DNA of 63,300 nucleotides, the filler included, from an uncultured Methanosarcinales archaeon (GTDB lineage: Archaea > Nanobdellota > Nanobdellia > Woesearchaeales > JAGLXL01), in NCBI GenBank assembly GCA_964472345.1. It is 8 parts of 8 records of this genome, joined end to end, with 100 filler letters (N's around TTAATTAATTAA, not from the genome) between each part and the next. Parts side by side here need not be neighbours in the genome. Positions count along the whole stretch, not along the records: positions 1 to 9,097 come from CAYYLB010000053.1; 7 more parts are not named here. One strand, 5' to 3'. Position numbers and translations under genes: made by a program. The notes under the pieces are model-generated. The model was not told where the DNA came from, made no database searches, and saw only the letters and a program-made list of their open reading frames with translations. Of the stretch, positions 1 to 63,300 are shown piece by piece (within the stretch, counting starts at the first letter, position 1; every line of letters starts with the position of its first letter).

Positions 1-100
1 TCGCTCCGCTCGGCAACCCCCGCGACGCTCCCGATGAGCCTTCCGAAGGAATTTTCGCCCAAGGCTGCTCACTCTTTTTCGGGATGCGGCCCAAGCCTAC

Positions 101-233
101 GGCGTTATTGAAAAGTTCCCGTTCGCTACGCGCGAGCTGCGTGTCCTCCGGACAGGATTCGCGCTAGCGCCTGGCGGGCGTCCCGCTCACGCCAGCGCTC
201 ACTGGCCGCCTTGGCGAACTTTTCAATAACGCC
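101..233. mobile_element. MITE family A, copy 1 (133 bp)
   Basis: 18-bp TIRs GGCGTTATTGAAAAGTTC / GAACTTTTCAATAACGCC; perfect 8-bp flanking direct repeat AAGCCTAC (93-100, 234-241). Confidence 0.9.
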
Positions 234-247
234 AAGCCTACACAACC

Positions 248-255
248 TTTTTAAA
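248..255 (+). promoter_or_regulatory. TATA box of signal peptidase-tfs operon
   Basis: TTTTTAAA starting 31 bp upstream of ATG 279, the spacing expected for a leaderless archaeal transcript. Confidence 0.7.
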
Positions 256-278
256 GCTCGCGCCGTGTTCCGGGCGGG

Positions 279-893
279 ATGAGGAGAGAAGACGCGAGCA
301 CACTGCCGAAAAAGCTGTGGTACTTCCTGTGGTACGATAACAGCGTGTGGAGCTGGGTCGTCAATATCGCTCTCGCATTCCTGCTGATCAAGTTTGCGGT
401 ATTTCCGGGGCTTGGCTTCCTGCTGGGGACGTCGCATCCGATCGTGGCGGTGGTCTCCAACAGCATGGAGCAGGATGGATTGTTTGACGCATGGTGGGCG
501 GAGCAGCAGCAGTGGTATCTCCTGCGGAACATCACGCGGGAGCAGTTTGCGGCATTCCCGTTCCGCAACGGATTCAACAAAGGCGACATCATGGTGCTTC
601 GCGGCAAGGATGCTGAATCAATCGAGGTCGGTGATATCCTTGTCTTTGAAAGCGGACGGCCGAATCCCATCATCCACCGCGTGGTGAGGAAGTGGCGTGC
701 TGAAGGGCAGGAGCTTTTCCAGACGAAGGGGGACCATAATGGCGACAGCATCGCAGGCGGGTTTGTCGATGAGATGGCGATCCGTGAAGAGCGTGTCATC
801 GGTGCCGCGGTGCTGCGCGTTCCGCTGCTTGGGTGGATCAAGATCTGGTTTGTGGAGCTCATTGAACTGGTGAAGGCTGCGGCCGGCGGGTGA
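279..893 (+). CDS. sec11: Signal peptidase I, archaeal Sec11 type
   Basis: N-terminal TM; VVSNSME (catalytic Ser), GDI, IIHRV (catalytic His), TKGDHN. Confidence 0.88.
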   Translation: MRREDASTLPKKLWYFLWYDNSVWSWVVNIALAFLLIKFAVFPGLGFLLGTSHPIVAVVSNSMEQDGLFDAWWAEQQQWYLLRNITREQFAAFPFRNGFNKGDIMVLRGKDAESIEVGDILVFESGRPNPIIHRVVRKWRAEGQELFQTKGDHNGDSIAGGFVDEMAIREERVIGAAVLRVPLLGWIKIWFVELIELVKAAAGG

Positions 894-1204
894 TGATGAT
901 GTTCTGTCCGAAATGCAAGTCGCTGCTGAAGCCCATGACCGTTGCGGGCAAGCGGGTGCTTGGGTGCTCGTGCGGCTACCGGCAGGTGGGAGGAAGCATG
1001 AGCATCACCGAGAAAAACCGCGGCGCGAAAGAGGTGCATGTGGTCGAGGAGCGCGATACCAGGCCTCTGACTGATGCACGCTGCGGGAAGTGCGGCCACG
1101 GCAAAGCACACTTCTGGAGCATGCAGACGAGGGCGGCGGACGAGCCGGAGACACGATTTTTTAAATGCGAGAAGTGCGGACACACGTGGCGGGAGTACAA
1201 GTAA
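890..1204 (+). CDS. tfs: Transcription factor S (TFS/RpoM); start could be any of four consecutive Met
   Basis: Two Zn ribbons (FCPKC..CSCG; CGKC..CEKC) and QTRAADEP acidic hairpin. Confidence 0.93.
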   Translation: MMMMFCPKCKSLLKPMTVAGKRVLGCSCGYRQVGGSMSITEKNRGAKEVHVVEERDTRPLTDARCGKCGHGKAHFWSMQTRAADEPETRFFKCEKCGHTWREYK

Positions 1205-1219
1205 CGCTGAAGGTGGCTG

Positions 1220-1444
1220 ATGGTTTCTCCTGGGGAGCGGATTGCGGTTCGGGTGACGCCGAACGCGGCATGCGCGGCGCTTGAGCAGACGGGAGATGCG
1301 GCATTCCGTGCGCGCGTCACGGCTCCTGCTGACAAAAACAAGGCGAATGAGGCGCTCGTGAAGCTGTTCAGGAAAAAACTCGGCGTGCGTGTGCGGATTG
1401 TTGCCGGAGCACGATCAAAGGAGAAGGTCGTTGAGGCCTACTGA
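1220..1444 (+). CDS. DUF167 (YggU-like) protein
   Basis: VRVTPNA...VTAPADKNKANEALVKL...IVAGARSKEK pattern. Confidence 0.85.
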   Translation: MVSPGERIAVRVTPNAACAALEQTGDAAFRARVTAPADKNKANEALVKLFRKKLGVRVRIVAGARSKEKVVEAY

Positions 1445-2463
1445 TTCGCGTACTGCTCAAGCTCGTCATACAGGACCTCGAGCTGCACGCCCGCCTGCCT
1501 GAAAAGCTCGCGGCTGAGCTGGGCGCCGTGGTAGCGCTTCTCGCAGACCACACGCCTGATGCCTGCGTTGACGATCATCTTGGCGCAGACGTAGCAGGGC
1601 TCCATCTTCACGTAGAGCGTCGCGCTGTCGATGGGGATGCCGTATCTGGCTGCCTGGACGAGGGCGTTCTGCTCGGCATGCGTCGTGCGGATGCAATGCT
1701 GCGAGATGCTTCCATCTGCATTGACGACCGCATGCATCTGGTGACCGATTTCGTCACAGTGCTCGACCCCCACCGGCGAGCCAACGTAACCCGTGGTGAG
1801 GATGCGCTTGTCTTTCACGATGACGCACCCGGATCGGCCACGGTCGCATGTCGCGCGCTTGGCGACTTCCCGCGAGACGCCGAGGAAGTACTCGTCCCAG
1901 CTCGGGCGATGCGAAAGCCTGGGCTTCCAGTCAGCGAGCAGGCGGTCGAGCTTCCGGTACAGCTGGCCGAATGCACCATTGTTTGCGACCTTAATCTTTG
2001 CGAGAGCAGCCACCTTATGGAGCTGCTGCTCATTCGCGCTGGCGCTCTGCTCCTGCCGCTCCCTGGCGGTGAATTCCCCATAGGTCGCCGGATCATTCTC
2101 CCGCCGGCGCCTTTTCATGCGGCCGAAGCGGAGCTTCGCCGGAGCCTGAACCTCGATCAGCATGAAATCAGGACGCTGGCGGAGGAGCGCGACTTCCGCG
2201 GGATTCCGGATGGACGAGACTGCATAATTCTTGCCAGGCTCCATGCGCTGCAATGCACGCTCGGCGAGAATCCCTGCGCCAAACAATTCGCGCAGCTCAT
2301 TGCCGAAGAGGATCATGCTTTCGCGGGTGACGGGCCTGCCGCGCCTCTGCATCTGCTCGCGGATGATGTCGGACAATGAGATATGGAGGAAGCCTTTCGT
2401 GACGAGATGGTTCGCAGCCGTGTCCTTCCCCGAGCAGTACAGGCCGGTGATGCCAAGGATCAT
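1438..2463 (-). CDS. P-loop nucleotide-kinase-like domain fused to dCMP deaminase
   Basis: Start MILGITG; Walker A GLYCSGKD; C-terminal PSWDEYF, HAEQN and PCYVC zinc-deaminase motifs. Confidence 0.88.
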   Translation of the reverse strand: MILGITGLYCSGKDTAANHLVTKGFLHISLSDIIREQMQRRGRPVTRESMILFGNELRELFGAGILAERALQRMEPGKNYAVSSIRNPAEVALLRQRPDFMLIEVQAPAKLRFGRMKRRRRENDPATYGEFTARERQEQSASANEQQLHKVAALAKIKVANNGAFGQLYRKLDRLLADWKPRLSHRPSWDEYFLGVSREVAKRATCDRGRSGCVIVKDKRILTTGYVGSPVGVEHCDEIGHQMHAVVNADGSISQHCIRTTHAEQNALVQAARYGIPIDSATLYVKMEPCYVCAKMIVNAGIRRVVCEKRYHGAQLSRELFRQAGVQLEVLYDELEQYANQ

Positions 2464-2580
2464 GCCTGGCTTTTGCTGCGGCGTGTTTAAAATGTTTACT
2501 ATTGTTGGATAGTTATAATCAACTCCCACCACGAAGCGCAAAAAGAAACTATTATAAAGTCCCTTCTTTTCTGCCGGGCT

Positions 2581-3339
2581 ATGAACCTTCGGGGGATTGT
2601 CTCAACGAAGCGGCTTTTCTTCCTGTTCCTGTTCACGGCGCTCGTCTTCGCCGGAAACCGCGTCAATTTTTCCGCGCTCGTCGGGGCTGATAACCAGTTC
2701 TTTACGCTGTTCCAGTTCTTTGGGCCCATTGCGGGCGGCTTCTTGGGCGGCGCGCCTGGCGCGATCACGGTGCTGCTGGCGGAGCTGCTCGATGCTCTTG
2801 CTGCCGGCAAGGCGTTCACGCTGCTGAACATCCTCCGGTTCGCCCCCATGGCATTCGGAGCGCTCTTTTTCGGCATGATCAGCTTTCAGAAGAAAAAAGG
2901 ACTTCGGAGCGCTTTTCCTGCTGTCGCCGTTCCTGCCGCCTGCATCGCGCTTTTCGTGCTGCATCCTGTCGGCAGGGAGGTGTGGTATTTTTCGCTCTAC
3001 TGGCTGATCCCCGTCGCTGTCGCGCTTCTGCCCCACAAAACCCCGGGAGCGCTGCTGCTCAGGAGCTATGGAGCGACGTTCACCGCGCATGCCGTCGGCG
3101 GGGCTCTTTGGATCTGGACGGTCCCGATGAGCCCGGAGCAGTGGATTGCATTGATTCCCGTGGTTGCGTTTGAGCGGTTCCTGTTCGGCCTGGGGATTGG
3201 AGGATCCTACGTCCTTGTCAACAGCTTCTTGGACCTCGCCGCTGAAAAGATGCGCGTGCAACTGCCGGAGCAGATTGTCCGTGTCGACAGGCGCTACGCT
3301 CTTGGGCGGCTTTTTGCGCAGCGCGCCGGGCGCGAGTGA
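2581..3339 (+). CDS. Polytopic membrane protein, possible ECF S-component-like vitamin (folate) transporter
   Basis: About 6-7 hydrophobic segments; FGPIAGGFLGGAPGA; lies in the folate cluster; TATA-like ATTATAAA 30 bp upstream. Confidence 0.5.
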   Translation: MNLRGIVSTKRLFFLFLFTALVFAGNRVNFSALVGADNQFFTLFQFFGPIAGGFLGGAPGAITVLLAELLDALAAGKAFTLLNILRFAPMAFGALFFGMISFQKKKGLRSAFPAVAVPAACIALFVLHPVGREVWYFSLYWLIPVAVALLPHKTPGALLLRSYGATFTAHAVGGALWIWTVPMSPEQWIALIPVVAFERFLFGLGIGGSYVLVNSFLDLAAEKMRVQLPEQIVRVDRRYALGRLFAQRAGRE

Positions 3340-4601
3340 CTGCCTCTCCCTTGCCTGAGAATCCGGCAGGCATCCCCCACCATGTACAGCGAGCCGGTGA
3401 CGAGGAGCAGATCATCTTCTGCAAGCAGGCTGCGTGCGGCTCCGATTGCCTGCCGCACGTCGGGGAGTTCGCGGACGCCTGGCGCGTATTTCCTTGCTTC
3501 GACTGCGATGGTTCCTGTGGGCGCGGGCTTGTAGCTGCCCTGCGTGATGATGACTTCCTTAAAGAGGGGAGCGATCAGCTTCACCATTCCGGCAATGTCC
3601 TTGTCCTTGGCGATGGCGATGAGGAGCGCGCGGCGGTTCGGGAGCTTCCTGATAAATGAGGCGAGGGCGCGCATGCCCGCGATGTTGTGGGCGCCGTCAA
3701 CGATGATGAGCGGCCGCCGTGAGACAATCTCAAGACGGGCGGGCCAGCGGGCGGCTGCAATGCCCTGCTGAAGGACTGCATAGGGGAGCGTGCCGCGGGT
3801 GAAGCAATGGACGGCGAGCAGCGCGGTGCAGGCATTGGCGAGCTGGTGGGCGCCGAGCAGCCCCGTGGCGAATGTCCCCTGCACGGTGCCGCTGAGCGAG
3901 AAGCGCTGCTGACCGAGCGTCACGGAGACGGGCGCTGCCGTGAGGTGCTCCTGGACACGGATGAGCGCGCTATTGTGCTCGGCGCATATCTTCCTGAAAG
4001 AGCTGAGGATGCGCGGGCTTGTTTCTGCGGTTATAAGCGGGATGCCGGGCTTGATGATGCCGGCCTTTTCCCCGGCGATCCGGCTGAGCGTGCTGCCAAG
4101 GTGCTCCTGATGGTCGAGGCTGATGTTGGTGATGACGGCAACTTCCGGCGTGATGACATTGGTGGCGTCGAGGCGGCCGCCCATGCCGACTTCGATGACA
4201 GCGACGTCAACCTTCTTTTGAACGAAATAGAGGAATGCGAGCGCGGTGGTGAACTCGAAGAAGGTGGGCTGGAGCCGGTGCTCCCCGGCGAGGGTGCGGA
4301 TGCGGCCGGTGAGAATGATGAGCTCACCGTCCGTTATTTCCTTCCGGCCGACCCTGATGCGCTCGTTGAACGTGATGAGATGCGGGCTGGTATAGAGGCC
4401 GACGCGCATGCCGGCTGCCTGGAGGATGCTTGCGGTGAACGCGGCGGTGGAGCCCTTGCCGTTGGTGCCGGCGATGTGGATGCTCCTGAATTTCCTTTCG
4501 GGGTGGCCGAGGAGCTCCATCAGCCGCTGCATTGTTTCCAGGCCGAGCCTGATGCCGAAGCGCTCGAGGCCGTAGAGGTAGTCGAGGGTTTTGTTGGGCA
4601 T
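3294..4601 (-). CDS. folC: Folylpolyglutamate synthase/dihydrofolate synthase
   Basis: IHIAGTNGKGST, YTSPHL, EVGMGGRLDATN, DGAHN, TGSLYMVG. Confidence 0.95.
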   Translation of the reverse strand: MPNKTLDYLYGLERFGIRLGLETMQRLMELLGHPERKFRSIHIAGTNGKGSTAAFTASILQAAGMRVGLYTSPHLITFNERIRVGRKEITDGELIILTGRIRTLAGEHRLQPTFFEFTTALAFLYFVQKKVDVAVIEVGMGGRLDATNVITPEVAVITNISLDHQEHLGSTLSRIAGEKAGIIKPGIPLITAETSPRILSSFRKICAEHNSALIRVQEHLTAAPVSVTLGQQRFSLSGTVQGTFATGLLGAHQLANACTALLAVHCFTRGTLPYAVLQQGIAAARWPARLEIVSRRPLIIVDGAHNIAGMRALASFIRKLPNRRALLIAIAKDKDIAGMVKLIAPLFKEVIITQGSYKPAPTGTIAVEARKYAPGVRELPDVRQAIGAARSLLAEDDLLLVTGSLYMVGDACRILRQGRGSHSRPARCAKSRPRA

Positions 4602-4757
4602 GGCGGTTTTGGAGAGGGGTTGCTTAAAAATGTGGCGGGTGGCCGTGTGCTGCGTCTATTATCAGTCTCTCCATCTTCAAGAAAGGCGAAAGCTCCCGTG
4701 AAAAAACAACCATCTCCAAGCTGCAGCCCTTATCTCATGTTCCCTGCGTCTGCAATT

Positions 4758-4970
4758 TCAATCAATATTCATAATAAACCCCCCTTTGTTATCCAACAGC
4801 TTACGTGCTACCCGGTTCTCAAGCTTTTCTCCGAGCCTATCCAGTTCTTTCATATTAACCCCGAAAGACAGATGGTTATCATCAATCTCAAACTCCCCCT
4901 TGATGAAATGAATCTGGAAGTAGTTGCTTACCAAGCTGTATGTTTTTATCTTTCCTATGGGAGCCTCCAC
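4758..4970 (-). CDS. Short hypothetical ORF or gene remnant
   Basis: 70-aa ORF directly after the AbiEii-like gene; no motif recognised. Confidence 0.3.
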   Translation of the reverse strand: MEAPIGKIKTYSLVSNYFQIHFIKGEFEIDDNHLSFGVNMKELDRLGEKLENRVARKLLDNKGGFIMNID

Positions 4971-4989
4971 CCTCTTGGCATCCGTAGGT

Positions 4990-5757
4990 TCATGTATATC
5001 TTTCAGCTAACTCATGGGAGACTTTTTTCCAGATGAGTTTAAACGGGGGAAGTGTTGTAGTAAATCCTTTTAATTCCTTTTCCCATCTGTTTTCAAAGCC
5101 TTCCAGATTGAGGATTACTGTTGCTACATCAAATTGTTCATGGTAGTACTCCATCTTCTTTTCAATCAATTCTTTGCTACAAACCACCTTATTCTCAATT
5201 AAAAAATGAAGGTCGAACAGGTCTCTTGCCCGCTTTCTCGTGAGGAGAGCCCTTATCTTTTCAGCAAAAATTTCCTCTTTCTTCATGCACAATGAGGATA
5301 CTGCAGCAATTTCCGGATACATAGATCGATACGTAAGGAATTCGGGCTCTAAGCTTACTTGGGATTTTATGTTTATGTCAATTCCAAGATTTGCGTAGGT
5401 TGTTGGCTTCCCTGCGTACAGCGGCCCTTCTATTCTCAATGTTACCAGAATTGAGTTATAGGGCTGTCTTTTTTTGTGTAGTGCTGACTTAATGCCAAAC
5501 CTTTCAAAATCAAGCATAATGGAATCCACAAGCGAATTCACATCAATATGCTCTCGTGCACTAAAATCGATGTCTTCACTGAACCGGCCGAGCTTGTGGA
5601 ATTTATAGAGACAGGTCCCGCCCTTAAACACGAGCTGCCTCTTTGTATGTTTTGAAATGCTCCACAACGCCAAATCAATGAGATAATCTTTCTCCGCATT
5701 CCCCAGGTTAAGCCCTTTCATCCGCGCAAAGTCCTGCAGCTCTTTTTTGTTTATCAT
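4990..5757 (-). CDS. Type IV TA toxin, AbiEii/DUF1814 nucleotidyltransferase
   Basis: EKDY, FKGGTCL, RFSEDIDF, EKIRAL, RARDLFDL; ATGA overlap with upstream gene. Confidence 0.9.
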   Translation of the reverse strand: MINKKELQDFARMKGLNLGNAEKDYLIDLALWSISKHTKRQLVFKGGTCLYKFHKLGRFSEDIDFSAREHIDVNSLVDSIMLDFERFGIKSALHKKRQPYNSILVTLRIEGPLYAGKPTTYANLGIDINIKSQVSLEPEFLTYRSMYPEIAAVSSLCMKKEEIFAEKIRALLTRKRARDLFDLHFLIENKVVCSKELIEKKMEYYHEQFDVATVILNLEGFENRWEKELKGFTTTLPPFKLIWKKVSHELAERYT

Positions 5758-6440
5758 AGGTCGGTGTTTATAATTAACCTCCATGAGCGGTCTTTTTTGC
5801 CTTTTTTCTCATTGAAGTAATCCAACGGGATGTAATTATGGTCTAATGCCTTCAAGCCGTAGCTTTTTTCTTTTTTAGCCTGTAACAGATAGCCTAACCT
5901 TTTTATCAAAGATATATTATTCGTTTTTTTTGCATATTCTGCGAGCTTTTCAAAGTTTAGCCCTTCACTGTCTAAAGCGTAAACAATATCTTGTAGGGGT
6001 ATTTTAAATAAAAGCGCATCGATGATCGCTTTTTCTTTCTCAGCCATAAAGATGTCAAAATCCGCATATCTCTCCTTTTTATAGCCAAACGGGTGCTTTG
6101 TCTTGAAAAACATAATCTCTGTATTTTGAAAGCTCAGCTTTTTTTTATTAATCGCGGAGACTACAAATAACCCATAGGGCTGCTGCTGGGTCATATTGTA
6201 GAACCTGAAAGCGGTCCAGAGGCTAAAGTAGGAAGGCGTTATGATCCGGGATGAGAAAAGCATAGGATCATCATAAACGGTGTATTTGCCTTTTTCTATC
6301 CTTTTGATAAGGTTTTGTCTGTTGAGCCGGTACAGCAATGTCTTCACGTATTCAGGGCTTTTGTTGGTCATCTTTGCCACATCATTCTCGGTGAATAATG
6401 GAAATCTTTCAAGTTTTTTCAATAAGTGGATTGATTTCAT
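5754..6440 (-). CDS. Type IV TA antitoxin, AbiEi-like
   Basis: N-terminal wHTH (IKRIEKGKY), PSYFSLWTAF, EKAIIDAL; coupled to the AbiEii-like gene. Confidence 0.85.
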   Translation of the reverse strand: MKSIHLLKKLERFPLFTENDVAKMTNKSPEYVKTLLYRLNRQNLIKRIEKGKYTVYDDPMLFSSRIITPSYFSLWTAFRFYNMTQQQPYGLFVVSAINKKKLSFQNTEIMFFKTKHPFGYKKERYADFDIFMAEKEKAIIDALLFKIPLQDIVYALDSEGLNFEKLAEYAKKTNNISLIKRLGYLLQAKKEKSYGLKALDHNYIPLDYFNEKKGKKDRSWRLIINTDL

Positions 6441-6662
6441 GGATGGTGCTTGAGAAGAGCAAGTATATAAATATTTTGGTTTTAGATGGTAATCAAAAAT
6501 GATTACTTTATTATACTGAGATAGTTGAATGAAGCGCCCGGCTGGAGAGGGCGAGCGAAAACGATAGGTTTGAAGGTAAGAAGATGGGAATGGGCAGGGT
6601 AGCGGGCGTGCATCGCCCAAGAACCGCAACATTTATATAATTAGAGTATAATTATACAACCT

Positions 6663-6875
6663 ATGGCAGAAATCGAGGCCGTAACCCGCAAATGGGGAAA
6701 CTCGCTAGGCATCACCCTGCCAAAAAGAGTTATAGAACAGGAGCACCTGCGTGAAAACCAAAAAATAGTCGTTGAAATCCATAAAGTCGCTGACATCCAA
6801 AGGTTACGCGGTCTCGTCAAATTCAAAAAACCCGCACAACAGCTTAAAGATGAGATGCGAGCGGGCTGGAAATGA
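6663..6875 (+). CDS. AbrB/MazE-family antitoxin
   Basis: RKWGNSLGITLPK; TTTATATA 31 bp upstream. Confidence 0.9.
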   Translation: MAEIEAVTRKWGNSLGITLPKRVIEQEHLRENQKIVVEIHKVADIQRLRGLVKFKKPAQQLKDEMRAGWK

Positions 6876-7240
6876 GCACGTTCTTCTATGACAGCTATGC
6901 GGTCATCGAGTACCTTAACGACAACCCCCGCTTCCGGCCGTATTTCGAAGAGCACACCGGCATCCTTACGCTTTTAAACATTCTGGAGATCTACTACTCC
7001 GTTCTCAATGAAGCGGGAAAAGAAAAAGCCGGTACTGCCCTAGAGGCACTCTGGCCCCTCGTCGCTGAGCCGACGAAGGAAACAATAAAACGTGCAATGG
7101 CCTTCCGTTCCCAGAACAAAAGGCATGACCTTTCGTACGCTAACTGCCTGGGTTACCAGCTTGCTTTTGAGCGCGGAATAAAATTCTTGACAGGAGATAC
7201 TCAGTTCAGAAACCTCAAGAATGTTGAATTTGTCAAATAA
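6872..7240 (+). CDS. PIN-domain (VapC-like) toxin
   Basis: FFYDSYAVIEY, EIYY, LSYAN, FLTGD; ATGA overlap with the antitoxin. Confidence 0.88.
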   Translation: MSTFFYDSYAVIEYLNDNPRFRPYFEEHTGILTLLNILEIYYSVLNEAGKEKAGTALEALWPLVAEPTKETIKRAMAFRSQNKRHDLSYANCLGYQLAFERGIKFLTGDTQFRNLKNVEFVK

Positions 7241-7391
7241 AGCATCGGTGCTGGTTGTTCAGGGGCGTTTGCGTTTTCTGGGTGTTCTTGCCCTTCTTGG
7301 GGGAGAAACTCATTTCGGGAAAAGACAGGGCAACTCAACCACCAAAATCTATTTAAACTTCATAACGGCTTGATGCCGGGGGTGGAAACAG

Positions 7392-8264
7392 GTGAAAGCC
7401 TATCTTGATATTGTTAAGAAAGTTCTCGCAGATGGGATTGTAAAAAAGAGCAGAACAGGAACCGATTGCCTGACCATTGCGGGCGCCATGTTCGAGCATG
7501 ACATGTCAAGAGGCTTTCCGCTGCTGACGACGAAAAAAGTCCCGTTCAGGAACGTGGCGACCGAGCTGGAGTTCTTCATCAAAGGGATCACGGACAAGAA
7601 ATGGCTCCAGGAAAGAAATAACCACATCTGGGATGAATGGGCAAACCCGCAAAAAGCGCCCTACGGCCATAGCGAAGATGCAAAGCAGCGCATGCTCAAC
7701 GAGCGAGACCTTGGCCCCGTGTACGGCTTCCAGTGGCGGCATTTTGGAGCGCGATATGTTGATTATGATACGGACTATGCAGGACAGGGCATCGACCAGC
7801 TCAAGCGGGTTGTTGAGAAGCTGAAGACTGATCCTACTGACCGACGGATGATCGTGTGCGCGTGGAATCCTGTCGACATGGGGAATATGGGCCTGCCGCC
7901 CTGCCACTACGCCTGGCAAGCCGTTGTTATCAACAACAAGCTCAACCTGCTCTGGAACCAGCGCTCGGTGGACACGATGCTTGGGCTGCCGTTCAACATT
8001 GCAAGCTATGCCCTGCTGCTCCATCTTCTTGCAAAAGAAGCGAAGCTCGAAGAAGGCAAGCTTGCCGGTTTCCTCGCAGACGTGCACATCTACGAGAACC
8101 ACATCGCGGGAGCGAAGGAGCAGCTTTCGCGGGATCCGGCGATGTACCCGCTGCCGCGTGTTGAAACCGCGAACTTTACCTCCCTCTTCCAGTGGAAAGC
8201 GGAAGATACAAAACTGCTCAACTACCAAAGCCATCCCAGGATCGAGTTCGAGATTGCGGTGTGA
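7392..8264 (+). CDS. thyA: Thymidylate synthase
   Basis: FPLLTTK, LGPVYGFQWR, LPPCH, QRSVD, GLPFNIASY, HIYENH. Confidence 0.97.
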   Translation: MKAYLDIVKKVLADGIVKKSRTGTDCLTIAGAMFEHDMSRGFPLLTTKKVPFRNVATELEFFIKGITDKKWLQERNNHIWDEWANPQKAPYGHSEDAKQRMLNERDLGPVYGFQWRHFGARYVDYDTDYAGQGIDQLKRVVEKLKTDPTDRRMIVCAWNPVDMGNMGLPPCHYAWQAVVINNKLNLLWNQRSVDTMLGLPFNIASYALLLHLLAKEAKLEEGKLAGFLADVHIYENHIAGAKEQLSRDPAMYPLPRVETANFTSLFQWKAEDTKLLNYQSHPRIEFEIAV

Positions 8265-8266
8265 GC

Positions 8267-8737
8267 ATGGCCATAATCATCATCGCCGCAATGACGAAAA
8301 AAGGGCACATCATCGGCAAGGACAACAAGCTCCCGTGGAGCATCCCCGAAGAGCTTGCACTGTTCCGCAGGCTGACAAGCAACGCGACCGTGGTGATGGG
8401 CCGGAAGACGTATGACTCCATCGGGCGGCCGATGCCCCACCGGAACAACATTGTCGTGAGCAGGAGCGTTGGCGCAATTCCCGGCACGGACGTCTGCGCA
8501 ACGATCGGCGAAGGGCTTGAGAAGGCAAGGTCCTACGGGAAGGACATTTTCATCATCGGCGGCGCTCAGATTTATAAGCAGACCATCCCGCTGGCAGACA
8601 AGATGTACCTCTCATTCATCACGCAGGAGTATGATGGCGACACCTGCTTTCCGGAATTTGATGAAGCGGAATGGCGCATCAGCCGGCGCGAAGAGCATGG
8701 CTCATTCGAGTTTGCCGAATATGTGAGGAAACGATGA
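8267..8737 (+). CDS. folA: Dihydrofolate reductase
   Basis: [28 protein letters not shown]. Confidence 0.95.
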
Positions 8738-9097
8738 AAGCAATTGCGAAGGCGGATCCTGATGTCTACCAGCATATCACTGCTGAGCTGCGGCGGCAGC
8801 AGGATACGCTGAACCTCATCCCTTCGGAAAACTATGTCAGCAAAGCGGTGATGGAAGCCACGGGTTCCGTCCTGACCAACAAGTACAGCGAAGGGTATCC
8901 ATTAAAACGGTACTACCAGGGAAACCAGCACGTTGACGCGGTCGAGCTGCTTGCCATCGAAAGGGCGAAGAAGCTTTTCGGCGCGGAGCATGCGAACGTG
9001 CAGCCGCTCTCGGGAAGCCCGGCGAACATGGCGATCTTCTTCGCGCTGCTGAAGCCCGGAGAGAAGTTCATGGGCATGCGGCTGGACATGGGGGGGC
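8734..9097 (+). CDS. glyA: Serine hydroxymethyltransferase, 5' part (cut by contig end)
   Basis: [27 protein letters not shown]. Confidence 0.93.
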
Positions 9098-9197
9098 NNN
9101 NNNNNNNNNNNNNNNNNNNNNNNNNNNNNNNNNNNNNNNNNTTAATTAATTAANNNNNNNNNNNNNNNNNNNNNNNNNNNNNNNNNNNNNNNNNNNN
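9098..9197. other. Artificial contig spacer (others at 17947-18046, 26281-26380, 34436-34535, 42446-42545, 50200-50299, 57537-57636; separate 10-N gap at 56942-56951)
   Basis: N run + TTAATTAATTAA (stops in all six frames) + N run, 100 nt each. Confidence 0.98.
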
Positions 9198-12100
9198 CGC
9201 AGGCGACGCTCACCTGGCAGGTACGCGACCAGCAGGGTGCTCCCGTATCATTCGCTGAGGTCATCATCAACGGGGCGCTCGCAACCTTCAGCGCAGGCAA
9301 CGGCTTTTACACTGCGGTTGTCCACGCCGACGCCGACGGAGAAACCTACACCATTGCTGCCGCAAAGGCCGGCTACCTCGCCGATCAGCCGCAGACGGTG
9401 TCCGTCACGCTTGGCAGCACCGTCACGGTCCCTCTGGCGCTCACCGCGCTCGCAGGCGAATGTGTCTTTCCGGTGGCGCGCGCCGTGCCGAATGTTGCAG
9501 CCTCGCACGTAGCGGGAAAGCCCGCCGTCCTGCTCAGCTGGCGCAAGCCTTGTCCCGAGGTTCGCGGCTACATCATCAACCGCACGCTCATTCAGCCGGG
9601 CATCGGCCAGAGCCGCAGCGAGCAGCTCGCCTTTCTCGACGTCGTGCAGGGCCTCGTTGAGCCCGTTTCATTCACCGATGAAAACGCTGCCTGGCAGGCA
9701 ACCTATGAATATGCGATCAGTGCAGTCTACACCGATGGGACGCCGCGGCAGTCGGCAAAAAGCACTGCGCGCATAACGACCGGCAGCCCGCTCTGCGAAG
9801 GCAGGTTCCAGTCAGGGCGCTTCATCGAGTTCTGCCAGCAGCAGGTCCTGCGGCGCACCTGCACGGCCGAGAACCAGCTCATGGCCGCGGGCGGCATCGA
9901 CCCCGCAGACTGCTCGGTGCTCGGCGCGACCGTCTTTTGCGCCGGCCCCGATGTCGCAGGCAACACCTATTGCGCCGATGCAGGTGTCTGCTCCTCGCAG
10001 GCGCAGCAGGCAAACCCCTTTGGCCTGTACTTTACGCGCGCATCCTGCTACGGAGCGTTCAGCACGAGCACGAACCGCTTCCAGAACGCCTGCTATTTTG
10101 ACCAGAGCAGCACCATCGTTGACGCATGCTTCTCCTGCCGGGGTGTGCAGTCCTGCTTCGACTACCGCGGCAAGGACGCCTGCCAGACGAACAGCTGCCT
10201 CGGGCAGCGCTGCCGATGGGTCGATGCCATTGTCGAGCTGGGCACCGGCTATTGCGCTCCCGAAGACTATGACAAGGCGGATCACTGCAGCGACTGCTCA
10301 AGGCAGGGGCAGCTCTTCGAGAACACGCAATGCACCAGCGGCATTTGCGATGCTCTCGGCGCCTGTTACGCGAACGCTGACCAGACCAGCTGCGTTTCCT
10401 GCTCTGCGGCGAGCAGCTGTTATGACTTCCTCACCGGGCCCGAGTGCAGCGGAGGCAGGAACGTGCAGTTCAGCTTCGGCACCATCGCGCCCTCCGCCGA
10501 TTCGTGCACGCTCGGGCGCTGCAGCTGGAACGCAGCGGCCAGCAGCTGCTTCAAGGACGGCAACGGCGACGGCATCGATGACTGCAGCTCCTTCCGCGAC
10601 AACGCGCTCCATTTCGCCCTCTGCCAGCGTGACAACATTCCCCCCGTAACAGCGATAAGCCCCGACGTGATCCGGATCAACGGCCAGGCGGGAATTGTTT
10701 CCTTCCGCGCCACCGATGTGAGCGCCATCACTCGCGTCTACTATTGTGTCGACCGCACCAATACCTGCCTGCCCAACGCAACCGCATTCGTCGGCTACGT
10801 CAGCGGCACCGCGTCGCTCAATCTCGTTCCCGAGCTGAAGCGCGTCTACAGCGGCGCCGGCGCCTATTTCATCCGCTACGCGTCTGAGGACATCTTCTTC
10901 AACCGCGAGGATCTCCAGAGCAAAAGCGTGGCTGCGGACCTCGCGCCGCCGGAGTTCATCCTGCTCAACTACACCATCGCGCTCAACACCACGGGATCGG
11001 ATCTCACCTTCACCATTGCGCTGAACGAGCATGCCGTATGCTCCGACAAGCTCACGTCGTACAGCCGCCGCACGTCCTTCGCCGACTTGCCGCCGCAGCG
11101 CAATCAGTCCTGGATGATCACCTATGCAAAGCTGCCTGATGGCCTGTACCGCTATGACGTGCGCTGCACTGACGATGTGGGCAACAACATCACGGGCGTG
11201 CTCGATCTGATCGAGATCGATGCGCTTGCGTTCATCAACATCATCACGCCGCAGCGGGCGCTGAAGCAGACCACGTTTTCCTTCATCATTAACACCTCAG
11301 AGGACTCCCGCTGCGATCTCCTTGAGAACAGCGCAGCCGTCGAGACGCTCGCCACCAGCGACTTCACCGTCCATCGCTCGGGGCCGAAGACATTTGCGAC
11401 CAACACGTTCTACACGGGCTTCAGCGTGCGCTGCACCGAGCTGGCGAGCGGCGAGGTGCACGAGAAGGTTATCCCGTTCACCATTGACGAGCTCGCCCCG
11501 CAGACGACGGTAAAGCTCACCTCCGTTGAGGGCCTTCTGCAGTCCTTCAACACCACCGGCTGGGAAGCGAACGTGAACAGCAACGCCTCGGTCAGCTTCC
11601 GGTGCGACGATCGCCCCCCGAACGGCTTCGGCTGCGCGGAAACGCGGTTCTGCCTTGCCGCTCCCCGCGGCACGTGTGAGCCGGCGGCTGCTGCTCCCGT
11701 TCCGACGATCGGCAACGACACCGGGCTCTGTTACCGCTCGCTTGATGCGGGCAGCAACAGGGAAGCGGCAAAATGCGGGACCATCCGCATCACTCCCGAC
11801 TTTGGCATCGCGCTCGTCAGGCCCCGCTACGGCGTCAGCGACACGCCGCGCTTTGATCTGGCCATCAGCACGCAGGTCCCAAGCAGCACCTGCAAGTGGG
11901 GCGCTGCCGACTTCAGCTTCACGGATCTGGTCAGGGCAGCGAACATCTTCGAGACGAAGCATCCCTTCCTCTTTGAGAAGGCGAACTTCACCGACTTCGT
12001 GAGCGGCTTCCCGGTCCCGGGCCCTTCGCTCCAGCTCAGCGTGCGCTGCAACGCGAGCACCGGCAGGATTTCCCCCGCCCAGCGCTTTGAGATTGCGTAC

Positions 12101-14479
12101 GACCCGACCCCGCCGCGGATCATCAGTGCCTTTGCTGACCCTGCGGTTGTCGTCGGAGGCAACAGCGTCGATCTCGTCGTTGAGACAGATGACCGCACGA
12201 TATGCAGGTACGGCAAAGGCGCGGGCTTCACCGCACTTACAGGGATGTTTCCCGGCTTCCGCACCCCCGAATTTTCCGCTGTGCACCGTGCAACCATCCA
12301 GCTGAGTGCGAACGATGACGCCAGGGTGCATAGCTACAATATCAGCTGCATGAACCGCGCGGAAAACATCTCATCGCCCACCCCGATCAGCTTCACCGTC
12401 AACTGCGCGGCCGAAGGCGCGCTCACCGCAACAGGCCCCGCCGGCGTCACGCCCAATGCCACCGTGACGCTTTCCGCCGCCACAAACAAGGAAGCGGCCT
12501 GCGAATACCTCGACGGCATCTACCGATTCTTCGCCGTCACGGGACAGACGCAGCACCTGCAGCAGCGCGGCAACCTCAGCGAGGGGGCGCAGCACTTCCC
12601 CGTGCGCTGCACCTTCAGCTCCTCGGGCGCTGTCCGCGAAGGCAGCATCGCATTTATCGTTGACCGCACGGCTCCCCAGCTGAGCGCAATCCTCGACGGC
12701 AACGTTTCCTGCTCGCTCACCGAGCTGCACCCGAACTTCCAGGCGTCCGATGCGCATTCCTCCGTCGCAGGCTATGACTACCTCGTGCTCGAGTCGCTGA
12801 CCGGCACCATGATCGCAAACGGCACCATTGCCGCGACTAACGCAACGATCACCGGGCTCAACCTGACCGAGGGAGCACGTTACCTTATCAGGGCGAAACC
12901 GCGCGACGCCGCCGGCAACCTCGGCGCCGAAGCCGCAAGCGACGGCGTGATCGCAACCCCCGTGAACAGCACCGCCTGCCGGGAAACGATCGAGCCGGCA
13001 GTTACCATCAGCACGAACATCACGCGCTCGGGCGTCAGTGTCACGCTGCGCTGCGAGGACGCGACCTCCTGCCGCGCGGTGGCCTACGGGCTGGGGGAGA
13101 GCGGCACCAGCTGCCCGTCAGGAATGCCCTATGCGGGAAGCGTGCTCGTGACGAAGCAGCAGTTCTTCTGCTATGCAGCGACCGACGGGGCAGGCAACAC
13201 GAAGACGGGAAGCCAGCTCATCCTCGTGCCCGATGAGGACAGCGACGGCATCCTTGATCCATTCGACCAGTGCCCTGAAACGCCGCTTGGCGAAGAGGTC
13301 GATACCGACGGGTGCTCCGCGTCCCAGCGTTTCGTCGACACTGATGGGGATCAGCTTCCCGACGCATGGGAGCTTCAGCACGACGCTCCTGACTGCCTGT
13401 TTGATCCGCGCGAGCCGGACACTGATGGCAATGGCGTCGATGACGGTGAGGATGATTACAATGATGACGGAACGCCCAATGTGGAGCATTACCGGAATCG
13501 GGAAGATCCCTGTGCAGTGGCGGACACTGACAGCGACACGATCCCCGATGCAAAAGACAGGTGCCCGCGGACCCCGGCGCCGGAAATCACGCTCATCATC
13601 ACCGATCCGGAAAACCCATTCTATGGCTGCGGCCCCTCGGAGCGTGACACGGACGGTGACGGCATGGACGACGCCTTTGAGACGCGCTACTGCAGCGGCG
13701 ACTGCGCTCCCGGTGAGGATCCCGATGGCGACGGCCTGACGAATCTTGAGGAATACCAGCTCAAGCAGCGGTACGGCTCACCGACCAACCCGATGAAGAA
13801 AGACACGGACGGTGATGGCTGGGATGATAAGGCCGAGGTGCAGCGCAACACCAACCCGCTCGACGCAAAGTCCAGGCCGGGCGCGCGTGCGCTCGTCCTC
13901 GTGCTGATCATCACCGGCATCGTGCTCATCGCCGGCGGAACAGCCTATCTGCTCTACGCAGGGAAGCTGCGCCGCACCCCCCCGATGTCCACCCAGCAGC
14001 GTTTCGCTCGGCCCCCGCAGCGGCCTGTGCGTCTGCTGCCTCGCCCGCACGCACTGCCGGGGCAATATCCCGCGCGCCGCCGTGAAGCGCTGCGCCTTGC
14101 CGAGGAAGAGAAGCACAGGAAGCTCTTCGCTGCATTTGGGCCGCAGGCCCCGAAGCAGGCGCACGAGGCTCCCCTGCCTGACATGGCCCATCTCTTCCGC
14201 ATCGCGCAGCCGCATGACTTCGAGAGGCTTGCTGCGCTTGCACGGAAATATCAAGGCAGCAAGCGCACCATCGCGCCCAGGCTCAGCGGGGATGAGCGTG
14301 CCGTCTTCGAGCAGCTCGGGCAGGTTGCGCGTCGCGCACGGGGCAGGAAACTGCACGAGATCCTCTCGCCCGCGCAGGAGCGCCAGCTCCATGACATCTT
14401 CGAGCAGCTCGTGCGCATCATCAGGGAGCACGGCGACGATTCTGTCTTCCGGCAGCTGAGGCAGATCACCAAAAAATGA
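9198..14479 (+). CDS. Giant membrane-anchored surface protein (more than 1750 aa, 5'-truncated)
   Basis: Frame open from contig start; carboxypeptidase-regulatory-like and FN3-like parts, Cys-rich region, Ig-like repeats (DxAGN), TSP3-like DxDxDG repeats, one TM, basic cytoplasmic tail. Confidence 0.85.
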
Positions 14480-15024
14480 GCGCGACGCGTGCCGAGGTGA
14501 GCCAGGTATTTGTCTCTATCATGGCAGTAATTGTCTTTGCAGTCGTCCTGCTCTTCGGCTACCGCGCAATCACCGATGTCATCGGCAAAGGCGAGCGCGT
14601 CGCATTCATCACGTTCAAGACGGATCTTGAGCGGGCAGTCCGCACCGTCGCTGCCGATTACGGAAGCGTCACCGTCTTCGGCGCGCAGCATCCGCTCACC
14701 ATTCCCGCTCGTTACCGGCGCGCCTGCTTTGTGAACCTTGACCAGCGGCCGCCCGCGTCCTGCAGCACCATGCTCGGCCCCATCATCTGCGACGCATGGC
14801 AGTCGGCATTCGACGGCGGCGGCTACGCTGCAGGCGAAGCCAACGTGTTCCTCGAGCCGCTGGGCGAGCTGCCCATCAAGGTTGTGCGCATCACGCCCGA
14901 TACCAACCGGAACCTGATGGAAGACGCCGCCGACGCCGGCTACCTCTGCATCCCCACGGCCGCCAACCGCCTCGATCTGCGTATCGAAGGCCGCGGCGAT
15001 CATGCGATGGTGAGCCTCCCTTGA
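14476..15024 (+). CDS. Prepilin-like protein 1
   Basis: TRA-EVSQVFVSIMAVIVFAVVLLFG, class III-like signal; overlaps upstream stop. Confidence 0.7.
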   Translation: MSATRAEVSQVFVSIMAVIVFAVVLLFGYRAITDVIGKGERVAFITFKTDLERAVRTVAADYGSVTVFGAQHPLTIPARYRRACFVNLDQRPPASCSTMLGPIICDAWQSAFDGGGYAAGEANVFLEPLGELPIKVVRITPDTNRNLMEDAADAGYLCIPTAANRLDLRIEGRGDHAMVSLP

Positions 15025-16064
15025 TCGTGCAGCAGCAAAAGCGCGCCCAGCTCGGCGTTCCCCTGCATTGGATCTATGTGCTCATCGCGGGGACCGTGAT
15101 CCTGCTCTTCTTCGTCGTGATAGTCGCGCGGCAGAAAGCGGTCGCGGAGCAGGAGCTTTCGCTTACCGTCGTCAACAAGCTCGAGAGCATCTTCACCGGC
15201 GCGGCGCTCAGCGACCAGACCGTCAATCTTGTCGAAGTTCCGGAGCTGAAGCTCGAGTTCCTCTGTGAAGAGAGCGGCTACGCCGCCTACCGCATCGGAA
15301 GCATTTCGCGGGAAATCGCCTATCAGCCCATCTTCGCTCCTGCAGCCCTCGAAACCGACAGGCTGATCACCTGGTCGCTTGAGTTCCAGCTCCCGTTCAA
15401 GGTCACCAACCTGCTCATGCTCAGCAGCCCTTCCGTAGCGTTTCTCGTCGTGTATGACCCTGCAGCCCCCGGCATGAAGGAGCGCCTCGAGCGCGCGCTG
15501 CCCGAGCAGCTGAATGTCCAGTACGTTCCCGTCGGCAGTCTGGGCGGAGCAGGCATCGCCGCCGAGCAGGTGCGGCTGGTCTTCACCGTGCGCCCCCCGC
15601 AGGCGCTTCCCGCAAGCCTCCAGCAGCTGCCCGATGCCAGGGTGAGCGCCATCGAGCTTGATGCCGGCGCGGTGACATTCTATAAGAAGCGGGGAAGCCA
15701 GCTCACCTATCAGGAAGCCGTCGCCGTGGTCGGCAGTTTTGAGGGGGACAACCCCGCGCTCCTTGCCGCGCTGTTCGCCGACAACGCAGTCTCCTATCGC
15801 TGCGCCATGGGAAAGGCATTCCAGCGTCTCGCGCTGCTCGCGCCAATCTACGAGGAGCGCACGCGCCGCATCACCGCGAGCTACCCGTCAGCCGACCGCT
15901 GCGCGCTGCTCGCCGATCCGCGCTCCTTCGCCAGGCTCGGGCAGCAGGCTGCATCCTGCACGCCGCTCTACCAGGACAGCTGCACGGCGCTCATCGAGCT
16001 GGCTCGTGCGATTCGTGACCAAAGCACCAACATGAGGCAGTCCAACTGCCCCGTGCTGTACTGA
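15021..16064 (+). CDS. Prepilin-like protein 2 (start 15021 TTG or 15027 GTG)
   Basis: KRA-QLGVPLHWIYVLIAGTVILLFF; C-terminal Cys residues. Confidence 0.72.
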   Translation: MIVQQQKRAQLGVPLHWIYVLIAGTVILLFFVVIVARQKAVAEQELSLTVVNKLESIFTGAALSDQTVNLVEVPELKLEFLCEESGYAAYRIGSISREIAYQPIFAPAALETDRLITWSLEFQLPFKVTNLLMLSSPSVAFLVVYDPAAPGMKERLERALPEQLNVQYVPVGSLGGAGIAAEQVRLVFTVRPPQALPASLQQLPDARVSAIELDAGAVTFYKKRGSQLTYQEAVAVVGSFEGDNPALLAALFADNAVSYRCAMGKAFQRLALLAPIYEERTRRITASYPSADRCALLADPRSFARLGQQAASCTPLYQDSCTALIELARAIRDQSTNMRQSNCPVLY

Positions 16065-16065
16065 A

Positions 16066-16539
16066 ATGAAAAGCGCCCAGATCCGCATGACGGAGACGAT
16101 TGCCGTTATTTTCGTCTTTTTCATCCTCGTCGTCTTTGGCTTTCTTGTCTACAGCAGGTTCCAGCGCAGCGCCTTCCAGGAGGAGCAGGCCCGCCTCGCC
16201 GCAGAGCGGTCCGTTTCCGTTGCGCTGCGCGCCCTTTTTTTGCCTGAGCTGCGCTGCAGCCGTGGCGAGAACGTGCCGGTGCGCGACTGCATTGACCTCT
16301 ACAAGCTTGATGCCGCCCGTACCACGATGCACGCCCAGCAGGACTACTACTTCGATCTGTTCGGCTTTGCAAAGCTCTCCGTGCAGGAGCTCTACCCCGG
16401 CCGGCAGCACTGGGTTCTTTACGAGAATCTGAAAGGCGGCGCTTCCCTGGCCATCACCACGCCCATACCTGTTTCCCTCCTCGAGCCTGTCCAGAAGAAC
16501 TTCCGTTTTGGGGTGCTGACCATTGAAACCTACTCATAA
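16066..16539 (+). CDS. Prepilin-like protein 3
   Basis: MKSA-QIRMTETIAVIFVFFILVVFG. Confidence 0.78.
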   Translation: MKSAQIRMTETIAVIFVFFILVVFGFLVYSRFQRSAFQEEQARLAAERSVSVALRALFLPELRCSRGENVPVRDCIDLYKLDAARTTMHAQQDYYFDLFGFAKLSVQELYPGRQHWVLYENLKGGASLAITTPIPVSLLEPVQKNFRFGVLTIETYS

Positions 16540-17011
16540 AGGGCAGCTCGAGGTCATGGGCCTCGTGATTGTCGTCGTGCTCATCTCACTCATCATGCTC
16601 TTTGTCATCCAGTTTTCCGTGCTGCGCGCCCGCGAGGATACCCGGCAGGCCTTCACCCAGGAGCAGCTCGCCGCGAACACCGTCAACGCGCTGGTTATCA
16701 CGACAACCCTCTGCCAGGGGCTCGACGTCACTGAGCTGATCCAGGACTGCGCAAGCTTCCGGCAGCTCGATTGCGGCGGCAGCACATCCTGCGCGTTTGT
16801 CTCCTCGCTCGCCGAAGGCATCTTCAACGGCACGCTCAAGCAGTGGGGCAAGGGCTACCTCTTCACAGTCACCAGCGGCAGCGCAGAGCTGATCCGCGTC
16901 GCGCACAGCGCCTGCCCCGCAAGCAAGGACACGAGCGTCTACCCGATACCATCGAGCGTCGGCGGCGATCGCATCTTTGTCAGGCTGGAAGTGTGCGGGG
17001 ATAGTGGTTGA
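16523..17011 (+). CDS. Prepilin-like protein 4
   Basis: HKG-QLEVMGLVIVVVLISLIMLF; several Cys. Confidence 0.78.
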   Translation: MKPTHKGQLEVMGLVIVVVLISLIMLFVIQFSVLRAREDTRQAFTQEQLAANTVNALVITTTLCQGLDVTELIQDCASFRQLDCGGSTSCAFVSSLAEGIFNGTLKQWGKGYLFTVTSGSAELIRVAHSACPASKDTSVYPIPSSVGGDRIFVRLEVCGDSG

Positions 17012-17117
17012 GAAACAGAAACATAAACAATAGTGGCAACTCGGTTGCGCTCCCACTTCGTTCGGGACAGATAACCGGAATTGCGATGTTAAGTGAGATT
17101 GAGGTTTTGTCTCAAAC

Positions 17118-17210
17118 ATATGAATCTTTGCGTTAATAAGTTAAGTTTTTAGGCAAAGATTCATATGAGAAATGCGTTATTTTTTACACCAATCAACGCA
17201 TTTCTCTATA
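17118..17210. repeat. 93-bp twin-palindrome repeat, copy 1
   Basis: ATATGAATCTTTGC-N21-GCAAAGATTCATAT followed by GAGAAATGCGTT-N16-AACGCATTTCTC; reverse complement of 60418-60510 with one mismatch. Confidence 0.92.
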
Positions 17211-17227
17211 AATGAAACGGGAAGAAA

Positions 17228-17440
17228 TTATGCTGCTGCTAGCAGGTTCTTTACACTCACTTCAGTAAGAGATTCAACCGGTATCCTTTTGCTGACCTCC
17301 AATAATTCAATGCCAAGAATGTTTCCCTCTTTATCTAAATCAATAATCGTAAAGTTGTCTATCTTTTTATTCCTACCAAATTCACCTTTACGAAACTCTA
17401 TGTACATTGCATCAGCTTGTTTATCGTAGCTTATTTCCAT
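17228..17440 (-). CDS. DUF2283-like putative antitoxin
   Basis: ISYDKQADAMYI...IDLDKEGNILGIELL. Confidence 0.85.
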   Translation of the reverse strand: MEISYDKQADAMYIEFRKGEFGRNKKIDNFTIIDLDKEGNILGIELLEVSKRIPVESLTEVSVKNLLAAA

Positions 17441-17441
17441 T

Positions 17442-17654
17442 TTACAACCAATAGACCGTAATCACATTTATATTACTTTCTGTTTTTTCTGTCACAACTT
17501 CAATAGTGCCTCTATCAAGTTTCTTTTGATAATAATATTTTCCATGTTCTTTTACAGTCTTGTCGGGATGCTTGATGGCATCGAGAACCTCTTCATTTGA
17601 TAACTTCCTTTTTCTCATTCTGAATTCTGCATGAGCAGTGAATATAATCCCCAT
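17442..17654 (-). CDS. DUF4258-like putative RelE-fold toxin
   Basis: IIFTAHAEFRMRKR...VITVYW. Confidence 0.8.
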   Translation of the reverse strand: MGIIFTAHAEFRMRKRKLSNEEVLDAIKHPDKTVKEHGKYYYQKKLDRGTIEVVTEKTESNINVITVYWL

Positions 17655-18158
17655 CTTGCATCATGAGTATCTGGTTTATTAATAAGTCTTTCTTGCGTTT
17701 TCGCGATTTCCCATACTTCTTAAAAACTCCCCGTATCTTCTTGCTAGTATGGATAACTGCGCAGGATATATAGGCCGTGTACAAGAGGCGCTCCGTCCGC
17801 GAATAAACGGCGGAACCCGCAGGCAACCGGCTCAGGTGCCAGCCAATGGAAGCTGAAACCGCCCTCCCCACCCCACCCATCACTGTTTAGTGCGCGGCTG
17901 CGCAAGAACCCTGCGGGTTGAGCCGCAGCGAAACCCGCAGATGAATNNNNNNNNNNNNNNNNNNNNNNNNNNNNNNNNNNNNNNNNNNNNTTAATTAATT
18001 AANNNNNNNNNNNNNNNNNNNNNNNNNNNNNNNNNNNNNNNNNNNNAATTTCATAACCCCAATAAACTTATCGTAGGGAAATAGTTTCGGGATAACACAC
18101 TCCCCCACCAAAAGAGCGCAAAAGTTTAAATAGCCGTGAGCCTTCCGTGAACGGAAAC

Positions 18159-18314
18159 ATGGCAGAACTTATCACCATCCCAAAGGGCAGGTACGAGCAG
18201 CTCATCGGAGAAGTCGAACTGCTGAGGAACACGAAGCTCTACAGGCGCTTGCTCGAGTTTGAGGAAAACATCAGGAAAGGAAAGGTCTTCACCCGCAAGG
18301 ATCTCGGTTTCTAG
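18159..18314 (+). CDS. 51-aa antitoxin-like protein (missing from the ORF track)
   Basis: MAELITIPKGRYEQLIGEVELLRNTKLYRRLLEFEENIRKGKVFTRKDLGF; TATA TTTAAATA at 18125. Confidence 0.65.
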   Translation: MAELITIPKGRYEQLIGEVELLRNTKLYRRLLEFEENIRKGKVFTRKDLGF

Positions 18315-18597
18315 TTCCGGAACATCGCTCGTGTCTTTTCCCGCAGGCGCGCAATCAGCCGCTCTTGTTTCTTTTCGCTGGTCTTGAGATCGTACTTGCT
18401 GTGTTGCATAACCCAAGCGTAGCTTCGCCTATGCTTCGCCATAACGCTTAATTCTTTGGTAAGCCCAGAATTTTGCCTTGGATTCCTGAATCATGCCCAA
18501 CTCGCTTCTGGCATGGATCTGCTCTCCAAATATGCGCTTTACTGCGCTAAACAGATACCAATAATTTTAAAAAGTAGGGTAACAAAGTAATCATAAA

Positions 18598-20040
18598 ATG
18601 ATAGAATATAAAAAGATGTGGGAATCGCACCTTATACCTTTGATTTATGTAGAATGGAATTTGGAAGCTGGTTCAGTAAATCTTAGGAAGTATCTTGGGG
18701 TAGGCCAGAAAGATCAAATAATTGTTGTCAAAAACCTCTGCTGCGAGACATTCTATTCTCTGGAAAGTATGAAAAGAGAAAGTATTTATGGATTTAAAAT
18801 ATTTTCAAGCAATATAAAATCAAGAAAACTAATAGAAATATCTGAAAGACTAGCAAAAGAAGGTTTAGAGTTCTCTACTAAACTATGCAAAACAAACTTA
18901 AAGAACAAAACCAGAAAGGAATTATTTAATTTATTCGAAGAAGTATACAACTGGAGTTTAGAATTATTTGGATTATATTATTCAACACAACCACAATGTT
19001 CAGAGCTTGTAAAACAAAAGTTGATAAAACATTTGGAGATTAAAAAAGTCAATGATTATGTACAAACTTTTTTAGATATCACAGCTCCCAAAACACCAAG
19101 TATAATCAAACAAGCTGAACTTGATTGGTACAAACTTATAGTATCAAAGAAAAAAGAAAAAGTAAAAGAATACTATGATAATTATAAATTTCTTGGAGCA
19201 GAAGAGGGAGTAAAACAAAAACCATTTGGCTATTTTACAAAAAAATTTGATAATGATGCCAAAATACAAACTAGTGAAATATTAAAAAAGATTGATGGAA
19301 TAAATGAATCGTCGGACACTATAACAAGAATCCAATCAAAATTAATCAACGAGTATAATATTCCAAAAGATATTATAGATATGGCTGTTCATGTTCAAGA
19401 ATTCAGTCATATAAGGCTTAAAGTGAGGCTTGCTTGGACAAGCGTAGAATGGGCATGTAAACATCTTTTTGATGGAATAGGAAAAAGATTTAGTTGTAAT
19501 CCTAAAGATTTAGTTAACTATAGAAAGGAAGAGATTATAGCACTTTTTAAAAGTAATAGAAAAGTTCCGGCAGAAATAATCAAAGATAGAAAAAAGTTTT
19601 TTGTTGCTCACATGAGAGATTCTAAACCTACTTTTTTGGTAGGAAAAAATGCAGAAGACTTCATTAGAGTAAATAATATCTATAAGGATATATATGAAAA
19701 AGAATTCAAAGGTGATATTGCAAATAAAGGGCATGTTAAAGGTGAAGCAACGATAATAACTGCCGATGCCGACATATCCAAAGAAATGTTAAAAATGAAG
19801 AAAGGCAATGTTTTGGTTGTTACACAGACAAAACCTATTTTTATGCCTGTACTAAAAAAAGCCATTGCAATAGTTACTGATGAGGGGGGGATTTTGTCTC
19901 ATGCCGCAATTGTTGCTAGGGAATTAAATATACCCTGCATAATTGGCACTCACTATGCTACAAAAGCATTCAAAGATGGCGATTTGTTGGAAGTTGATGC
20001 TGATAAAGGCATTGTTCGCAAGGTGAACGCAAATGGATAA
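18598..20040 (+). CDS. Protein with C-terminal PEP-utilising (swivelling phosphohistidine) domain
   Basis: GDIANKGHVKG, AIVTDEGGILSHAAIVARELNIPCIIG; strongly AT-rich relative to its flanks. Confidence 0.85.
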   Translation: MIEYKKMWESHLIPLIYVEWNLEAGSVNLRKYLGVGQKDQIIVVKNLCCETFYSLESMKRESIYGFKIFSSNIKSRKLIEISERLAKEGLEFSTKLCKTNLKNKTRKELFNLFEEVYNWSLELFGLYYSTQPQCSELVKQKLIKHLEIKKVNDYVQTFLDITAPKTPSIIKQAELDWYKLIVSKKKEKVKEYYDNYKFLGAEEGVKQKPFGYFTKKFDNDAKIQTSEILKKIDGINESSDTITRIQSKLINEYNIPKDIIDMAVHVQEFSHIRLKVRLAWTSVEWACKHLFDGIGKRFSCNPKDLVNYRKEEIIALFKSNRKVPAEIIKDRKKFFVAHMRDSKPTFLVGKNAEDFIRVNNIYKDIYEKEFKGDIANKGHVKGEATIITADADISKEMLKMKKGNVLVVTQTKPIFMPVLKKAIAIVTDEGGILSHAAIVARELNIPCIIGTHYATKAFKDGDLLEVDADKGIVRKVNANG

Positions 20041-20057
20041 GCTCCGCTTCGGCACCG
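20032..20057 (+). repeat. 26-bp direct repeat of the nfo start (partner 21388-21413)
   Basis: AATGGATAAGCTCCGCTTCGGCACCG is identical at both sites. Confidence 0.93.
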
Positions 20058-20154
20058 GTTGGTCCTGGCAGCGTCCCACGCCTCAGCTCTCCTGCTGATC
20101 AGTTCAGTAACATTTATATACTAAAAGGTAACCAAATGGTTACTAAAGAGTAAC

Positions 20155-20772
20155 ATGGTGCTGCTTACCAAAACGCAGGCGAGAATACTGCAGGTCTTCA
20201 CAGGCCGCATCACCGATGTGTTCTCCATACGGGAGGTAGGAAAGCTGCTTGGGATGAACCATTCGCTGGTGCACCGGGCGATAACGCCGCTCATCGAGAA
20301 ACACGGACTCCTCGTGCGGAACAAGCGGGGTTCCCTTTCCATTGACTACCGAAGGAATCATGATATTCTTGCCTATGTCGAATGCCTGAGGAGAAACGAC
20401 TTCTTGCGGAAGCCGCGAAACGCTGACGTTGCCCTTGTTCTTACCGAAGCGGTCAAGAGACTCCAGGAGGAAGCTTTCGTTCTGCTGGTATTCGGATCAG
20501 CGGTTGATACTGCCAAACCAAGGGACATTGACATCCTGCTGATCGTAAACGACGCCGGGAAAACAGAGCCATCAGAACTCTTCCTTCGGAACCTCTCCAG
20601 CAACTACGGGCTGGGTGAAAGACTCCATATTCTTTCCATTTCCTACGAGAGCGTCTACGAGATGCTGAGCAAGAGAGAGCAGCGAAATATCCTGAACGAG
20701 GCGCTTAACAGGCACGTCATCATCCATGGCGCAGAGCTCTTTTACCGCCTGCTTGCAAAGGGAAGAACATGA
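20155..20772 (+). CDS. wHTH plus minimal nucleotidyltransferase (MNT) antitoxin-like protein
   Basis: N-terminal HTH; LVFGSA...RDIDILL. Confidence 0.82.
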   Translation: MVLLTKTQARILQVFTGRITDVFSIREVGKLLGMNHSLVHRAITPLIEKHGLLVRNKRGSLSIDYRRNHDILAYVECLRRNDFLRKPRNADVALVLTEAVKRLQEEAFVLLVFGSAVDTAKPRDIDILLIVNDAGKTEPSELFLRNLSSNYGLGERLHILSISYESVYEMLSKREQRNILNEALNRHVIIHGAELFYRLLAKGRT

Positions 20773-21353
20773 TGCTGGAAGACCAAAAACTCAGGGAGAT
20801 CCGGAAGAGGGTGCAGGGCTACATCGCAGAAGAGACCATCAAAACAAAGAACCCGCCAGCGTACGTTGATTTCTTCCTGAAGAATGCCGAAGATTCGCTC
20901 AACAGCGCCCAGTGCCTTTATGACATCTCTACGAATAAACGCTTTCAAGAGCAGACTGGTTACATCGGGCTTAACGGATTCCTGTGGGTGATTAATGCCA
21001 GCTATTACTCCATGTTTTATAACGTGCGGGCACTGATGGAGCGCTCGGGCATCAGGATACGATCAGACCTCTCGATTCATGCCCGAACATTTGACGTGTT
21101 TGTGCATTTCTTCTATCTCACGGGGAAGCTCCAGAAGGAGTTATTCCGGCAGTACGCTGAAGCAAGTGAGGAGGCGGCAGAGCTGCTCGGCAAGCAAAAG
21201 GCAGACGAGCTGGTCATGGGATATTTTTATGAGAAAGGAAAGAGGGCCGCACTCACCTACCAGACGGGGCAGATTGCACTGCAAAGCAAGGCAAAAACGT
21301 CCCTCGAAAGGGCGCAGCAGTTCAACAGGGAAATGAGGAAACTGCTGAAATGA
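20769..21353 (+). CDS. HEPN-domain protein
   Basis: SYYSMFY, IH, KRAALTY (Rx4Y); ATGA overlap with the MNT gene. Confidence 0.78.
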   Translation: MMLEDQKLREIRKRVQGYIAEETIKTKNPPAYVDFFLKNAEDSLNSAQCLYDISTNKRFQEQTGYIGLNGFLWVINASYYSMFYNVRALMERSGIRIRSDLSIHARTFDVFVHFFYLTGKLQKELFRQYAEASEEAAELLGKQKADELVMGYFYEKGKRAALTYQTGQIALQSKAKTSLERAQQFNREMRKLLK

Positions 21354-21388
21354 GCGCGAGCGACAGCATCGCCGGCACGGTGAAGTGA

Positions 21389-22285
21389 ATGGATAAGCTC
21401 CGCTTCGGCACCGCAGGCATCCCGATCAGCACGCCGGGGAAAGGGACGACGATTGACGGGATCCGGCACGTCCGCACGCTCGGCCTGGACGCGATGGAGC
21501 TCGAGTTCGTGCAGAGCGTCAATCTGACAGAGGCGAAGGCGGCGGAAGCGAAGGAAACAGCGAAAAAAAATGATGTTGTCCTGACCTGCCATGGGCAGTA
21601 CTATGTCAATCTCAACGCACAGGATGCTGCAAAGCTGCAGGCGAGCGTCCAGCGCATCCTCAAGGCGTGTGACATCGCCAGCAAGGCAGGGGCGTGGAGC
21701 ATCTGCTACCATATGGCTTATTACATGAACCAGGATAAAGAAGATGTCTATCAGCGCGTCAAGGCGCAGGCGAAAGAAATCGTGAAGAAGCTCAAGGACG
21801 CCGGCAATCCCATCTGGCTGCGGCCGGAGACCGGGGGCAAGCTCACGCAGTTCGCGGACATCGATGATCTCATCCGGCTGAGCCAGGAGGTGGAGCAGGT
21901 GCTGCCGTGCATCGACTGGGCGCACCATTATGCGCGGAGCAACGGGGCGGTGAACGATGCCGCTTCATTCGGCTCCATCCTGCAAAAGATTGAAAAAGGG
22001 CTCGGGACTGAAGCGCTGCGGAACATGCACATGCATATCGAAGGCATTGAGTACACGGAAAAGGGCGAGCGGAACCACCTCACGTTTGCCCAATCGGATT
22101 TTAACTACCGGGAGCTGCTGAAGGCATGGAAAGAGTTTAAGCTCAAAGGGGTCGCGATCTGCGAAAGCCCCAACATCGAGGAGGATGCGCTGCTGGCAAA
22201 ACGTGTGTGGAGGGGCGGGGGGTTTTCTCAAGAAACAGGGCTTCGCCATGGGAGCGTTCTGCCGCAACGACCAAAAGGTATATAA
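21389..22285 (+). CDS. nfo: Endonuclease IV (AP endonuclease family 2)
   Basis: RFGTAGIP, ELEFV, HGQYYVNL, PETGGK, CIDWAH, HMHIEGI, GERNH, ICESPNIEEDA. Confidence 0.9.
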   Translation: MDKLRFGTAGIPISTPGKGTTIDGIRHVRTLGLDAMELEFVQSVNLTEAKAAEAKETAKKNDVVLTCHGQYYVNLNAQDAAKLQASVQRILKACDIASKAGAWSICYHMAYYMNQDKEDVYQRVKAQAKEIVKKLKDAGNPIWLRPETGGKLTQFADIDDLIRLSQEVEQVLPCIDWAHHYARSNGAVNDAASFGSILQKIEKGLGTEALRNMHMHIEGIEYTEKGERNHLTFAQSDFNYRELLKAWKEFKLKGVAICESPNIEEDALLAKRVWRGGGFSQETGLRHGSVLPQRPKGI

Positions 22286-22311
22286 ACTGGTATGTATATA
22301 TGTAAAATAAA

Positions 22312-22851
22312 ATGGACATACATAAACTAAAGTGGACCATACTTGGACAGGACATCTTTTCGCTCCTCTGCCGCAAGGCAGGAGAGCGGCTGAGCCAGCG
22401 GGAAATCGCCAAACTGTTGCATGTGTCGCCAACTGCAGTTGCGAACGCTCTTCCCGCGCTTAAAGAAGGGAGCCTCATCAAGGTTGAGAAGACCAAGACG
22501 ATCAATTTCGTCTCGCTGAACCGGGATGGGCAGAAGGCCATCGAGCTCAAGCGGGCAGAAAACCTCAAAACTATCTCTGTTTCCGGCTTATCCGATTATC
22601 TTTATCATGCGCTTGCGGGCGGAACGATCATTCTCTTTGGCAGTTATTCACGAGGAGAGGATACTTCCACATCAGATATTGACATTGCCGTCATCGGGAG
22701 GGATGACAAGGTGCTTGAGCTTGAAACCTACGAGAGAGCCCTCCAGCGGAAGATCCTGGTGAACTTCTATCGTTCATGGGCCGCAATCCACCGGCACCTC
22801 AGAAACAACATCCTGAGCGGCATCGTCTTGCACGGAAGCGTTGAGCTATGA
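22312..22851 (+). CDS. wHTH plus MNT antitoxin-like protein
   Basis: SQREIAKLLHVSPTAV HTH; ILFGSYSRGED..SDIDIAV. Confidence 0.88.
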   Translation: MDIHKLKWTILGQDIFSLLCRKAGERLSQREIAKLLHVSPTAVANALPALKEGSLIKVEKTKTINFVSLNRDGQKAIELKRAENLKTISVSGLSDYLYHALAGGTIILFGSYSRGEDTSTSDIDIAVIGRDDKVLELETYERALQRKILVNFYRSWAAIHRHLRNNILSGIVLHGSVEL

Positions 22852-23306
22852 GGCAGACCAAACGCTTTGAAGAGTTCGTACGCGAGGGGATTGTCCGAAG
22901 AGTCACCAGAGACCCTGAGCGGGCGAGGAGCCTCGTTCTCGAAGCAGAAAGGAAGATGCGCTCGTTGCATGAGCAGCTGGAAAAGCTCGGCGTGAAGGAC
23001 GAAAACGCCAACGACTATGTCGAATACTGCTACGACATCCTGATGTACCTGCTGCGGGCAAGTCTCTATATGAACAGGTATGCTGCAGGCGGGCAAGGGG
23101 CGCATGAAGCCGAGGTTGCATATCTCCGCGTACTGGGGTTTGCCGAAGAAGAGGTCCAGTCCGCCAACCAGATGCGCTATTTCAGAAACGGAATCCTGTA
23201 TTACGGCTCTTCCCTCGATAAGGAATATGCGAAAAAGGTCGTTGCATTTATGAAGAGAAAATACCCTCAATTAAGGGAGATGGTGGAACGCCATGGCACG
23301 CACTGA
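22848..23306 (+). CDS. HEPN-domain protein
   Basis: AHEA, RYFRNGILYYG; coupled to the MNT gene. Confidence 0.78.
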   Translation: MRQTKRFEEFVREGIVRRVTRDPERARSLVLEAERKMRSLHEQLEKLGVKDENANDYVEYCYDILMYLLRASLYMNRYAAGGQGAHEAEVAYLRVLGFAEEEVQSANQMRYFRNGILYYGSSLDKEYAKKVVAFMKRKYPQLREMVERHGTH

Positions 23307-23784
23307 TGAAAAGGCGGGCGGCGACGTCCGCAAGCTTCGGATTACGAAGCCGACACTCGCGGCAGATGCCGCATTCATCAAAGCAAGCTACGATACGTGG
23401 ACGGAATGGAAAGAGGATCCTCTCGGCTACTGGCTGATCCGCGTCGACACGGAGAAGAAGCAGATCGAGGCGGGCTTCTGCAGATCAGGCAACGTCATCG
23501 AGGTCGTCGTCACCGGCAATGACGGAGAGGCGATCTACAACACCATCATCCGCAACGGGCTGGTGGGGAGCCTGCAGCATGCCGCGTACCTTGGCTATGA
23601 GCTGCACAAGGCGGAAATCGCGCTGAAGCTCGGCCTGCGCTACGTCCAGGACCGGCCGCATCTGGTGGGAGCGCACACTCATCCTGAAGCGGGGCACGCA
23701 CGGAATGCCTCCTCGGCAAGCCACGAAGCCGCAGCCCAGGAACCTCGCCAACGGCGCCTCGCGCACGGAAAAAGAGATAAATAA
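23293..23784 (+). CDS. DUF4346-like protein
   Basis: EDPLGYWLIR...HAAYLGYELHKAEIAL..YVQD. Confidence 0.75.
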   Translation: MARTDEKAGGDVRKLRITKPTLAADAAFIKASYDTWTEWKEDPLGYWLIRVDTEKKQIEAGFCRSGNVIEVVVTGNDGEAIYNTIIRNGLVGSLQHAAYLGYELHKAEIALKLGLRYVQDRPHLVGAHTHPEAGHARNASSASHEAAAQEPRQRRLAHGKRDK

Positions 23785-23816
23785 CTGCAGCGCACCCGGA
23801 TTTTCTTATAAGTACC

Positions 23817-24518
23817 ATGGCCATCCTGAACAAGACCACTGCCTTCATCGAGCGCATCACGCAGCACTGCGCAGACACCAAAAGCTTCCTCCTGAGGCCC
23901 GAGAAGCCGTTTTCCTACACCGCGGGCCAGTTCCTGATGCTCAGCATCCCGCACAACAACCGCATCGTGCGCCGCGCGTACTCGATCGCATCGCCGCCGG
24001 GAAGCGGGACGGTCGAGATTTGCCTCAACTACCTTCCGCAGGGTGCTGCATCAGAGTTCCTGTTCAACGCGAAGGAGGGCACGCCAGTTGAGGTTGACGG
24101 CCCTTACGGCGTCTTTACCGTAAAAAGCTCGTCCAGCGACAGGCTCTTCATCGCAACGGGGACAGGCATCGCGCCGATCCGTGCCATGATCATGGATCTC
24201 CTGCAGCAGCCGGTACCGCAGCGTATCACCCTTATCTTCGGCGAGCGCACGGAAACGGAGCTGCTCTACCGCAGGGAATTCGAGGCGCTTGCGCAGAAGC
24301 ACCGCCATTTCCGCTATGTCCCGGTGCTCAGCAGGGCTGCAGAGGGCTGGAACGGCGGGCGCGGCTACGTGCAGGATGCCATGCAAAAGTATTTAAAGGC
24401 CCCGAAAGAGGTTGATGTCTATATTTGCGGCCTCAGGGACATGGTGGACGATGTCAAAGGCAAGCTGCTGGCGATGGGCGTTGACGCGCGGAGCATCCTC
24501 ACTGAGAAGTTTGTCTGA
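23817..24518 (+). CDS. Ferredoxin-NAD(P)+ reductase-like FAD oxidoreductase
   Basis: GQF, RAYSIAS, GPYG, ATGTGIAP, YICG. Confidence 0.92.
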   Translation: MAILNKTTAFIERITQHCADTKSFLLRPEKPFSYTAGQFLMLSIPHNNRIVRRAYSIASPPGSGTVEICLNYLPQGAASEFLFNAKEGTPVEVDGPYGVFTVKSSSSDRLFIATGTGIAPIRAMIMDLLQQPVPQRITLIFGERTETELLYRREFEALAQKHRHFRYVPVLSRAAEGWNGGRGYVQDAMQKYLKAPKEVDVYICGLRDMVDDVKGKLLAMGVDARSILTEKFV

Positions 24519-24552
24519 GCTCTTCCGTGCGGCCGCTGGCGGTCACCGCCCA

Positions 24553-24705
24553 GGGGTTGGTGCGGAACTCCGGTCGCGCTGGGCGAAGACCCTCGTTCCG
24601 CCGCTCAGCTTCGGACTTTGCGGAGTCCTCAGGTCGCTTCGCTTCCCCTGCGTCGCCCGCGGCCGAGGTGATGGTCGCGCCAGCGCTGAATTCCGCACCA
24701 ACCCC
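24553..24705. mobile_element. MITE family B, copy 1
   Basis: TIRs GGGGTTGGTGCGGAA / TTCCGCACCAACCCC; flanking CACCGCCC at 24544-24551 and 24706-24713. Confidence 0.8.
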
Positions 24706-24727
24706 CACCGCCCCACAAAGGTATAAA

Positions 24728-26280
24728 ATGGCCACACTTCTTGAGCGGCTCCCTGTTAAGCCTGTGCACTACTCGCTGGTGTTTGAGCCGGACCTGAAAA
24801 GGTCAACGTTTGCAGGCGAAGCGGTGATAACTCTCCATGCGGCGCGGGAGACGGACGTGCTGGTGCTCAACGCCGCAGAGCTTGCGATCCAGGAATGCAC
24901 GATCCGCTGGAAGGGGAGGACGCTCAAGGCAGCGTGGACGCTGGATGAGAAGAACGAGGAGCTCACCATACGCCTGCACGAAAAAATCAGCGGTGAAGCA
25001 ACCCTGCAGCTGCGCTTCACCGGCACCCTGAACGACCACCTGCTCGGCTTCTACCGCAGCGAATACAAGGACGGGCGCGGGACGCACCTGCTGGCAACGA
25101 CGCAGTTCGAGGCGGCGGACGCCCGCAGAGCGTTTCCGTGCTGGGACGAGCCTGCGGCAAAGGCCACGTTCGACGTCACGCTCGTCGTTGACAACGGGCT
25201 TGAGGCGCTCTCGAACATGCCGCTTGCCGAACGGAAGACGGCGGGAAACAAGACGCTCTTCCGCTTTGCGCGGACGCCCGTGATGTCCACCTATCTGCTC
25301 TATCTTGGGGTCGGAGAGTTTGAGTTCCTTGAAGGGAATGAATGCGCGGTCGCGATCCGCATCGTCACGACACCGGGAAAGAAAGAGCAGGGAGCGTTCG
25401 CACTTGAGCTTACGAAAAAGCTCCTGCGGTTCTTCAATGACTATTTTGGCATACCCTACCCGCTGCCCAAGCTTGACATGATCGCAATACCTGACTTTGC
25501 CTCGGGGGCCATGGAGAACTGGGGAGCGGTCACTTTCCGGGAGACGCGGCTGCTGTTCGATCCGAAGACATCATCGCACAGCACGGAAAAGGACATTGCC
25601 GAAGTGATTGCGCATGAGCTTGCCCATCAGTGGTTCGGCGACCTCGTGACGATGCGCTGGTGGAACGATTTGTGGCTGAACGAGAGCTTCGCGACGTTCA
25701 TGGCAACGAAGGCAGTCGATCACCATTATCCCGAATGGGAGCTCTGGGAGCAGTTCCTGAAGCTCGCGATGGTCAGCGCGATGAGCCTCGACGGCCTGCG
25801 GAATTCGCACCCCATAAACGTGGACGTGCAGCGGCCTGCAGAGGTGAGGGAGATCTTCGACAGCATCAGCTATGACAAGGGCGGATCCATCCTGCGCATG
25901 CTGGAGGATTACGTCGGCGAGCAGGAATTCAGGAAAGGGCTTCAGCGGTACCTCGCGGAGCACCGCTATGGGAATGCGGCGACCCGTGACCTGTGGCGCG
26001 CGATAGGCACTGTTGCAGGCAAGCCGGTGGACGAGATGATGGGCAGCTGGGTTGAGCAGGCGGGATATCCTCTCGTGCAGGTTGAGAGGGCAGGCGGGAA
26101 GCTGAAGCTGAGCCAGCGGCAGTTCCTGCTTGATGGAGGAGAGACGGAAAGCATCTGGAGCCTCCCTCTCACGGTGCAGACGGGTGATAAGAAAATCACT
26201 GCGCTGATGGCAGAGCGCGAGATGCTGCTGGCGGCCTCTTCATCGCCCGTCAAGCTCAACGCCGGCCAGAAAGGGTTCTA
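24728..26280 (+). CDS. M1 aminopeptidase (puromycin-sensitive/tricorn-interacting type), 3'-truncated
   Basis: TQFE, GAMENWG, HELAH-x18-E, YDKG. Confidence 0.94.
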
Positions 26281-26380
26281 NNNNNNNNNNNNNNNNNNNN
26301 NNNNNNNNNNNNNNNNNNNNNNNNTTAATTAATTAANNNNNNNNNNNNNNNNNNNNNNNNNNNNNNNNNNNNNNNNNNNN

Positions 26381-27594
26381 AGGATGCCGTCTGCGGCAAC
26401 AATTCCTGCGACGTGCGTCCCGTGGCCGTGGAGGTCCATCGGATCAGCATCATCAGCAGCGCTGCCGCAGGGATCCACATCACCGCAGAAATCATACCCT
26501 CCGGCGAGCTTGCATCCCGTGCCGAGGCATCCGCCAAGATCGGGATGGGTGTAATCAACACCGGTATCGATAATCGCGACCGTCACGCCCTCGCCTTGGA
26601 TGCTCCTCCCGCCGGAATCTGTCCTGAGCCAGACATCATCCGCGTTGATGAGAGGGACTGATTTCGGCAGCAGCGCGTGCACTTCATAGTTTGGACGGAC
26701 CGCTTCGATGTCAGATGCAAAATCTTCTTTTTCGAAAAGCTCCTGCACATCTTCAAATGAAAGCTCAGGAAGCAGCAGCGCCATGCCGTGGAGGCTGTTC
26801 TCGTACTCCCGGAGAGTCTCATACGCAACACCGCGCTCCTTCAGCAGGCCCAGAACCCGCTGGCGCTGCTTCCGCAGCTCGTTGCGGTACTCTGCCATCT
26901 CAGAAACAAACTGGCCGAATGGCTCCTGCTGGCTCACTGCAGCCCTCTCACGTTCTCCGCTCTCTTCCGCCACAGCAGCCGGCCCATCAGGGGACTGCTC
27001 ATTCCCCATGATCCTGCCCCCATCCCCTTTGCTCTTTCCCTGGCTTTCATCGCCAACCCCTTTGTTCTTCTCTTGGCCCACCGCCTCCTGAGCGCCCCGG
27101 ACGTTATTCTCGTCAGCTGCTTTCTGTGCGGCTTTTCGCTCTTTCGCTAACCGGGAGATCTGCGCACCAAACCTTTCGGCGATGGATTCTCCTTTCAGCC
27201 GGACAATGACCCCATTCGAAGCGGGTTTGTCTGCCGTTTCCTCCTCATCAGAAACTTCCGGCAGCGGCTCCTGCTCTTTCCCAAGCTCAATGATGACTGG
27301 TGCAAGAGGCTGCTCTTCCTGGGAGCCATCACTGCCGGAATCCGCCGCAATATCTTCTGTAGCAGTATCAGTAAATACAAGACCTGCCGTTGAAATTGCC
27401 TCGCCGCCCGAAGCACCCGCGATAGGTGTTGCAGCAAGCGATCCAAGAACGGCAAACGCGCGGCCAACAGAACCGAGATGCGCCCCCCCTGTTCCCGTGG
27501 AAGCGAAGACCATCAGCAGCCCAAAAACGGCGACAAGAGCAACAATACTAAAAAGGGCGGAATACACAAAACTCTGCCTGCTTCTCTCTCCCAT
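26381..27594 (-). CDS. S8 subtilase with TM anchor and propeptide, 3'-truncated
   Basis: VAIIDTGVDYTHPDL, HGHGTHVAG; N-terminal TM. Confidence 0.9.
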
Positions 27595-27804
27595 CCGCTG
27601 CCTGCCTCTTTTTGAACGATGACTCAGCAGGTACTCAAACAAGTTCCCTTTATAAAAGCTTCCGTTCCCTATCAAAAAACCATAATTGCTTTGGTTGATG
27701 GAGTTCATGGTGTGTACCTCGCTGCCTATCACCCCTCCAGGCTATCTCACCCCATCACCGTCTTTTTACTGTTGAATGAAAAAAGGAAAAAACAAATGAT
27801 GTGC

Positions 27805-30800
27805 TCACCTTCTCCGCAGCGCCATGAGCACACCCAGTACCGCTCCGAGCGCAAGCACCACGACGGCCGCAGTCCGAACCGCTCCGCTGCCGAATGGCGC
27901 CGCAGCCGCAGCACCCGTCAGTGCATTGCCGCTGATGATCGCGTTTCCGAAGCTCGCTTGCTCGTTCTGGGCTGGCGCAGTTTGCGTGCTTGCTGCCGCT
28001 TGTCCGGCTGGCTGCTGCACCGCAGTGCTCGCCGCTGCCCCCTTGCAGAATGGCCGGTCAGTTGTCGAGCTCGGGAAGCTGCACGTCGCAACGCTTCCTG
28101 CACCACAGCTCAATGCCTGCACAAGCTCAGCGCACGTCGGGCCGGAAACTGCCGGGGGCGCTGTCACGACAACCGTCCTTCGCCCCCCCCCCCCCCCCCC
28201 CCCCGCCGCGCCCCTATTTTTTTTTTCACCGCCCCGCGCCCCCCCCCCGATATACCCCCACCACCGCCGCCCCCGGCAACTCAAACCACCGGTTGCCCCC
28301 CACCCCCGCCGCCACCTGTATTGCCATTATTGTTGTTGTCATCGCCAGGCGTCTCCTCGACGATATACTCCGACCACTGCGTCACCGTGAAGTTCACCAC
28401 ACCGTTGGCAAAGCTGAAGTTCTGGCACCGCGGCGCCTCGCACACCTGGTTCGGCCCGCCATTGCCGTCGTTGAAAACCACGCGGGGGTTGCCGAACGGC
28501 ACATTGGGGAATGTCAGCGTCGCGCTCGTGTTCAGTCCGGGAACCGCAGCGGAGTCCAGCGATGCTGATGTCGGCGTGACGCTCAGCAGCGAGCCATTGA
28601 CGGCAACATCACCCGTCAGCGTGGCAGTTGGAAACAGCACCTGCGCGCCGCTCCCGTCGCCGAAGGCGACATTGCTCAGCGTCAGCGTCCCGTTCTCCAG
28701 CGTGATGCTCATGCCGGGAGTGTTGACGACCAGGTTGTTCATGCTCCCCACGCTGTTCTGGACGAGCAGCTGCGGGCTGCCGGCAAGGATGCAGTTGTTC
28801 ACCTGGATGCCATTCGCGCCGACAATGCTGAGGTTGGCAATGGTGCTTTCGTCGCAGTTCAGCGTCGTGTTCGTCTCGTTGAGCATCACGGTGCCGTTCG
28901 TCTGGTTTGTCAGGTTGATGACCGGCGGGGCCGCAGTGACGATGAAGGTGGTGCTTTCGGTTCTGTTATCCGAGATAGAATTATCAGTAATTGCAATAAC
29001 GACAACCGTCCAGACCCCAACCTCAGTCGTTGAGTCTGTTGCGAAGTCGGTGCTAAAGATGGTCCCGATGCTCCCATCACCCGTCACCATCATCTGCTGT
29101 GTCACCGCGCCGCTCGGAGAAGTGAAGTTGGCGATCACGCTATCTATATTAAGCTCATTGGTAACATTCGCACTGATGGTGGTTATATCCCCTTGCTCAA
29201 TCGTTGATGGGTTAGCACTTAAATTTTGCACATTTATTGGGGATACAAGGGTGATCGTGGCCGTTTCACTGGCATTGATATTGGCAGAAGTATCCGTTGC
29301 AATAAATCGAACGACATAAGTACCAAACTCAGGAAAGGTTGATTCTGAAAAGCTTACGAGATAATATCCAAAAGGTGGAGTAGGCACTACCACCTGCTGC
29401 GCAGTAATCGCTCCGCTTGGCGAAGTTAAGGTTGCGATGACACTACTCAGTCCGACGTTATCAGTCACCACCGCAGCCACCATCGCACCATCTGCTGAAC
29501 CTACGAACAACATTTGCGGCGAACTAAAAATCATCACACTTGGCACAGTCGTATCATCCACCGTAATCGTCACCGTATCGGTCGCGGTGTTTCCCGCAGC
29601 ATCCGCAACCGTCAGCGTCACCAAATAAACACCCGGCGTCGCAAACGTGTAAGTTGGTGCAACACCAGTCAACGTTTGCGCCGTCCCGTCCGTGAACGTC
29701 CACGTGTAGCTTGTGATGCCGACACTATCCGTCGAGCCTGAGCCATCAAATGTGACCAGCGTGTCCTCATTCACCGTCTGGTCTGGGCCAGCGTTTGCTG
29801 TTGGCACAGTCGTATCCGGCGCCGGAACAACCTCAAACGTCGTGCTTTCGGTATTGTTAATCGCGGCAAGCCTACCAGTCTCTAGAGAAGTACTTGAAGC
29901 AACAACAACCGTCCAGACTCCAATCTCAGTCGTTGAGTCTGTCGCGAAATCGGTGCTAAACCCGACACTAGATACTCCTATCATAATCTGCTGCGTCACC
30001 GCGCCGCTCGGAGAAGTGAAGTTGGCGAGCACGTTATCTAACAAATCACTAGGCTCAGTAGAAACATTCGCACTGATGGTGGTTATATCCCCTTGCTCAA
30101 TCGTTGATGGGTTAGCAGTTACATTTTGCACAGCTATTGGGGATACAAAGGTGATCGTGTTCGTTTCACTGGCATTGACATTGGCAGAGGTATCCGTTGC
30201 AATAAATCGAGCGACATATGTACCCAACTCAGGAAAGTTTGAGCTATTAGTTGAAAAGCCTGTGCTATACCTTCCCGAAGCAAGCACTGCCGTCTGCTGC
30301 GCCGTAACCGATCCGCTCGGCGAAGTTAAGGTTACTATGACACTGCTCAGTCCAATGTTATCGGTCACCGTTGCATATACACTCATAGTAGATGGCCGTC
30401 CCAATCCCAATTCGACATCGACAAACACTTGCGGCGGGTATAACACTCCTACCGACGGTGGTGTAATATCATTCACCGTAATCGTCACCGTATCGGTCGC
30501 GGTATTCCCCGCAGCATCCGCTACCGTCAGCGTCACTAAATAAACACCCGGCGTAGCAAACGTGTAGCTCGGTGAAGCTCCCGTGAGAGTCTGCAGCGTA
30601 ACGTCCGTGAATGTCCATGTAAAGCTTGTGATGCCAACATTATCGCTCGAGGCAGATCCATCAAACGCCACAAGCGTGTCCTCGCTCACCGTCTGATCAG
30701 GGCCGGCGTTTGCTGTCGGAGCAGTCGTGTCCGGAAGCGTCAGCACAAAATTTGAAAAATCAGGGTGGGTGAGAAGTACGCCGTCGTCTCGTCTGAAGAA

Positions 30801-31211
30801 AACAGTGATGTTTGCCGCATACGTGCCTGCGGTGACGTTCCCTGCATCTATGGATTGCTGGCTGATATTCCAGCTACCACGCCACTGAGATTGGCTCATG
30901 TCAGCCGGCGTCACATTGACAAGTTGTCCCGAAGATGCAAATCCGCCAACTCTACCTGAGGGCTGGGTAATATCAAAATAGACAACGAGAATGGGTTGTG
31001 TGGTGTCGAGCGTATGCCCCACCGTGCTCGGATCGATGAGCACCTCAATAGGGATAAGTGCTCCTGCGGAAATTTCAAACGAGCCCGTCGGCTGCACAAC
31101 CTGGACAGTATCTGCCGTACAGCCTGAGCAGTCAGCAGCGAGAGCGCTCTGAGCGCCGAGAAAGGCAAAAGCAGCGAGCAGAACAAAAAAGATGATCCCA
31201 TTCATCATCAT
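27805..31211 (-). CDS. Surface glycoprotein with PKD/Ig-like repeats and C-terminal anchor; apparent break near 28180-28285
   Basis: Signal peptide; two PKD motifs (ANAGPDQTV..TPGVYLVTLTVADAAGN); many NxS/T sequons; Gly linker; C-terminal TM + RRR in ORF 27805-28284. Confidence 0.8.
29005..30733. repeat. About 900-bp intragenic tandem duplication
   Basis: Long near-identical blocks at about 900-bp offset, e.g. 29163-29218 versus 30063-30118. Confidence 0.85.
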
Positions 31212-31550
31212 TCCCCGATCCAAAAATTTTTTACCAGTTACCATTCGGACCAACCCCCGTTTTTTGTGCGAGCTTCATAAGGTTCCGTTCTTGTTTTTTT
31301 GTCAGCTTCATGAAACGAACATCCCCTCTGGCGGCACCATCAGGAAGGGGCGGCTTCTCAGCACCACCATGGGGCGTGTTCATCGTATGCTTACGGTCAA
31401 AACAAATATTTAAGTCGTCGGCGGGCAGCTGCGGGCAGAAGAAGGAAACCGGGGGCAGGATGTCAAAGAAAAACAAAAAAGCGGCTGAAAAGGCGCCCAT
31501 TCCGGGCAGATGATGAAAGTTACTTTACGCAGAAACGCCTGTGAAGAGCC

Positions 31551-32537
31551 TTACTCTTCCTTCCCGAGGAACCAGTCGGTCAGCGCAATCCGGACCATCT
31601 TCCCCAGTTTCTTGAGTGTTATGATTTTCTTGGTTTCCAGCGACTGCAGCACGCGGCTCAGTGAAGTGCGTGGGATGCCGGTCTGGTGGCGGACGGTTGA
31701 CTGGGGGCTTTGGTTGCCATGCTCAAGCAGGAACCGCACGATCTCCTTTTCCTTGCCGTTCAGCGTTTTGAGGATGTCTTCCGCCCTGCTGCTGAGAGAT
31801 GTTTTCTTCGCCTCAGCGGCCTGCCCTTCGTTTTCCCGTGCCTGCGGCGCCGCATCCACCCCGACCCCCTCGCCGCGGGCATCATGCCGCCGTATCCGCC
31901 TGGCGAGCATGAAGAGGGAATATCCCGCGGCAGCACCTCCAAAAAAGAGCGCTGCAAGGATCCCGGCAGCGGCCAGCTGGCTGCGCCTGCGCTCGCTGAT
32001 CACGGTCCTGTCGAGCCTGATCTCAGTGCTCACAAGCGAGCCTCGCTCGACCTTTACCTCAATAGAACCGACAGCGTCCTGGTATTTCGCGGTGATGTGG
32101 CATGCTCCCACAGGCATGGCCTGCACCGAAAAGCCGCCGAAGGCGTCCGTCGCCTCAGGAAATGCAAACTGCCCGCCCCCGCAGTCGAACCGCAGCCGCG
32201 CCCCTCCGACGAGATTGTTGCGGCTGTCCTTGACATCGCCGCGCACCGTCCCAACGGGAAAGAGCAGCAGCTCATCCTGCACCTCGCGCAGCTGCACGGC
32301 GCGGTAATAGTCTGCACCGCGCGTCAGCAGGTCATCAAAAAGCAGCGTCAGCTCGCCGTCGCCGGCAGGAATCTCAACGGAACCAGTGATGTATTTATTG
32401 GTCTGCTGGTTGCCTGAGGAAAGGTAAACGATGCCATTCGTAATCGGTTCGTTCGTGGAAACATCGCGCAAGGTGACCGATGCCGCAGCTGCCGTGCCTG
32501 CAATCAGCAAGAACGCGAGAGCCGTGATGATGCTCAT
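31551..32537 (-). CDS. Membrane-anchored protein with C-terminal wHTH (COG2512-like regulator)
   Basis: Signal peptide, beta-sandwich region, TM, then LNGKEKEIVRFL..QSTVRHQTGIPRTSLSRVLQSLE. Confidence 0.78.
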   Translation of the reverse strand: MSIITALAFLLIAGTAAAASVTLRDVSTNEPITNGIVYLSSGNQQTNKYITGSVEIPAGDGELTLLFDDLLTRGADYYRAVQLREVQDELLLFPVGTVRGDVKDSRNNLVGGARLRFDCGGGQFAFPEATDAFGGFSVQAMPVGACHITAKYQDAVGSIEVKVERGSLVSTEIRLDRTVISERRRSQLAAAGILAALFFGGAAAGYSLFMLARRIRRHDARGEGVGVDAAPQARENEGQAAEAKKTSLSSRAEDILKTLNGKEKEIVRFLLEHGNQSPQSTVRHQTGIPRTSLSRVLQSLETKKIITLKKLGKMVRIALTDWFLGKEE

Positions 32538-32559
32538 TCCTCCGCCCCTTCTGAAGCGG

Positions 32560-33522
32560 CTACTCTGCACAGCGGTTTTCATTGCACGAATCGCTTAGAC
32601 ATTCATAACCAAAACTGCATCTATCACCGCCTGCTTTCTGGGAAACGAGCTGCCGCTCAGCGCTGCAGTACAATGGCTCCTCGAGCGCGAGCTTTGCCCC
32701 AACCTCAAGGCAGCGCCCGTCAACGAAGCAGCCTGTGCAGCTGCCAAGGACAACGATCTTCCCGCGTAAGTTATCAGAAAGCTCATCATGGATCAGGATC
32801 TCGCCGGCCTCAGCGAAGCTGAACGTCTTCTCCTCTCCGAGTGCAAGCGGCTGGCGGACAGTATTCAGCAGTTTCCGTTCCCCGTCAGCCACAGTGGTGA
32901 ACTCAAGCACGAGCAGGTGCTCGGCCGTGTCATTGTTGATGAACGTGACCTTGTCGCCGACGCTGATCTCGACGACCGGCTCTTCGAGGGCATGCTTCTC
33001 ACCAGGCAGGATGGTCATGATGAATTCCCGCGGCGCCGGCGGAGAGGAAGGCGAGGTCTCGATTCCCCTGCCTGACCCTCCTGCACCGCACGCGATTGCC
33101 TCGCGCCGCACCTTCGTCCCGCTGAAAAGGCCCGCAAAAAACAGCTTGATCCTGTTCTTCAGGGAGACGGGCTCGAAGATGATGTCGCCGGATGCGGCAG
33201 CGTCCATAAAGCTAAACTCGCCTGCGATGAGCTTCCGGATGACGGCCTGCGTGGTGCCCACTTTCAGGGTTGCATCGTCACGCTCACCTGCAGCAACAGC
33301 GGTGATAGTGCCCTCAGCAACATCAACACGAAGCGGCTCGCAGTCAACATAGAGCAGCACTCTTTCCGTCCCAACCATAAACCGCGGCAGCTGCATGCCG
33401 ACAAGCTGTTGCTCGTCAAGCTGCTCGTCAAGCCCGGGAAAGGCGCTCTGCGCGCCCGCCAGCGATGTGCTCATCAGCAAAAGAACCAAGGCGAAAAACA
33501 GCCAGAGCCGTGCCTGCTTCAT
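32560..33522 (-). CDS. Secreted protein with SCP2-like, cupredoxin-like and Cys-rich segments
   Basis: Signal peptide; FMDAAASGDI; VGDKVTFINND..H; Cys-rich C-terminus. Confidence 0.6.
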   Translation of the reverse strand: MKQARLWLFFALVLLLMSTSLAGAQSAFPGLDEQLDEQQLVGMQLPRFMVGTERVLLYVDCEPLRVDVAEGTITAVAAGERDDATLKVGTTQAVIRKLIAGEFSFMDAAASGDIIFEPVSLKNRIKLFFAGLFSGTKVRREAIACGAGGSGRGIETSPSSPPAPREFIMTILPGEKHALEEPVVEISVGDKVTFINNDTAEHLLVLEFTTVADGERKLLNTVRQPLALGEEKTFSFAEAGEILIHDELSDNLRGKIVVLGSCTGCFVDGRCLEVGAKLALEEPLYCSAERQLVSQKAGGDRCSFGYECLSDSCNENRCAE

Positions 33523-33765
33523 GCCTGCTCGGACGGCTGCCAGCTTTAAAAGCCTTTCTACCCGCAACGTTTCCCTCCGCTTCGCAGCTGTTGGACGAAA
33601 AAGCCCTGCGGCAGCCCATCGCTGCGCGCAGAGCCAGAGGTGGCTGAGCGGTACCCGTAATACTGGGATTTGCTGAGGCGCGTACGGCGTCCACCATCAT
33701 TGTCTTTATTATCCGCCATTTTTCCTGATGTGACCTATTATGGCGCCATCACGCGGTTTTTTCTT

Positions 33766-34188
33766 TCATGGCGCGGCGGCCACCAGTCCGGCGTTGTCTG
33801 GCTCTTCCGCCTCGGCAACGATTCCGTCAATGCTTTTCCCGTCAATGCTTTGCTGCGGATTTTGCGGCCCTTCTGTGCCACTTTGCCCGGCTCCGTGCTC
33901 TCCCCAATGTTCGTATGCAAGCCTGAGGGTTAGTCCTGGATCGGGGTAATCACCGAAGACTTTTTCATAGAGCTCAAATACGGATATAGCCCGCTCTGCA
34001 TACGCATCACGGCCATCAGCATCATCAATAACTTCTTGCCACCATTTTTTTCTGGCGAGCTCCATTGCTGTTAGTGTAGCAGGGCGCACCCCAAAGAGTT
34101 CTTCATAGGTTCGAAGTGTCTTTGCTACGTAAGGAACATACGCAAGACGCTCCTTATCCTCAACAGTTCCTTGGTTGCTAGCGGCCAT
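33766..34188 (-). CDS. Hypothetical protein
   Basis: 140-aa ORF with GGAGGT RBS upstream; no motif recognised. Confidence 0.55.
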   Translation of the reverse strand: MAASNQGTVEDKERLAYVPYVAKTLRTYEELFGVRPATLTAMELARKKWWQEVIDDADGRDAYAERAISVFELYEKVFGDYPDPGLTLRLAYEHWGEHGAGQSGTEGPQNPQQSIDGKSIDGIVAEAEEPDNAGLVAAAP

Positions 34189-34535
34189 CGTAACCTCCAG
34201 TATGGCGTCCTTCTTTTCCTTGTCCGGAACGGTAGCAGCTTCCAGAAGCGCCGATTACCCAAACCGGTCTGGTGCACAGCCCGCCCGCCCAACCAGGAAC
34301 GACGTCGCGCTCTCCGTGGCGATAGGCTCCTGCCGGTGTGCCGTTGATTTTCTCCATCAGCGCTGCAACAAGAGCGCTCAGCGCCCCGCCTACACGTACG
34401 CCACAGTCCCTTCTCGATGCAGCTTCCAAAATGTCNNNNNNNNNNNNNNNNNNNNNNNNNNNNNNNNNNNNNNNNNNNNTTAATTAATTAANNNNNNNNN
34501 NNNNNNNNNNNNNNNNNNNNNNNNNNNNNNNNNNN

Positions 34536-35451
34536 CCCTGCAGGAAACCGGAGCAGCAGAGGCTCGATCAGCTTAACCACGGCAAGCGGCGGAGGAGGCG
34601 GGGGAGGGGGGGGGGGGGGGGGAGGCGGTGGTGGCGGAAGCAGCCCGGGCAGCGCGACAGGCGAGTCGCCAGCATCAGCTCCAGCGCAGGAAGCGCCTGC
34701 ACCGAGCGCGCCGGAGCAGGCTCCCGCGGAGCAGCCGCAGCAGGAGACGATTGCGGTCACGGTAACCGCGCCGGCAGAAGCGCCGCAGGCTGCGCCGGAA
34801 TCAACGGTCGGCGCGCTCACGGGCGCCCCGGAACCGGAGAGCACGGCGCTCGTTTCAGGGGCATTGCAGGACAGCGCCGTGGCCAGCGGCATCATGAGCG
34901 GGCTTGCGGCAGGGGAGAGCAGCGCGCCAACCCGCCTGGCAATCACGTCTACGTCAACCGGCGAAACCGCAGAAGTCACGGCGATTTTCACGCCGATTGC
35001 GGCGGCAGGCGGGGAGCCGGCTTACGTCGCAAGCGCGGTCGCTGAAAGCGAGGACGCGATTGATGTCTTTGTGGTGCTGAGCGAGGGAAGCGGTGAAAAC
35101 GGGGAAGCCGCAGCGGGGGCAAGCGGAGGCAGCGTGACATTCACGGCAGCGGCCGTCGCAGCGCTCAGGCGTGAGCCGCAGCTCACGGTCGAGCTTGACC
35201 TGCAGAAGCCCGCCGAACCGGGCTACAGGCCAAGCCTGAAGCTGCGCGGCCTGTTCGAGGCGCTGTTCCGGGGGCCGCGCACGCAGTACGTCGAGCTGCA
35301 CGGGCCGTTCGGGAAGGGCGGGGTTCTGGTTGCGCAGCGCTTCATCGCGGACGAGAGGCTTGCGGGCGGGCGCACGCTTGAGATCGATGTCGCACGCGGA
35401 GCGGAGCGGCTCGCGTCGCAGAAGCATCATGTTGAGCTGGAGCGCCGCTGA
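34536..35451 (+). CDS. C-terminal part of a surface protein (5'-truncated)
   Basis: Frame open from contig start: AGNRS..poly-Gly and Ala/Pro/Glu linker, then a globular domain. Confidence 0.6.
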
Positions 35452-35482
35452 ATTTCGAGAGTGCTGAACAAGCACCAAAGAA

Positions 35483-36256
35483 CTACTTCTTCTCTTCCTT
35501 CTTTGAGGCTTCCTTCTTGGGAGCTTCTTTCTTGGCTTCGGGTTTCGCTTCGCCTGCAGCTGCCTCGGCCGGCAGGAGCTGCTCGATGATGTCGGCGGGG
35601 ATCTTCTCCTCGACCATCTTCGCCTTGATCTTGCTGCGCTCCTGGCCTTCCAGCGCCGCCATGATTGCCTTGGCCTTCGCCTCGAACTCCGCGCGGCGCT
35701 TCTCGATCTCCTGCTGGAGCTTCTTTTTCTCTTCGGCAAGCGCCTTGAGCTCTTCTGCGGTGAGCTCGGTCTTTTCTTCCCGGATCTCCTGATCAAACTT
35801 CCCCGCGTTCACCAGGCTGATGGCTTCCTTGCCGGAAACCCCCTGCACAAGGATCCCCATGCTGTTGCAGGTGCCGATAACTTCCTTGACCTTCTGCTTG
35901 AGGTCCTTTCCCTGCAGGCTGTCCCCCTTCATCTTCGCGACCTTGATGATCTGCTCGATGCGGACGTCCGCCACTTTATCGGTCAGCGGGTTTGCGGCGC
36001 CCTTTTCGACCCCGGCTTCCTTGATGATGAGGGCGCTCGTCGGCGGGGTGCCGACCTCGATGTCGAATTCCTTGGTTCCTGTTTCGACGGTGACGGTGAC
36101 GGGGACCTGCATGCCCGCGAAGCTCTTCGTCCTTTCGTTGATCTTGGCGATGACCTGGCCGATGTTCACGCCCAGCGGACCGAGAGCTGGCCCTAAGGGT
36201 GGTGCTGCGGTCGCCTTTCCGCCTTCGATGAGTGCCTTGACCCGTTCTTTGGCCAT
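35483..36256 (-). CDS. rpl11: 50S ribosomal protein L11 (uL11) with long C-terminal extension
   Basis: GGKATAAPPLGPALGPLGVN, VGTPPTSAL, IGTCNSMG. Confidence 0.95.
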   Translation of the reverse strand: MAKERVKALIEGGKATAAPPLGPALGPLGVNIGQVIAKINERTKSFAGMQVPVTVTVETGTKEFDIEVGTPPTSALIIKEAGVEKGAANPLTDKVADVRIEQIIKVAKMKGDSLQGKDLKQKVKEVIGTCNSMGILVQGVSGKEAISLVNAGKFDQEIREEKTELTAEELKALAEEKKKLQQEIEKRRAEFEAKAKAIMAALEGQERSKIKAKMVEEKIPADIIEQLLPAEAAAGEAKPEAKKEAPKKEASKKEEKK

Positions 36257-36449
36257 GAGAACCTCTGAGTGATGGAAAGAACCGCTGCGCGTTGTTTATA
36301 AGCTTTTCGCACAAAAAAACGGATTGCGCCGTTTCCGCCGGGGTTCTGGGGGGAGCTGCGGAGGCGCTGACGGCGAATGTTCTGCTGGACTTTCGGACGG
36401 AATGATTTAAATACAAAACATCCTTCCCCTGTGACGAAGAGGTGAACGC

Positions 36450-37478
36450 ATGCCGATCACGATCGCAATCAACGGCTTTGGGAGAATCGGGCGCCTTCTT
36501 GCCCGGATCGCGCTGGAAAGCAGGAAGCTGCGCCTTGTGGCAGTAAATGACCTTGCTGATGCGCAGGCATTGGCGATGCTGTTCAGGTATGACAGCGTGC
36601 ATCCGGCGTTTCCTGGAACGGTGCAGGCGGAGGGAAACGGGCTGCTCATCGACGGGAAGCGCATCATCGTTCTGCAGGAGAAGGATCCTGCGAAACTGCC
36701 CTGGAAGAAGCTTGGTGTTGATATCGTCGCCGAATGCACGGGCCTGCTCACGAAAGGCAATTCAGCACGGGTGCATCTCGGCGCAGGCGCGCGGACCGTC
36801 ATCGTTTCGGCGCCGTGCAGCTGCGAGGGGGGCGCATGCCCGCCGGATATGGTGAAGACTATCGTCCTCGGGGTGAATGAGCGCACCTACCAGCCGCGGA
36901 AGCACAGGGTCATCAGCAATGCAAGCTGCACGACGAACTGCGCCGCCCCTGTTCTAAAGGTGATCCACGACGCTTTTGGAATCGTCCGCGGGACGCTCAC
37001 CACAGTGCATGCCTATACTGCCGACCAGCGCCTGCAGGATGCTTCCCATCGCGACCTGCGGCGTGCGCGCGCTGCGGCGCAGAACATCATTCCGACGGGC
37101 ACGGGTGCCGCGCTTTCCGTGGCTGAGGTTATCCCTGAGCTTGCAGGAAAGCTTGATGCGCTTGCGCTGCGCGTGCCGGTGATCAACGGATCGGTCACTG
37201 ACTTCACGCTGCAGCTGAAGAAAAAAGCCACTGCGCAGCAGGTGAATGCGGTGATGCGGCAGGCAGCAGCGAAGGGCATGAAAGGCATCATCCGCTACAA
37301 TGAGGATCCGATTGTCAGCAGCGACATCATCACCGATCCGCACAGCGCCATCTTCGACGCTCCGTTCACGAAGGCCCTCGATGGCAGCTGGGTGAAGGCG
37401 CTCGCGTGGTACGACAACGAATGGGGCTTTTCGTGCCGGATGGCGGAGCTGATGGAGTATATCGGGAGCAGATGGTAA
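36450..37478 (+). CDS. gap: Type I (bacterial-like) glyceraldehyde-3-phosphate dehydrogenase
   Basis: INGFGRIGR, SNASCTTNC, WYDNEWG. Confidence 0.96.
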   Translation: MPITIAINGFGRIGRLLARIALESRKLRLVAVNDLADAQALAMLFRYDSVHPAFPGTVQAEGNGLLIDGKRIIVLQEKDPAKLPWKKLGVDIVAECTGLLTKGNSARVHLGAGARTVIVSAPCSCEGGACPPDMVKTIVLGVNERTYQPRKHRVISNASCTTNCAAPVLKVIHDAFGIVRGTLTTVHAYTADQRLQDASHRDLRRARAAAQNIIPTGTGAALSVAEVIPELAGKLDALALRVPVINGSVTDFTLQLKKKATAQQVNAVMRQAAAKGMKGIIRYNEDPIVSSDIITDPHSAIFDAPFTKALDGSWVKALAWYDNEWGFSCRMAELMEYIGSRW

Positions 37479-37573
37479 AAATGTCTCTTCCCTGACGGCA
37501 TCCCCGACGGCACCCACTTTCCCCCAGCTTTCATACTTTCTCTCGAAACATTTATAACACTTCGCGGGGAAGC

Positions 37574-37747
37574 GGGGTTGGTGCGGAATGTGCACTGCCT
37601 CCTCTTTTGCGAGCGACGCCGTCCGCTGCTTGCAGGGCAGCTGGGACTGATTTCCTTTAATGCAAACTGCGGGATAGCAGCGAAGCGAGTTGCGGAAATC
37701 AGCGGAGTGAGCTGGCAGTGACGCGAAGCGAATTACGCACCAACCCT
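37574..37747. mobile_element. MITE family B, copy 2 (degenerate TSD)
   Basis: TIRs GGGGTTGGTGCGGAAT / ATTACGCACCAACCCT; flanks GGGGAAGC and AGTGAAGT (5/8 match). Confidence 0.68.
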
Positions 37748-37762
37748 AGTGAAGTTGCGGCG

Positions 37763-38950
37763 ATGAAAACGATGCTCAGCGTGCGGGATGCTCCCGTCCG
37801 GGGGAAGCGTGTCCTTGTCCGCGTTGATTTCAATGTTCCGCTGCGCAACGGCCGGGTGGCTGATGTTAACCGCATCGCGAGCTCGCTGCCGACAATCCGC
37901 CTGCTGCTGCGGCGGAAAGCGAAAGTGATCCTGCTCTCGCATCTCGGAAGGCCTGACGGGAGGCGCGATCCGCGTGCAAGCCTGCGGCCGGTTGCGCGCG
38001 CCCTGCAGAAAATGCTTCCGCGCGTGAAGGTCTCTTTTTTCCCGGCATGCGTCGGAAAAGCTGCCGAAGCATTTGTCGGGCGCATGAAGCCGGGCGAGCT
38101 TGTGCTGCTCGAGAATGTGCGCTTCCACGCAGAGGAGGAGCGGAACGATGCGCGGTTCGCGGCGCGGCTTGCGCGGTTCGCGGACTGGTACGTGAACGAT
38201 GCGTTTGCCGCTTCCCACCGCAGCCACGCGAGCCTGGATGCGATCACGCGGCTGCTGCCGGGCGCGGCCGGCCTGCTGCTTGAGAAAGAGGTGAGGCTGC
38301 TCAGCACGATCCTGAAGCCACGCCGGCCGTTCGTGTGCATTTTCGGGGGGGCGAAGATTTCTGATAAGATCGGGACGATGGAGCATCTTGCGCGGAAGGC
38401 GGATGTGCTGCTGATCGGGGGCGCGCTTGCAGCAACGTTTTTGCGTGCCTCCGGGGTTGAGGTCGGGCGCAGCATGGCTGATTCGGTCGCTGTTGCGGAG
38501 CGCATCCTGAAGCGCTATCGCCGGAAAACCGTGCTGCCGTCTGACGTCGTTGTGGCCTCTTCGGCCAAAGGAATGGGCAGTGTCATCTCCGTTGATGCGA
38601 TCCCTCTCCAGGGCATGGTGATGGACATCGGCCCTGCAGCGGTGAAGCGCTTCTGCCGGGAGCTGGCGTCAGCGCGGACGGTCTTCTGGAACGGCCCGCT
38701 GGGCGTGTGCGAATTCGCGCGGTTCGCTCGCGCAACGAGGGCAGTCGCGCGGTTCCTCGCTCGCGCGCACGCGAGAACGATCATCGGCGGGGGCGACAGC
38801 GCGGAAGCGGTGCTGCGGCTTGGGCTGGCGAGCAGGTTTATCCACATTTCAACCGGCGGCGGCGCGTCGCTTGAGTTTCTCGCGGGAAAGGTGATGCCTG
38901 CGCTGGCTGCGCTGGAAAGAAATTACGCCCGGTTTACGAAGCGCGGGTGA
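37763..38950 (+). CDS. pgk: Phosphoglycerate kinase
   Basis: RVDFNVP, SHLGRP, LENVRF, GGAKISDK, FWNGPLG, STGGGASL. Confidence 0.96.
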   Translation: MKTMLSVRDAPVRGKRVLVRVDFNVPLRNGRVADVNRIASSLPTIRLLLRRKAKVILLSHLGRPDGRRDPRASLRPVARALQKMLPRVKVSFFPACVGKAAEAFVGRMKPGELVLLENVRFHAEEERNDARFAARLARFADWYVNDAFAASHRSHASLDAITRLLPGAAGLLLEKEVRLLSTILKPRRPFVCIFGGAKISDKIGTMEHLARKADVLLIGGALAATFLRASGVEVGRSMADSVAVAERILKRYRRKTVLPSDVVVASSAKGMGSVISVDAIPLQGMVMDIGPAAVKRFCRELASARTVFWNGPLGVCEFARFARATRAVARFLARAHARTIIGGGDSAEAVLRLGLASRFIHISTGGGASLEFLAGKVMPALAALERNYARFTKRG

Positions 38951-40196
38951 TGGTGACGGACGTCTGCAGAACGTTCCCTATCTGATCGCCGAGGCGGCGG
39001 TACTGCCCGTCAAGCTCCGAGCGCTGCAGCTCAGCGCTGAGTGCTGCCTCTTCGCCCGTCAGGCGCTCGAGCTGCTGCCTGAAGTGGTCACGCTTGTATT
39101 CAAGCTCGCGCAGCTTCCCCATGACCGGATGCGCTTCCATGCGCTCGAGCAGGGCATGGCGCTCGCTGATGAGGAGCTGTTCCTGTGCGCGGAGGGCTGC
39201 GAGCTGCTGCAGATCGGCCATGCTGAAGAAATCTTCAAGCTTCTTGACTGTTTCTTCTTTCAGTCCAAGCTCCGTAAGGCGCCCGCTGAGGCTCCTGAGA
39301 GTTCCAATAATCGCAAGCGCCTGATCGGCAAGCAGTGCTGCCGGGGCGTTCTGCAGGTAGCTCCTGACGAGCGCCTGCTCACCATCTGCTGCGAGATACT
39401 CATATTTCCGCAGGGCGCGATCGATCTCAAGGAAGAACGTGAGGACCGAGCGCTCGGTTGCCGCAGACTGGTCAACGAGCTTATCCCTTGTTGCGAGAAG
39501 GTCCTGGTACGATGCGAATTCCTCACCTGCACGCAGATCTTCAATTGATGACTCTTTTGCCTCAAGCTGCCGGCGCGCGTACGCGAGGCGGTGCCTGGCA
39601 GCGGCGAGCTCTTCGAGGACACGCTGCTGCCTCTCTTCCTGCTGCCTGAGGGCGGCTATTTCGCCGTGGAGTGCCTGGAGCGCCGGGATGTTCCGCTTTT
39701 CGAGGAACTGCGCAAACGCGGTGAGCGTCGTGCTCAGCTCGCGCAACGAGCCTGCGATGAGATCGGCTTGCTGATGGAACAGGTGGCGGGTCGCCTGAAA
39801 GCTCTTTGCCGTGCGCTGCGCAAGCGTGTCAAGCTTGGTGCGGAGCTCATTGGCGAGCAGGATGCTGCTGTCCAGATTCGTCTCCGCCGGAATGGCAATG
39901 TCGTTCAGGAAGAGTACAAGCTCGCGCGCATAGTTGTCACGGTGGCCCATCACCACATTTTTGATGCGCTGCTCGACCGCGTCATCCTTCATCTGCGCGA
40001 GAAGCAGCTGCTCACGCTGCTCGCGGAGCTGCTGGTAAATCCGGCGGACTGCCTGAGAGAAGCCTTGCAGTGCGCCGTCGAGCTGCGCGATGCGCTCCTT
40101 CCGCTGCGCGTCGAACCAGCTTGGGAGTTCGCTGCTTGCCACCAGGAGCGGGGGGCGCGGCTTCTTCCTGAGGACAGTTCTGAGGAACGACCACAT
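38934..40196 (-). CDS. Hypothetical coiled-coil protein (start 40196 or 40202)
   Basis: About 420-aa helical ORF; TATA TTATTAAA 30 bp upstream of ATG 40196. Confidence 0.75.
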   Translation of the reverse strand: MWSFLRTVLRKKPRPPLLVASSELPSWFDAQRKERIAQLDGALQGFSQAVRRIYQQLREQREQLLLAQMKDDAVEQRIKNVVMGHRDNYARELVLFLNDIAIPAETNLDSSILLANELRTKLDTLAQRTAKSFQATRHLFHQQADLIAGSLRELSTTLTAFAQFLEKRNIPALQALHGEIAALRQQEERQQRVLEELAAARHRLAYARRQLEAKESSIEDLRAGEEFASYQDLLATRDKLVDQSAATERSVLTFFLEIDRALRKYEYLAADGEQALVRSYLQNAPAALLADQALAIIGTLRSLSGRLTELGLKEETVKKLEDFFSMADLQQLAALRAQEQLLISERHALLERMEAHPVMGKLRELEYKRDHFRQQLERLTGEEAALSAELQRSELDGQYRRLGDQIGNVLQTSVTITRAS

Positions 40197-40240
40197 GCCC
40201 ATGTTCCAGCTCCCGCTGTTTAATAAGGTTACGGGTTTCG

Positions 40241-40397
40241 GGCGTTATTGAAAAGTTCGCCAAGGCGGCAAGTGAGCGCCTCGGACTCGGTACGAGGCTC
40301 AGGAGGACGCTGCACGTTCTCCGCGCCTCGGACTCGGTACGAGGCTCAGGAAAAGCGCACTTTTCCGCGTAGCGAACGGGAACTTTTCAATAACGCC
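40241..40397. mobile_element. MITE family A, copy 2 (157 bp)
   Basis: Same 18-bp TIRs; TSD GGGTTTCG (40233-40240, 40398-40405); internal 29-bp direct repeat at 40276-40304 and 40323-40351. Confidence 0.92.
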
Positions 40398-40510
40398 GGG
40401 TTTCGCAGTACCTCCGCACGCAGTTTTCCACGCCAAGAACGCCGCCGGTGCCTGCTCGCTCGCACTCATGGCGCTGGTGGCGGCGCTCTTGGCAGTTGCG
40501 GAGTGCTTTT

Positions 40511-41239
40511 TCACCTGACCCTGCAGACGGGAGGCAGCGTCCGCTTGTGCCTGGTGCGCTGCATGAGCTCCCGCACACGACGGATGCTGGCTTGGCTGAT
40601 GCCGTGCGTCTTTCCCTGCAGGATGCGGTCAAGCTCCCCATACGGAAGGCCGAGCTCGCCTTCGTCAGTCTGCCCGGGCCAGAGGCCGGCGGACGGGGTC
40701 TTCATGATAATCTGTTTTGGGATGCCGAGCTGCGCTGCGAGCTGCCGCACCTCGCTCTTGGTGAGGCCTCCGATGGGCAGGAAGTCGCAGGCGCTGTCGC
40801 CGTACTTGGTCGTGTAGCCGGTCATGATCTCTGAGCGGTTGCCGGTGCCGGCGACGCGCAGGCTGTGGAGGTTCGCGTACGCATACAGGAGCATCATCCG
40901 TGCGCGGGCCTTGACGTTGCCGAGCGCAATCCTGTCCGCGGCTGTTGCCGGCTCTGCAGCTTTCAGCGCGTCAACAATGCCGTTGATGGGCCTGACAAGG
41001 GAGCGCGTGCCGAGCTGCGCTGCGAGCTGCGCCGCGTCGCCCATATCGCGCCTGCTTGTCGCGCCGCGCTCAGGCATGAGGAGGAGCATGACGCTGCCGC
41101 TGCCGAGGGCGCGTGCGCATAATGCTGCGACGGCTGCCGAATCAATGCCCCCGGAGACGCCGACGACGACGCCTGTCGCGCCTTTCGCCTGCTCGCGGAT
41201 AAAGCGGATGATCTTTCGCTCAGCCGCCTTGAGGTCCAT
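40511..41239 (-). CDS. nadE: NH3-dependent NAD+ synthetase
   Basis: GVSGGIDSA, NVKARARM, GTGNRSE, TKYGD, PSAGLWPGQTDE. Confidence 0.95.
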   Translation of the reverse strand: MDLKAAERKIIRFIREQAKGATGVVVGVSGGIDSAAVAALCARALGSGSVMLLLMPERGATSRRDMGDAAQLAAQLGTRSLVRPINGIVDALKAAEPATAADRIALGNVKARARMMLLYAYANLHSLRVAGTGNRSEIMTGYTTKYGDSACDFLPIGGLTKSEVRQLAAQLGIPKQIIMKTPSAGLWPGQTDEGELGLPYGELDRILQGKTHGISQASIRRVRELMQRTRHKRTLPPVCRVR

Positions 41240-42032
41240 AGGACACCACCTTCATGCTCAGGTCGAGCGCGCGGGACGAGTGTGTGAGCGCGCCGACGGA
41301 TATCAGGCGGATGCCGAGCTTTGCGACCCGCGCGATTGTTTCCGGGCCCATGCCGCCGGAGGCCTCAAGAGGGATCCTGCCTGCGGTGAGCGCGACGGCG
41401 CGCCTGATCTCCCGGAGAGGCATATTGTCAAGCATGATGATGTCCGGCTCCGCTGCGAGCGCTTCACGGAGCTGTGCGAGGGTGCGCACTTCCACTTCGA
41501 TCTTCCTGCTTGTTGCCGCACGGGCGCGCGTGATCGCTGTAGTGATGCTGCCGGCGATGGAGATGTGCGCGCTCTTGATCAGCACCATGTCGTACAGGCC
41601 GAAGCGGTGGTTCCTGCCTCCGCCGGTGCGGACGGCGTATTTCTCAAGGCTCCGCAGCCCCGGTGTCGTCTTGCGCGTGTCGAGGATGGCTGCCCTGCCC
41701 CCGGCTGCAGCGACGCAGGCGCTCGTCAGCGTCGCTATTCCCGAAAGGCGCTGCAGGATGTTCAACGCCACGCGCTCGCGGGAGAGGATGAAGCGGGCGT
41801 TGCCCCGGATCTCTGCGACTGCCGTCTGCGTGCGGACCTGCTGTCCCTCATGGGCAAGGAGCATGATGCGTGCATCGGTGAAAATCCTTTTCAGGAGGGG
41901 GAGGCCGCAGATGACGCCAGGTTCCTTGGCGATGATGCGGACGGTGAGCTGCGCGCGGCGCGGGACGATGGCGTCGCTGGTGATGTCGCCCGAGCCGATG
42001 TCTTCCTCCAGCGCAGCAGCGATGAGGTCCAT
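41220..42032 (-). CDS. nadC: Quinolinate phosphoribosyltransferase
   Basis: EDIGSGDIT, ERVALN, DTRKTTPG, NHRFGL, EVEV, MLDN, EASGG, SVGALTHS. Confidence 0.94.
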   Translation of the reverse strand: MDLIAAALEEDIGSGDITSDAIVPRRAQLTVRIIAKEPGVICGLPLLKRIFTDARIMLLAHEGQQVRTQTAVAEIRGNARFILSRERVALNILQRLSGIATLTSACVAAAGGRAAILDTRKTTPGLRSLEKYAVRTGGGRNHRFGLYDMVLIKSAHISIAGSITTAITRARAATSRKIEVEVRTLAQLREALAAEPDIIMLDNMPLREIRRAVALTAGRIPLEASGGMGPETIARVAKLGIRLISVGALTHSSRALDLSMKVVSYGPQGG

Positions 42033-42075
42033 GGCTGCGTGGGCAGGGCGCCCGTATAAAAAGGTGTCTCTGGTC

Positions 42076-42336
42076 GGCTCTGCAGAAACCCGCTGCACTG
42101 CCTGCTCCTGCGAATGAGGCTGGCGCCGACGTCTCGGCACGAAGTGCGAGTAGCTCCCCACTGCTTGCAAAGCTCTCCGAGTTTGCAAGCTCAGAAGCGC
42201 ACTTCTGCTGCTTGCACTGCCCGTGGAAACCGCTTTCCTTCAGCGGGACGGAGCAAGCCACAGCAAAGGAAACGGCAGGAAAGCGGCCGAGTGAGTTGGC
42301 AGTGCCGAGCGCAGGCGAGAGGGTTTCTGCGGAGCC
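42076..42336. mobile_element. MITE family C (261 bp)
   Basis: TIRs GGCTCTGCAGAAACCC / GGGTTTCTGCGGAGCC (15/16); perfect TSD CTCTGGTC (42068-42075, 42337-42344). Confidence 0.87.
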
Positions 42337-42545
42337 CTCTGGTCCGGCCGGAATGTCTGTTGCTTCGCTCCTCCTATGCTGCACTCGCAGATGTCGTGTC
42401 CGGAAATTATTTCGCCAACCATTTATAAGCTTGGATAAACCCCAANNNNNNNNNNNNNNNNNNNNNNNNNNNNNNNNNNNNNNNNNNNNTTAATTAATTA
42501 ANNNNNNNNNNNNNNNNNNNNNNNNNNNNNNNNNNNNNNNNNNNN

Positions 42546-43234
42546 GCGATGCGGAGCAGGTTGAGGAACATCGGGACGCTGTGGCGGAGCCTGAAGGTGC
42601 TCTTCTCCTTATGCCTGTTCCTGATATAGAACTCGCGGATGCGCAGGCCCTGATGCTCAAACCGGCTCAGCAAGTCAATGTCAAACTCAAAGCCCTTTCC
42701 AATGAAGTCTTTCGGAATAGAATCCCAGGCCTCCTTGGAGAAGAACTTGGCGCCTGCCTGCGTGTCCGAGAACGGCAGGTGCAGGAGGATGCGGACCAGC
42801 AGGTTCCAGCCTCGGCTCAGCACTTTCCTCGTGAACGGCTCATCGACCCGTGAAAAGGGCTGACCATTCCACTTCGATGCAATCCCCCCATCAATTGCGC
42901 CCTGCTCGATCTGCTGCAGCATCGGGAGCAAGTCATCCAGTTCGAACGCATCGTCGGCATCGAGGAAGCCTATGAGGGAGTATCTCGCCTTGCGCAGCCC
43001 CGCGATGAGCGCTCCGCCCTTGCCCACATTCTGCGGGATGTTGAGCACGCGCACAAAGGTGTTCTGCCTCCTGAACTGCAGCGCGTAGTCGAGCGTCCTG
43101 TCAAGGGAGCCGTTCACCACCACAAGAAGCTCAAACCGTCTGGCAACGGGAGGGAAAAACCGCGCGTAGCTCTGCAGCGTCTCGAGAATGCGCTCCTGCT
43201 CGTTATAGGCCGGCACCACCAGTGAGATGTCCAT
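42546..43234 (-). CDS. GT2 glycosyltransferase (Dol-P-glucose synthase-like), 3'-truncated
   Basis: VVPAYNE, GKGGA, FLDAD, DTQAGAKFF. Confidence 0.88.
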
Positions 43235-43326
43235 GGGAAAGGAGATTTCTGCGGGAGTTTTTCACCACCCTGGATTAATGAAAGCCCGAAACATATATAA
43301 ATAGTTTGCGCTACGGTATTTTCCCC

Positions 43327-44205
43327 ATGCATATCGTCGTGACCATCCCCGCATACAATGAGGAGCGCACGCTCGGCAAAGTGCTTGCGGACGTCCAGGC
43401 GGCGATGCGCCAGCAGCGTGCACGCTTTACCCTGCTTGTGGTCGATGACGGCAGCAAGGACAGGACGGCAGCAATCGCGAAAGCCGCGCACGCACGCGTT
43501 GTCCGGCATCCCAAGAACTACGGGCTTGCGGAGACGTTCCGCACGGAGATGCAGGAATGCCTGCGGCTGAAAGCTGATGTGGTTGTGCATATCGATGCTG
43601 ACGGGCAGTACCAAGCTGAGGACATCCCGAAGCTGCTGGACAAGATTGCGGAAGGGAATGATCTGGTGCTCGGCAGCAGGTTTTTGGGAACGATTGAGTC
43701 CATGCCGCGGCTCAAGCGATGGGGAAACAGGGCTTTTTCACGCGTCATCTCGGGCATCACCGGGACGCGCATCACCGACGCACAGACAGGATTCCGCGCG
43801 TTCACGAGGGAGGTCGCGAAGATTCCCATGACGTCCAATCACACCTATACCCAGGAGCAGGCGATCCGTGCAATCCGGGAAAAGCACCGCGTCGCGGAGG
43901 TGCCGGTGCACTTCGCCGTGCGGAACGGGAAGAGCAGGCTGATCAGGCATCCCTTTGAGTATGCGGCGCGGGCGTGGGTCAATATCCTGCGAATCTACCG
44001 CGATTACAAGCCGCTGACGTTTTTTGGCGCGGCGGGGGGGCTCATCTTCGGCGCGGGGCTCCTGCTGGGCCTCTTCGCGTTCGTTTCGTGGCTGGCGACG
44101 GGCCGTGTCGGCGGTGTGCCTCGCGTCGTGCTGAGCGGCGTGCTGCTGCTCGTGGGCATCCAGATCATCCTCTTCGGGTTTCTGGCAGACATGATGAGAC
44201 AATGA
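43327..44205 (+). CDS. GT2 glycosyltransferase (Dol-P-mannose synthase-like) with C-terminal TMs
   Basis: IPAYNEE, VDDGSKD, IDADGQ, GSRF, DAQTGFR. Confidence 0.9.
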   Translation: MHIVVTIPAYNEERTLGKVLADVQAAMRQQRARFTLLVVDDGSKDRTAAIAKAAHARVVRHPKNYGLAETFRTEMQECLRLKADVVVHIDADGQYQAEDIPKLLDKIAEGNDLVLGSRFLGTIESMPRLKRWGNRAFSRVISGITGTRITDAQTGFRAFTREVAKIPMTSNHTYTQEQAIRAIREKHRVAEVPVHFAVRNGKSRLIRHPFEYAARAWVNILRIYRDYKPLTFFGAAGGLIFGAGLLLGLFAFVSWLATGRVGGVPRVVLSGVLLLVGIQIILFGFLADMMRQ

Positions 44206-45614
44206 CGAACGTGCTTTTCATCCTCGTCGACGCGCTGCGCGCAACGAGCCTCGGCTGCTACGGCTACCCGCGTGCCACAAGCCCCGCCATCGATGCCCTT
44301 GCGCAGCGCGGCGTGCTGTTTGAGCAGGCGTTCTGCACGGTCAATGCGACCGACCCGTCCCTGACGACCATTCTCTCGGGACTGTTTCCTCGGACGCACG
44401 GCATCCTGCACCACGGCGACCAGATTTCCGCGCAGGAGCTTGCGCTTTTTGAGCAGCGGCGCATCATGCTGCTTCCCGAGCTGCTCCAGAAGCGAGGCTA
44501 TCGTACGTACGGGCTTGACTGGCTCGGGAGATGGCACCGGCGGGGGTACGATTATTATGCAGGGTTCAATGTCGATCGTACGGGGAGAAAGAAGTTGCTG
44601 AAGCGGATCAGAGAGCTTGCGAAGCGGGTGGGTGCTTACCGCGTGCTGAAGAAGATTTACTATCTGCCGATGCTCCGCAGCGTGATCGGCAAGTTCGACC
44701 TCTATAATGAGGATGCTGCCCTGACGCGGCAGGCGGCTGATATCATCCGGCGGGAGGAGCGGCCGTTTTTCCTGTTCATCCATTACTGGGGGCTCCATGC
44801 GCCGTACAACTGCCCTCAGGCCTCTGTGCGCGAGTTTTCCCGCGTCGCGTCGCCGGTGAGAGCACCTTCGATGGAAAAGTCGTTGGGGCAGATCAAGAAC
44901 GAAAAGTACCGCGCGTTCTACCAGCAGTGGACACGGGATGAGAAAAGCTTTGACGACATCATCATCCGGCATGACGGGGCCATCCGGCAGATCGACGGCC
45001 AGATTGGGCTGCTGCTCGATGCGCTGCGCTCTTCGGGGAAGCTTGGCGATACGGTGATCGTGCTGACTTCGGATCACGGCGAAAGCCTGGTGGAGCATGG
45101 CATCCTGTTCGATCACCATGGGCTGTATGATGCGTCCGTCCGCGTCCCGCTGCTCATCGCTGCGCCGGGAGTTCACGGGAAGCGCGTCCCTGCGCTCGTG
45201 CAGCATCCCGATATCGTGCCGACGGCGCTCGCGCTGCTGGGGATCGAGGCGCCGCCGGCGCTTGACGGGAAAAACCTGTTGCCCCTTGTTGCCGGACGTG
45301 TTGCGGCGGTGCGTGATGCTGTCGTGGTCGAGGAAAATTACTACGAGCATAAGGAGTGCGTCCGCACGCTGCAGCATAAGCTGATCCGCTCCTTGAATGG
45401 TGACTGCACGCGCTGCGGCATCATGCACGGCAGCGCGATTGAGCTGTATGACCTTCAGCAGGATCCGGGTGAGGAGCGCAACATCGCGGACAGGATGCCG
45501 AAGGTTGTGGAACGCCTGCTCGCGAGGCTTGAGCGGCACCGGCCGGCTTCTTCTGCCGCCCATGCGCGCGAGACGGAGCTGCTGCGGCAGGCGATCGGGG
45601 AGCTTGCGCTATGA
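44202..45614 (+). CDS. Sulfatase/alkaline-phosphatase superfamily protein
   Basis: NVLFILVDALR, TDPSL, H..Y, TSDHGE, HHGLYD..VRVPL, ELYDL..DPGE. Confidence 0.88.
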   Translation: MTNVLFILVDALRATSLGCYGYPRATSPAIDALAQRGVLFEQAFCTVNATDPSLTTILSGLFPRTHGILHHGDQISAQELALFEQRRIMLLPELLQKRGYRTYGLDWLGRWHRRGYDYYAGFNVDRTGRKKLLKRIRELAKRVGAYRVLKKIYYLPMLRSVIGKFDLYNEDAALTRQAADIIRREERPFFLFIHYWGLHAPYNCPQASVREFSRVASPVRAPSMEKSLGQIKNEKYRAFYQQWTRDEKSFDDIIIRHDGAIRQIDGQIGLLLDALRSSGKLGDTVIVLTSDHGESLVEHGILFDHHGLYDASVRVPLLIAAPGVHGKRVPALVQHPDIVPTALALLGIEAPPALDGKNLLPLVAGRVAAVRDAVVVEENYYEHKECVRTLQHKLIRSLNGDCTRCGIMHGSAIELYDLQQDPGEERNIADRMPKVVERLLARLERHRPASSAAHARETELLRQAIGELAL

Positions 45615-46546
45615 AACGGAAGACGCTCATCCTTGCACTCAAGATTGCGGCCGGCATCGCGCTGCTCGCTGCCGTGTTCCTGACGGTCGGTGTGAAGCGG
45701 ATTCTGGAGGTGCTGCAGCAGACCCATCCTGGCTATTATGCGGCGGCGTTTCTTGTTTTTCTGCTCTCCGTTGCCGTTGCAGCCTTCAATCTGAAGCTGA
45801 TGCTTGATCCGGTGCGGCGCATCCCGTTTCTCCCTCTGCTGCAGCACACCCTGATCAGCAACCGTGTGGCATCGCTGCTGACGCCGGGGCGGCTGGGCGA
45901 GTATTCGATCCTGCTCCTCCTGAAGAATGCTGAGAACATCCCCTATGGCGCCGGCGCAGCGGCCGTCACTGCCGACAAGCTCATCACCCTTGGCGTCTCT
46001 TCTCTGATTGCTGTTGCGGGGCTCGGGTATTTCTTCGACAGGCAGATTGCTGTTTCTGTTGCGCTCGGCCTTGGGGTGCTGCTCGCCGGGACCATTGCGC
46101 TGCTCCATCCGGCCACGCGGGGGCTGCTCAAGCGGCTTGTGCTGCGGCGCCGGGCTGCGCTGTTCAGCGGGTTTTCTGCCACGCTCATAGCGTATGTGAC
46201 GCGCTATCGGACGGCAGCCGTGCTGAATGTGCTGGTAACGCTGATCCGTGCGGTGCTGATTGCGCTGAGCGCGTTTTTCATGTTCGCAGCGCTCGGCGTG
46301 TATCCTAACCTGCTGCTGGTCATTGCGATCGGCAGCCTCGAGACAATCGCGACGCTGCTGCCCATCACGGTAAGCGGGCTCGGGGTGAAGCAGTCCATCG
46401 GCGTTTACCTCTATTCCCTGATCGGCATCGCCCCTGAGGCTGCAGCTGCACGGTACGTGCTGGGCTTTTCCATCAACTACGGGTTCGCGCTGCTGTCGCT
46501 GCTGATCATCAGGAATCCTGTGAGGCACGATGAGAATCCTCATTGA
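45611..46546 (+). CDS. Lysylphosphatidylglycerol-synthase-TM/flippase-like membrane protein
   Basis: Many TMs; TPGRLGE; PITVSGLGV. Confidence 0.8.
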   Translation: MKRKTLILALKIAAGIALLAAVFLTVGVKRILEVLQQTHPGYYAAAFLVFLLSVAVAAFNLKLMLDPVRRIPFLPLLQHTLISNRVASLLTPGRLGEYSILLLLKNAENIPYGAGAAAVTADKLITLGVSSLIAVAGLGYFFDRQIAVSVALGLGVLLAGTIALLHPATRGLLKRLVLRRRAALFSGFSATLIAYVTRYRTAAVLNVLVTLIRAVLIALSAFFMFAALGVYPNLLLVIAIGSLETIATLLPITVSGLGVKQSIGVYLYSLIGIAPEAAAARYVLGFSINYGFALLSLLIIRNPVRHDENPH

Positions 46547-47555
46547 TATCCTGCATCCGGCGCACGCGCATTTTTTCAGAAACTTTGCCCTGTCCATGAA
46601 GAAGCGCGGGCACGGGGTGATGGTGACTGCGCGGGACAAAGACGTAACGCTGGCGCTGCTGGATGCGTACGGCATCCCTTTCGTCTCTTTGAGCACGCTC
46701 AGCAGGCGTAAAGCTGGGCTGCTCTTTGAATGGCTTTCGCGGACATTCCGGCTCTGGAAGGCTGCGCGGAGGTTCAAGCCGGATGTGCTGCTGGGATGCA
46801 TGGGGCCGAGCATTGTTCCTGTTGGCAGGCTCCTCCGGAAGCCGACGGTCGTGTTTTATAACAACGAAACGGCCGACATGGTGAGCAGCTGGGTGCAGCG
46901 GCTTGCGACGGCGTATGTGACATCGACGAGCTTTGAGGGGCGCGTGAAAGGCAGGCACGTGACACACAACAGCTATCACGAGCTGGCGTATCTGCATCCG
47001 AAGTACTTCACACCGGACAAGCGCGTGCTGAGCGGGCCTGGCATCGGCGAGAACGGGCGTTTCTTCATCGTGCGGTTTGTCGCGTGGCAGGCAAGCCATG
47101 ATGTTGGTGCGAAAGGGATTACTGATAAAATGGGGTTTGTTCGTGAGCTTGCGAAGCATGGGCGGGTGCTGATAACATCGGAGGGGGGGCTGCCTGCTGA
47201 ACTTGAGGGGTATCGAATAAACATAAAACCGGAAAAGCTGCATGACCTGCTTGCGTTTGCAACACTCTGCGTGGGGGAGAGTGCCACGCTTGCTGCTGAG
47301 GCTGCGTGCTTGGGTGTGCCTGCCATTTACATCGCGAATACGAAGCGCGGGTACACCAATGAGCTGGAGCGGGATTATGGGCTGGTGTTCAACTTTGCTT
47401 CTCAGGAGGAAGGACTGAAAAAAGCGGCTGAGCTTGCGCAGCGTGAGAACGTGCGCGACGAATTTCAAGAGAAAAGGAAAAAGATGCTTTCGGAGAAGAT
47501 TGACCTGACGGCGTGGATGGTGGAGTTTGTGGAAGGGAAGAGATGGGTTGGATAA
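46530..47555 (+). CDS. DUF354 GT-B fold protein
   Basis: ILIDILHPAHAHFF, YHELAYLHP, GESATLAAEAACLGVP. Confidence 0.82.
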   Translation: MRILIDILHPAHAHFFRNFALSMKKRGHGVMVTARDKDVTLALLDAYGIPFVSLSTLSRRKAGLLFEWLSRTFRLWKAARRFKPDVLLGCMGPSIVPVGRLLRKPTVVFYNNETADMVSSWVQRLATAYVTSTSFEGRVKGRHVTHNSYHELAYLHPKYFTPDKRVLSGPGIGENGRFFIVRFVAWQASHDVGAKGITDKMGFVRELAKHGRVLITSEGGLPAELEGYRINIKPEKLHDLLAFATLCVGESATLAAEAACLGVPAIYIANTKRGYTNELERDYGLVFNFASQEEGLKKAAELAQRENVRDEFQEKRKKMLSEKIDLTAWMVEFVEGKRWVG

Positions 47556-47646
47556 TGCATCCAAAAAGCACACGTCGCCCCCTTCTCCTCAACTCTTGCA
47601 CCTACAGCTATAGAAAAGTTTTGATATTCGTGGGTGTAAACTCGTA

Positions 47647-48306
47647 TCACCTAAACATATCCGGAATTTCCTTCAAATCAAGCGTCCGGGTTTTCTTCGA
47701 GACGAAAAGCATGTTGTTGGCGAGCGGCCTGATCCGGCCAAGGTAGTATTCTTTTTCAATCGCAAATCCGTACTTGCGGAGGATCATCCGGAAGTTCCTG
47801 ATGGTGTAGAAGCGGACATGCTTGTGCTCGGGATGGAAATGGCGGTGCAGGTCGACAAGCGTGATTGCGAGCATCTTCCAGAGGTTATGCATCGGTGTCG
47901 ACGCAATCAGGTAGCCTCCCGGTTTCAGGATGCGGTTGAACTCGGAGAAAAGCATAATGGTGTCGTAGACATGCTCAATCACGTCGCCTGCCCAGATAAT
48001 GTCGAAGAAGCCGTCGCTGTAGGGCAGCCGCCTGCCGAGCTCACCGGCGCGGAAATCGATGCCGCGGTGCTTCCTCTTCGCTTCGCGGATGTTTGCTGCG
48101 ACTGCGTCAACGCCATACGCCTGGAAGCCAAGCTCGCGGATCTTTGCGCAGACGTCGCCCTTGTAGCAGCCTGCGTCGAGGACTTTGCCAAATCTCTTTT
48201 CTGCCGCCTGTTTCGCCAGGAACTCGATGAAGCGATCCTTCCTTTTTTTCCTTATGGGGTAGTTTGGGGTGTACTCCCGCAGGCCCGTCCATTGCTCATA
48301 ATCCAT
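47647..48306 (-). CDS. Class I SAM-dependent methyltransferase
   Basis: VLDAGCYKG, FDII, IEH, ILKPGG, STP. Confidence 0.88.
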   Translation of the reverse strand: MDYEQWTGLREYTPNYPIRKKRKDRFIEFLAKQAAEKRFGKVLDAGCYKGDVCAKIRELGFQAYGVDAVAANIREAKRKHRGIDFRAGELGRRLPYSDGFFDIIWAGDVIEHVYDTIMLFSEFNRILKPGGYLIASTPMHNLWKMLAITLVDLHRHFHPEHKHVRFYTIRNFRMILRKYGFAIEKEYYLGRIRPLANNMLFVSKKTRTLDLKEIPDMFR

Positions 48307-48363
48307 TTTTTTTGTGGCACTGCTGGGATATTTAAACTATTCGAAGGGTTTTCGTGGCACTGT

Positions 48364-48615
48364 CTAATCCGTGGGACTTTCCGCCATTTTCTGCCCTCCT
48401 GTCGCTTGCGGGACTTTTAGGCCGTTCAGCAACATCGTTTCCCATCGGTTGCCTGATACGCTGATTCTGCACCGCTCAGCTGACGTAAGCCTGTCCTTAA
48501 CGCCCTTCCGCACGAGGTTGTGGAACACCTTGAAGCCGTCCGCATACTGCTGGATTTCATTCACGCCACGCCTTACCTTATGGAACTCCTTTTGCTGTCC
48601 GTTGAGGTTTTCCAT
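48364..48615 (-). CDS. Small hypothetical protein divergent from the ATPase gene
   Basis: 83-aa ORF below a TATA-like TTTATATA on the minus strand. Confidence 0.45.
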   Translation of the reverse strand: MENLNGQQKEFHKVRRGVNEIQQYADGFKVFHNLVRKGVKDRLTSAERCRISVSGNRWETMLLNGLKVPQATGGQKMAESPTD

Positions 48616-48694
48616 TGTTTTACACCTTATAATCATACCATTGTAATGATTTTTTATCATAATTAATGATAACTTATATATAAATATTGTGGTA

Positions 48695-48720
48695 TTATAA
48701 TGATATAATCTCATTATAAT
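48695..48720. promoter_or_regulatory. Palindromic operator candidate between divergent promoters
   Basis: 10-bp inverted repeat ATTATAATGA..TCATTATAAT between two TATA-like boxes. Confidence 0.45.
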
Positions 48721-48754
48721 AAAGTATTTATATAAGAACTAGTTTACTGATAAT

Positions 48755-50056
48755 ATGGAGAGTAAAGACTTTGATCCAATATTTCCAAGATATGGCCTGA
48801 GTTCTGACCCTTACTTCATTCAACCATTATTAATCGAAGGCGGGAAAGTAAATATGGAAATATTTGTAGGGAGAGAAGCGGAAAGAGCCGAACTTTCAAA
48901 AATAGTTGCGATGGGTGGGGGAAGAAGGTGTGTTATACTTGGTGATGCTGGAGTTGGTAAGACCACTCTTGCAAATTTTGTAAGGAAGATGGCAAGAGAA
49001 AATACCTATTTCTCACCAATAAATGAAATCCAATTTCAAGAAGATTGGACAATTAATGAGGTGGTAATTAATACGTTACAAGCAATATATTCTGAAATAA
49101 AATCAAAAGGTGTAACGCTTTCCAATAATACACTCATAACAAAATTAGAAGACCTGTTTGAACTATATCGGATTGTAAAAGATTCGGATATAGAGCCTCG
49201 TTCTTTGATGACAATTAACACCACGATGCTTCTGGATTTATTTAAGAAAGTTGTAAACGAACTTGTTGTAAGTGGATATAGGGCAGTAATCTTGCATTAC
49301 AATAATTTTGACAATATCGATGATGATGGGTATTTAGTGAGAATACTCAACATTCTTCGAGACTACCTTATGGCGCCAAATGTTATTTTTATCCTGATAG
49401 GGGACCAAAAACTTGTAGATGCGATAAATGTAAAACCAAGACTTCGACAAATATTTACAACATCCCCTATTAGAGTTGGAAACCTCTCTTTAGAGAATGT
49501 AAAACAGATCATCCATCAGAGGATTGAAGCCCTTAAATTAACCCCGACGACCCCGCATATCGCACCCCATTCTGATGATGCTATTGAAGTTTTATATGAG
49601 TTGTTTAATGGAAATATCAGGGACATACTCAACAGTTTATCAGAATCTGTAAATGTTAGAAAAGCAATAGAATTGACTCCTCTTAGGACTAAAGAAGCAT
49701 TAATAGAAATTGCAAAACGGAGATTTGTAAGTGGGTTGTCCGAAAGAGAGAGAGAGGTACTTAATCTGTTCTTAGAACAAGGCGAACTAACAAACACGGA
49801 AATAGCATTAAAAATCAAACAGAAAGTACAAAATATTTCTCCGATCCTAAAAACCCTGAGAGAGATGGGAGCTATTAAATTAGATAGAAAGGAAGGAACA
49901 AAAAAATTTTATAAGATTACAACGGAGGCATCGTGGCTTAAACTTAAGATTACAGACAAAGAAAGGCTGAAGGAAAAAGAAAAAGAGGCACAGGAATTAA
50001 GTCAAATCCAAAAAAGGGTAATTGAATTTTTTGAGGTTGAAAAGGGGAAGTTCTAA
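48755..50056 (+). CDS. AAA+/STAND-like P-loop ATPase with C-terminal wHTH
   Basis: FVGRE, GDAGVGKTT, GNIRD, C-terminal LSEREREVL..TNTEIA HTH; AT-rich. Confidence 0.8.
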   Translation: MESKDFDPIFPRYGLSSDPYFIQPLLIEGGKVNMEIFVGREAERAELSKIVAMGGGRRCVILGDAGVGKTTLANFVRKMARENTYFSPINEIQFQEDWTINEVVINTLQAIYSEIKSKGVTLSNNTLITKLEDLFELYRIVKDSDIEPRSLMTINTTMLLDLFKKVVNELVVSGYRAVILHYNNFDNIDDDGYLVRILNILRDYLMAPNVIFILIGDQKLVDAINVKPRLRQIFTTSPIRVGNLSLENVKQIIHQRIEALKLTPTTPHIAPHSDDAIEVLYELFNGNIRDILNSLSESVNVRKAIELTPLRTKEALIEIAKRRFVSGLSEREREVLNLFLEQGELTNTEIALKIKQKVQNISPILKTLREMGAIKLDRKEGTKKFYKITTEASWLKLKITDKERLKEKEKEAQELSQIQKRVIEFFEVEKGKF

Positions 50057-50138
50057 GAGCCTATCCCATTTGGCAGAGGAGCCCGTTGGCGCTCCGTCGG
50101 GGTCTGCGGTACTGGAAACGCCTATTGGGATGGGCTCT
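50056..50138. mobile_element. Small TA-flanked inverted-repeat element (family D)
   Basis: TA-AGAGCCTATCCCA...TGGGATGGGCTCT-TA; the same 15-mer AAGAGCCTATCCCAT recurs at 60743-60757. Confidence 0.55.
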
Positions 50139-50299
50139 TATTTTATGTCGTGTCCTAATATTATTTCGTTTCAGCTTCATTTTTCATCCTCCGCCAAAAN
50201 NNNNNNNNNNNNNNNNNNNNNNNNNNNNNNNNNNNNNNNNNNNTTAATTAATTAANNNNNNNNNNNNNNNNNNNNNNNNNNNNNNNNNNNNNNNNNNNN

Positions 50300-51327
50300 T
50301 GCTGCGTCACGCAGTGGATGCCGCCGTAGCCGTACACGAGCGCTTCTGACGGGATGCCGACGACGCGCCGGCCGGGGAAGAGGCTGCGGAGGATCGAAAG
50401 CGCCTTCTCGTCGTTTGTGTCGTTGAACGTCGGCACAAGCACCACTTCGTTGCCGATGTAGAAGTTCGCGTAGCTTGCCGGCAGCCTGCGCTCGGGGCAG
50501 TCGATGCGCCGCGGCATGGGAATCTCAACAACACGCAGCCGCCTGCCGTCCTGGTCGCGCGCCTCCTGCAAGAGCGCGAGGTTTCGCTTCAGCGGCAGGT
50601 GGTTTGCGTCCTTCGGATCATCTTCCACCATCGCAACCACAGTGCCGGGAGCAACAAAGCGGGCGATATCATCGACATGGCCGTCCGTGTCATCGCCTTC
50701 GATCCCTTCCTTCAGCCAGATGAAGTGCGTGAAGCCGAGGTACGCCTTGAGCTGCTGCCCGATCTGCTCCTTCGTCAGGCTGGGGTTCCGGTTCCTGTTC
50801 AGCAGGCATTGCCCGGTGGTGATGCACGTGCCGAGGCCGTTGGTGTCGATGGAGCCGCCCTCGAGCACCATTCCCGGCTCAAACACCTGAAGCTTCATCG
50901 CCTGCGCAATCCGCATGCCTGTCTCGTTGTCCGGGAGCAGGTCATCATACTTACTGCCCCAGGCATTGAAGACCCATTTTACCGCTGCGGCCTTCTTCCG
51001 CGATCGGTCCACCACAACAATCGGCCCATAATCCCTGAGCCAGACATCCGTGGAAGGGATGCGGTGAAAGATGACACCGCGCGTTTCACGCAACTGGGAA
51101 GCGACGCGCCGCTCTGTTGCAGCATCATCAACCAGCAGGTGGACGCGCTCGCCACGGCAAAGCTCTCCGATGATGCGGGCGTAGAGTTCCTCAACTGCCC
51201 CAAGGATATGCGGCGGGAACGTCTCGGGATCCTTCGGCCAGCTCAGCAAGGTGCCTTCATGCTTCTCCCACTCTGCGGGCATGCGGTAGCCGAGGGCTGC
51301 GGGGGCATCACGCCGAATCTTTGCCAT
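50300..51327 (-). CDS. aguA: Agmatine deiminase, 3'-truncated
   Basis: RMPAEWE, WLRDYGP, LEGGSI, DTDGHVD, SYANFY, GGIHCVTQ. Confidence 0.95.
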
Positions 51328-51356
51328 TGTTCAACTCATTGCATCATTGTCCGTAC

Positions 51357-52217
51357 TCATTGCTTTTCGAGAAGCTGCCGGTAGAGATCCGGCCTCCGGT
51401 TCTGAAGGAACCCCCACCCTTTTTTCACGTGCTCGTTCATGGCGAAATCGCACTCCGCGAGCAGAATCTCCTCTTTGTCCCGCGACGCCTGCCCCAGCAC
51501 CCTTCCGAACGGGCCGCTGACAAATGAGGTTCCGAAGAATGTCATATCCCCTTCTGTTCCCGTCCGGTTGATGGCCGCGACATGCACGCCGCTGACGATG
51601 CCATGGGCCCGCTGCGCCGTCACCCATGCCCCAGTCCAGTCACCTTCAGCCTGCTCAACACCATCCACCGTCCCGATAGCCGTCGGATAAAAAATAATGC
51701 CAGCACCATGCAGCGCAACAATCCGCGCCGCCTCGGGAAACCACTGGTCGTAGCAGATCAGCACTGCAATCTTTCCGTATGCGGTGTCAAACACCCGGAA
51801 ACCCGTGTCGCCCGGGGTAAAGTAGTTCTTCTCGTAAAATCCGGGGTCGTGCGGGATATGGGACTTGCGGTAGCTCCCGAGCAGCTTCCCATCGCGGTCG
51901 AAAACAACCGACGTGTTATAATGGCGCCCGTCCGCCTTCTCGTACAGCGAGCCCCCGATAAGCACGACGCCGGCCTCTTTCGCCGCGGAACCGAGCTTCT
52001 TTGTCAGGGGGCCGGGAATGCCCTGGGCGCGCCACTCAACTGCCGCGCGCTCCTCACGGGGAAAGTAGGGATCAAGGAAAAGCTCCGGCAGCGCGACCAT
52101 CTGCGCCCCCTTCGTTGCGGCTTCCCTGATGCCTGCAACCGCCTTCTGCAGGTTCTCCTCCTGCGAGCTGCTCATCTGCATCTGGACGAGAGCGACCGTG
52201 ACTTTTTTGTTTTTCAT
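51357..52217 (-). CDS. aguB: N-carbamoylputrescine amidase (nitrilase family)
   Basis: PELF, YRKSHIPHDPGFYEK, ICYDQWFPEAAR, YPTAIG, RRPDLY; adjacent to aguA. Confidence 0.9.
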   Translation of the reverse strand: MKNKKVTVALVQMQMSSSQEENLQKAVAGIREAATKGAQMVALPELFLDPYFPREERAAVEWRAQGIPGPLTKKLGSAAKEAGVVLIGGSLYEKADGRHYNTSVVFDRDGKLLGSYRKSHIPHDPGFYEKNYFTPGDTGFRVFDTAYGKIAVLICYDQWFPEAARIVALHGAGIIFYPTAIGTVDGVEQAEGDWTGAWVTAQRAHGIVSGVHVAAINRTGTEGDMTFFGTSFVSGPFGRVLGQASRDKEEILLAECDFAMNEHVKKGWGFLQNRRPDLYRQLLEKQ

Positions 52218-52304
52218 CGCTCACAGGAAACAACCGCTTCCTTATAAAATGTCCCGAAAGCGCAGGAACACCTCTCCCAGCCAAGAAAGAGCAATCTGAC
52301 CGGA

Positions 52305-52991
52305 CTACAACCCGCCTGCCATCTGCTCAGCGACTGCCACCGCAACCTCTCCCTGATCCTGATCAAACGCGTCCTGCTCAAGCACCGGCACGAAATAATC
52401 AACGAACGCAAGCACGACCAGCGCGGTCCCGAACCGCTTCTTCGGCTCGATCGTCTCAGAGAGGAAGCGCACGTCGCGCAGCTCGTACTCGTCCGAGAAG
52501 CGCCTGCCGTGGATGTCGGGACCCCGGTACAGGCCGTCGAGGCACGAGTGCAGGTTCGCTTTCGCCTCCTCAACCGCCGCAGGGCCGTTGTACTCGCACA
52601 CCAGCCCGCCGATGGTCGGCCCCCCGCTCTTCGGATAGAGCCAGCCGTACATGATGGCTGCGGTCGCGCGCTCCGCTCCGGTGCCGGTGTCAACATGCGC
52701 CGCCGCCTGGATCACCTTCATCTCCGCGCCGTGCCGGATCATCCGGAAGCCCTCCTCGCGGCTGATCCGCCTCGCAATCGCCGGCATGATGCTCGAGTAG
52801 GCCATGATGTTCGCGCGCTCAATCCCGGCCTGCTGCAGCGCGACATGGTAGCTGCCCGCATGGACCTGATGGTCGCTCTCTCCCTTCCCCGAGGTTTCAA
52901 AGTATTTCCGCGGGATGGGGCAGCCGACCACGATGCCGCGCTTCACCTGCGCTTTTCCGTTGAGATGGCCGGCAGAAAGCAGTGTCGTCAC
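52305..52991 (-). CDS. Pyruvoyl-dependent arginine decarboxylase
   Basis: YFETSGKGES, AL..AGIERANIMAYSSIMP (Ser-Ser cleavage site), GLVCEY; operon context. Confidence 0.85.
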   Translation of the reverse strand: MTTLLSAGHLNGKAQVKRGIVVGCPIPRKYFETSGKGESDHQVHAGSYHVALQQAGIERANIMAYSSIMPAIARRISREEGFRMIRHGAEMKVIQAAAHVDTGTGAERATAAIMYGWLYPKSGGPTIGGLVCEYNGPAAVEEAKANLHSCLDGLYRGPDIHGRRFSDEYELRDVRFLSETIEPKKRFGTALVVLAFVDYFVPVLEQDAFDQDQGEVAVAVAEQMAGGL

Positions 52992-53116
52992 GCTCTTCCA
53001 CCTATCCTGAAAGGTATGAGTAAGAACGTCAGAAACTTACTCCATGGTATTGCCGTTGCCCCGTCACAACCACCCATAATGACCGGGTGCAACCCATCAA
53101 CCTGCAGCTGATCCAT
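52988..53116 (-). CDS. Candidate 42-aa leader ORF
   Basis: MDQLQVDGLHPVIMGGCDGATAIPWSKFLTFLLIPFRIGGRA; its TGA overlaps the decarboxylase GTG (GTGA). Confidence 0.35.
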   Translation of the reverse strand: MDQLQVDGLHPVIMGGCDGATAIPWSKFLTFLLIPFRIGGRA

Positions 53117-53352
53117 TTCTGTTTTGTGCTGAATGCCTCTTTTGAGAATGAAAAGGCATTTCGTTTTCCTTTTTAAATATTTCGGATTTCACTTTCTGTC
53201 GACGAAGAAATGAGGGGGAGTTCCGCGGTATGAGCAGCGCCTGGATGGTTTCAGCGCCGCCGCGGCCTGGCCGGTGGGGTATCAGGGCATTCTTCTTTGC
53301 ACAGCCCCAAACCACGCAAACACTTAAAAAGCCCCCCGCCATCAGCGCAGGA

Positions 53353-53568
53353 ATGGTCCTCACCGCTGAAGAAAAGCAGTTCCTCCGCTCGCTCGTCAGG
53401 CGCGAGCTGCAGGAAACGCAGCAGGATGAGCGCGACTTCGCGACATTCCTGAGCAACTCCCCTGTCCTCAGCTCCCTTATGGAGGAGCGCGACAAGAGCC
53501 TCCCATTCCTCGCATCGCAGGAGCGCTACATCCGCTTCCTGAAAGATCTCGCCAGGAAACTCACATGA
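53353..53568 (+). CDS. Small hypothetical protein
   Basis: MVLTAEEKQF...; ATGA overlap with prefoldin; TATA-like CTTAAAAA about 30 bp upstream. Confidence 0.65.
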   Translation: MVLTAEEKQFLRSLVRRELQETQQDERDFATFLSNSPVLSSLMEERDKSLPFLASQERYIRFLKDLARKLT

Positions 53569-53969
53569 GCGGCAAGGAAGAGCAGGCGCAGGAGAAGTAC
53601 CTTGAGTTCCAGCTGCTCCAGAAGCAGCTCGAGCAGCTCCAAGGCCATCTTGAAGAGGTCCAGACCAAGATTGTGGAGTTCCACCAGACCCGTGACGCGC
53701 TGCACGAGCTCCAGGGCGTCAAGCAAGATGCGGACTGCTTCGTCTCGGTCGCGCAAGGCATCTTCGCGCGCGCGCGCCTGCAGCAGCCCGATGAGCTGCT
53801 CGTCAATGTGGGTGCCGAGACTGCGGTTGTCAAGACCGTTCCTCAGGTCGTCGAGCTGCTCAACCGTCAGATTGAGGAGGTTGTGCAGCTCCACGAGCAG
53901 CTCGAGAGCAACATGGGAAAGCTCAGCGAGCGCATCAACATGCTGGTTGAGGAGATCCAGCAGCTCTGA
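53565..53969 (+). CDS. pfdA: Prefoldin subunit alpha
   Basis: Coiled coils around VSVAQGIF..LLVNVGA..AV.K; precedes ftsY, as is common in archaea. Confidence 0.9.
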   Translation: MSGKEEQAQEKYLEFQLLQKQLEQLQGHLEEVQTKIVEFHQTRDALHELQGVKQDADCFVSVAQGIFARARLQQPDELLVNVGAETAVVKTVPQVVELLNRQIEEVVQLHEQLESNMGKLSERINMLVEEIQQL

Positions 53970-53971
53970 CC

Positions 53972-55495
53972 ATGTTCAAGAAGTTCCGCGAGAAGCTGAA
54001 GGAGGCACTTTCTCTTTTTTCCCGGAAGGCGCAGGAAGAAGCGGAGCCGGCGGAAGAACCCGAGACGGCTGAAGAGCCACGAGCACCCATTGAATCAAAA
54101 AAGCCGGCTCCTGAACCGCTGCGTGCCAAACCTGAGCCCGCGGCAGTAAAGCAGCCGAAAGTCCCATTTCAAGCCAAAGGGAAAGCAGCCGCTGAGCAGC
54201 CGCCATCGCCGGTTCCAAAGCCGGGCGCCAAGGCGCCTCTCCCCCCGGCGCAGGAGACTGCCCAGGCGCAACCCGGGCAGCCGGCTCCACAGCCTCCCGA
54301 GCCGCGTCTTTCCATCCCATGGGAGCGGGAAACAGAAGTAACACCTGCACGGGCACAATCCCCGGCAGCAGCCCCGGCACAGGCGCACCCGCAGGCACCA
54401 AAGCCCGAGCTGCAGGAGCAACCGCCCCCCCCACTGGCAGGAGAACCCCTGGGAGAGGCCGCCCCTGCGCACAAGCAATCGTTCTTCAGGCGTATCTTCA
54501 CGAAACGTGAGCAGCCCGGGCAGGCATCCCACGCTGAGCCGCCTTCCGCGCAGCCAGCGGGAGCATCAGAAACTGCGCCAACGCGCCGTGCTGCGGACGG
54601 CAGCCAGCAGCCCCCTTCCAAAGGCATATTCACCAAAGCCAAGGAGCTGCTCACCACCCGCAGGCTCTCAGGGGAAAAGTTTGACGAGCTCTTCTCGGAC
54701 ATGGAGATTGCTCTGCTCGAAAACAACGTCGCCGTTGATGTCGTTCACAGGATCAAGGCCGATCTCAGGGCAAAGCTGCTCGACAAGCCCCTGCCCCGCG
54801 ACCTGGAAGCGGTGGTCGAGCAGACCCTCAAAGACAGCCTTGACGGCATCATCAGCATCGAGCAGCTCGACATGCTCCGCACCGCTGCAGCAAAAAAGCC
54901 ATTCGTGATCGCATTCTTCGGCATCAACGGCTCGGGCAAGACGACCACGATTGCCAAAGTCGCCGCATTGCTGCAGAAGCACGGCCTGAGCACAGTCATT
55001 GCGGCTGCCGACACGTTCCGCGCTGCTGCGATCCACCAGCTCGAAGAGCATGCCACCAGGCTGAACACCCGGCTGATCAAGCACGACTACGGCGCTGACG
55101 CGGCCGCTGTTGCGTTCGACGCAATCAAGTTCGCCAGGAAGAACAGCAGCGACGTTGTCCTGATCGACACCGCAGGCCGCCTGCACAGCGACCGCAACCT
55201 TATGGACGAGCTGAAGAAGATCGTGCGCGTCGCAAAGCCGGACCTGAAAATCTTCGTCGGCGAGAGCATCACCGGCAATGACTGCATCGAGCAGAGCCAG
55301 CAGTTCAACGAGCACATCGGCATCGACGCCATCATCCTGACGAAGGCGGACGTGGATGAGAAGGGCGGCACCGCCGTGAGCATCAGCTACGTCACCCGAA
55401 AGCCTATCCTCTACCTCGGCACCGGCCAGCGCTATGAAGACCTGCAGCCGTTCACCAAGGAGCTCGTTCTTGAGCATTTGGGGCTTGGGGCCTAA
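53972..55495 (+). CDS. ftsY: SRP receptor FtsY with long Pro/Ala-rich linker
   Basis: GINGSGKTTT, DTFRAAA, DTAGR, TKADVDEKGG, GTGQ. Confidence 0.96.
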   Translation: MFKKFREKLKEALSLFSRKAQEEAEPAEEPETAEEPRAPIESKKPAPEPLRAKPEPAAVKQPKVPFQAKGKAAAEQPPSPVPKPGAKAPLPPAQETAQAQPGQPAPQPPEPRLSIPWERETEVTPARAQSPAAAPAQAHPQAPKPELQEQPPPPLAGEPLGEAAPAHKQSFFRRIFTKREQPGQASHAEPPSAQPAGASETAPTRRAADGSQQPPSKGIFTKAKELLTTRRLSGEKFDELFSDMEIALLENNVAVDVVHRIKADLRAKLLDKPLPRDLEAVVEQTLKDSLDGIISIEQLDMLRTAAAKKPFVIAFFGINGSGKTTTIAKVAALLQKHGLSTVIAAADTFRAAAIHQLEEHATRLNTRLIKHDYGADAAAVAFDAIKFARKNSSDVVLIDTAGRLHSDRNLMDELKKIVRVAKPDLKIFVGESITGNDCIEQSQQFNEHIGIDAIILTKADVDEKGGTAVSISYVTRKPILYLGTGQRYEDLQPFTKELVLEHLGLGA

Positions 55496-55521
55496 GCTGC
55501 TGAATACGGGAACACAGCACC

Positions 55522-55703
55522 GGCGTTATTGAAAAGTTCGCCAATGCCCTAAAATCACCGCAGTGATTTGGGTCCCAGAAGCGCACTTCTGCTGACGGCC
55601 AGTGAGCGCCGGCGTAAGCGGAACGCCTGCCAGGCTTTAGCTCGATGCCAGTCCGAAGGACAAGCGGGTCGAGCGTAGCGAACGGGAACTTTTCAATAAC
55701 GCC
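55522..55703. mobile_element. MITE family A, copy 3 (182 bp, with nested insert)
   Basis: Same TIRs; TSD ACAGCACC (55514-55521, 55704-55711); resembles reverse complement of copy 1 plus an insert of about 50 bp. Confidence 0.92.
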
Positions 55704-55747
55704 ACAGCACCGGAATATTTAAATAGTGCCGCTATCTCCATCAAAAA

Positions 55748-56020
55748 ATGAATGAGAAAAAAGGGCTGGCGATTGCGTCGCTCATCCTAGGCATTATCGG
55801 CATTTTCGTGTTTGGTTTCATCTTGGGCCCGTTGGCCATCATCTTCGGCATCGTCGCCGTGAGCAAAGCCAAGAAGCAGCCAAAAGTGTATGCGGGCAGG
55901 GGACTCGCCATTGCCGGGATTGTGCTCGGTGCGATCGCGTTGGTCCTGAGCATCGTCTGGTTCGTAGTGATCGGCGCGTCGATATTGAGTTTCTTATCTT
56001 CATCAGTGCCCCAGGCGTAA
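55748..56020 (+). CDS. DUF4190-like membrane protein
   Basis: LAIASLILGI...GRGLAIAGIVLG. Confidence 0.85.
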   Translation: MNEKKGLAIASLILGIIGIFVFGFILGPLAIIFGIVAVSKAKKQPKVYAGRGLAIAGIVLGAIALVLSIVWFVVIGASILSFLSSSVPQA

Positions 56021-56083
56021 TCTCAGGGAGCGTGCGGCGTTCTTTTCTTCTTTGTTTTTCCCTTCCGGTGTTATGACAGCGGG

Positions 56084-56749
56084 CTACTGCTCGTAGAACT
56101 TCACACTCCCTTCAAAATAAATCCCTTTCTTCAGCTTCACCGGCCGCCAGTCATCAACCACCAGTGCGGCATCGAGCCACGCCGCAAGCTCCTCGGGATT
56201 GCCGATCGTCGCGCTCAGCGCAATGATCTGCGCATTGACAAGCTGCCGCAGGATCGTCAGCAGGATCTCAAGCGTCGGCCCGCGGCCCGGATCGTTCAGC
56301 AGGTGCACCTCATCGACGATGATTGTCGCGATCTCGCTGATCCACGGCGCATGGTGCCGGATGAGCGAATCAAGCTTCTCGCTGGTGGTGATGATGAGAT
56401 CGTACCCCGCCAGGTAGCCGTCCGAGCTGTCCAGGTCCCCGCTGCTCAGCGCGACTTTTGCCATCGTTCCATAGCGCGCGGTGAAATCGCGGTGCTTCTC
56501 GCTCGCCAGCGCCTTGAGCGGCACGATGTACACCGCCTTGCCTTTCTTTTCAAGGATGCGCTTCATCGCCGCCAGTTCCGCAATCAGCGTCTTCCCCGAA
56601 GCGGTCGGCGTGCAGACCAGCAGGCTCTTGCCATCAAGCAGGCCTGCGCTGACGGCCTTTTCCTGCGCGGGACGGAGCGTGTCCACCTGCCCTTCCAGCA
56701 CGCCCAGCAGCGGTGCGGGAATCCTGCCCTGAAGCTCACGGAGGCGCAT
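56084..56749 (-). CDS. Ski2/Hel308-like helicase, N-terminal RecA domain only
   Basis: LRPAQ, PTASGKT, PLKALA, TSEK, DEVH, SAT, WRPV, then stop; own TATA 30 bp upstream. Confidence 0.88.
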   Translation of the reverse strand: MRLRELQGRIPAPLLGVLEGQVDTLRPAQEKAVSAGLLDGKSLLVCTPTASGKTLIAELAAMKRILEKKGKAVYIVPLKALASEKHRDFTARYGTMAKVALSSGDLDSSDGYLAGYDLIITTSEKLDSLIRHHAPWISEIATIIVDEVHLLNDPGRGPTLEILLTILRQLVNAQIIALSATIGNPEELAAWLDAALVVDDWRPVKLKKGIYFEGSVKFYEQ

Positions 56750-56984
56750 GGGTTTCAGGTATGTATAGCCTATATAAATTATAATGCTCACTTTTATTAT
56801 TGCCCAGCGCCTATAAACACAGCATGGAAGGCAAAGATATCGGGGCGCTTGCCGACCCGCTGGTTCGTTCCCGGGGCGCATTATACGAAACAACGGAAGA
56901 GCAGCGCGCGGACGCACGCACCGACAGAACGAACAGACTCGNNNNNNNNNNATATTTATAGGAGATAAAACCACAAGTGCTCCC

Positions 56985-57536
56985 ATGGAAGTATTGGCTG
57001 AGAAAGGGCAGCGCAGGCGGAGGGCTGGCAAAAGGCCGAATGAGCCTAGTGAAGAAGAGGGATTATTATGTCTCGTAAGCAACCCTGCCGATCGGCGCAA
57101 GGCCGTCGACGAGCTCCTCTGTTCTCTCGGCGACCTCTACGAAAGCATAACCGAGCAAAAACCGGACGGGAGCACCGTCACCACGGAACAGCTCAGCGCG
57201 AGCCCTACCAACTACTTTCAAGCCGTTGAAGCATACGTAAGGTGCCTCAGCAATCTCGTGGAGTATCTGCAGACGCCTGAGGATGGGGTTGTTGCCCGCA
57301 CCCACGCAAAGTATATTGCTTCTTTCACCTCACAGGAGGCATGGGAGCAGAAGAAGAATGACGGCACCTACCCACTGCTGAAGGAAGAAGACTGCTTCGG
57401 CAGGGTAAAACACGTCCATGACGCGGCCCGGCACATCGTGAAATCGCTTGAATCTGAACTCAATGCCGATGCCTCAGTCAGGCCTCAACCACATACTCAA
57501 AATACCTATCAAACGGATTCTCCAGCTCCATCATCC
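56985..57536 (+). CDS. Hypothetical protein, 3'-truncated
   Basis: Open ORF with TTTATA about 30 bp upstream. Confidence 0.55.
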
Positions 57537-57636
57537 NNNNNNNNNNNNNNNNNNNNNNNNNNNNNNNNNNNNNNNNNNNNTTAATTAATTAANNNNNNNN
57601 NNNNNNNNNNNNNNNNNNNNNNNNNNNNNNNNNNNN

Positions 57637-59156
<1,520 letters not shown>

Positions 59157-59311
59157 AGCAGCACCCCTCGCACTTACTGGTTGCAGTGCTGGCCTCGTTT
59201 TGTGCGCTTCTATTTAAGCTTTGTTGTTTTTATAAATACAGTTTTAGTTAAATATACACAATCTAAACTTAAGTGGAAATGCTTATATAGGGGTTTTGTG
59301 TTCCCTTGCGC

Positions 59312-59719
59312 ATGCAGCAGATCATCATCCGGCAGCTCGAGAAGCCACGGGAAAAAGATGCCCATGGCGATGTCGACTGGATGTGCAACAGCTTCGGGTT
59401 GTCGTCTGGGCGGGACATTTCGGCAACGGCACCACGCATCTTTTATGACCTGCTCGAGCGCGTCGCACGGGAGATGCGGGTCCCGTCGGAGGCCATCGCC
59501 GGTGACCTGCGGCTGAGCCCTGCGATCGTGAATTACCATATCCGCAACTTCGCGAGCAGCGGCCTCGTGTTCCGCGAGCGAAAGCTGATCTGCCTGCGCG
59601 GCGGCAGCGTGCGGAACGCGGTGGAAGAGCTGCGGAAGGACGCAAACCGGATGTTTGATGACATCGGCATGATTGCGGACGGGATTGATGCAATGCTGGG
59701 GCTGAAGAACCGGGAGTAG
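59312..59719 (+). CDS. wHTH/ArsR-like regulator divergent from groESL
   Basis: SEAIAGDLRLSPAIVNYHIRNF..SGLV HTH. Confidence 0.75.
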   Translation: MQQIIIRQLEKPREKDAHGDVDWMCNSFGLSSGRDISATAPRIFYDLLERVAREMRVPSEAIAGDLRLSPAIVNYHIRNFASSGLVFRERKLICLRGGSVRNAVEELRKDANRMFDDIGMIADGIDAMLGLKNRE

Positions 59720-59854
59720 CTTTCTTTGCAATGCGTGGAGCGAAGCGAGAGCGCGACGTGGTGCGAGCACCGCAGCAAAGCAAGGAGCGGGGAAGTTTTG
59801 ATGTGCGCCCTAAAAAACGAATAATTTATATACTATAGTATACTATAGTGCCCT

Positions 59855-60073
59855 ATGGCAACCACCATACAGATTAGCAGGAACCTGCAGGATGAGCTTT
59901 CCAAGCGCAAGCTTTCTGAGAGGGAAACTTACGAAGAAGTACTATGGGATTTACTAGAAGACAGTATCGAGATAAACGAAGAAACGAAGAGAGAGCTTGC
60001 TGAATCCCGTGCAGAGATAAAGAAAGGCAAATTCCATACCCTTGAGCGGGTGAAGAAGGAAGCGGGATTATAA
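59855..60073 (+). CDS. Antitoxin (RelB-like, RHH)
   Basis: MATTIQIS..ETYEEV..EIKKGKFHTLERVK; TAATG coupling to the toxin. Confidence 0.82.
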   Translation: MATTIQISRNLQDELSKRKLSERETYEEVLWDLLEDSIEINEETKRELAESRAEIKKGKFHTLERVKKEAGL

Positions 60074-60321
60074 TGTATGGCATACTCTTCTCTGACAAAG
60101 CCCGTAAACAGTTCTTTAAACTAGAAAAACCACTGCAAGAAAGGGTCATAAGCTCTTTAGAGAGGATAAGAATAAGGCCGGAATCTTATGTTACCAAGCT
60201 TGTAGGAGATCCTGCCTATAAACTACGAGTTGGAGATTATAGAATCCTTCTTGATATTGACACAGGAAAGCTCATCATTCTCGTGATAAAAATAGGACAT
60301 AGGAAAAATATCTATGATTAA
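60073..60321 (+). CDS. RelE/ParE toxin
   Basis: KLVG..YKLRVGDYRIL..IGHRKNIY. Confidence 0.9.
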   Translation: MYGILFSDKARKQFFKLEKPLQERVISSLERIRIRPESYVTKLVGDPAYKLRVGDYRILLDIDTGKLIILVIKIGHRKNIYD

Positions 60322-60341
60322 GGCGCAGATCAGAGTTGAAC

Positions 60342-60526
60342 ATACTAGCAAATCTCCTTCATGATTGAACATTTGGGAGATTTGCCAGAATAGTAAATCG
60401 CGACGAAAAAGTTCAGGTATAGAGAAATGCGTTGATTGGTGTAAAAAATAACGCATTTCTAATATGAATCTTTGCCTAAAAACTTAACTTATTAACGCAA
60501 AGATTCATATCATTGCGATTTACTAT
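60342..60526. repeat. Chained and nested palindrome array containing twin-palindrome copy 2 (60418-60510)
   Basis: GCAAATCTCC/GGAGATTTGC pair; ATAGTAAATCGC (60390-60401) and GCGATTTACTAT (60515-60526) enclose the 93-bp unit. Confidence 0.88.
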
Positions 60527-60748
60527 GATTGCGGCGCCTGCGATGATGCGGGCGGTACACCACAGAATTTGTGCACGCTCGGCAGTTACTTCCGCCGACC
60601 ATTGCCTTGCGGCGAGGTCCGGGTGTTCACATCGTCATCGCGTGTTGCACTGGCCAGGATGAGAGAGCAGGATGCTTTTAAGGTTTGCTGTGGCCGGCGC
60701 GCAACAGAGCAATTTTTCTCGCAGAAAATTCCATTGCTACCCAAGAGC

Positions 60749-61771
60749 CTATCCCATGCTCATATCCACGCACATCCTCCAGACGTACGGCGCGTGATGG
60801 CCGGCTTTGACGATGCGGAGAATTTTGCAGTGCTTCCGCTGCTGCCTGCAGATTGCGCGGATCTTCCCTTTTTCCTGCTGCAGGGCAGCTTCTCCGAGGA
60901 AGGTGTAGTAATGGATGGTGCCGTTCTTTTTGAGGTGCTGCAACGCGAGCGGCAAGAAGCCCCCTCCTGTCTTGGGCAGGGGCATGACGATGCGGTCGAA
61001 CTTCATTTTAAGCTTGGGCAGGACGGTGCGGACGTCGCCCACGTGAAGCGCAATCCTCCCTTCGAGCTTGTTCAGCTTCACATTCTCAAGGGCATAGCGG
61101 TGCGCGGACGGATTCAGCTCAATGCCGGTGACGCGCCTGGCAGCGCTGTGCCTGGCGATCACGCAGCAGTACGGGGCGCAGCCGGAGAACATGACAAGCA
61201 CTTCTTCGCCATTTTTTACCTGCCGTGCGATGCGCAGGCGCTCGGCAGCGAGCCGCGGGCTGAAGTACATCTTTTCAAGGTGGACGTGAAAGCGCAGGCC
61301 GCTCTCCCGGTGGATGGTTTCTTTTTTCCTCCTGCCTGCGAGTATCGTGAGCCTGCGGGTGCGGTACCTGCCTGCGTGGATGCGGCTTTTCTTCGCGACA
61401 GTCGCGATGTTGGGGAAAGCGCCAAGGTAGGCTGCCGCAATCTTTTTTTCTTTCCTTTCCAGCCCGTTCGGCAGCTCGAGGATGAGGATATCGCCGACGA
61501 CGTCGAAGGCATGGGGGAGCAGGCCCAGTTCCGCCGGCGTGAGAATGCTTTTGAGCCCGTGAGCGACAGAAGGTGAGCGGTGGCGCAGCGGGCAGTCCGC
61601 CTGGACGATGCGTGCGGCCCTGAATGGCAACAAGGCCCTTTTCCTTATGGGGAAGTAGATGAATGTCTCGTCTTTCTTGATCTGATGATCGGTGTCTGCC
61701 AGATCCTGCGCCCGGAGAAACGCCCGCACCTTCTCAGCATCAGCAAATGAAACACGGACGGCTAGAACCAT
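60749..61771 (-). CDS. trm5: Trm5/Tyw2-family tRNA methyltransferase
   Basis: FDVVGDI, GRYRTR, YFSPRL..ER, VMFSGCAP, ELNP, FDRIVMPLP, IHYY. Confidence 0.85.
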   Translation of the reverse strand: MVLAVRVSFADAEKVRAFLRAQDLADTDHQIKKDETFIYFPIRKRALLPFRAARIVQADCPLRHRSPSVAHGLKSILTPAELGLLPHAFDVVGDILILELPNGLERKEKKIAAAYLGAFPNIATVAKKSRIHAGRYRTRRLTILAGRRKKETIHRESGLRFHVHLEKMYFSPRLAAERLRIARQVKNGEEVLVMFSGCAPYCCVIARHSAARRVTGIELNPSAHRYALENVKLNKLEGRIALHVGDVRTVLPKLKMKFDRIVMPLPKTGGGFLPLALQHLKKNGTIHYYTFLGEAALQQEKGKIRAICRQQRKHCKILRIVKAGHHAPYVWRMCVDMSMG

Positions 61772-62793
61772 TGCTGCAACCCCTGCTGCCTGCGTGCCTC
61801 GTGCTGCTCCTTGAACTTTTTCAGGCGCTGCCCGACACGGTCTGCAGCAAAATCATGCTCCCCGACGAGCAGCGCAGTGATGCGATCAGCATCAGGGGGC
61901 TTCCAGGCGATCGTGCCTTCATCGGTGACGGGCATGTGCCGGATGGTGTCGAAGACCTCTTTCCAGCTGACGCTGCTGTGCTTGCTCCACTCCACTTTCT
62001 GGAAGAGCTGGTCGAGATCCCTGTATTGCTTCACCAGCCTGATGGCGTTTTTCGGCCCTATGCCGGGAATGCCGCCGGGGTTGTAGTCCGTCCCGATGAG
62101 CAGTGCGGCGGCAATCAGCTGGTCCTGGTCAATACCACAGCTGTTGAGCACCTCGCTGAGGGTGATCAGCTCCGGCTTGACAATGTCGTACTGCAGGCGG
62201 TTGGCGTGCTTGCGGCGACCTTCAAGAGAGAGGTTCCGGACGACCCGCGGCGCGCCAAAGAGCAGGCTGTCGAAGTCCTGGCTGACGACGGCAAAGGCAT
62301 CGCCCTTCCTTGCGAGATGCGCTGCCTGCGCTTCGCCTTCGCTCGGGGCCTGGATTACCGGCAGGCCAAGGGCACTGAGCAGCTTCCTGCTTTCGGCGAG
62401 CATGTCATCAGTGAGGATAGAGGTCCGTGAGGCGAACTTGCGCATCGATTCGAGGTCGCCAGCGCGCCTGGCTTCATCGTATCTCTCCCGTGCTTCCTGC
62501 TTCAGCGCAGCGCGGCGCCCCCTCTCGCTTGCCTTGATGGCCGGCGGCGTTCCGTCAAACACAAAGACCAGCCTGAGGCCGTGCTCCATAAATTTCGTGC
62601 AACGGTAGAAGAGCCCGTTAAGGTGCGAGGTAATGTTGCCCCTGCTGTCGGTCAATAGCGAGCCGTCACGCTGCCGGATGGTGGTGAGGAACTGGTAGAG
62701 CATGTTGAATGCGTCAATGGCAAGCGTCTTGCCTGCAATGCCATCGAGCGTCACGGGCTGCGCTGCAACGAGATCCTTGAGCTTAATTCCCAT
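61762..62793 (-). CDS. fen: Flap endonuclease 1
   Basis: MGI, YQFL..IR, FVFDG, APSEGEAQ, SQDFDSLLFG, GTDYN, GIGPK, C-terminal PIP box QQGLQQWF. Confidence 0.97.
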   Translation of the reverse strand: MGIKLKDLVAAQPVTLDGIAGKTLAIDAFNMLYQFLTTIRQRDGSLLTDSRGNITSHLNGLFYRCTKFMEHGLRLVFVFDGTPPAIKASERGRRAALKQEARERYDEARRAGDLESMRKFASRTSILTDDMLAESRKLLSALGLPVIQAPSEGEAQAAHLARKGDAFAVVSQDFDSLLFGAPRVVRNLSLEGRRKHANRLQYDIVKPELITLSEVLNSCGIDQDQLIAAALLIGTDYNPGGIPGIGPKNAIRLVKQYRDLDQLFQKVEWSKHSSVSWKEVFDTIRHMPVTDEGTIAWKPPDADRITALLVGEHDFAADRVGQRLKKFKEQHEARRQQGLQQWF

Positions 62794-63300
62794 GGGAAAG
62801 CGAGACGATCACCATCGTCTTAAATGCGTCGGCCTTCGCAAGCTCCTGCGCCTTTGGCGTGAGCGTGCCGTTGTGGAGGAGCATCACCGGCAGTTTCCCC
62901 AACTGGCCTTCGACGAGCGCCGCGCTGAGATCCTTCTCTGTCACGCGCTTCTTGCTGCAGGCCTTGCAGAGGTAGGGCAGCGGGCCTACGGCGGAGGGGA
63001 CTTCAATGGTGTAGAGCATCTCTGAATCCCTGCGGATCATCTGTTCGCTGCGGACGGTGATGCCCTTTTGCCCGAAAAACTGGCCGATGCCCGCTGAAAA
63101 GCTGCCTGGCCTGGCCGGCTTTTGCCTCGGTTTTGCGCGCTGCTTCGGCTGCTCGAGCTTTTGCTGCTCCTGAAGCGGCTGCCTAGGCTGCTGGGCTTTA
63201 TTGAAAAGCTCCCGTTCGCCATGCGGAAAAGTGCGCTTTTCCTGAGCTCGTACAAGTCCGAGCCGCGGAGAACGTGCGGCGTCCTCCTGGGCTCGTACAA
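62783..63300 (-). CDS. Hypothetical protein upstream of fen, 5' part outside the window; contains an in-frame MITE
   Basis: No stop codon in this frame from 63300 to 62786; Q/P/K linker, then a globular-looking domain overlapping the fen start. Confidence 0.7.
   Translation of the reverse strand, partial: VRAQEDAARSPRLGLVRAQEKRTFPHGERELFNKAQQPRQPLQEQQKLEQPKQRAKPRQKPARPGSFSAGIGQFFGQKGITVRSEQMIRRDSEMLYTIEVPSAVGPLPYLCKACSKKRVTEKDLSAALVEGQLGKLPVMLLHNGTLTPKAQELAKADAFKTMVIVSLSHGN
63194..63300. mobile_element. MITE family A, copy 4 (partial, diverged)
   Basis: GGCTTTATTGAAAAGCTCCCGTTCGCCATGCGGAAAAGTGCGCTTTTCCTGAGC aligns with the reverse complement of copy 2. Confidence 0.85.

Follow-up and report, generated by a model that had tools for sequence, protein, structure and literature searches.

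Insertion of mobile elements at promoters is already known from bacteria (TnGBS, ISLre2 and ISKra4) and from yeast (Ty3). For the yeast LTR retrotransposon Ty3, TFIIIB (TBP plus Brf1) targets integration with base-pair precision to the Pol III start site, which spares genes, and this dependence on host factors has been shown biochemically. In archaea, the BRE is bound by TFB and the TATA box is bent by TBP. As in the proposal made below for a set of archaeal miniature elements (MITEs), the landmark of Ty3 consists of host factors, related to archaeal TBP and TFB; Ty3 however uses a retroviral-type integrase, in a eukaryote and at the Pol III start site, while most of the insertions described here lie upstream of the TATA box.

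The bacterial elements TnGBS, ISLre2 and ISKra4 (p-MULT 3/4, with Mutator-like DDE transposases) are described, in the portions of the work drawn on here, as inserting 15-17 bp upstream of the sigma-A -35 box, and their authors, drawing a parallel to Ty3 and TFIIIB, proposed that these elements touch the transcription initiation complex (PMC3942029). Like the elements studied here, they are DDE elements which keep a short, fixed distance to a core promoter element downstream of them, with the promoter left intact, and according to the same portions the members with symmetric IRs occur in both orientations (PMC3942029), as they do here. The likeness is one of behaviour only: the promoters are of the bacterial sigma-A type and the transposases Mutator-like there, whereas archaeal TATA/BRE promoters and a probably IS6-like transposase are involved here, in a genome with no PF00872 match. 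In addition, the elements here are mostly MITEs, and insertion is also seen at a mirror site downstream of the box.

The IS6/IS26 family is characterised, in the portions of its review used here, by an 8-bp target duplication, TIRs of 15-20 bp, GG tips and cTGTt and caaa motifs (PMC7986276). The elements studied here share the 8-bp TSD, and the candidate transposase of the genome the DDE_Tnp_IS240 domain; short TIRs with G tips and TGT/AAA are seen in part of the families. The same portions of the review discuss hybrid promoters and the targeting of other IS26 copies, with no mention of promoter docking, give only two IS6 MITEs as listed in ISfinder, and report Zn-finger transposases only for the Clostridial clades h and i (PMC7986276); the transposase found here has a Zn ribbon and scores below the NCBIfam IS6 cut-off. 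For the archaeal ISH6 (p-MULT 2), target choice is said, in the relevant part of PMC3942029, to favour promoter or intergenic regions. Its TSD is an AT-rich 8-bp word (AANATNTT; same part of PMC3942029), whereas the TSDs here show no preference and lie 6 bp from an AT-rich box; family E, one of the control families used below, has A/T-rich TSDs and looks closer to the habit of ISH6. No published case of promoter docking by archaeal transposons was found in the literature searched, including portions of a study of Pyrococcus IS (PMC6640164); surveys of archaeal IS diversity may bear on this point.

Elements and promoters in the window

The window, by which we mean the whole stretch of 63,300 nt analysed, consists of eight contigs (C53, C54, C56, C57, C58, C60, C61 and C67) joined by N/TTAATTAATTAA spacers, and is not one chromosomal stretch. 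They belong to a source genome (G000) of 1.26 Mb in 120 contigs, with 57% GC, in which gene calls were made by ORF heuristics. The 18-nt TIR of family A occurs seven times in the window, against 0.02 occurrences expected. The elements and the promoters beside them are listed in Table 1.

Table 1 Elements, target site duplications and adjoining core promoters in the window (positions along the 63,300 nt)
Feature	Position	Strand	Details
MITE A1	101-233		133 bp; perfect 18-nt TIR GGCGTTATTGAAAAGTTC
A1 left TSD	93-100		AAGCCTAC, 8 bp, identical to right copy
A1 right TSD	234-241		AAGCCTAC, identical to left copy
A1-side core promoter	242-255	+	BRE-like ACAACC 242-247; TATA TTTTTAAA 248-255; matrix score 17.9; offset 14
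D-type MITE B1	24552-24705 (24544-24729 with flanks)		TIR GGGGTTGGTGCG
B1 TSD	24544-24551 and 24706-24713		CACCGCCC; then cacaaa and box GGTATAAA / GGTATAAAAT
B2-side promoter	37545-37558	+	gaaaca-TTTATAAC; points at gene with ATG 37763
D-type MITE B2	37574-37746		7 bp downstream of TATA; imperfect TSD GGGGAAGC / AGTGAAGT, 5/8
A2-side core promoter	40219-40232	-	GTAACC, then TATA TTATTAAA (40226-40219); ATG at 40196
MITE A2	40241-40397		157 bp; perfect 18-nt TIR GGCGTTATTGAAAAGTTC
A2 TSD	40233-40240 and 40398-40405		GGGTTTCG, both perfect 8-bp copies, identical
C-side core promoter	42055-42067	-	ACACC (5-bp spacer), then TATA TTTTTATA (42062-42055); ATG at 42032
MITE C	42076-42336 (42068-42344 with TSDs)		261 bp; TIR GGCTCTGCAGAAACCC; TSD CTCTGGTC each side
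MITE A3	55522-55703 (55514-55711 with TSDs)		182 bp; perfect 18-nt TIR GGCGTTATTGAAAAGTTC; perfect 8-bp TSD ACAGCACC each side
A3-side core promoter	55712-55725	+	GGAATA, then TATA TTTAAATA at 55718; ATG at 55748
MITE A4	63194-63300		left end and part of body; cut by contig/window end

A previous sequence-only reading of this DNA had described one layout shared by A1, A2, A3 and C, in which the TSD is followed by 5-6 bp, a TATA box and an ATG about 30 nt on. Every position of this layout was confirmed, the distance from the start of the octamer to the ATG being 30-31 nt for A1, A2 and A3 (for A1, the ATG at 279 is 31 nt past the TATA start). The boxes it had placed 6 bp after the repeat of B1 and, for B2, 7 bp away on the other side of the element were also found where described. 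B1 and B2 belong to a third family, and they depart from the layout in different ways. There is no start codon about 30 nt downstream of the B1 box, and its status as a promoter is doubtful for that reason. B2 lies downstream of its promoter and therefore separates it from the gene at which it points; before the insertion, the TATA-to-ATG distance would have been about 30-31 nt. A4, on the other hand, had been regarded as an exception to the layout, which it is not, because the contig end leaves only one of its ends visible.

Spacing between elements and promoters across genomes

A BRE+TATA matrix was built from 332 ORF upstream regions without MITE ends, and is thus independent of the elements. 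In 211 of these 332 promoters the TATA box of the matrix (TTTAWAWA) begins 29-31 nt ahead of the ATG, and the A-rich BRE reads M-R-A-A-A at -7 to -3; only 0.11% of random 15-mers in this 57% GC genome score 8 or more on it. The TIR of family A has 48 matches in the genome (three mismatches or fewer), which make up 21 paired copies of 132-310 bp. With the independent matrix, the promoter motif was found exactly 14 nt from an end in 17 of these 21 copies; one more has it at 13 nt and one at 15 nt, and the remaining two are degenerate copies without the motif. The TSD is a perfect 8-bp repeat in 13 of the 21 and has one mismatch in four. A 9-bp TSD was considered for this family and rejected, as the TIR tips together with the G at -6 of the BRE account for the additional match; a few copies do allow 9 bp (C8:19766, C10:9575, C70:3617, and the IS in L001 and L033). 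The orientation of the elements relative to the promoter is random (eight copies against eight, with 5 of the 21 A copies not classifiable).

Such a constant spacing would also be seen if the TATA box belonged to the element as a portable promoter, or if the repeats had spread by recombination rather than transposition, and BLAST alignments do carry a few copies into the TATA region (for example copies ending GTTTATAAA). The TSDs just described are however unique 8-bp words standing between the TIR and the box, and both the 6-bp spacer and the box differ among copies. Moreover, one 2,017-nt contig (from one groundwater run; a variant about 7% different nearby) joins position 40231 to 40397, possibly with additional letters at the joint. 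The 165 nt skipped correspond to A2 plus one TSD copy, with nine letters fitting both sides and the flanks kept, and this contig appears to be a candidate empty site for MITE A2 (40232-40396). The probability left for a promoter carried by the element, or for spread by recombination, is close to negligible.

A self-BLAST of the genome revealed further MITE families, and those with IS6-like ends (C, D, F, f8 with TIR GGCTCCGGTGAAAAAGTC and f9 with TIR GGCTCTGGTGAAAGTC) behave like family A. Together, the six TIR families have 56 paired copies genome-wide, some of the D-family pairs being doubtful. They show the features of MITEs, being shorter than about 400 bp and without ORF, with TIRs and TSDs, and present in many copies. 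When the best-scoring TATA box is sought within 45 nt of an element end, it begins 13-16 nt away in 40 of the 56 copies, and exactly 14 nt away (8-bp TSD plus 6 bp) in 23, compared to 1.07% of random genome positions at 13-16 nt (P=4.5e-66 for 40/56). When only the copies with a TATA box within 45 nt are considered, 40 of 46 fall at 13-16 nt, where 7.8% are expected (P=2.9e-38). Three additional copies (C10:14955, C8:24390 and C38:10125) have a box at 14-15 nt which is only the second-best one, and the non-conforming elements are therefore 13 of the 56 (16 by the automated best-hit count, which includes these three). None of the 14 copies of two control MITE families, family E (TIR GTATTTGTTTAGCACC) and family 4 (TIR TAGAGCCTATCCC), has a box at 13-16 nt. 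The fixed spacing noticed in the window thus holds for the copies collected genome-wide, and the broad distribution of distances which the sequence-only reading had named as its refuting outcome was not found, the distribution having a spike at 14 nt.

The spacing bears directly on whether the element positions could result from near-random insertion followed by selection for the copies that spare genes and promoters in a compact genome. The genome is indeed dense, with 83% of it under ORFs of at least 120 codons, there is no free non-ORF DNA beyond the TSD at 14 of the 36 assessable sites, and more copies are found upstream than downstream of the promoters, as selection would lead one to expect. 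Selection nevertheless predicts a broad, one-sided threshold distribution instead of a spike, and at 16 of the 36 sites the element had at least 30 nt more of free non-ORF DNA available beyond the TSD. Offsets of 8-13 nt are almost unused, although they would also keep the BRE and TATA box, because the TSD is duplicated. The absence of the spacing in the two control families of the same genome, and two copies (described below) which separate a promoter from its gene, are equally at odds with it. We consider this explanation largely refuted by the genome-wide spacing, and very improbable. A related possibility is that promoters offer access rather than a target, the transposase simply using DNA that is free of chromatin or melted. 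This would be compatible with an enrichment near promoters, and nothing more specific speaks for it; open regions would however give a spread of tens of bp and not a precision of 1 bp on that flank of the TATA box which stays unmelted, which makes access alone, if anything, an even fainter prospect than selection. The spacing on the other hand strongly supports insertion directed to a set distance from the TATA box, as opposed to random insertion with later filtering, and as far as sequence can show it we regard such aimed integration as established.

The promoters next to the elements are ordinary core promoters, and the TSDs carry no sequence signal. Over positions -8 to +9, the base frequencies of the 43 conforming sites match those of the 332 promoters without MITEs column by column (for the A at -4 and -3 of the BRE, 83% and 88% compared to 80% and 87%), and the TATA scores are equal (11.69 for the conforming sites, 11.77 for generic promoters). 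The TSD positions (-14 to -8) contain 0.2 bit or less, in agreement with the earlier remark that the TSD sequences are unrelated. A start codon of an ORF of at least 60 codons lies 24-36 nt past the TATA start at 30 of the 43 sites, and a tRNA gene 31-33 nt past it at two; at about seven, the ORF starts later (44-55 nt), in several cases behind a Shine-Dalgarno-like motif. The boxes beside elements vary as widely as TBP sites do (TTTTTAAA, ATTAAATA, CTTATAAA, TTCTTAAA, TTTTTGAA). Targets resembling the inverted repeats of the element are a habit of IS911 and IS30; a resemblance of the target to the element's own end was considered here and rejected, since only 7 of 14 positions match and the target is common to families whose TIRs differ.

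The related genomes with the same elements, which are non-independent samples, give a similar picture, as the sequence-only reading had proposed to check: the TIR-A MITEs conform in 5 of 5 complete copies in G002 and in 4 of 4 in G060, one of them at +15. In a scan of the contigs of other genomes, 12 of 13 paired archaeal TIR-A copies conform (2 of the 13 being already counted in G002 or G060), and the scanned copies mostly adjoin boxes located 29-33 nt before a start codon. The relatives which share these elements are Woesearchaeota or Nanoarchaeota MAGs.

A candidate IS6-like transposase

Among six transposase families searched for in the source genome, only PF13610 (IS6/IS240) matched, once, and no match was obtained for PF12762, PF01609, PF00872, PF00665 and PF03050. 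The PF13610 gene sits in a 1-kb IS (L001, 1091-2104) whose TIR, GATACTGTCAAATAAT, differs from those of the MITEs. This IS is flanked by CAGATACG(A), after which come aaaaag and TTAATAAA, with an ATG about 29 nt later; the resident IS therefore obeys the same spacing as the MITEs. The PF13610 scores are 36.8 bits in the source genome, 35.3 bits in G002 and 42.2 bits in G060, with a cut-off of 27, while the NCBIfam IS6 equivalog NF033587 (cut-off 125 bits) is missed (47 bits for ORF2 of the source genome and 80.2 bits in G060). In the protein, an IS1/IS1595-type Zn ribbon (NF050000, 35.4 bits) is accompanied by a helix-turn-helix region and a DDE domain. Across 19 relatives there is little or no variation in the catalytic D, D and E or in the Cys pairs of the ribbon. 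Going by these scores, the transposase is a distant branch of IS6 with an added Zn ribbon of the IS1/IS1595 type.

The MITE families show the 8-bp TSD expected for IS6, with the few 9-bp exceptions given above. The GG tips and the cTGTt/caaa motifs fit the ends of F (GGCTCTGTAGAAAAG), C (GGCTCTGCAGAAAC), f9 (GGCTCTGGTGAAAG) and D2 (GGAGGTTGTTGCAAAA), while the TIR of family A (GGCGTTATTGAAAAG) has a GG tip and an A run, with no TGT. The ends of IS5/IS903-type elements look similar to IS6-like TIRs. Elements of about 1 kb of the IS5 type (DDE_Tnp_1) were considered as parents of the TIR-F copies, for which a metagenome scan gave 22 loci, and were rejected, as the F motif lies inside a longer IR.

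Finding the cognate transposase by means of its TIRs, as the sequence-only reading had suggested, was successful in part: an IS6-like candidate is present in the genome, but no autonomous copy was found to carry the TIRs of the MITEs. None with TIR A was found in the source genome, no second distant end was found for its solo TIR-A ends, and in the contigs of other genomes TIR A was seen only in MITEs, at 24 archaeal loci, plus chance hits in bacterial records. A repeat which C114, C34 and C117 have in common at their contig ends, considered as a TIR-A parent, led nowhere. Since the searches brought up no autonomous parent with these TIRs, the MITEs are tied to the IS6-like transposase indirectly. 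Such a transposase probably moves the MITEs. All three genomes with TIR-A MITEs (G000, G002 and G060) have an IS6-like gene of this kind, compared to 31 of the 201 genomes of the order (a tally which includes genome G139), and of the three only one has PF01609.

The spacing is also kept by autonomous IS6-like copies in the source genome, G002, G162 and G172. Ends with TIR and TSD were sought around 31 IS6-like genes of other genomes, and could be delimited only for L034, L035, L051, L050 and L060, the remaining loci being mostly AT-rich. The first two obey the spacing, L051 has a box without TSD, and L050 and L060 do not obey it.

Mirror sites and the nature of the landmark

Two copies were found at the mirror position, on the downstream side of a near-palindromic TATA box and ahead of the gene that belongs to it. 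The first is an f9 copy (C5:13281-13412) located 6 bp from TTTATAAA, a box which would be 30 nt from the ATG without the element and whose upstream mirror site is occupied by an F copy. The second is the D copy B2 of the window. The downstream evidence consists of these two cases only, one of them with an imperfect TSD. The suggestion that insertion spares the promoter therefore stands for most copies, which lie upstream and leave it intact, and not for these two, which split it from its gene.

The proximal cut lies 6 bp outside the 8-bp TATA box, and on either side it is about 10 bp (about one helical turn) from the dyad; the second cut is 8 bp (sometimes 9) further out. For the upstream copies the TSD therefore spans -14 to -7, and the BRE/TATA unit stays intact. 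The symmetry of the sites makes the TATA box, or TBP, a likelier landmark than the BRE or TFB. One of the two mirror-site boxes has no BRE on the element side (matrix score 2.4), an observation which is against TFB on the BRE being a necessary landmark.

The reading that best accommodates these results, to which we give a probability of about 0.5, is that the MITEs are non-autonomous derivatives of IS6-like DDE transposons, and that their transposase is positioned by the bent TATA box bound by TBP, or by TBP and TFB. The transpososome would take its position from this complex, with no target word of its own in the DNA. On a near-palindromic TATA box, TBP would be nearly two-fold symmetric, because of which the mirror site downstream could also be open to insertion. 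Downstream insertions would mostly be lost, since they split the promoter from its gene, while upstream insertions would keep the promoter and offer the elements a safe harbour among densely packed genes. It is plausible that TBP/TFB guide the insertion, and we infer a host landmark of this kind from the sites: a protein landmark (TBP with or without TFB) is favoured by the generic-promoter profile of the targets, its being shared across TIR families, the degenerate boxes and the two-sided sites. A more far-reaching version is put forward tentatively, at somewhat less than even odds: for archaeal IS6-like transposases, the TATA box bent by TBP (with or without TFB) would serve as a molecular ruler, the cuts being made on either side at one helical turn from its dyad.

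The main competing explanation is that the transposase itself reads the sequence or shape of the TATA (with or without BRE) DNA, for instance through its N-terminal Zn ribbon or its helix-turn-helix, and cuts at a fixed distance. This predicts the geometry and the statistics about as well as guidance by TBP/TFB, and the extra IS1/IS1595-type Zn ribbon of the clade would provide a suitable module. At 57% GC, TATA boxes stand out in the genome as infrequent AT islands, and the mirror insertion at a box without BRE shows that TATA alone can suffice. The boxes are on the other hand as degenerate as TBP sites, and yet the spacing is kept within 1 bp, and no position is conserved in addition to those of the generic promoter. 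AT-rich relatives (33-49% GC) have TATA-like octamers in abundance; the box beside an element is in most cases that which precedes a start codon by about 30 nt, which speaks against readout of the DNA by the transposase, although selection could produce this pattern as well. Direct readout is accordingly regarded as a possibility to be taken seriously, at slightly under four chances in ten.

If positioning by TBP, with or without TFB, is correct, archaea would join bacteria and yeast as hosts of transposons that insert with base-pair precision at initiation sites, with a different, IS6-like transposase, and the elements would be a prokaryotic DNA-transposon counterpart of the TFIIIB-guided integration of Ty3. 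It would also explain how a gene-dense genome of 1.26 Mb tolerates at least 70 MITE copies (the 56 paired IS6-like ones and 14 others). The system would be simple to test, requiring a transposase of about 290 aa, a 130-bp element, TBP and TFB. The element ends could serve as a practical marker of functional promoters in uncultured archaea, and the symmetric insertions around palindromic TATA boxes would bear on how the orientation of TBP is set. Any regulatory DNA further upstream is moved away by 130-300 bp through the insertions, which may in this way change regulation as well. For MITE C, a variant with an internal deletion of 169 nt occurs in the metagenome runs X1-X3.

Transposase reading frames and the apparently modular structure of the MITEs

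The IS6-like transposase is carried in two overlapping ORFs, the first coding for the zinc ribbon and HTH and the second for the DDE domain, and the break is the same in two genera (source genome and G002; see table), while in two other genomes (G060 and G162) it is a single ORF. The split in the source genome and G002 may reflect a programmed frameshift rather than decay; programmed frameshifting is known for the transposase of IS1.

MITE families with different TIRs have internal modules in common. Examples are long GC-rich hairpins and cagaagcgcacttctgctg, the latter found in the window elements A3 and C. This sharing is why BLAST fuses the families into two large clusters (genome clusters 0 and 1). 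The MITEs look modular or chimeric. In a variant of C present in sequencing runs X1–X3, 169 internal nucleotides are missing (window 42108–42278), so that, in the population, entire modules are present in some copies of a single element and absent from others.

Target sites of families E and F

Family E MITEs (TIR GTATTTGTTTAGCACC) duplicate A/T-rich 8-mers (AAAAAAGA, GTTTTTGA and GAAAAAAG), and the copies near a promoter directly adjoin the TATA box. This target habit is different from the docking of the IS6-like MITEs, and the A/T-rich duplication is reminiscent of ISH6.

One F-type MITE (contig C5 of the source genome, 16798–16930), flanked by the perfect TSD GATCGCAC, lies 41 nt past the TATA box of a lipoprotein-like gene, within the first codons of that gene, and is followed by a new in-frame ATG.

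Other repeats and make-up of the window

Repeats of about 100 bp, AT-rich and formed of two hairpins (e.g. ATAGTAAATCGC...GCGATTTACTAT), occur in about 20 copies in the source genome (repeat families 3 and 5), where they have neither the TIR/TSD layout nor any association with TATA boxes. In appearance they resemble palindrome-associated elements of the IS200/IS605 type, or REP-like elements.

Eight assembly contigs make up the window, joined end to end by N runs around TTAATTAATTAA, and adjacency across these joints is not real. GC content is low at 18001–21000 (0.40) and 48001–51000 (0.44) compared with 0.57 for the genome, and both islands are possibly foreign DNA. Direct repeats with a period of about 900 bp and 83–93% identity (families D2, D3, D8 and D11) at 28986–30736 are probably a gene segment duplicated in tandem.

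Table. Coordinates of repeats, transposase ORFs and assembly joints
Feature	Location	Positions
Split IS6-like transposase	Locus L001, source genome C31	1161–2097
Split IS6-like transposase	Locus L033, G002	1130–2094
Shared internal module, A3	Window	55570–55600
Shared internal module, C	Window	42190–42215
Family E copies	Source genome	C2:14573, C4:19454, C7:20406, C8:18027, C13:17927, C22:791, C42:7535, C80:533
AT-rich two-hairpin repeats	Window	17118–17216, 60339–60514
Joints	Window	9098–9197, 17947–18046, 26281–26380, 34436–34535, 42446–42545, 50200–50299, 57537–57636
Further N run	Window	56942–56951
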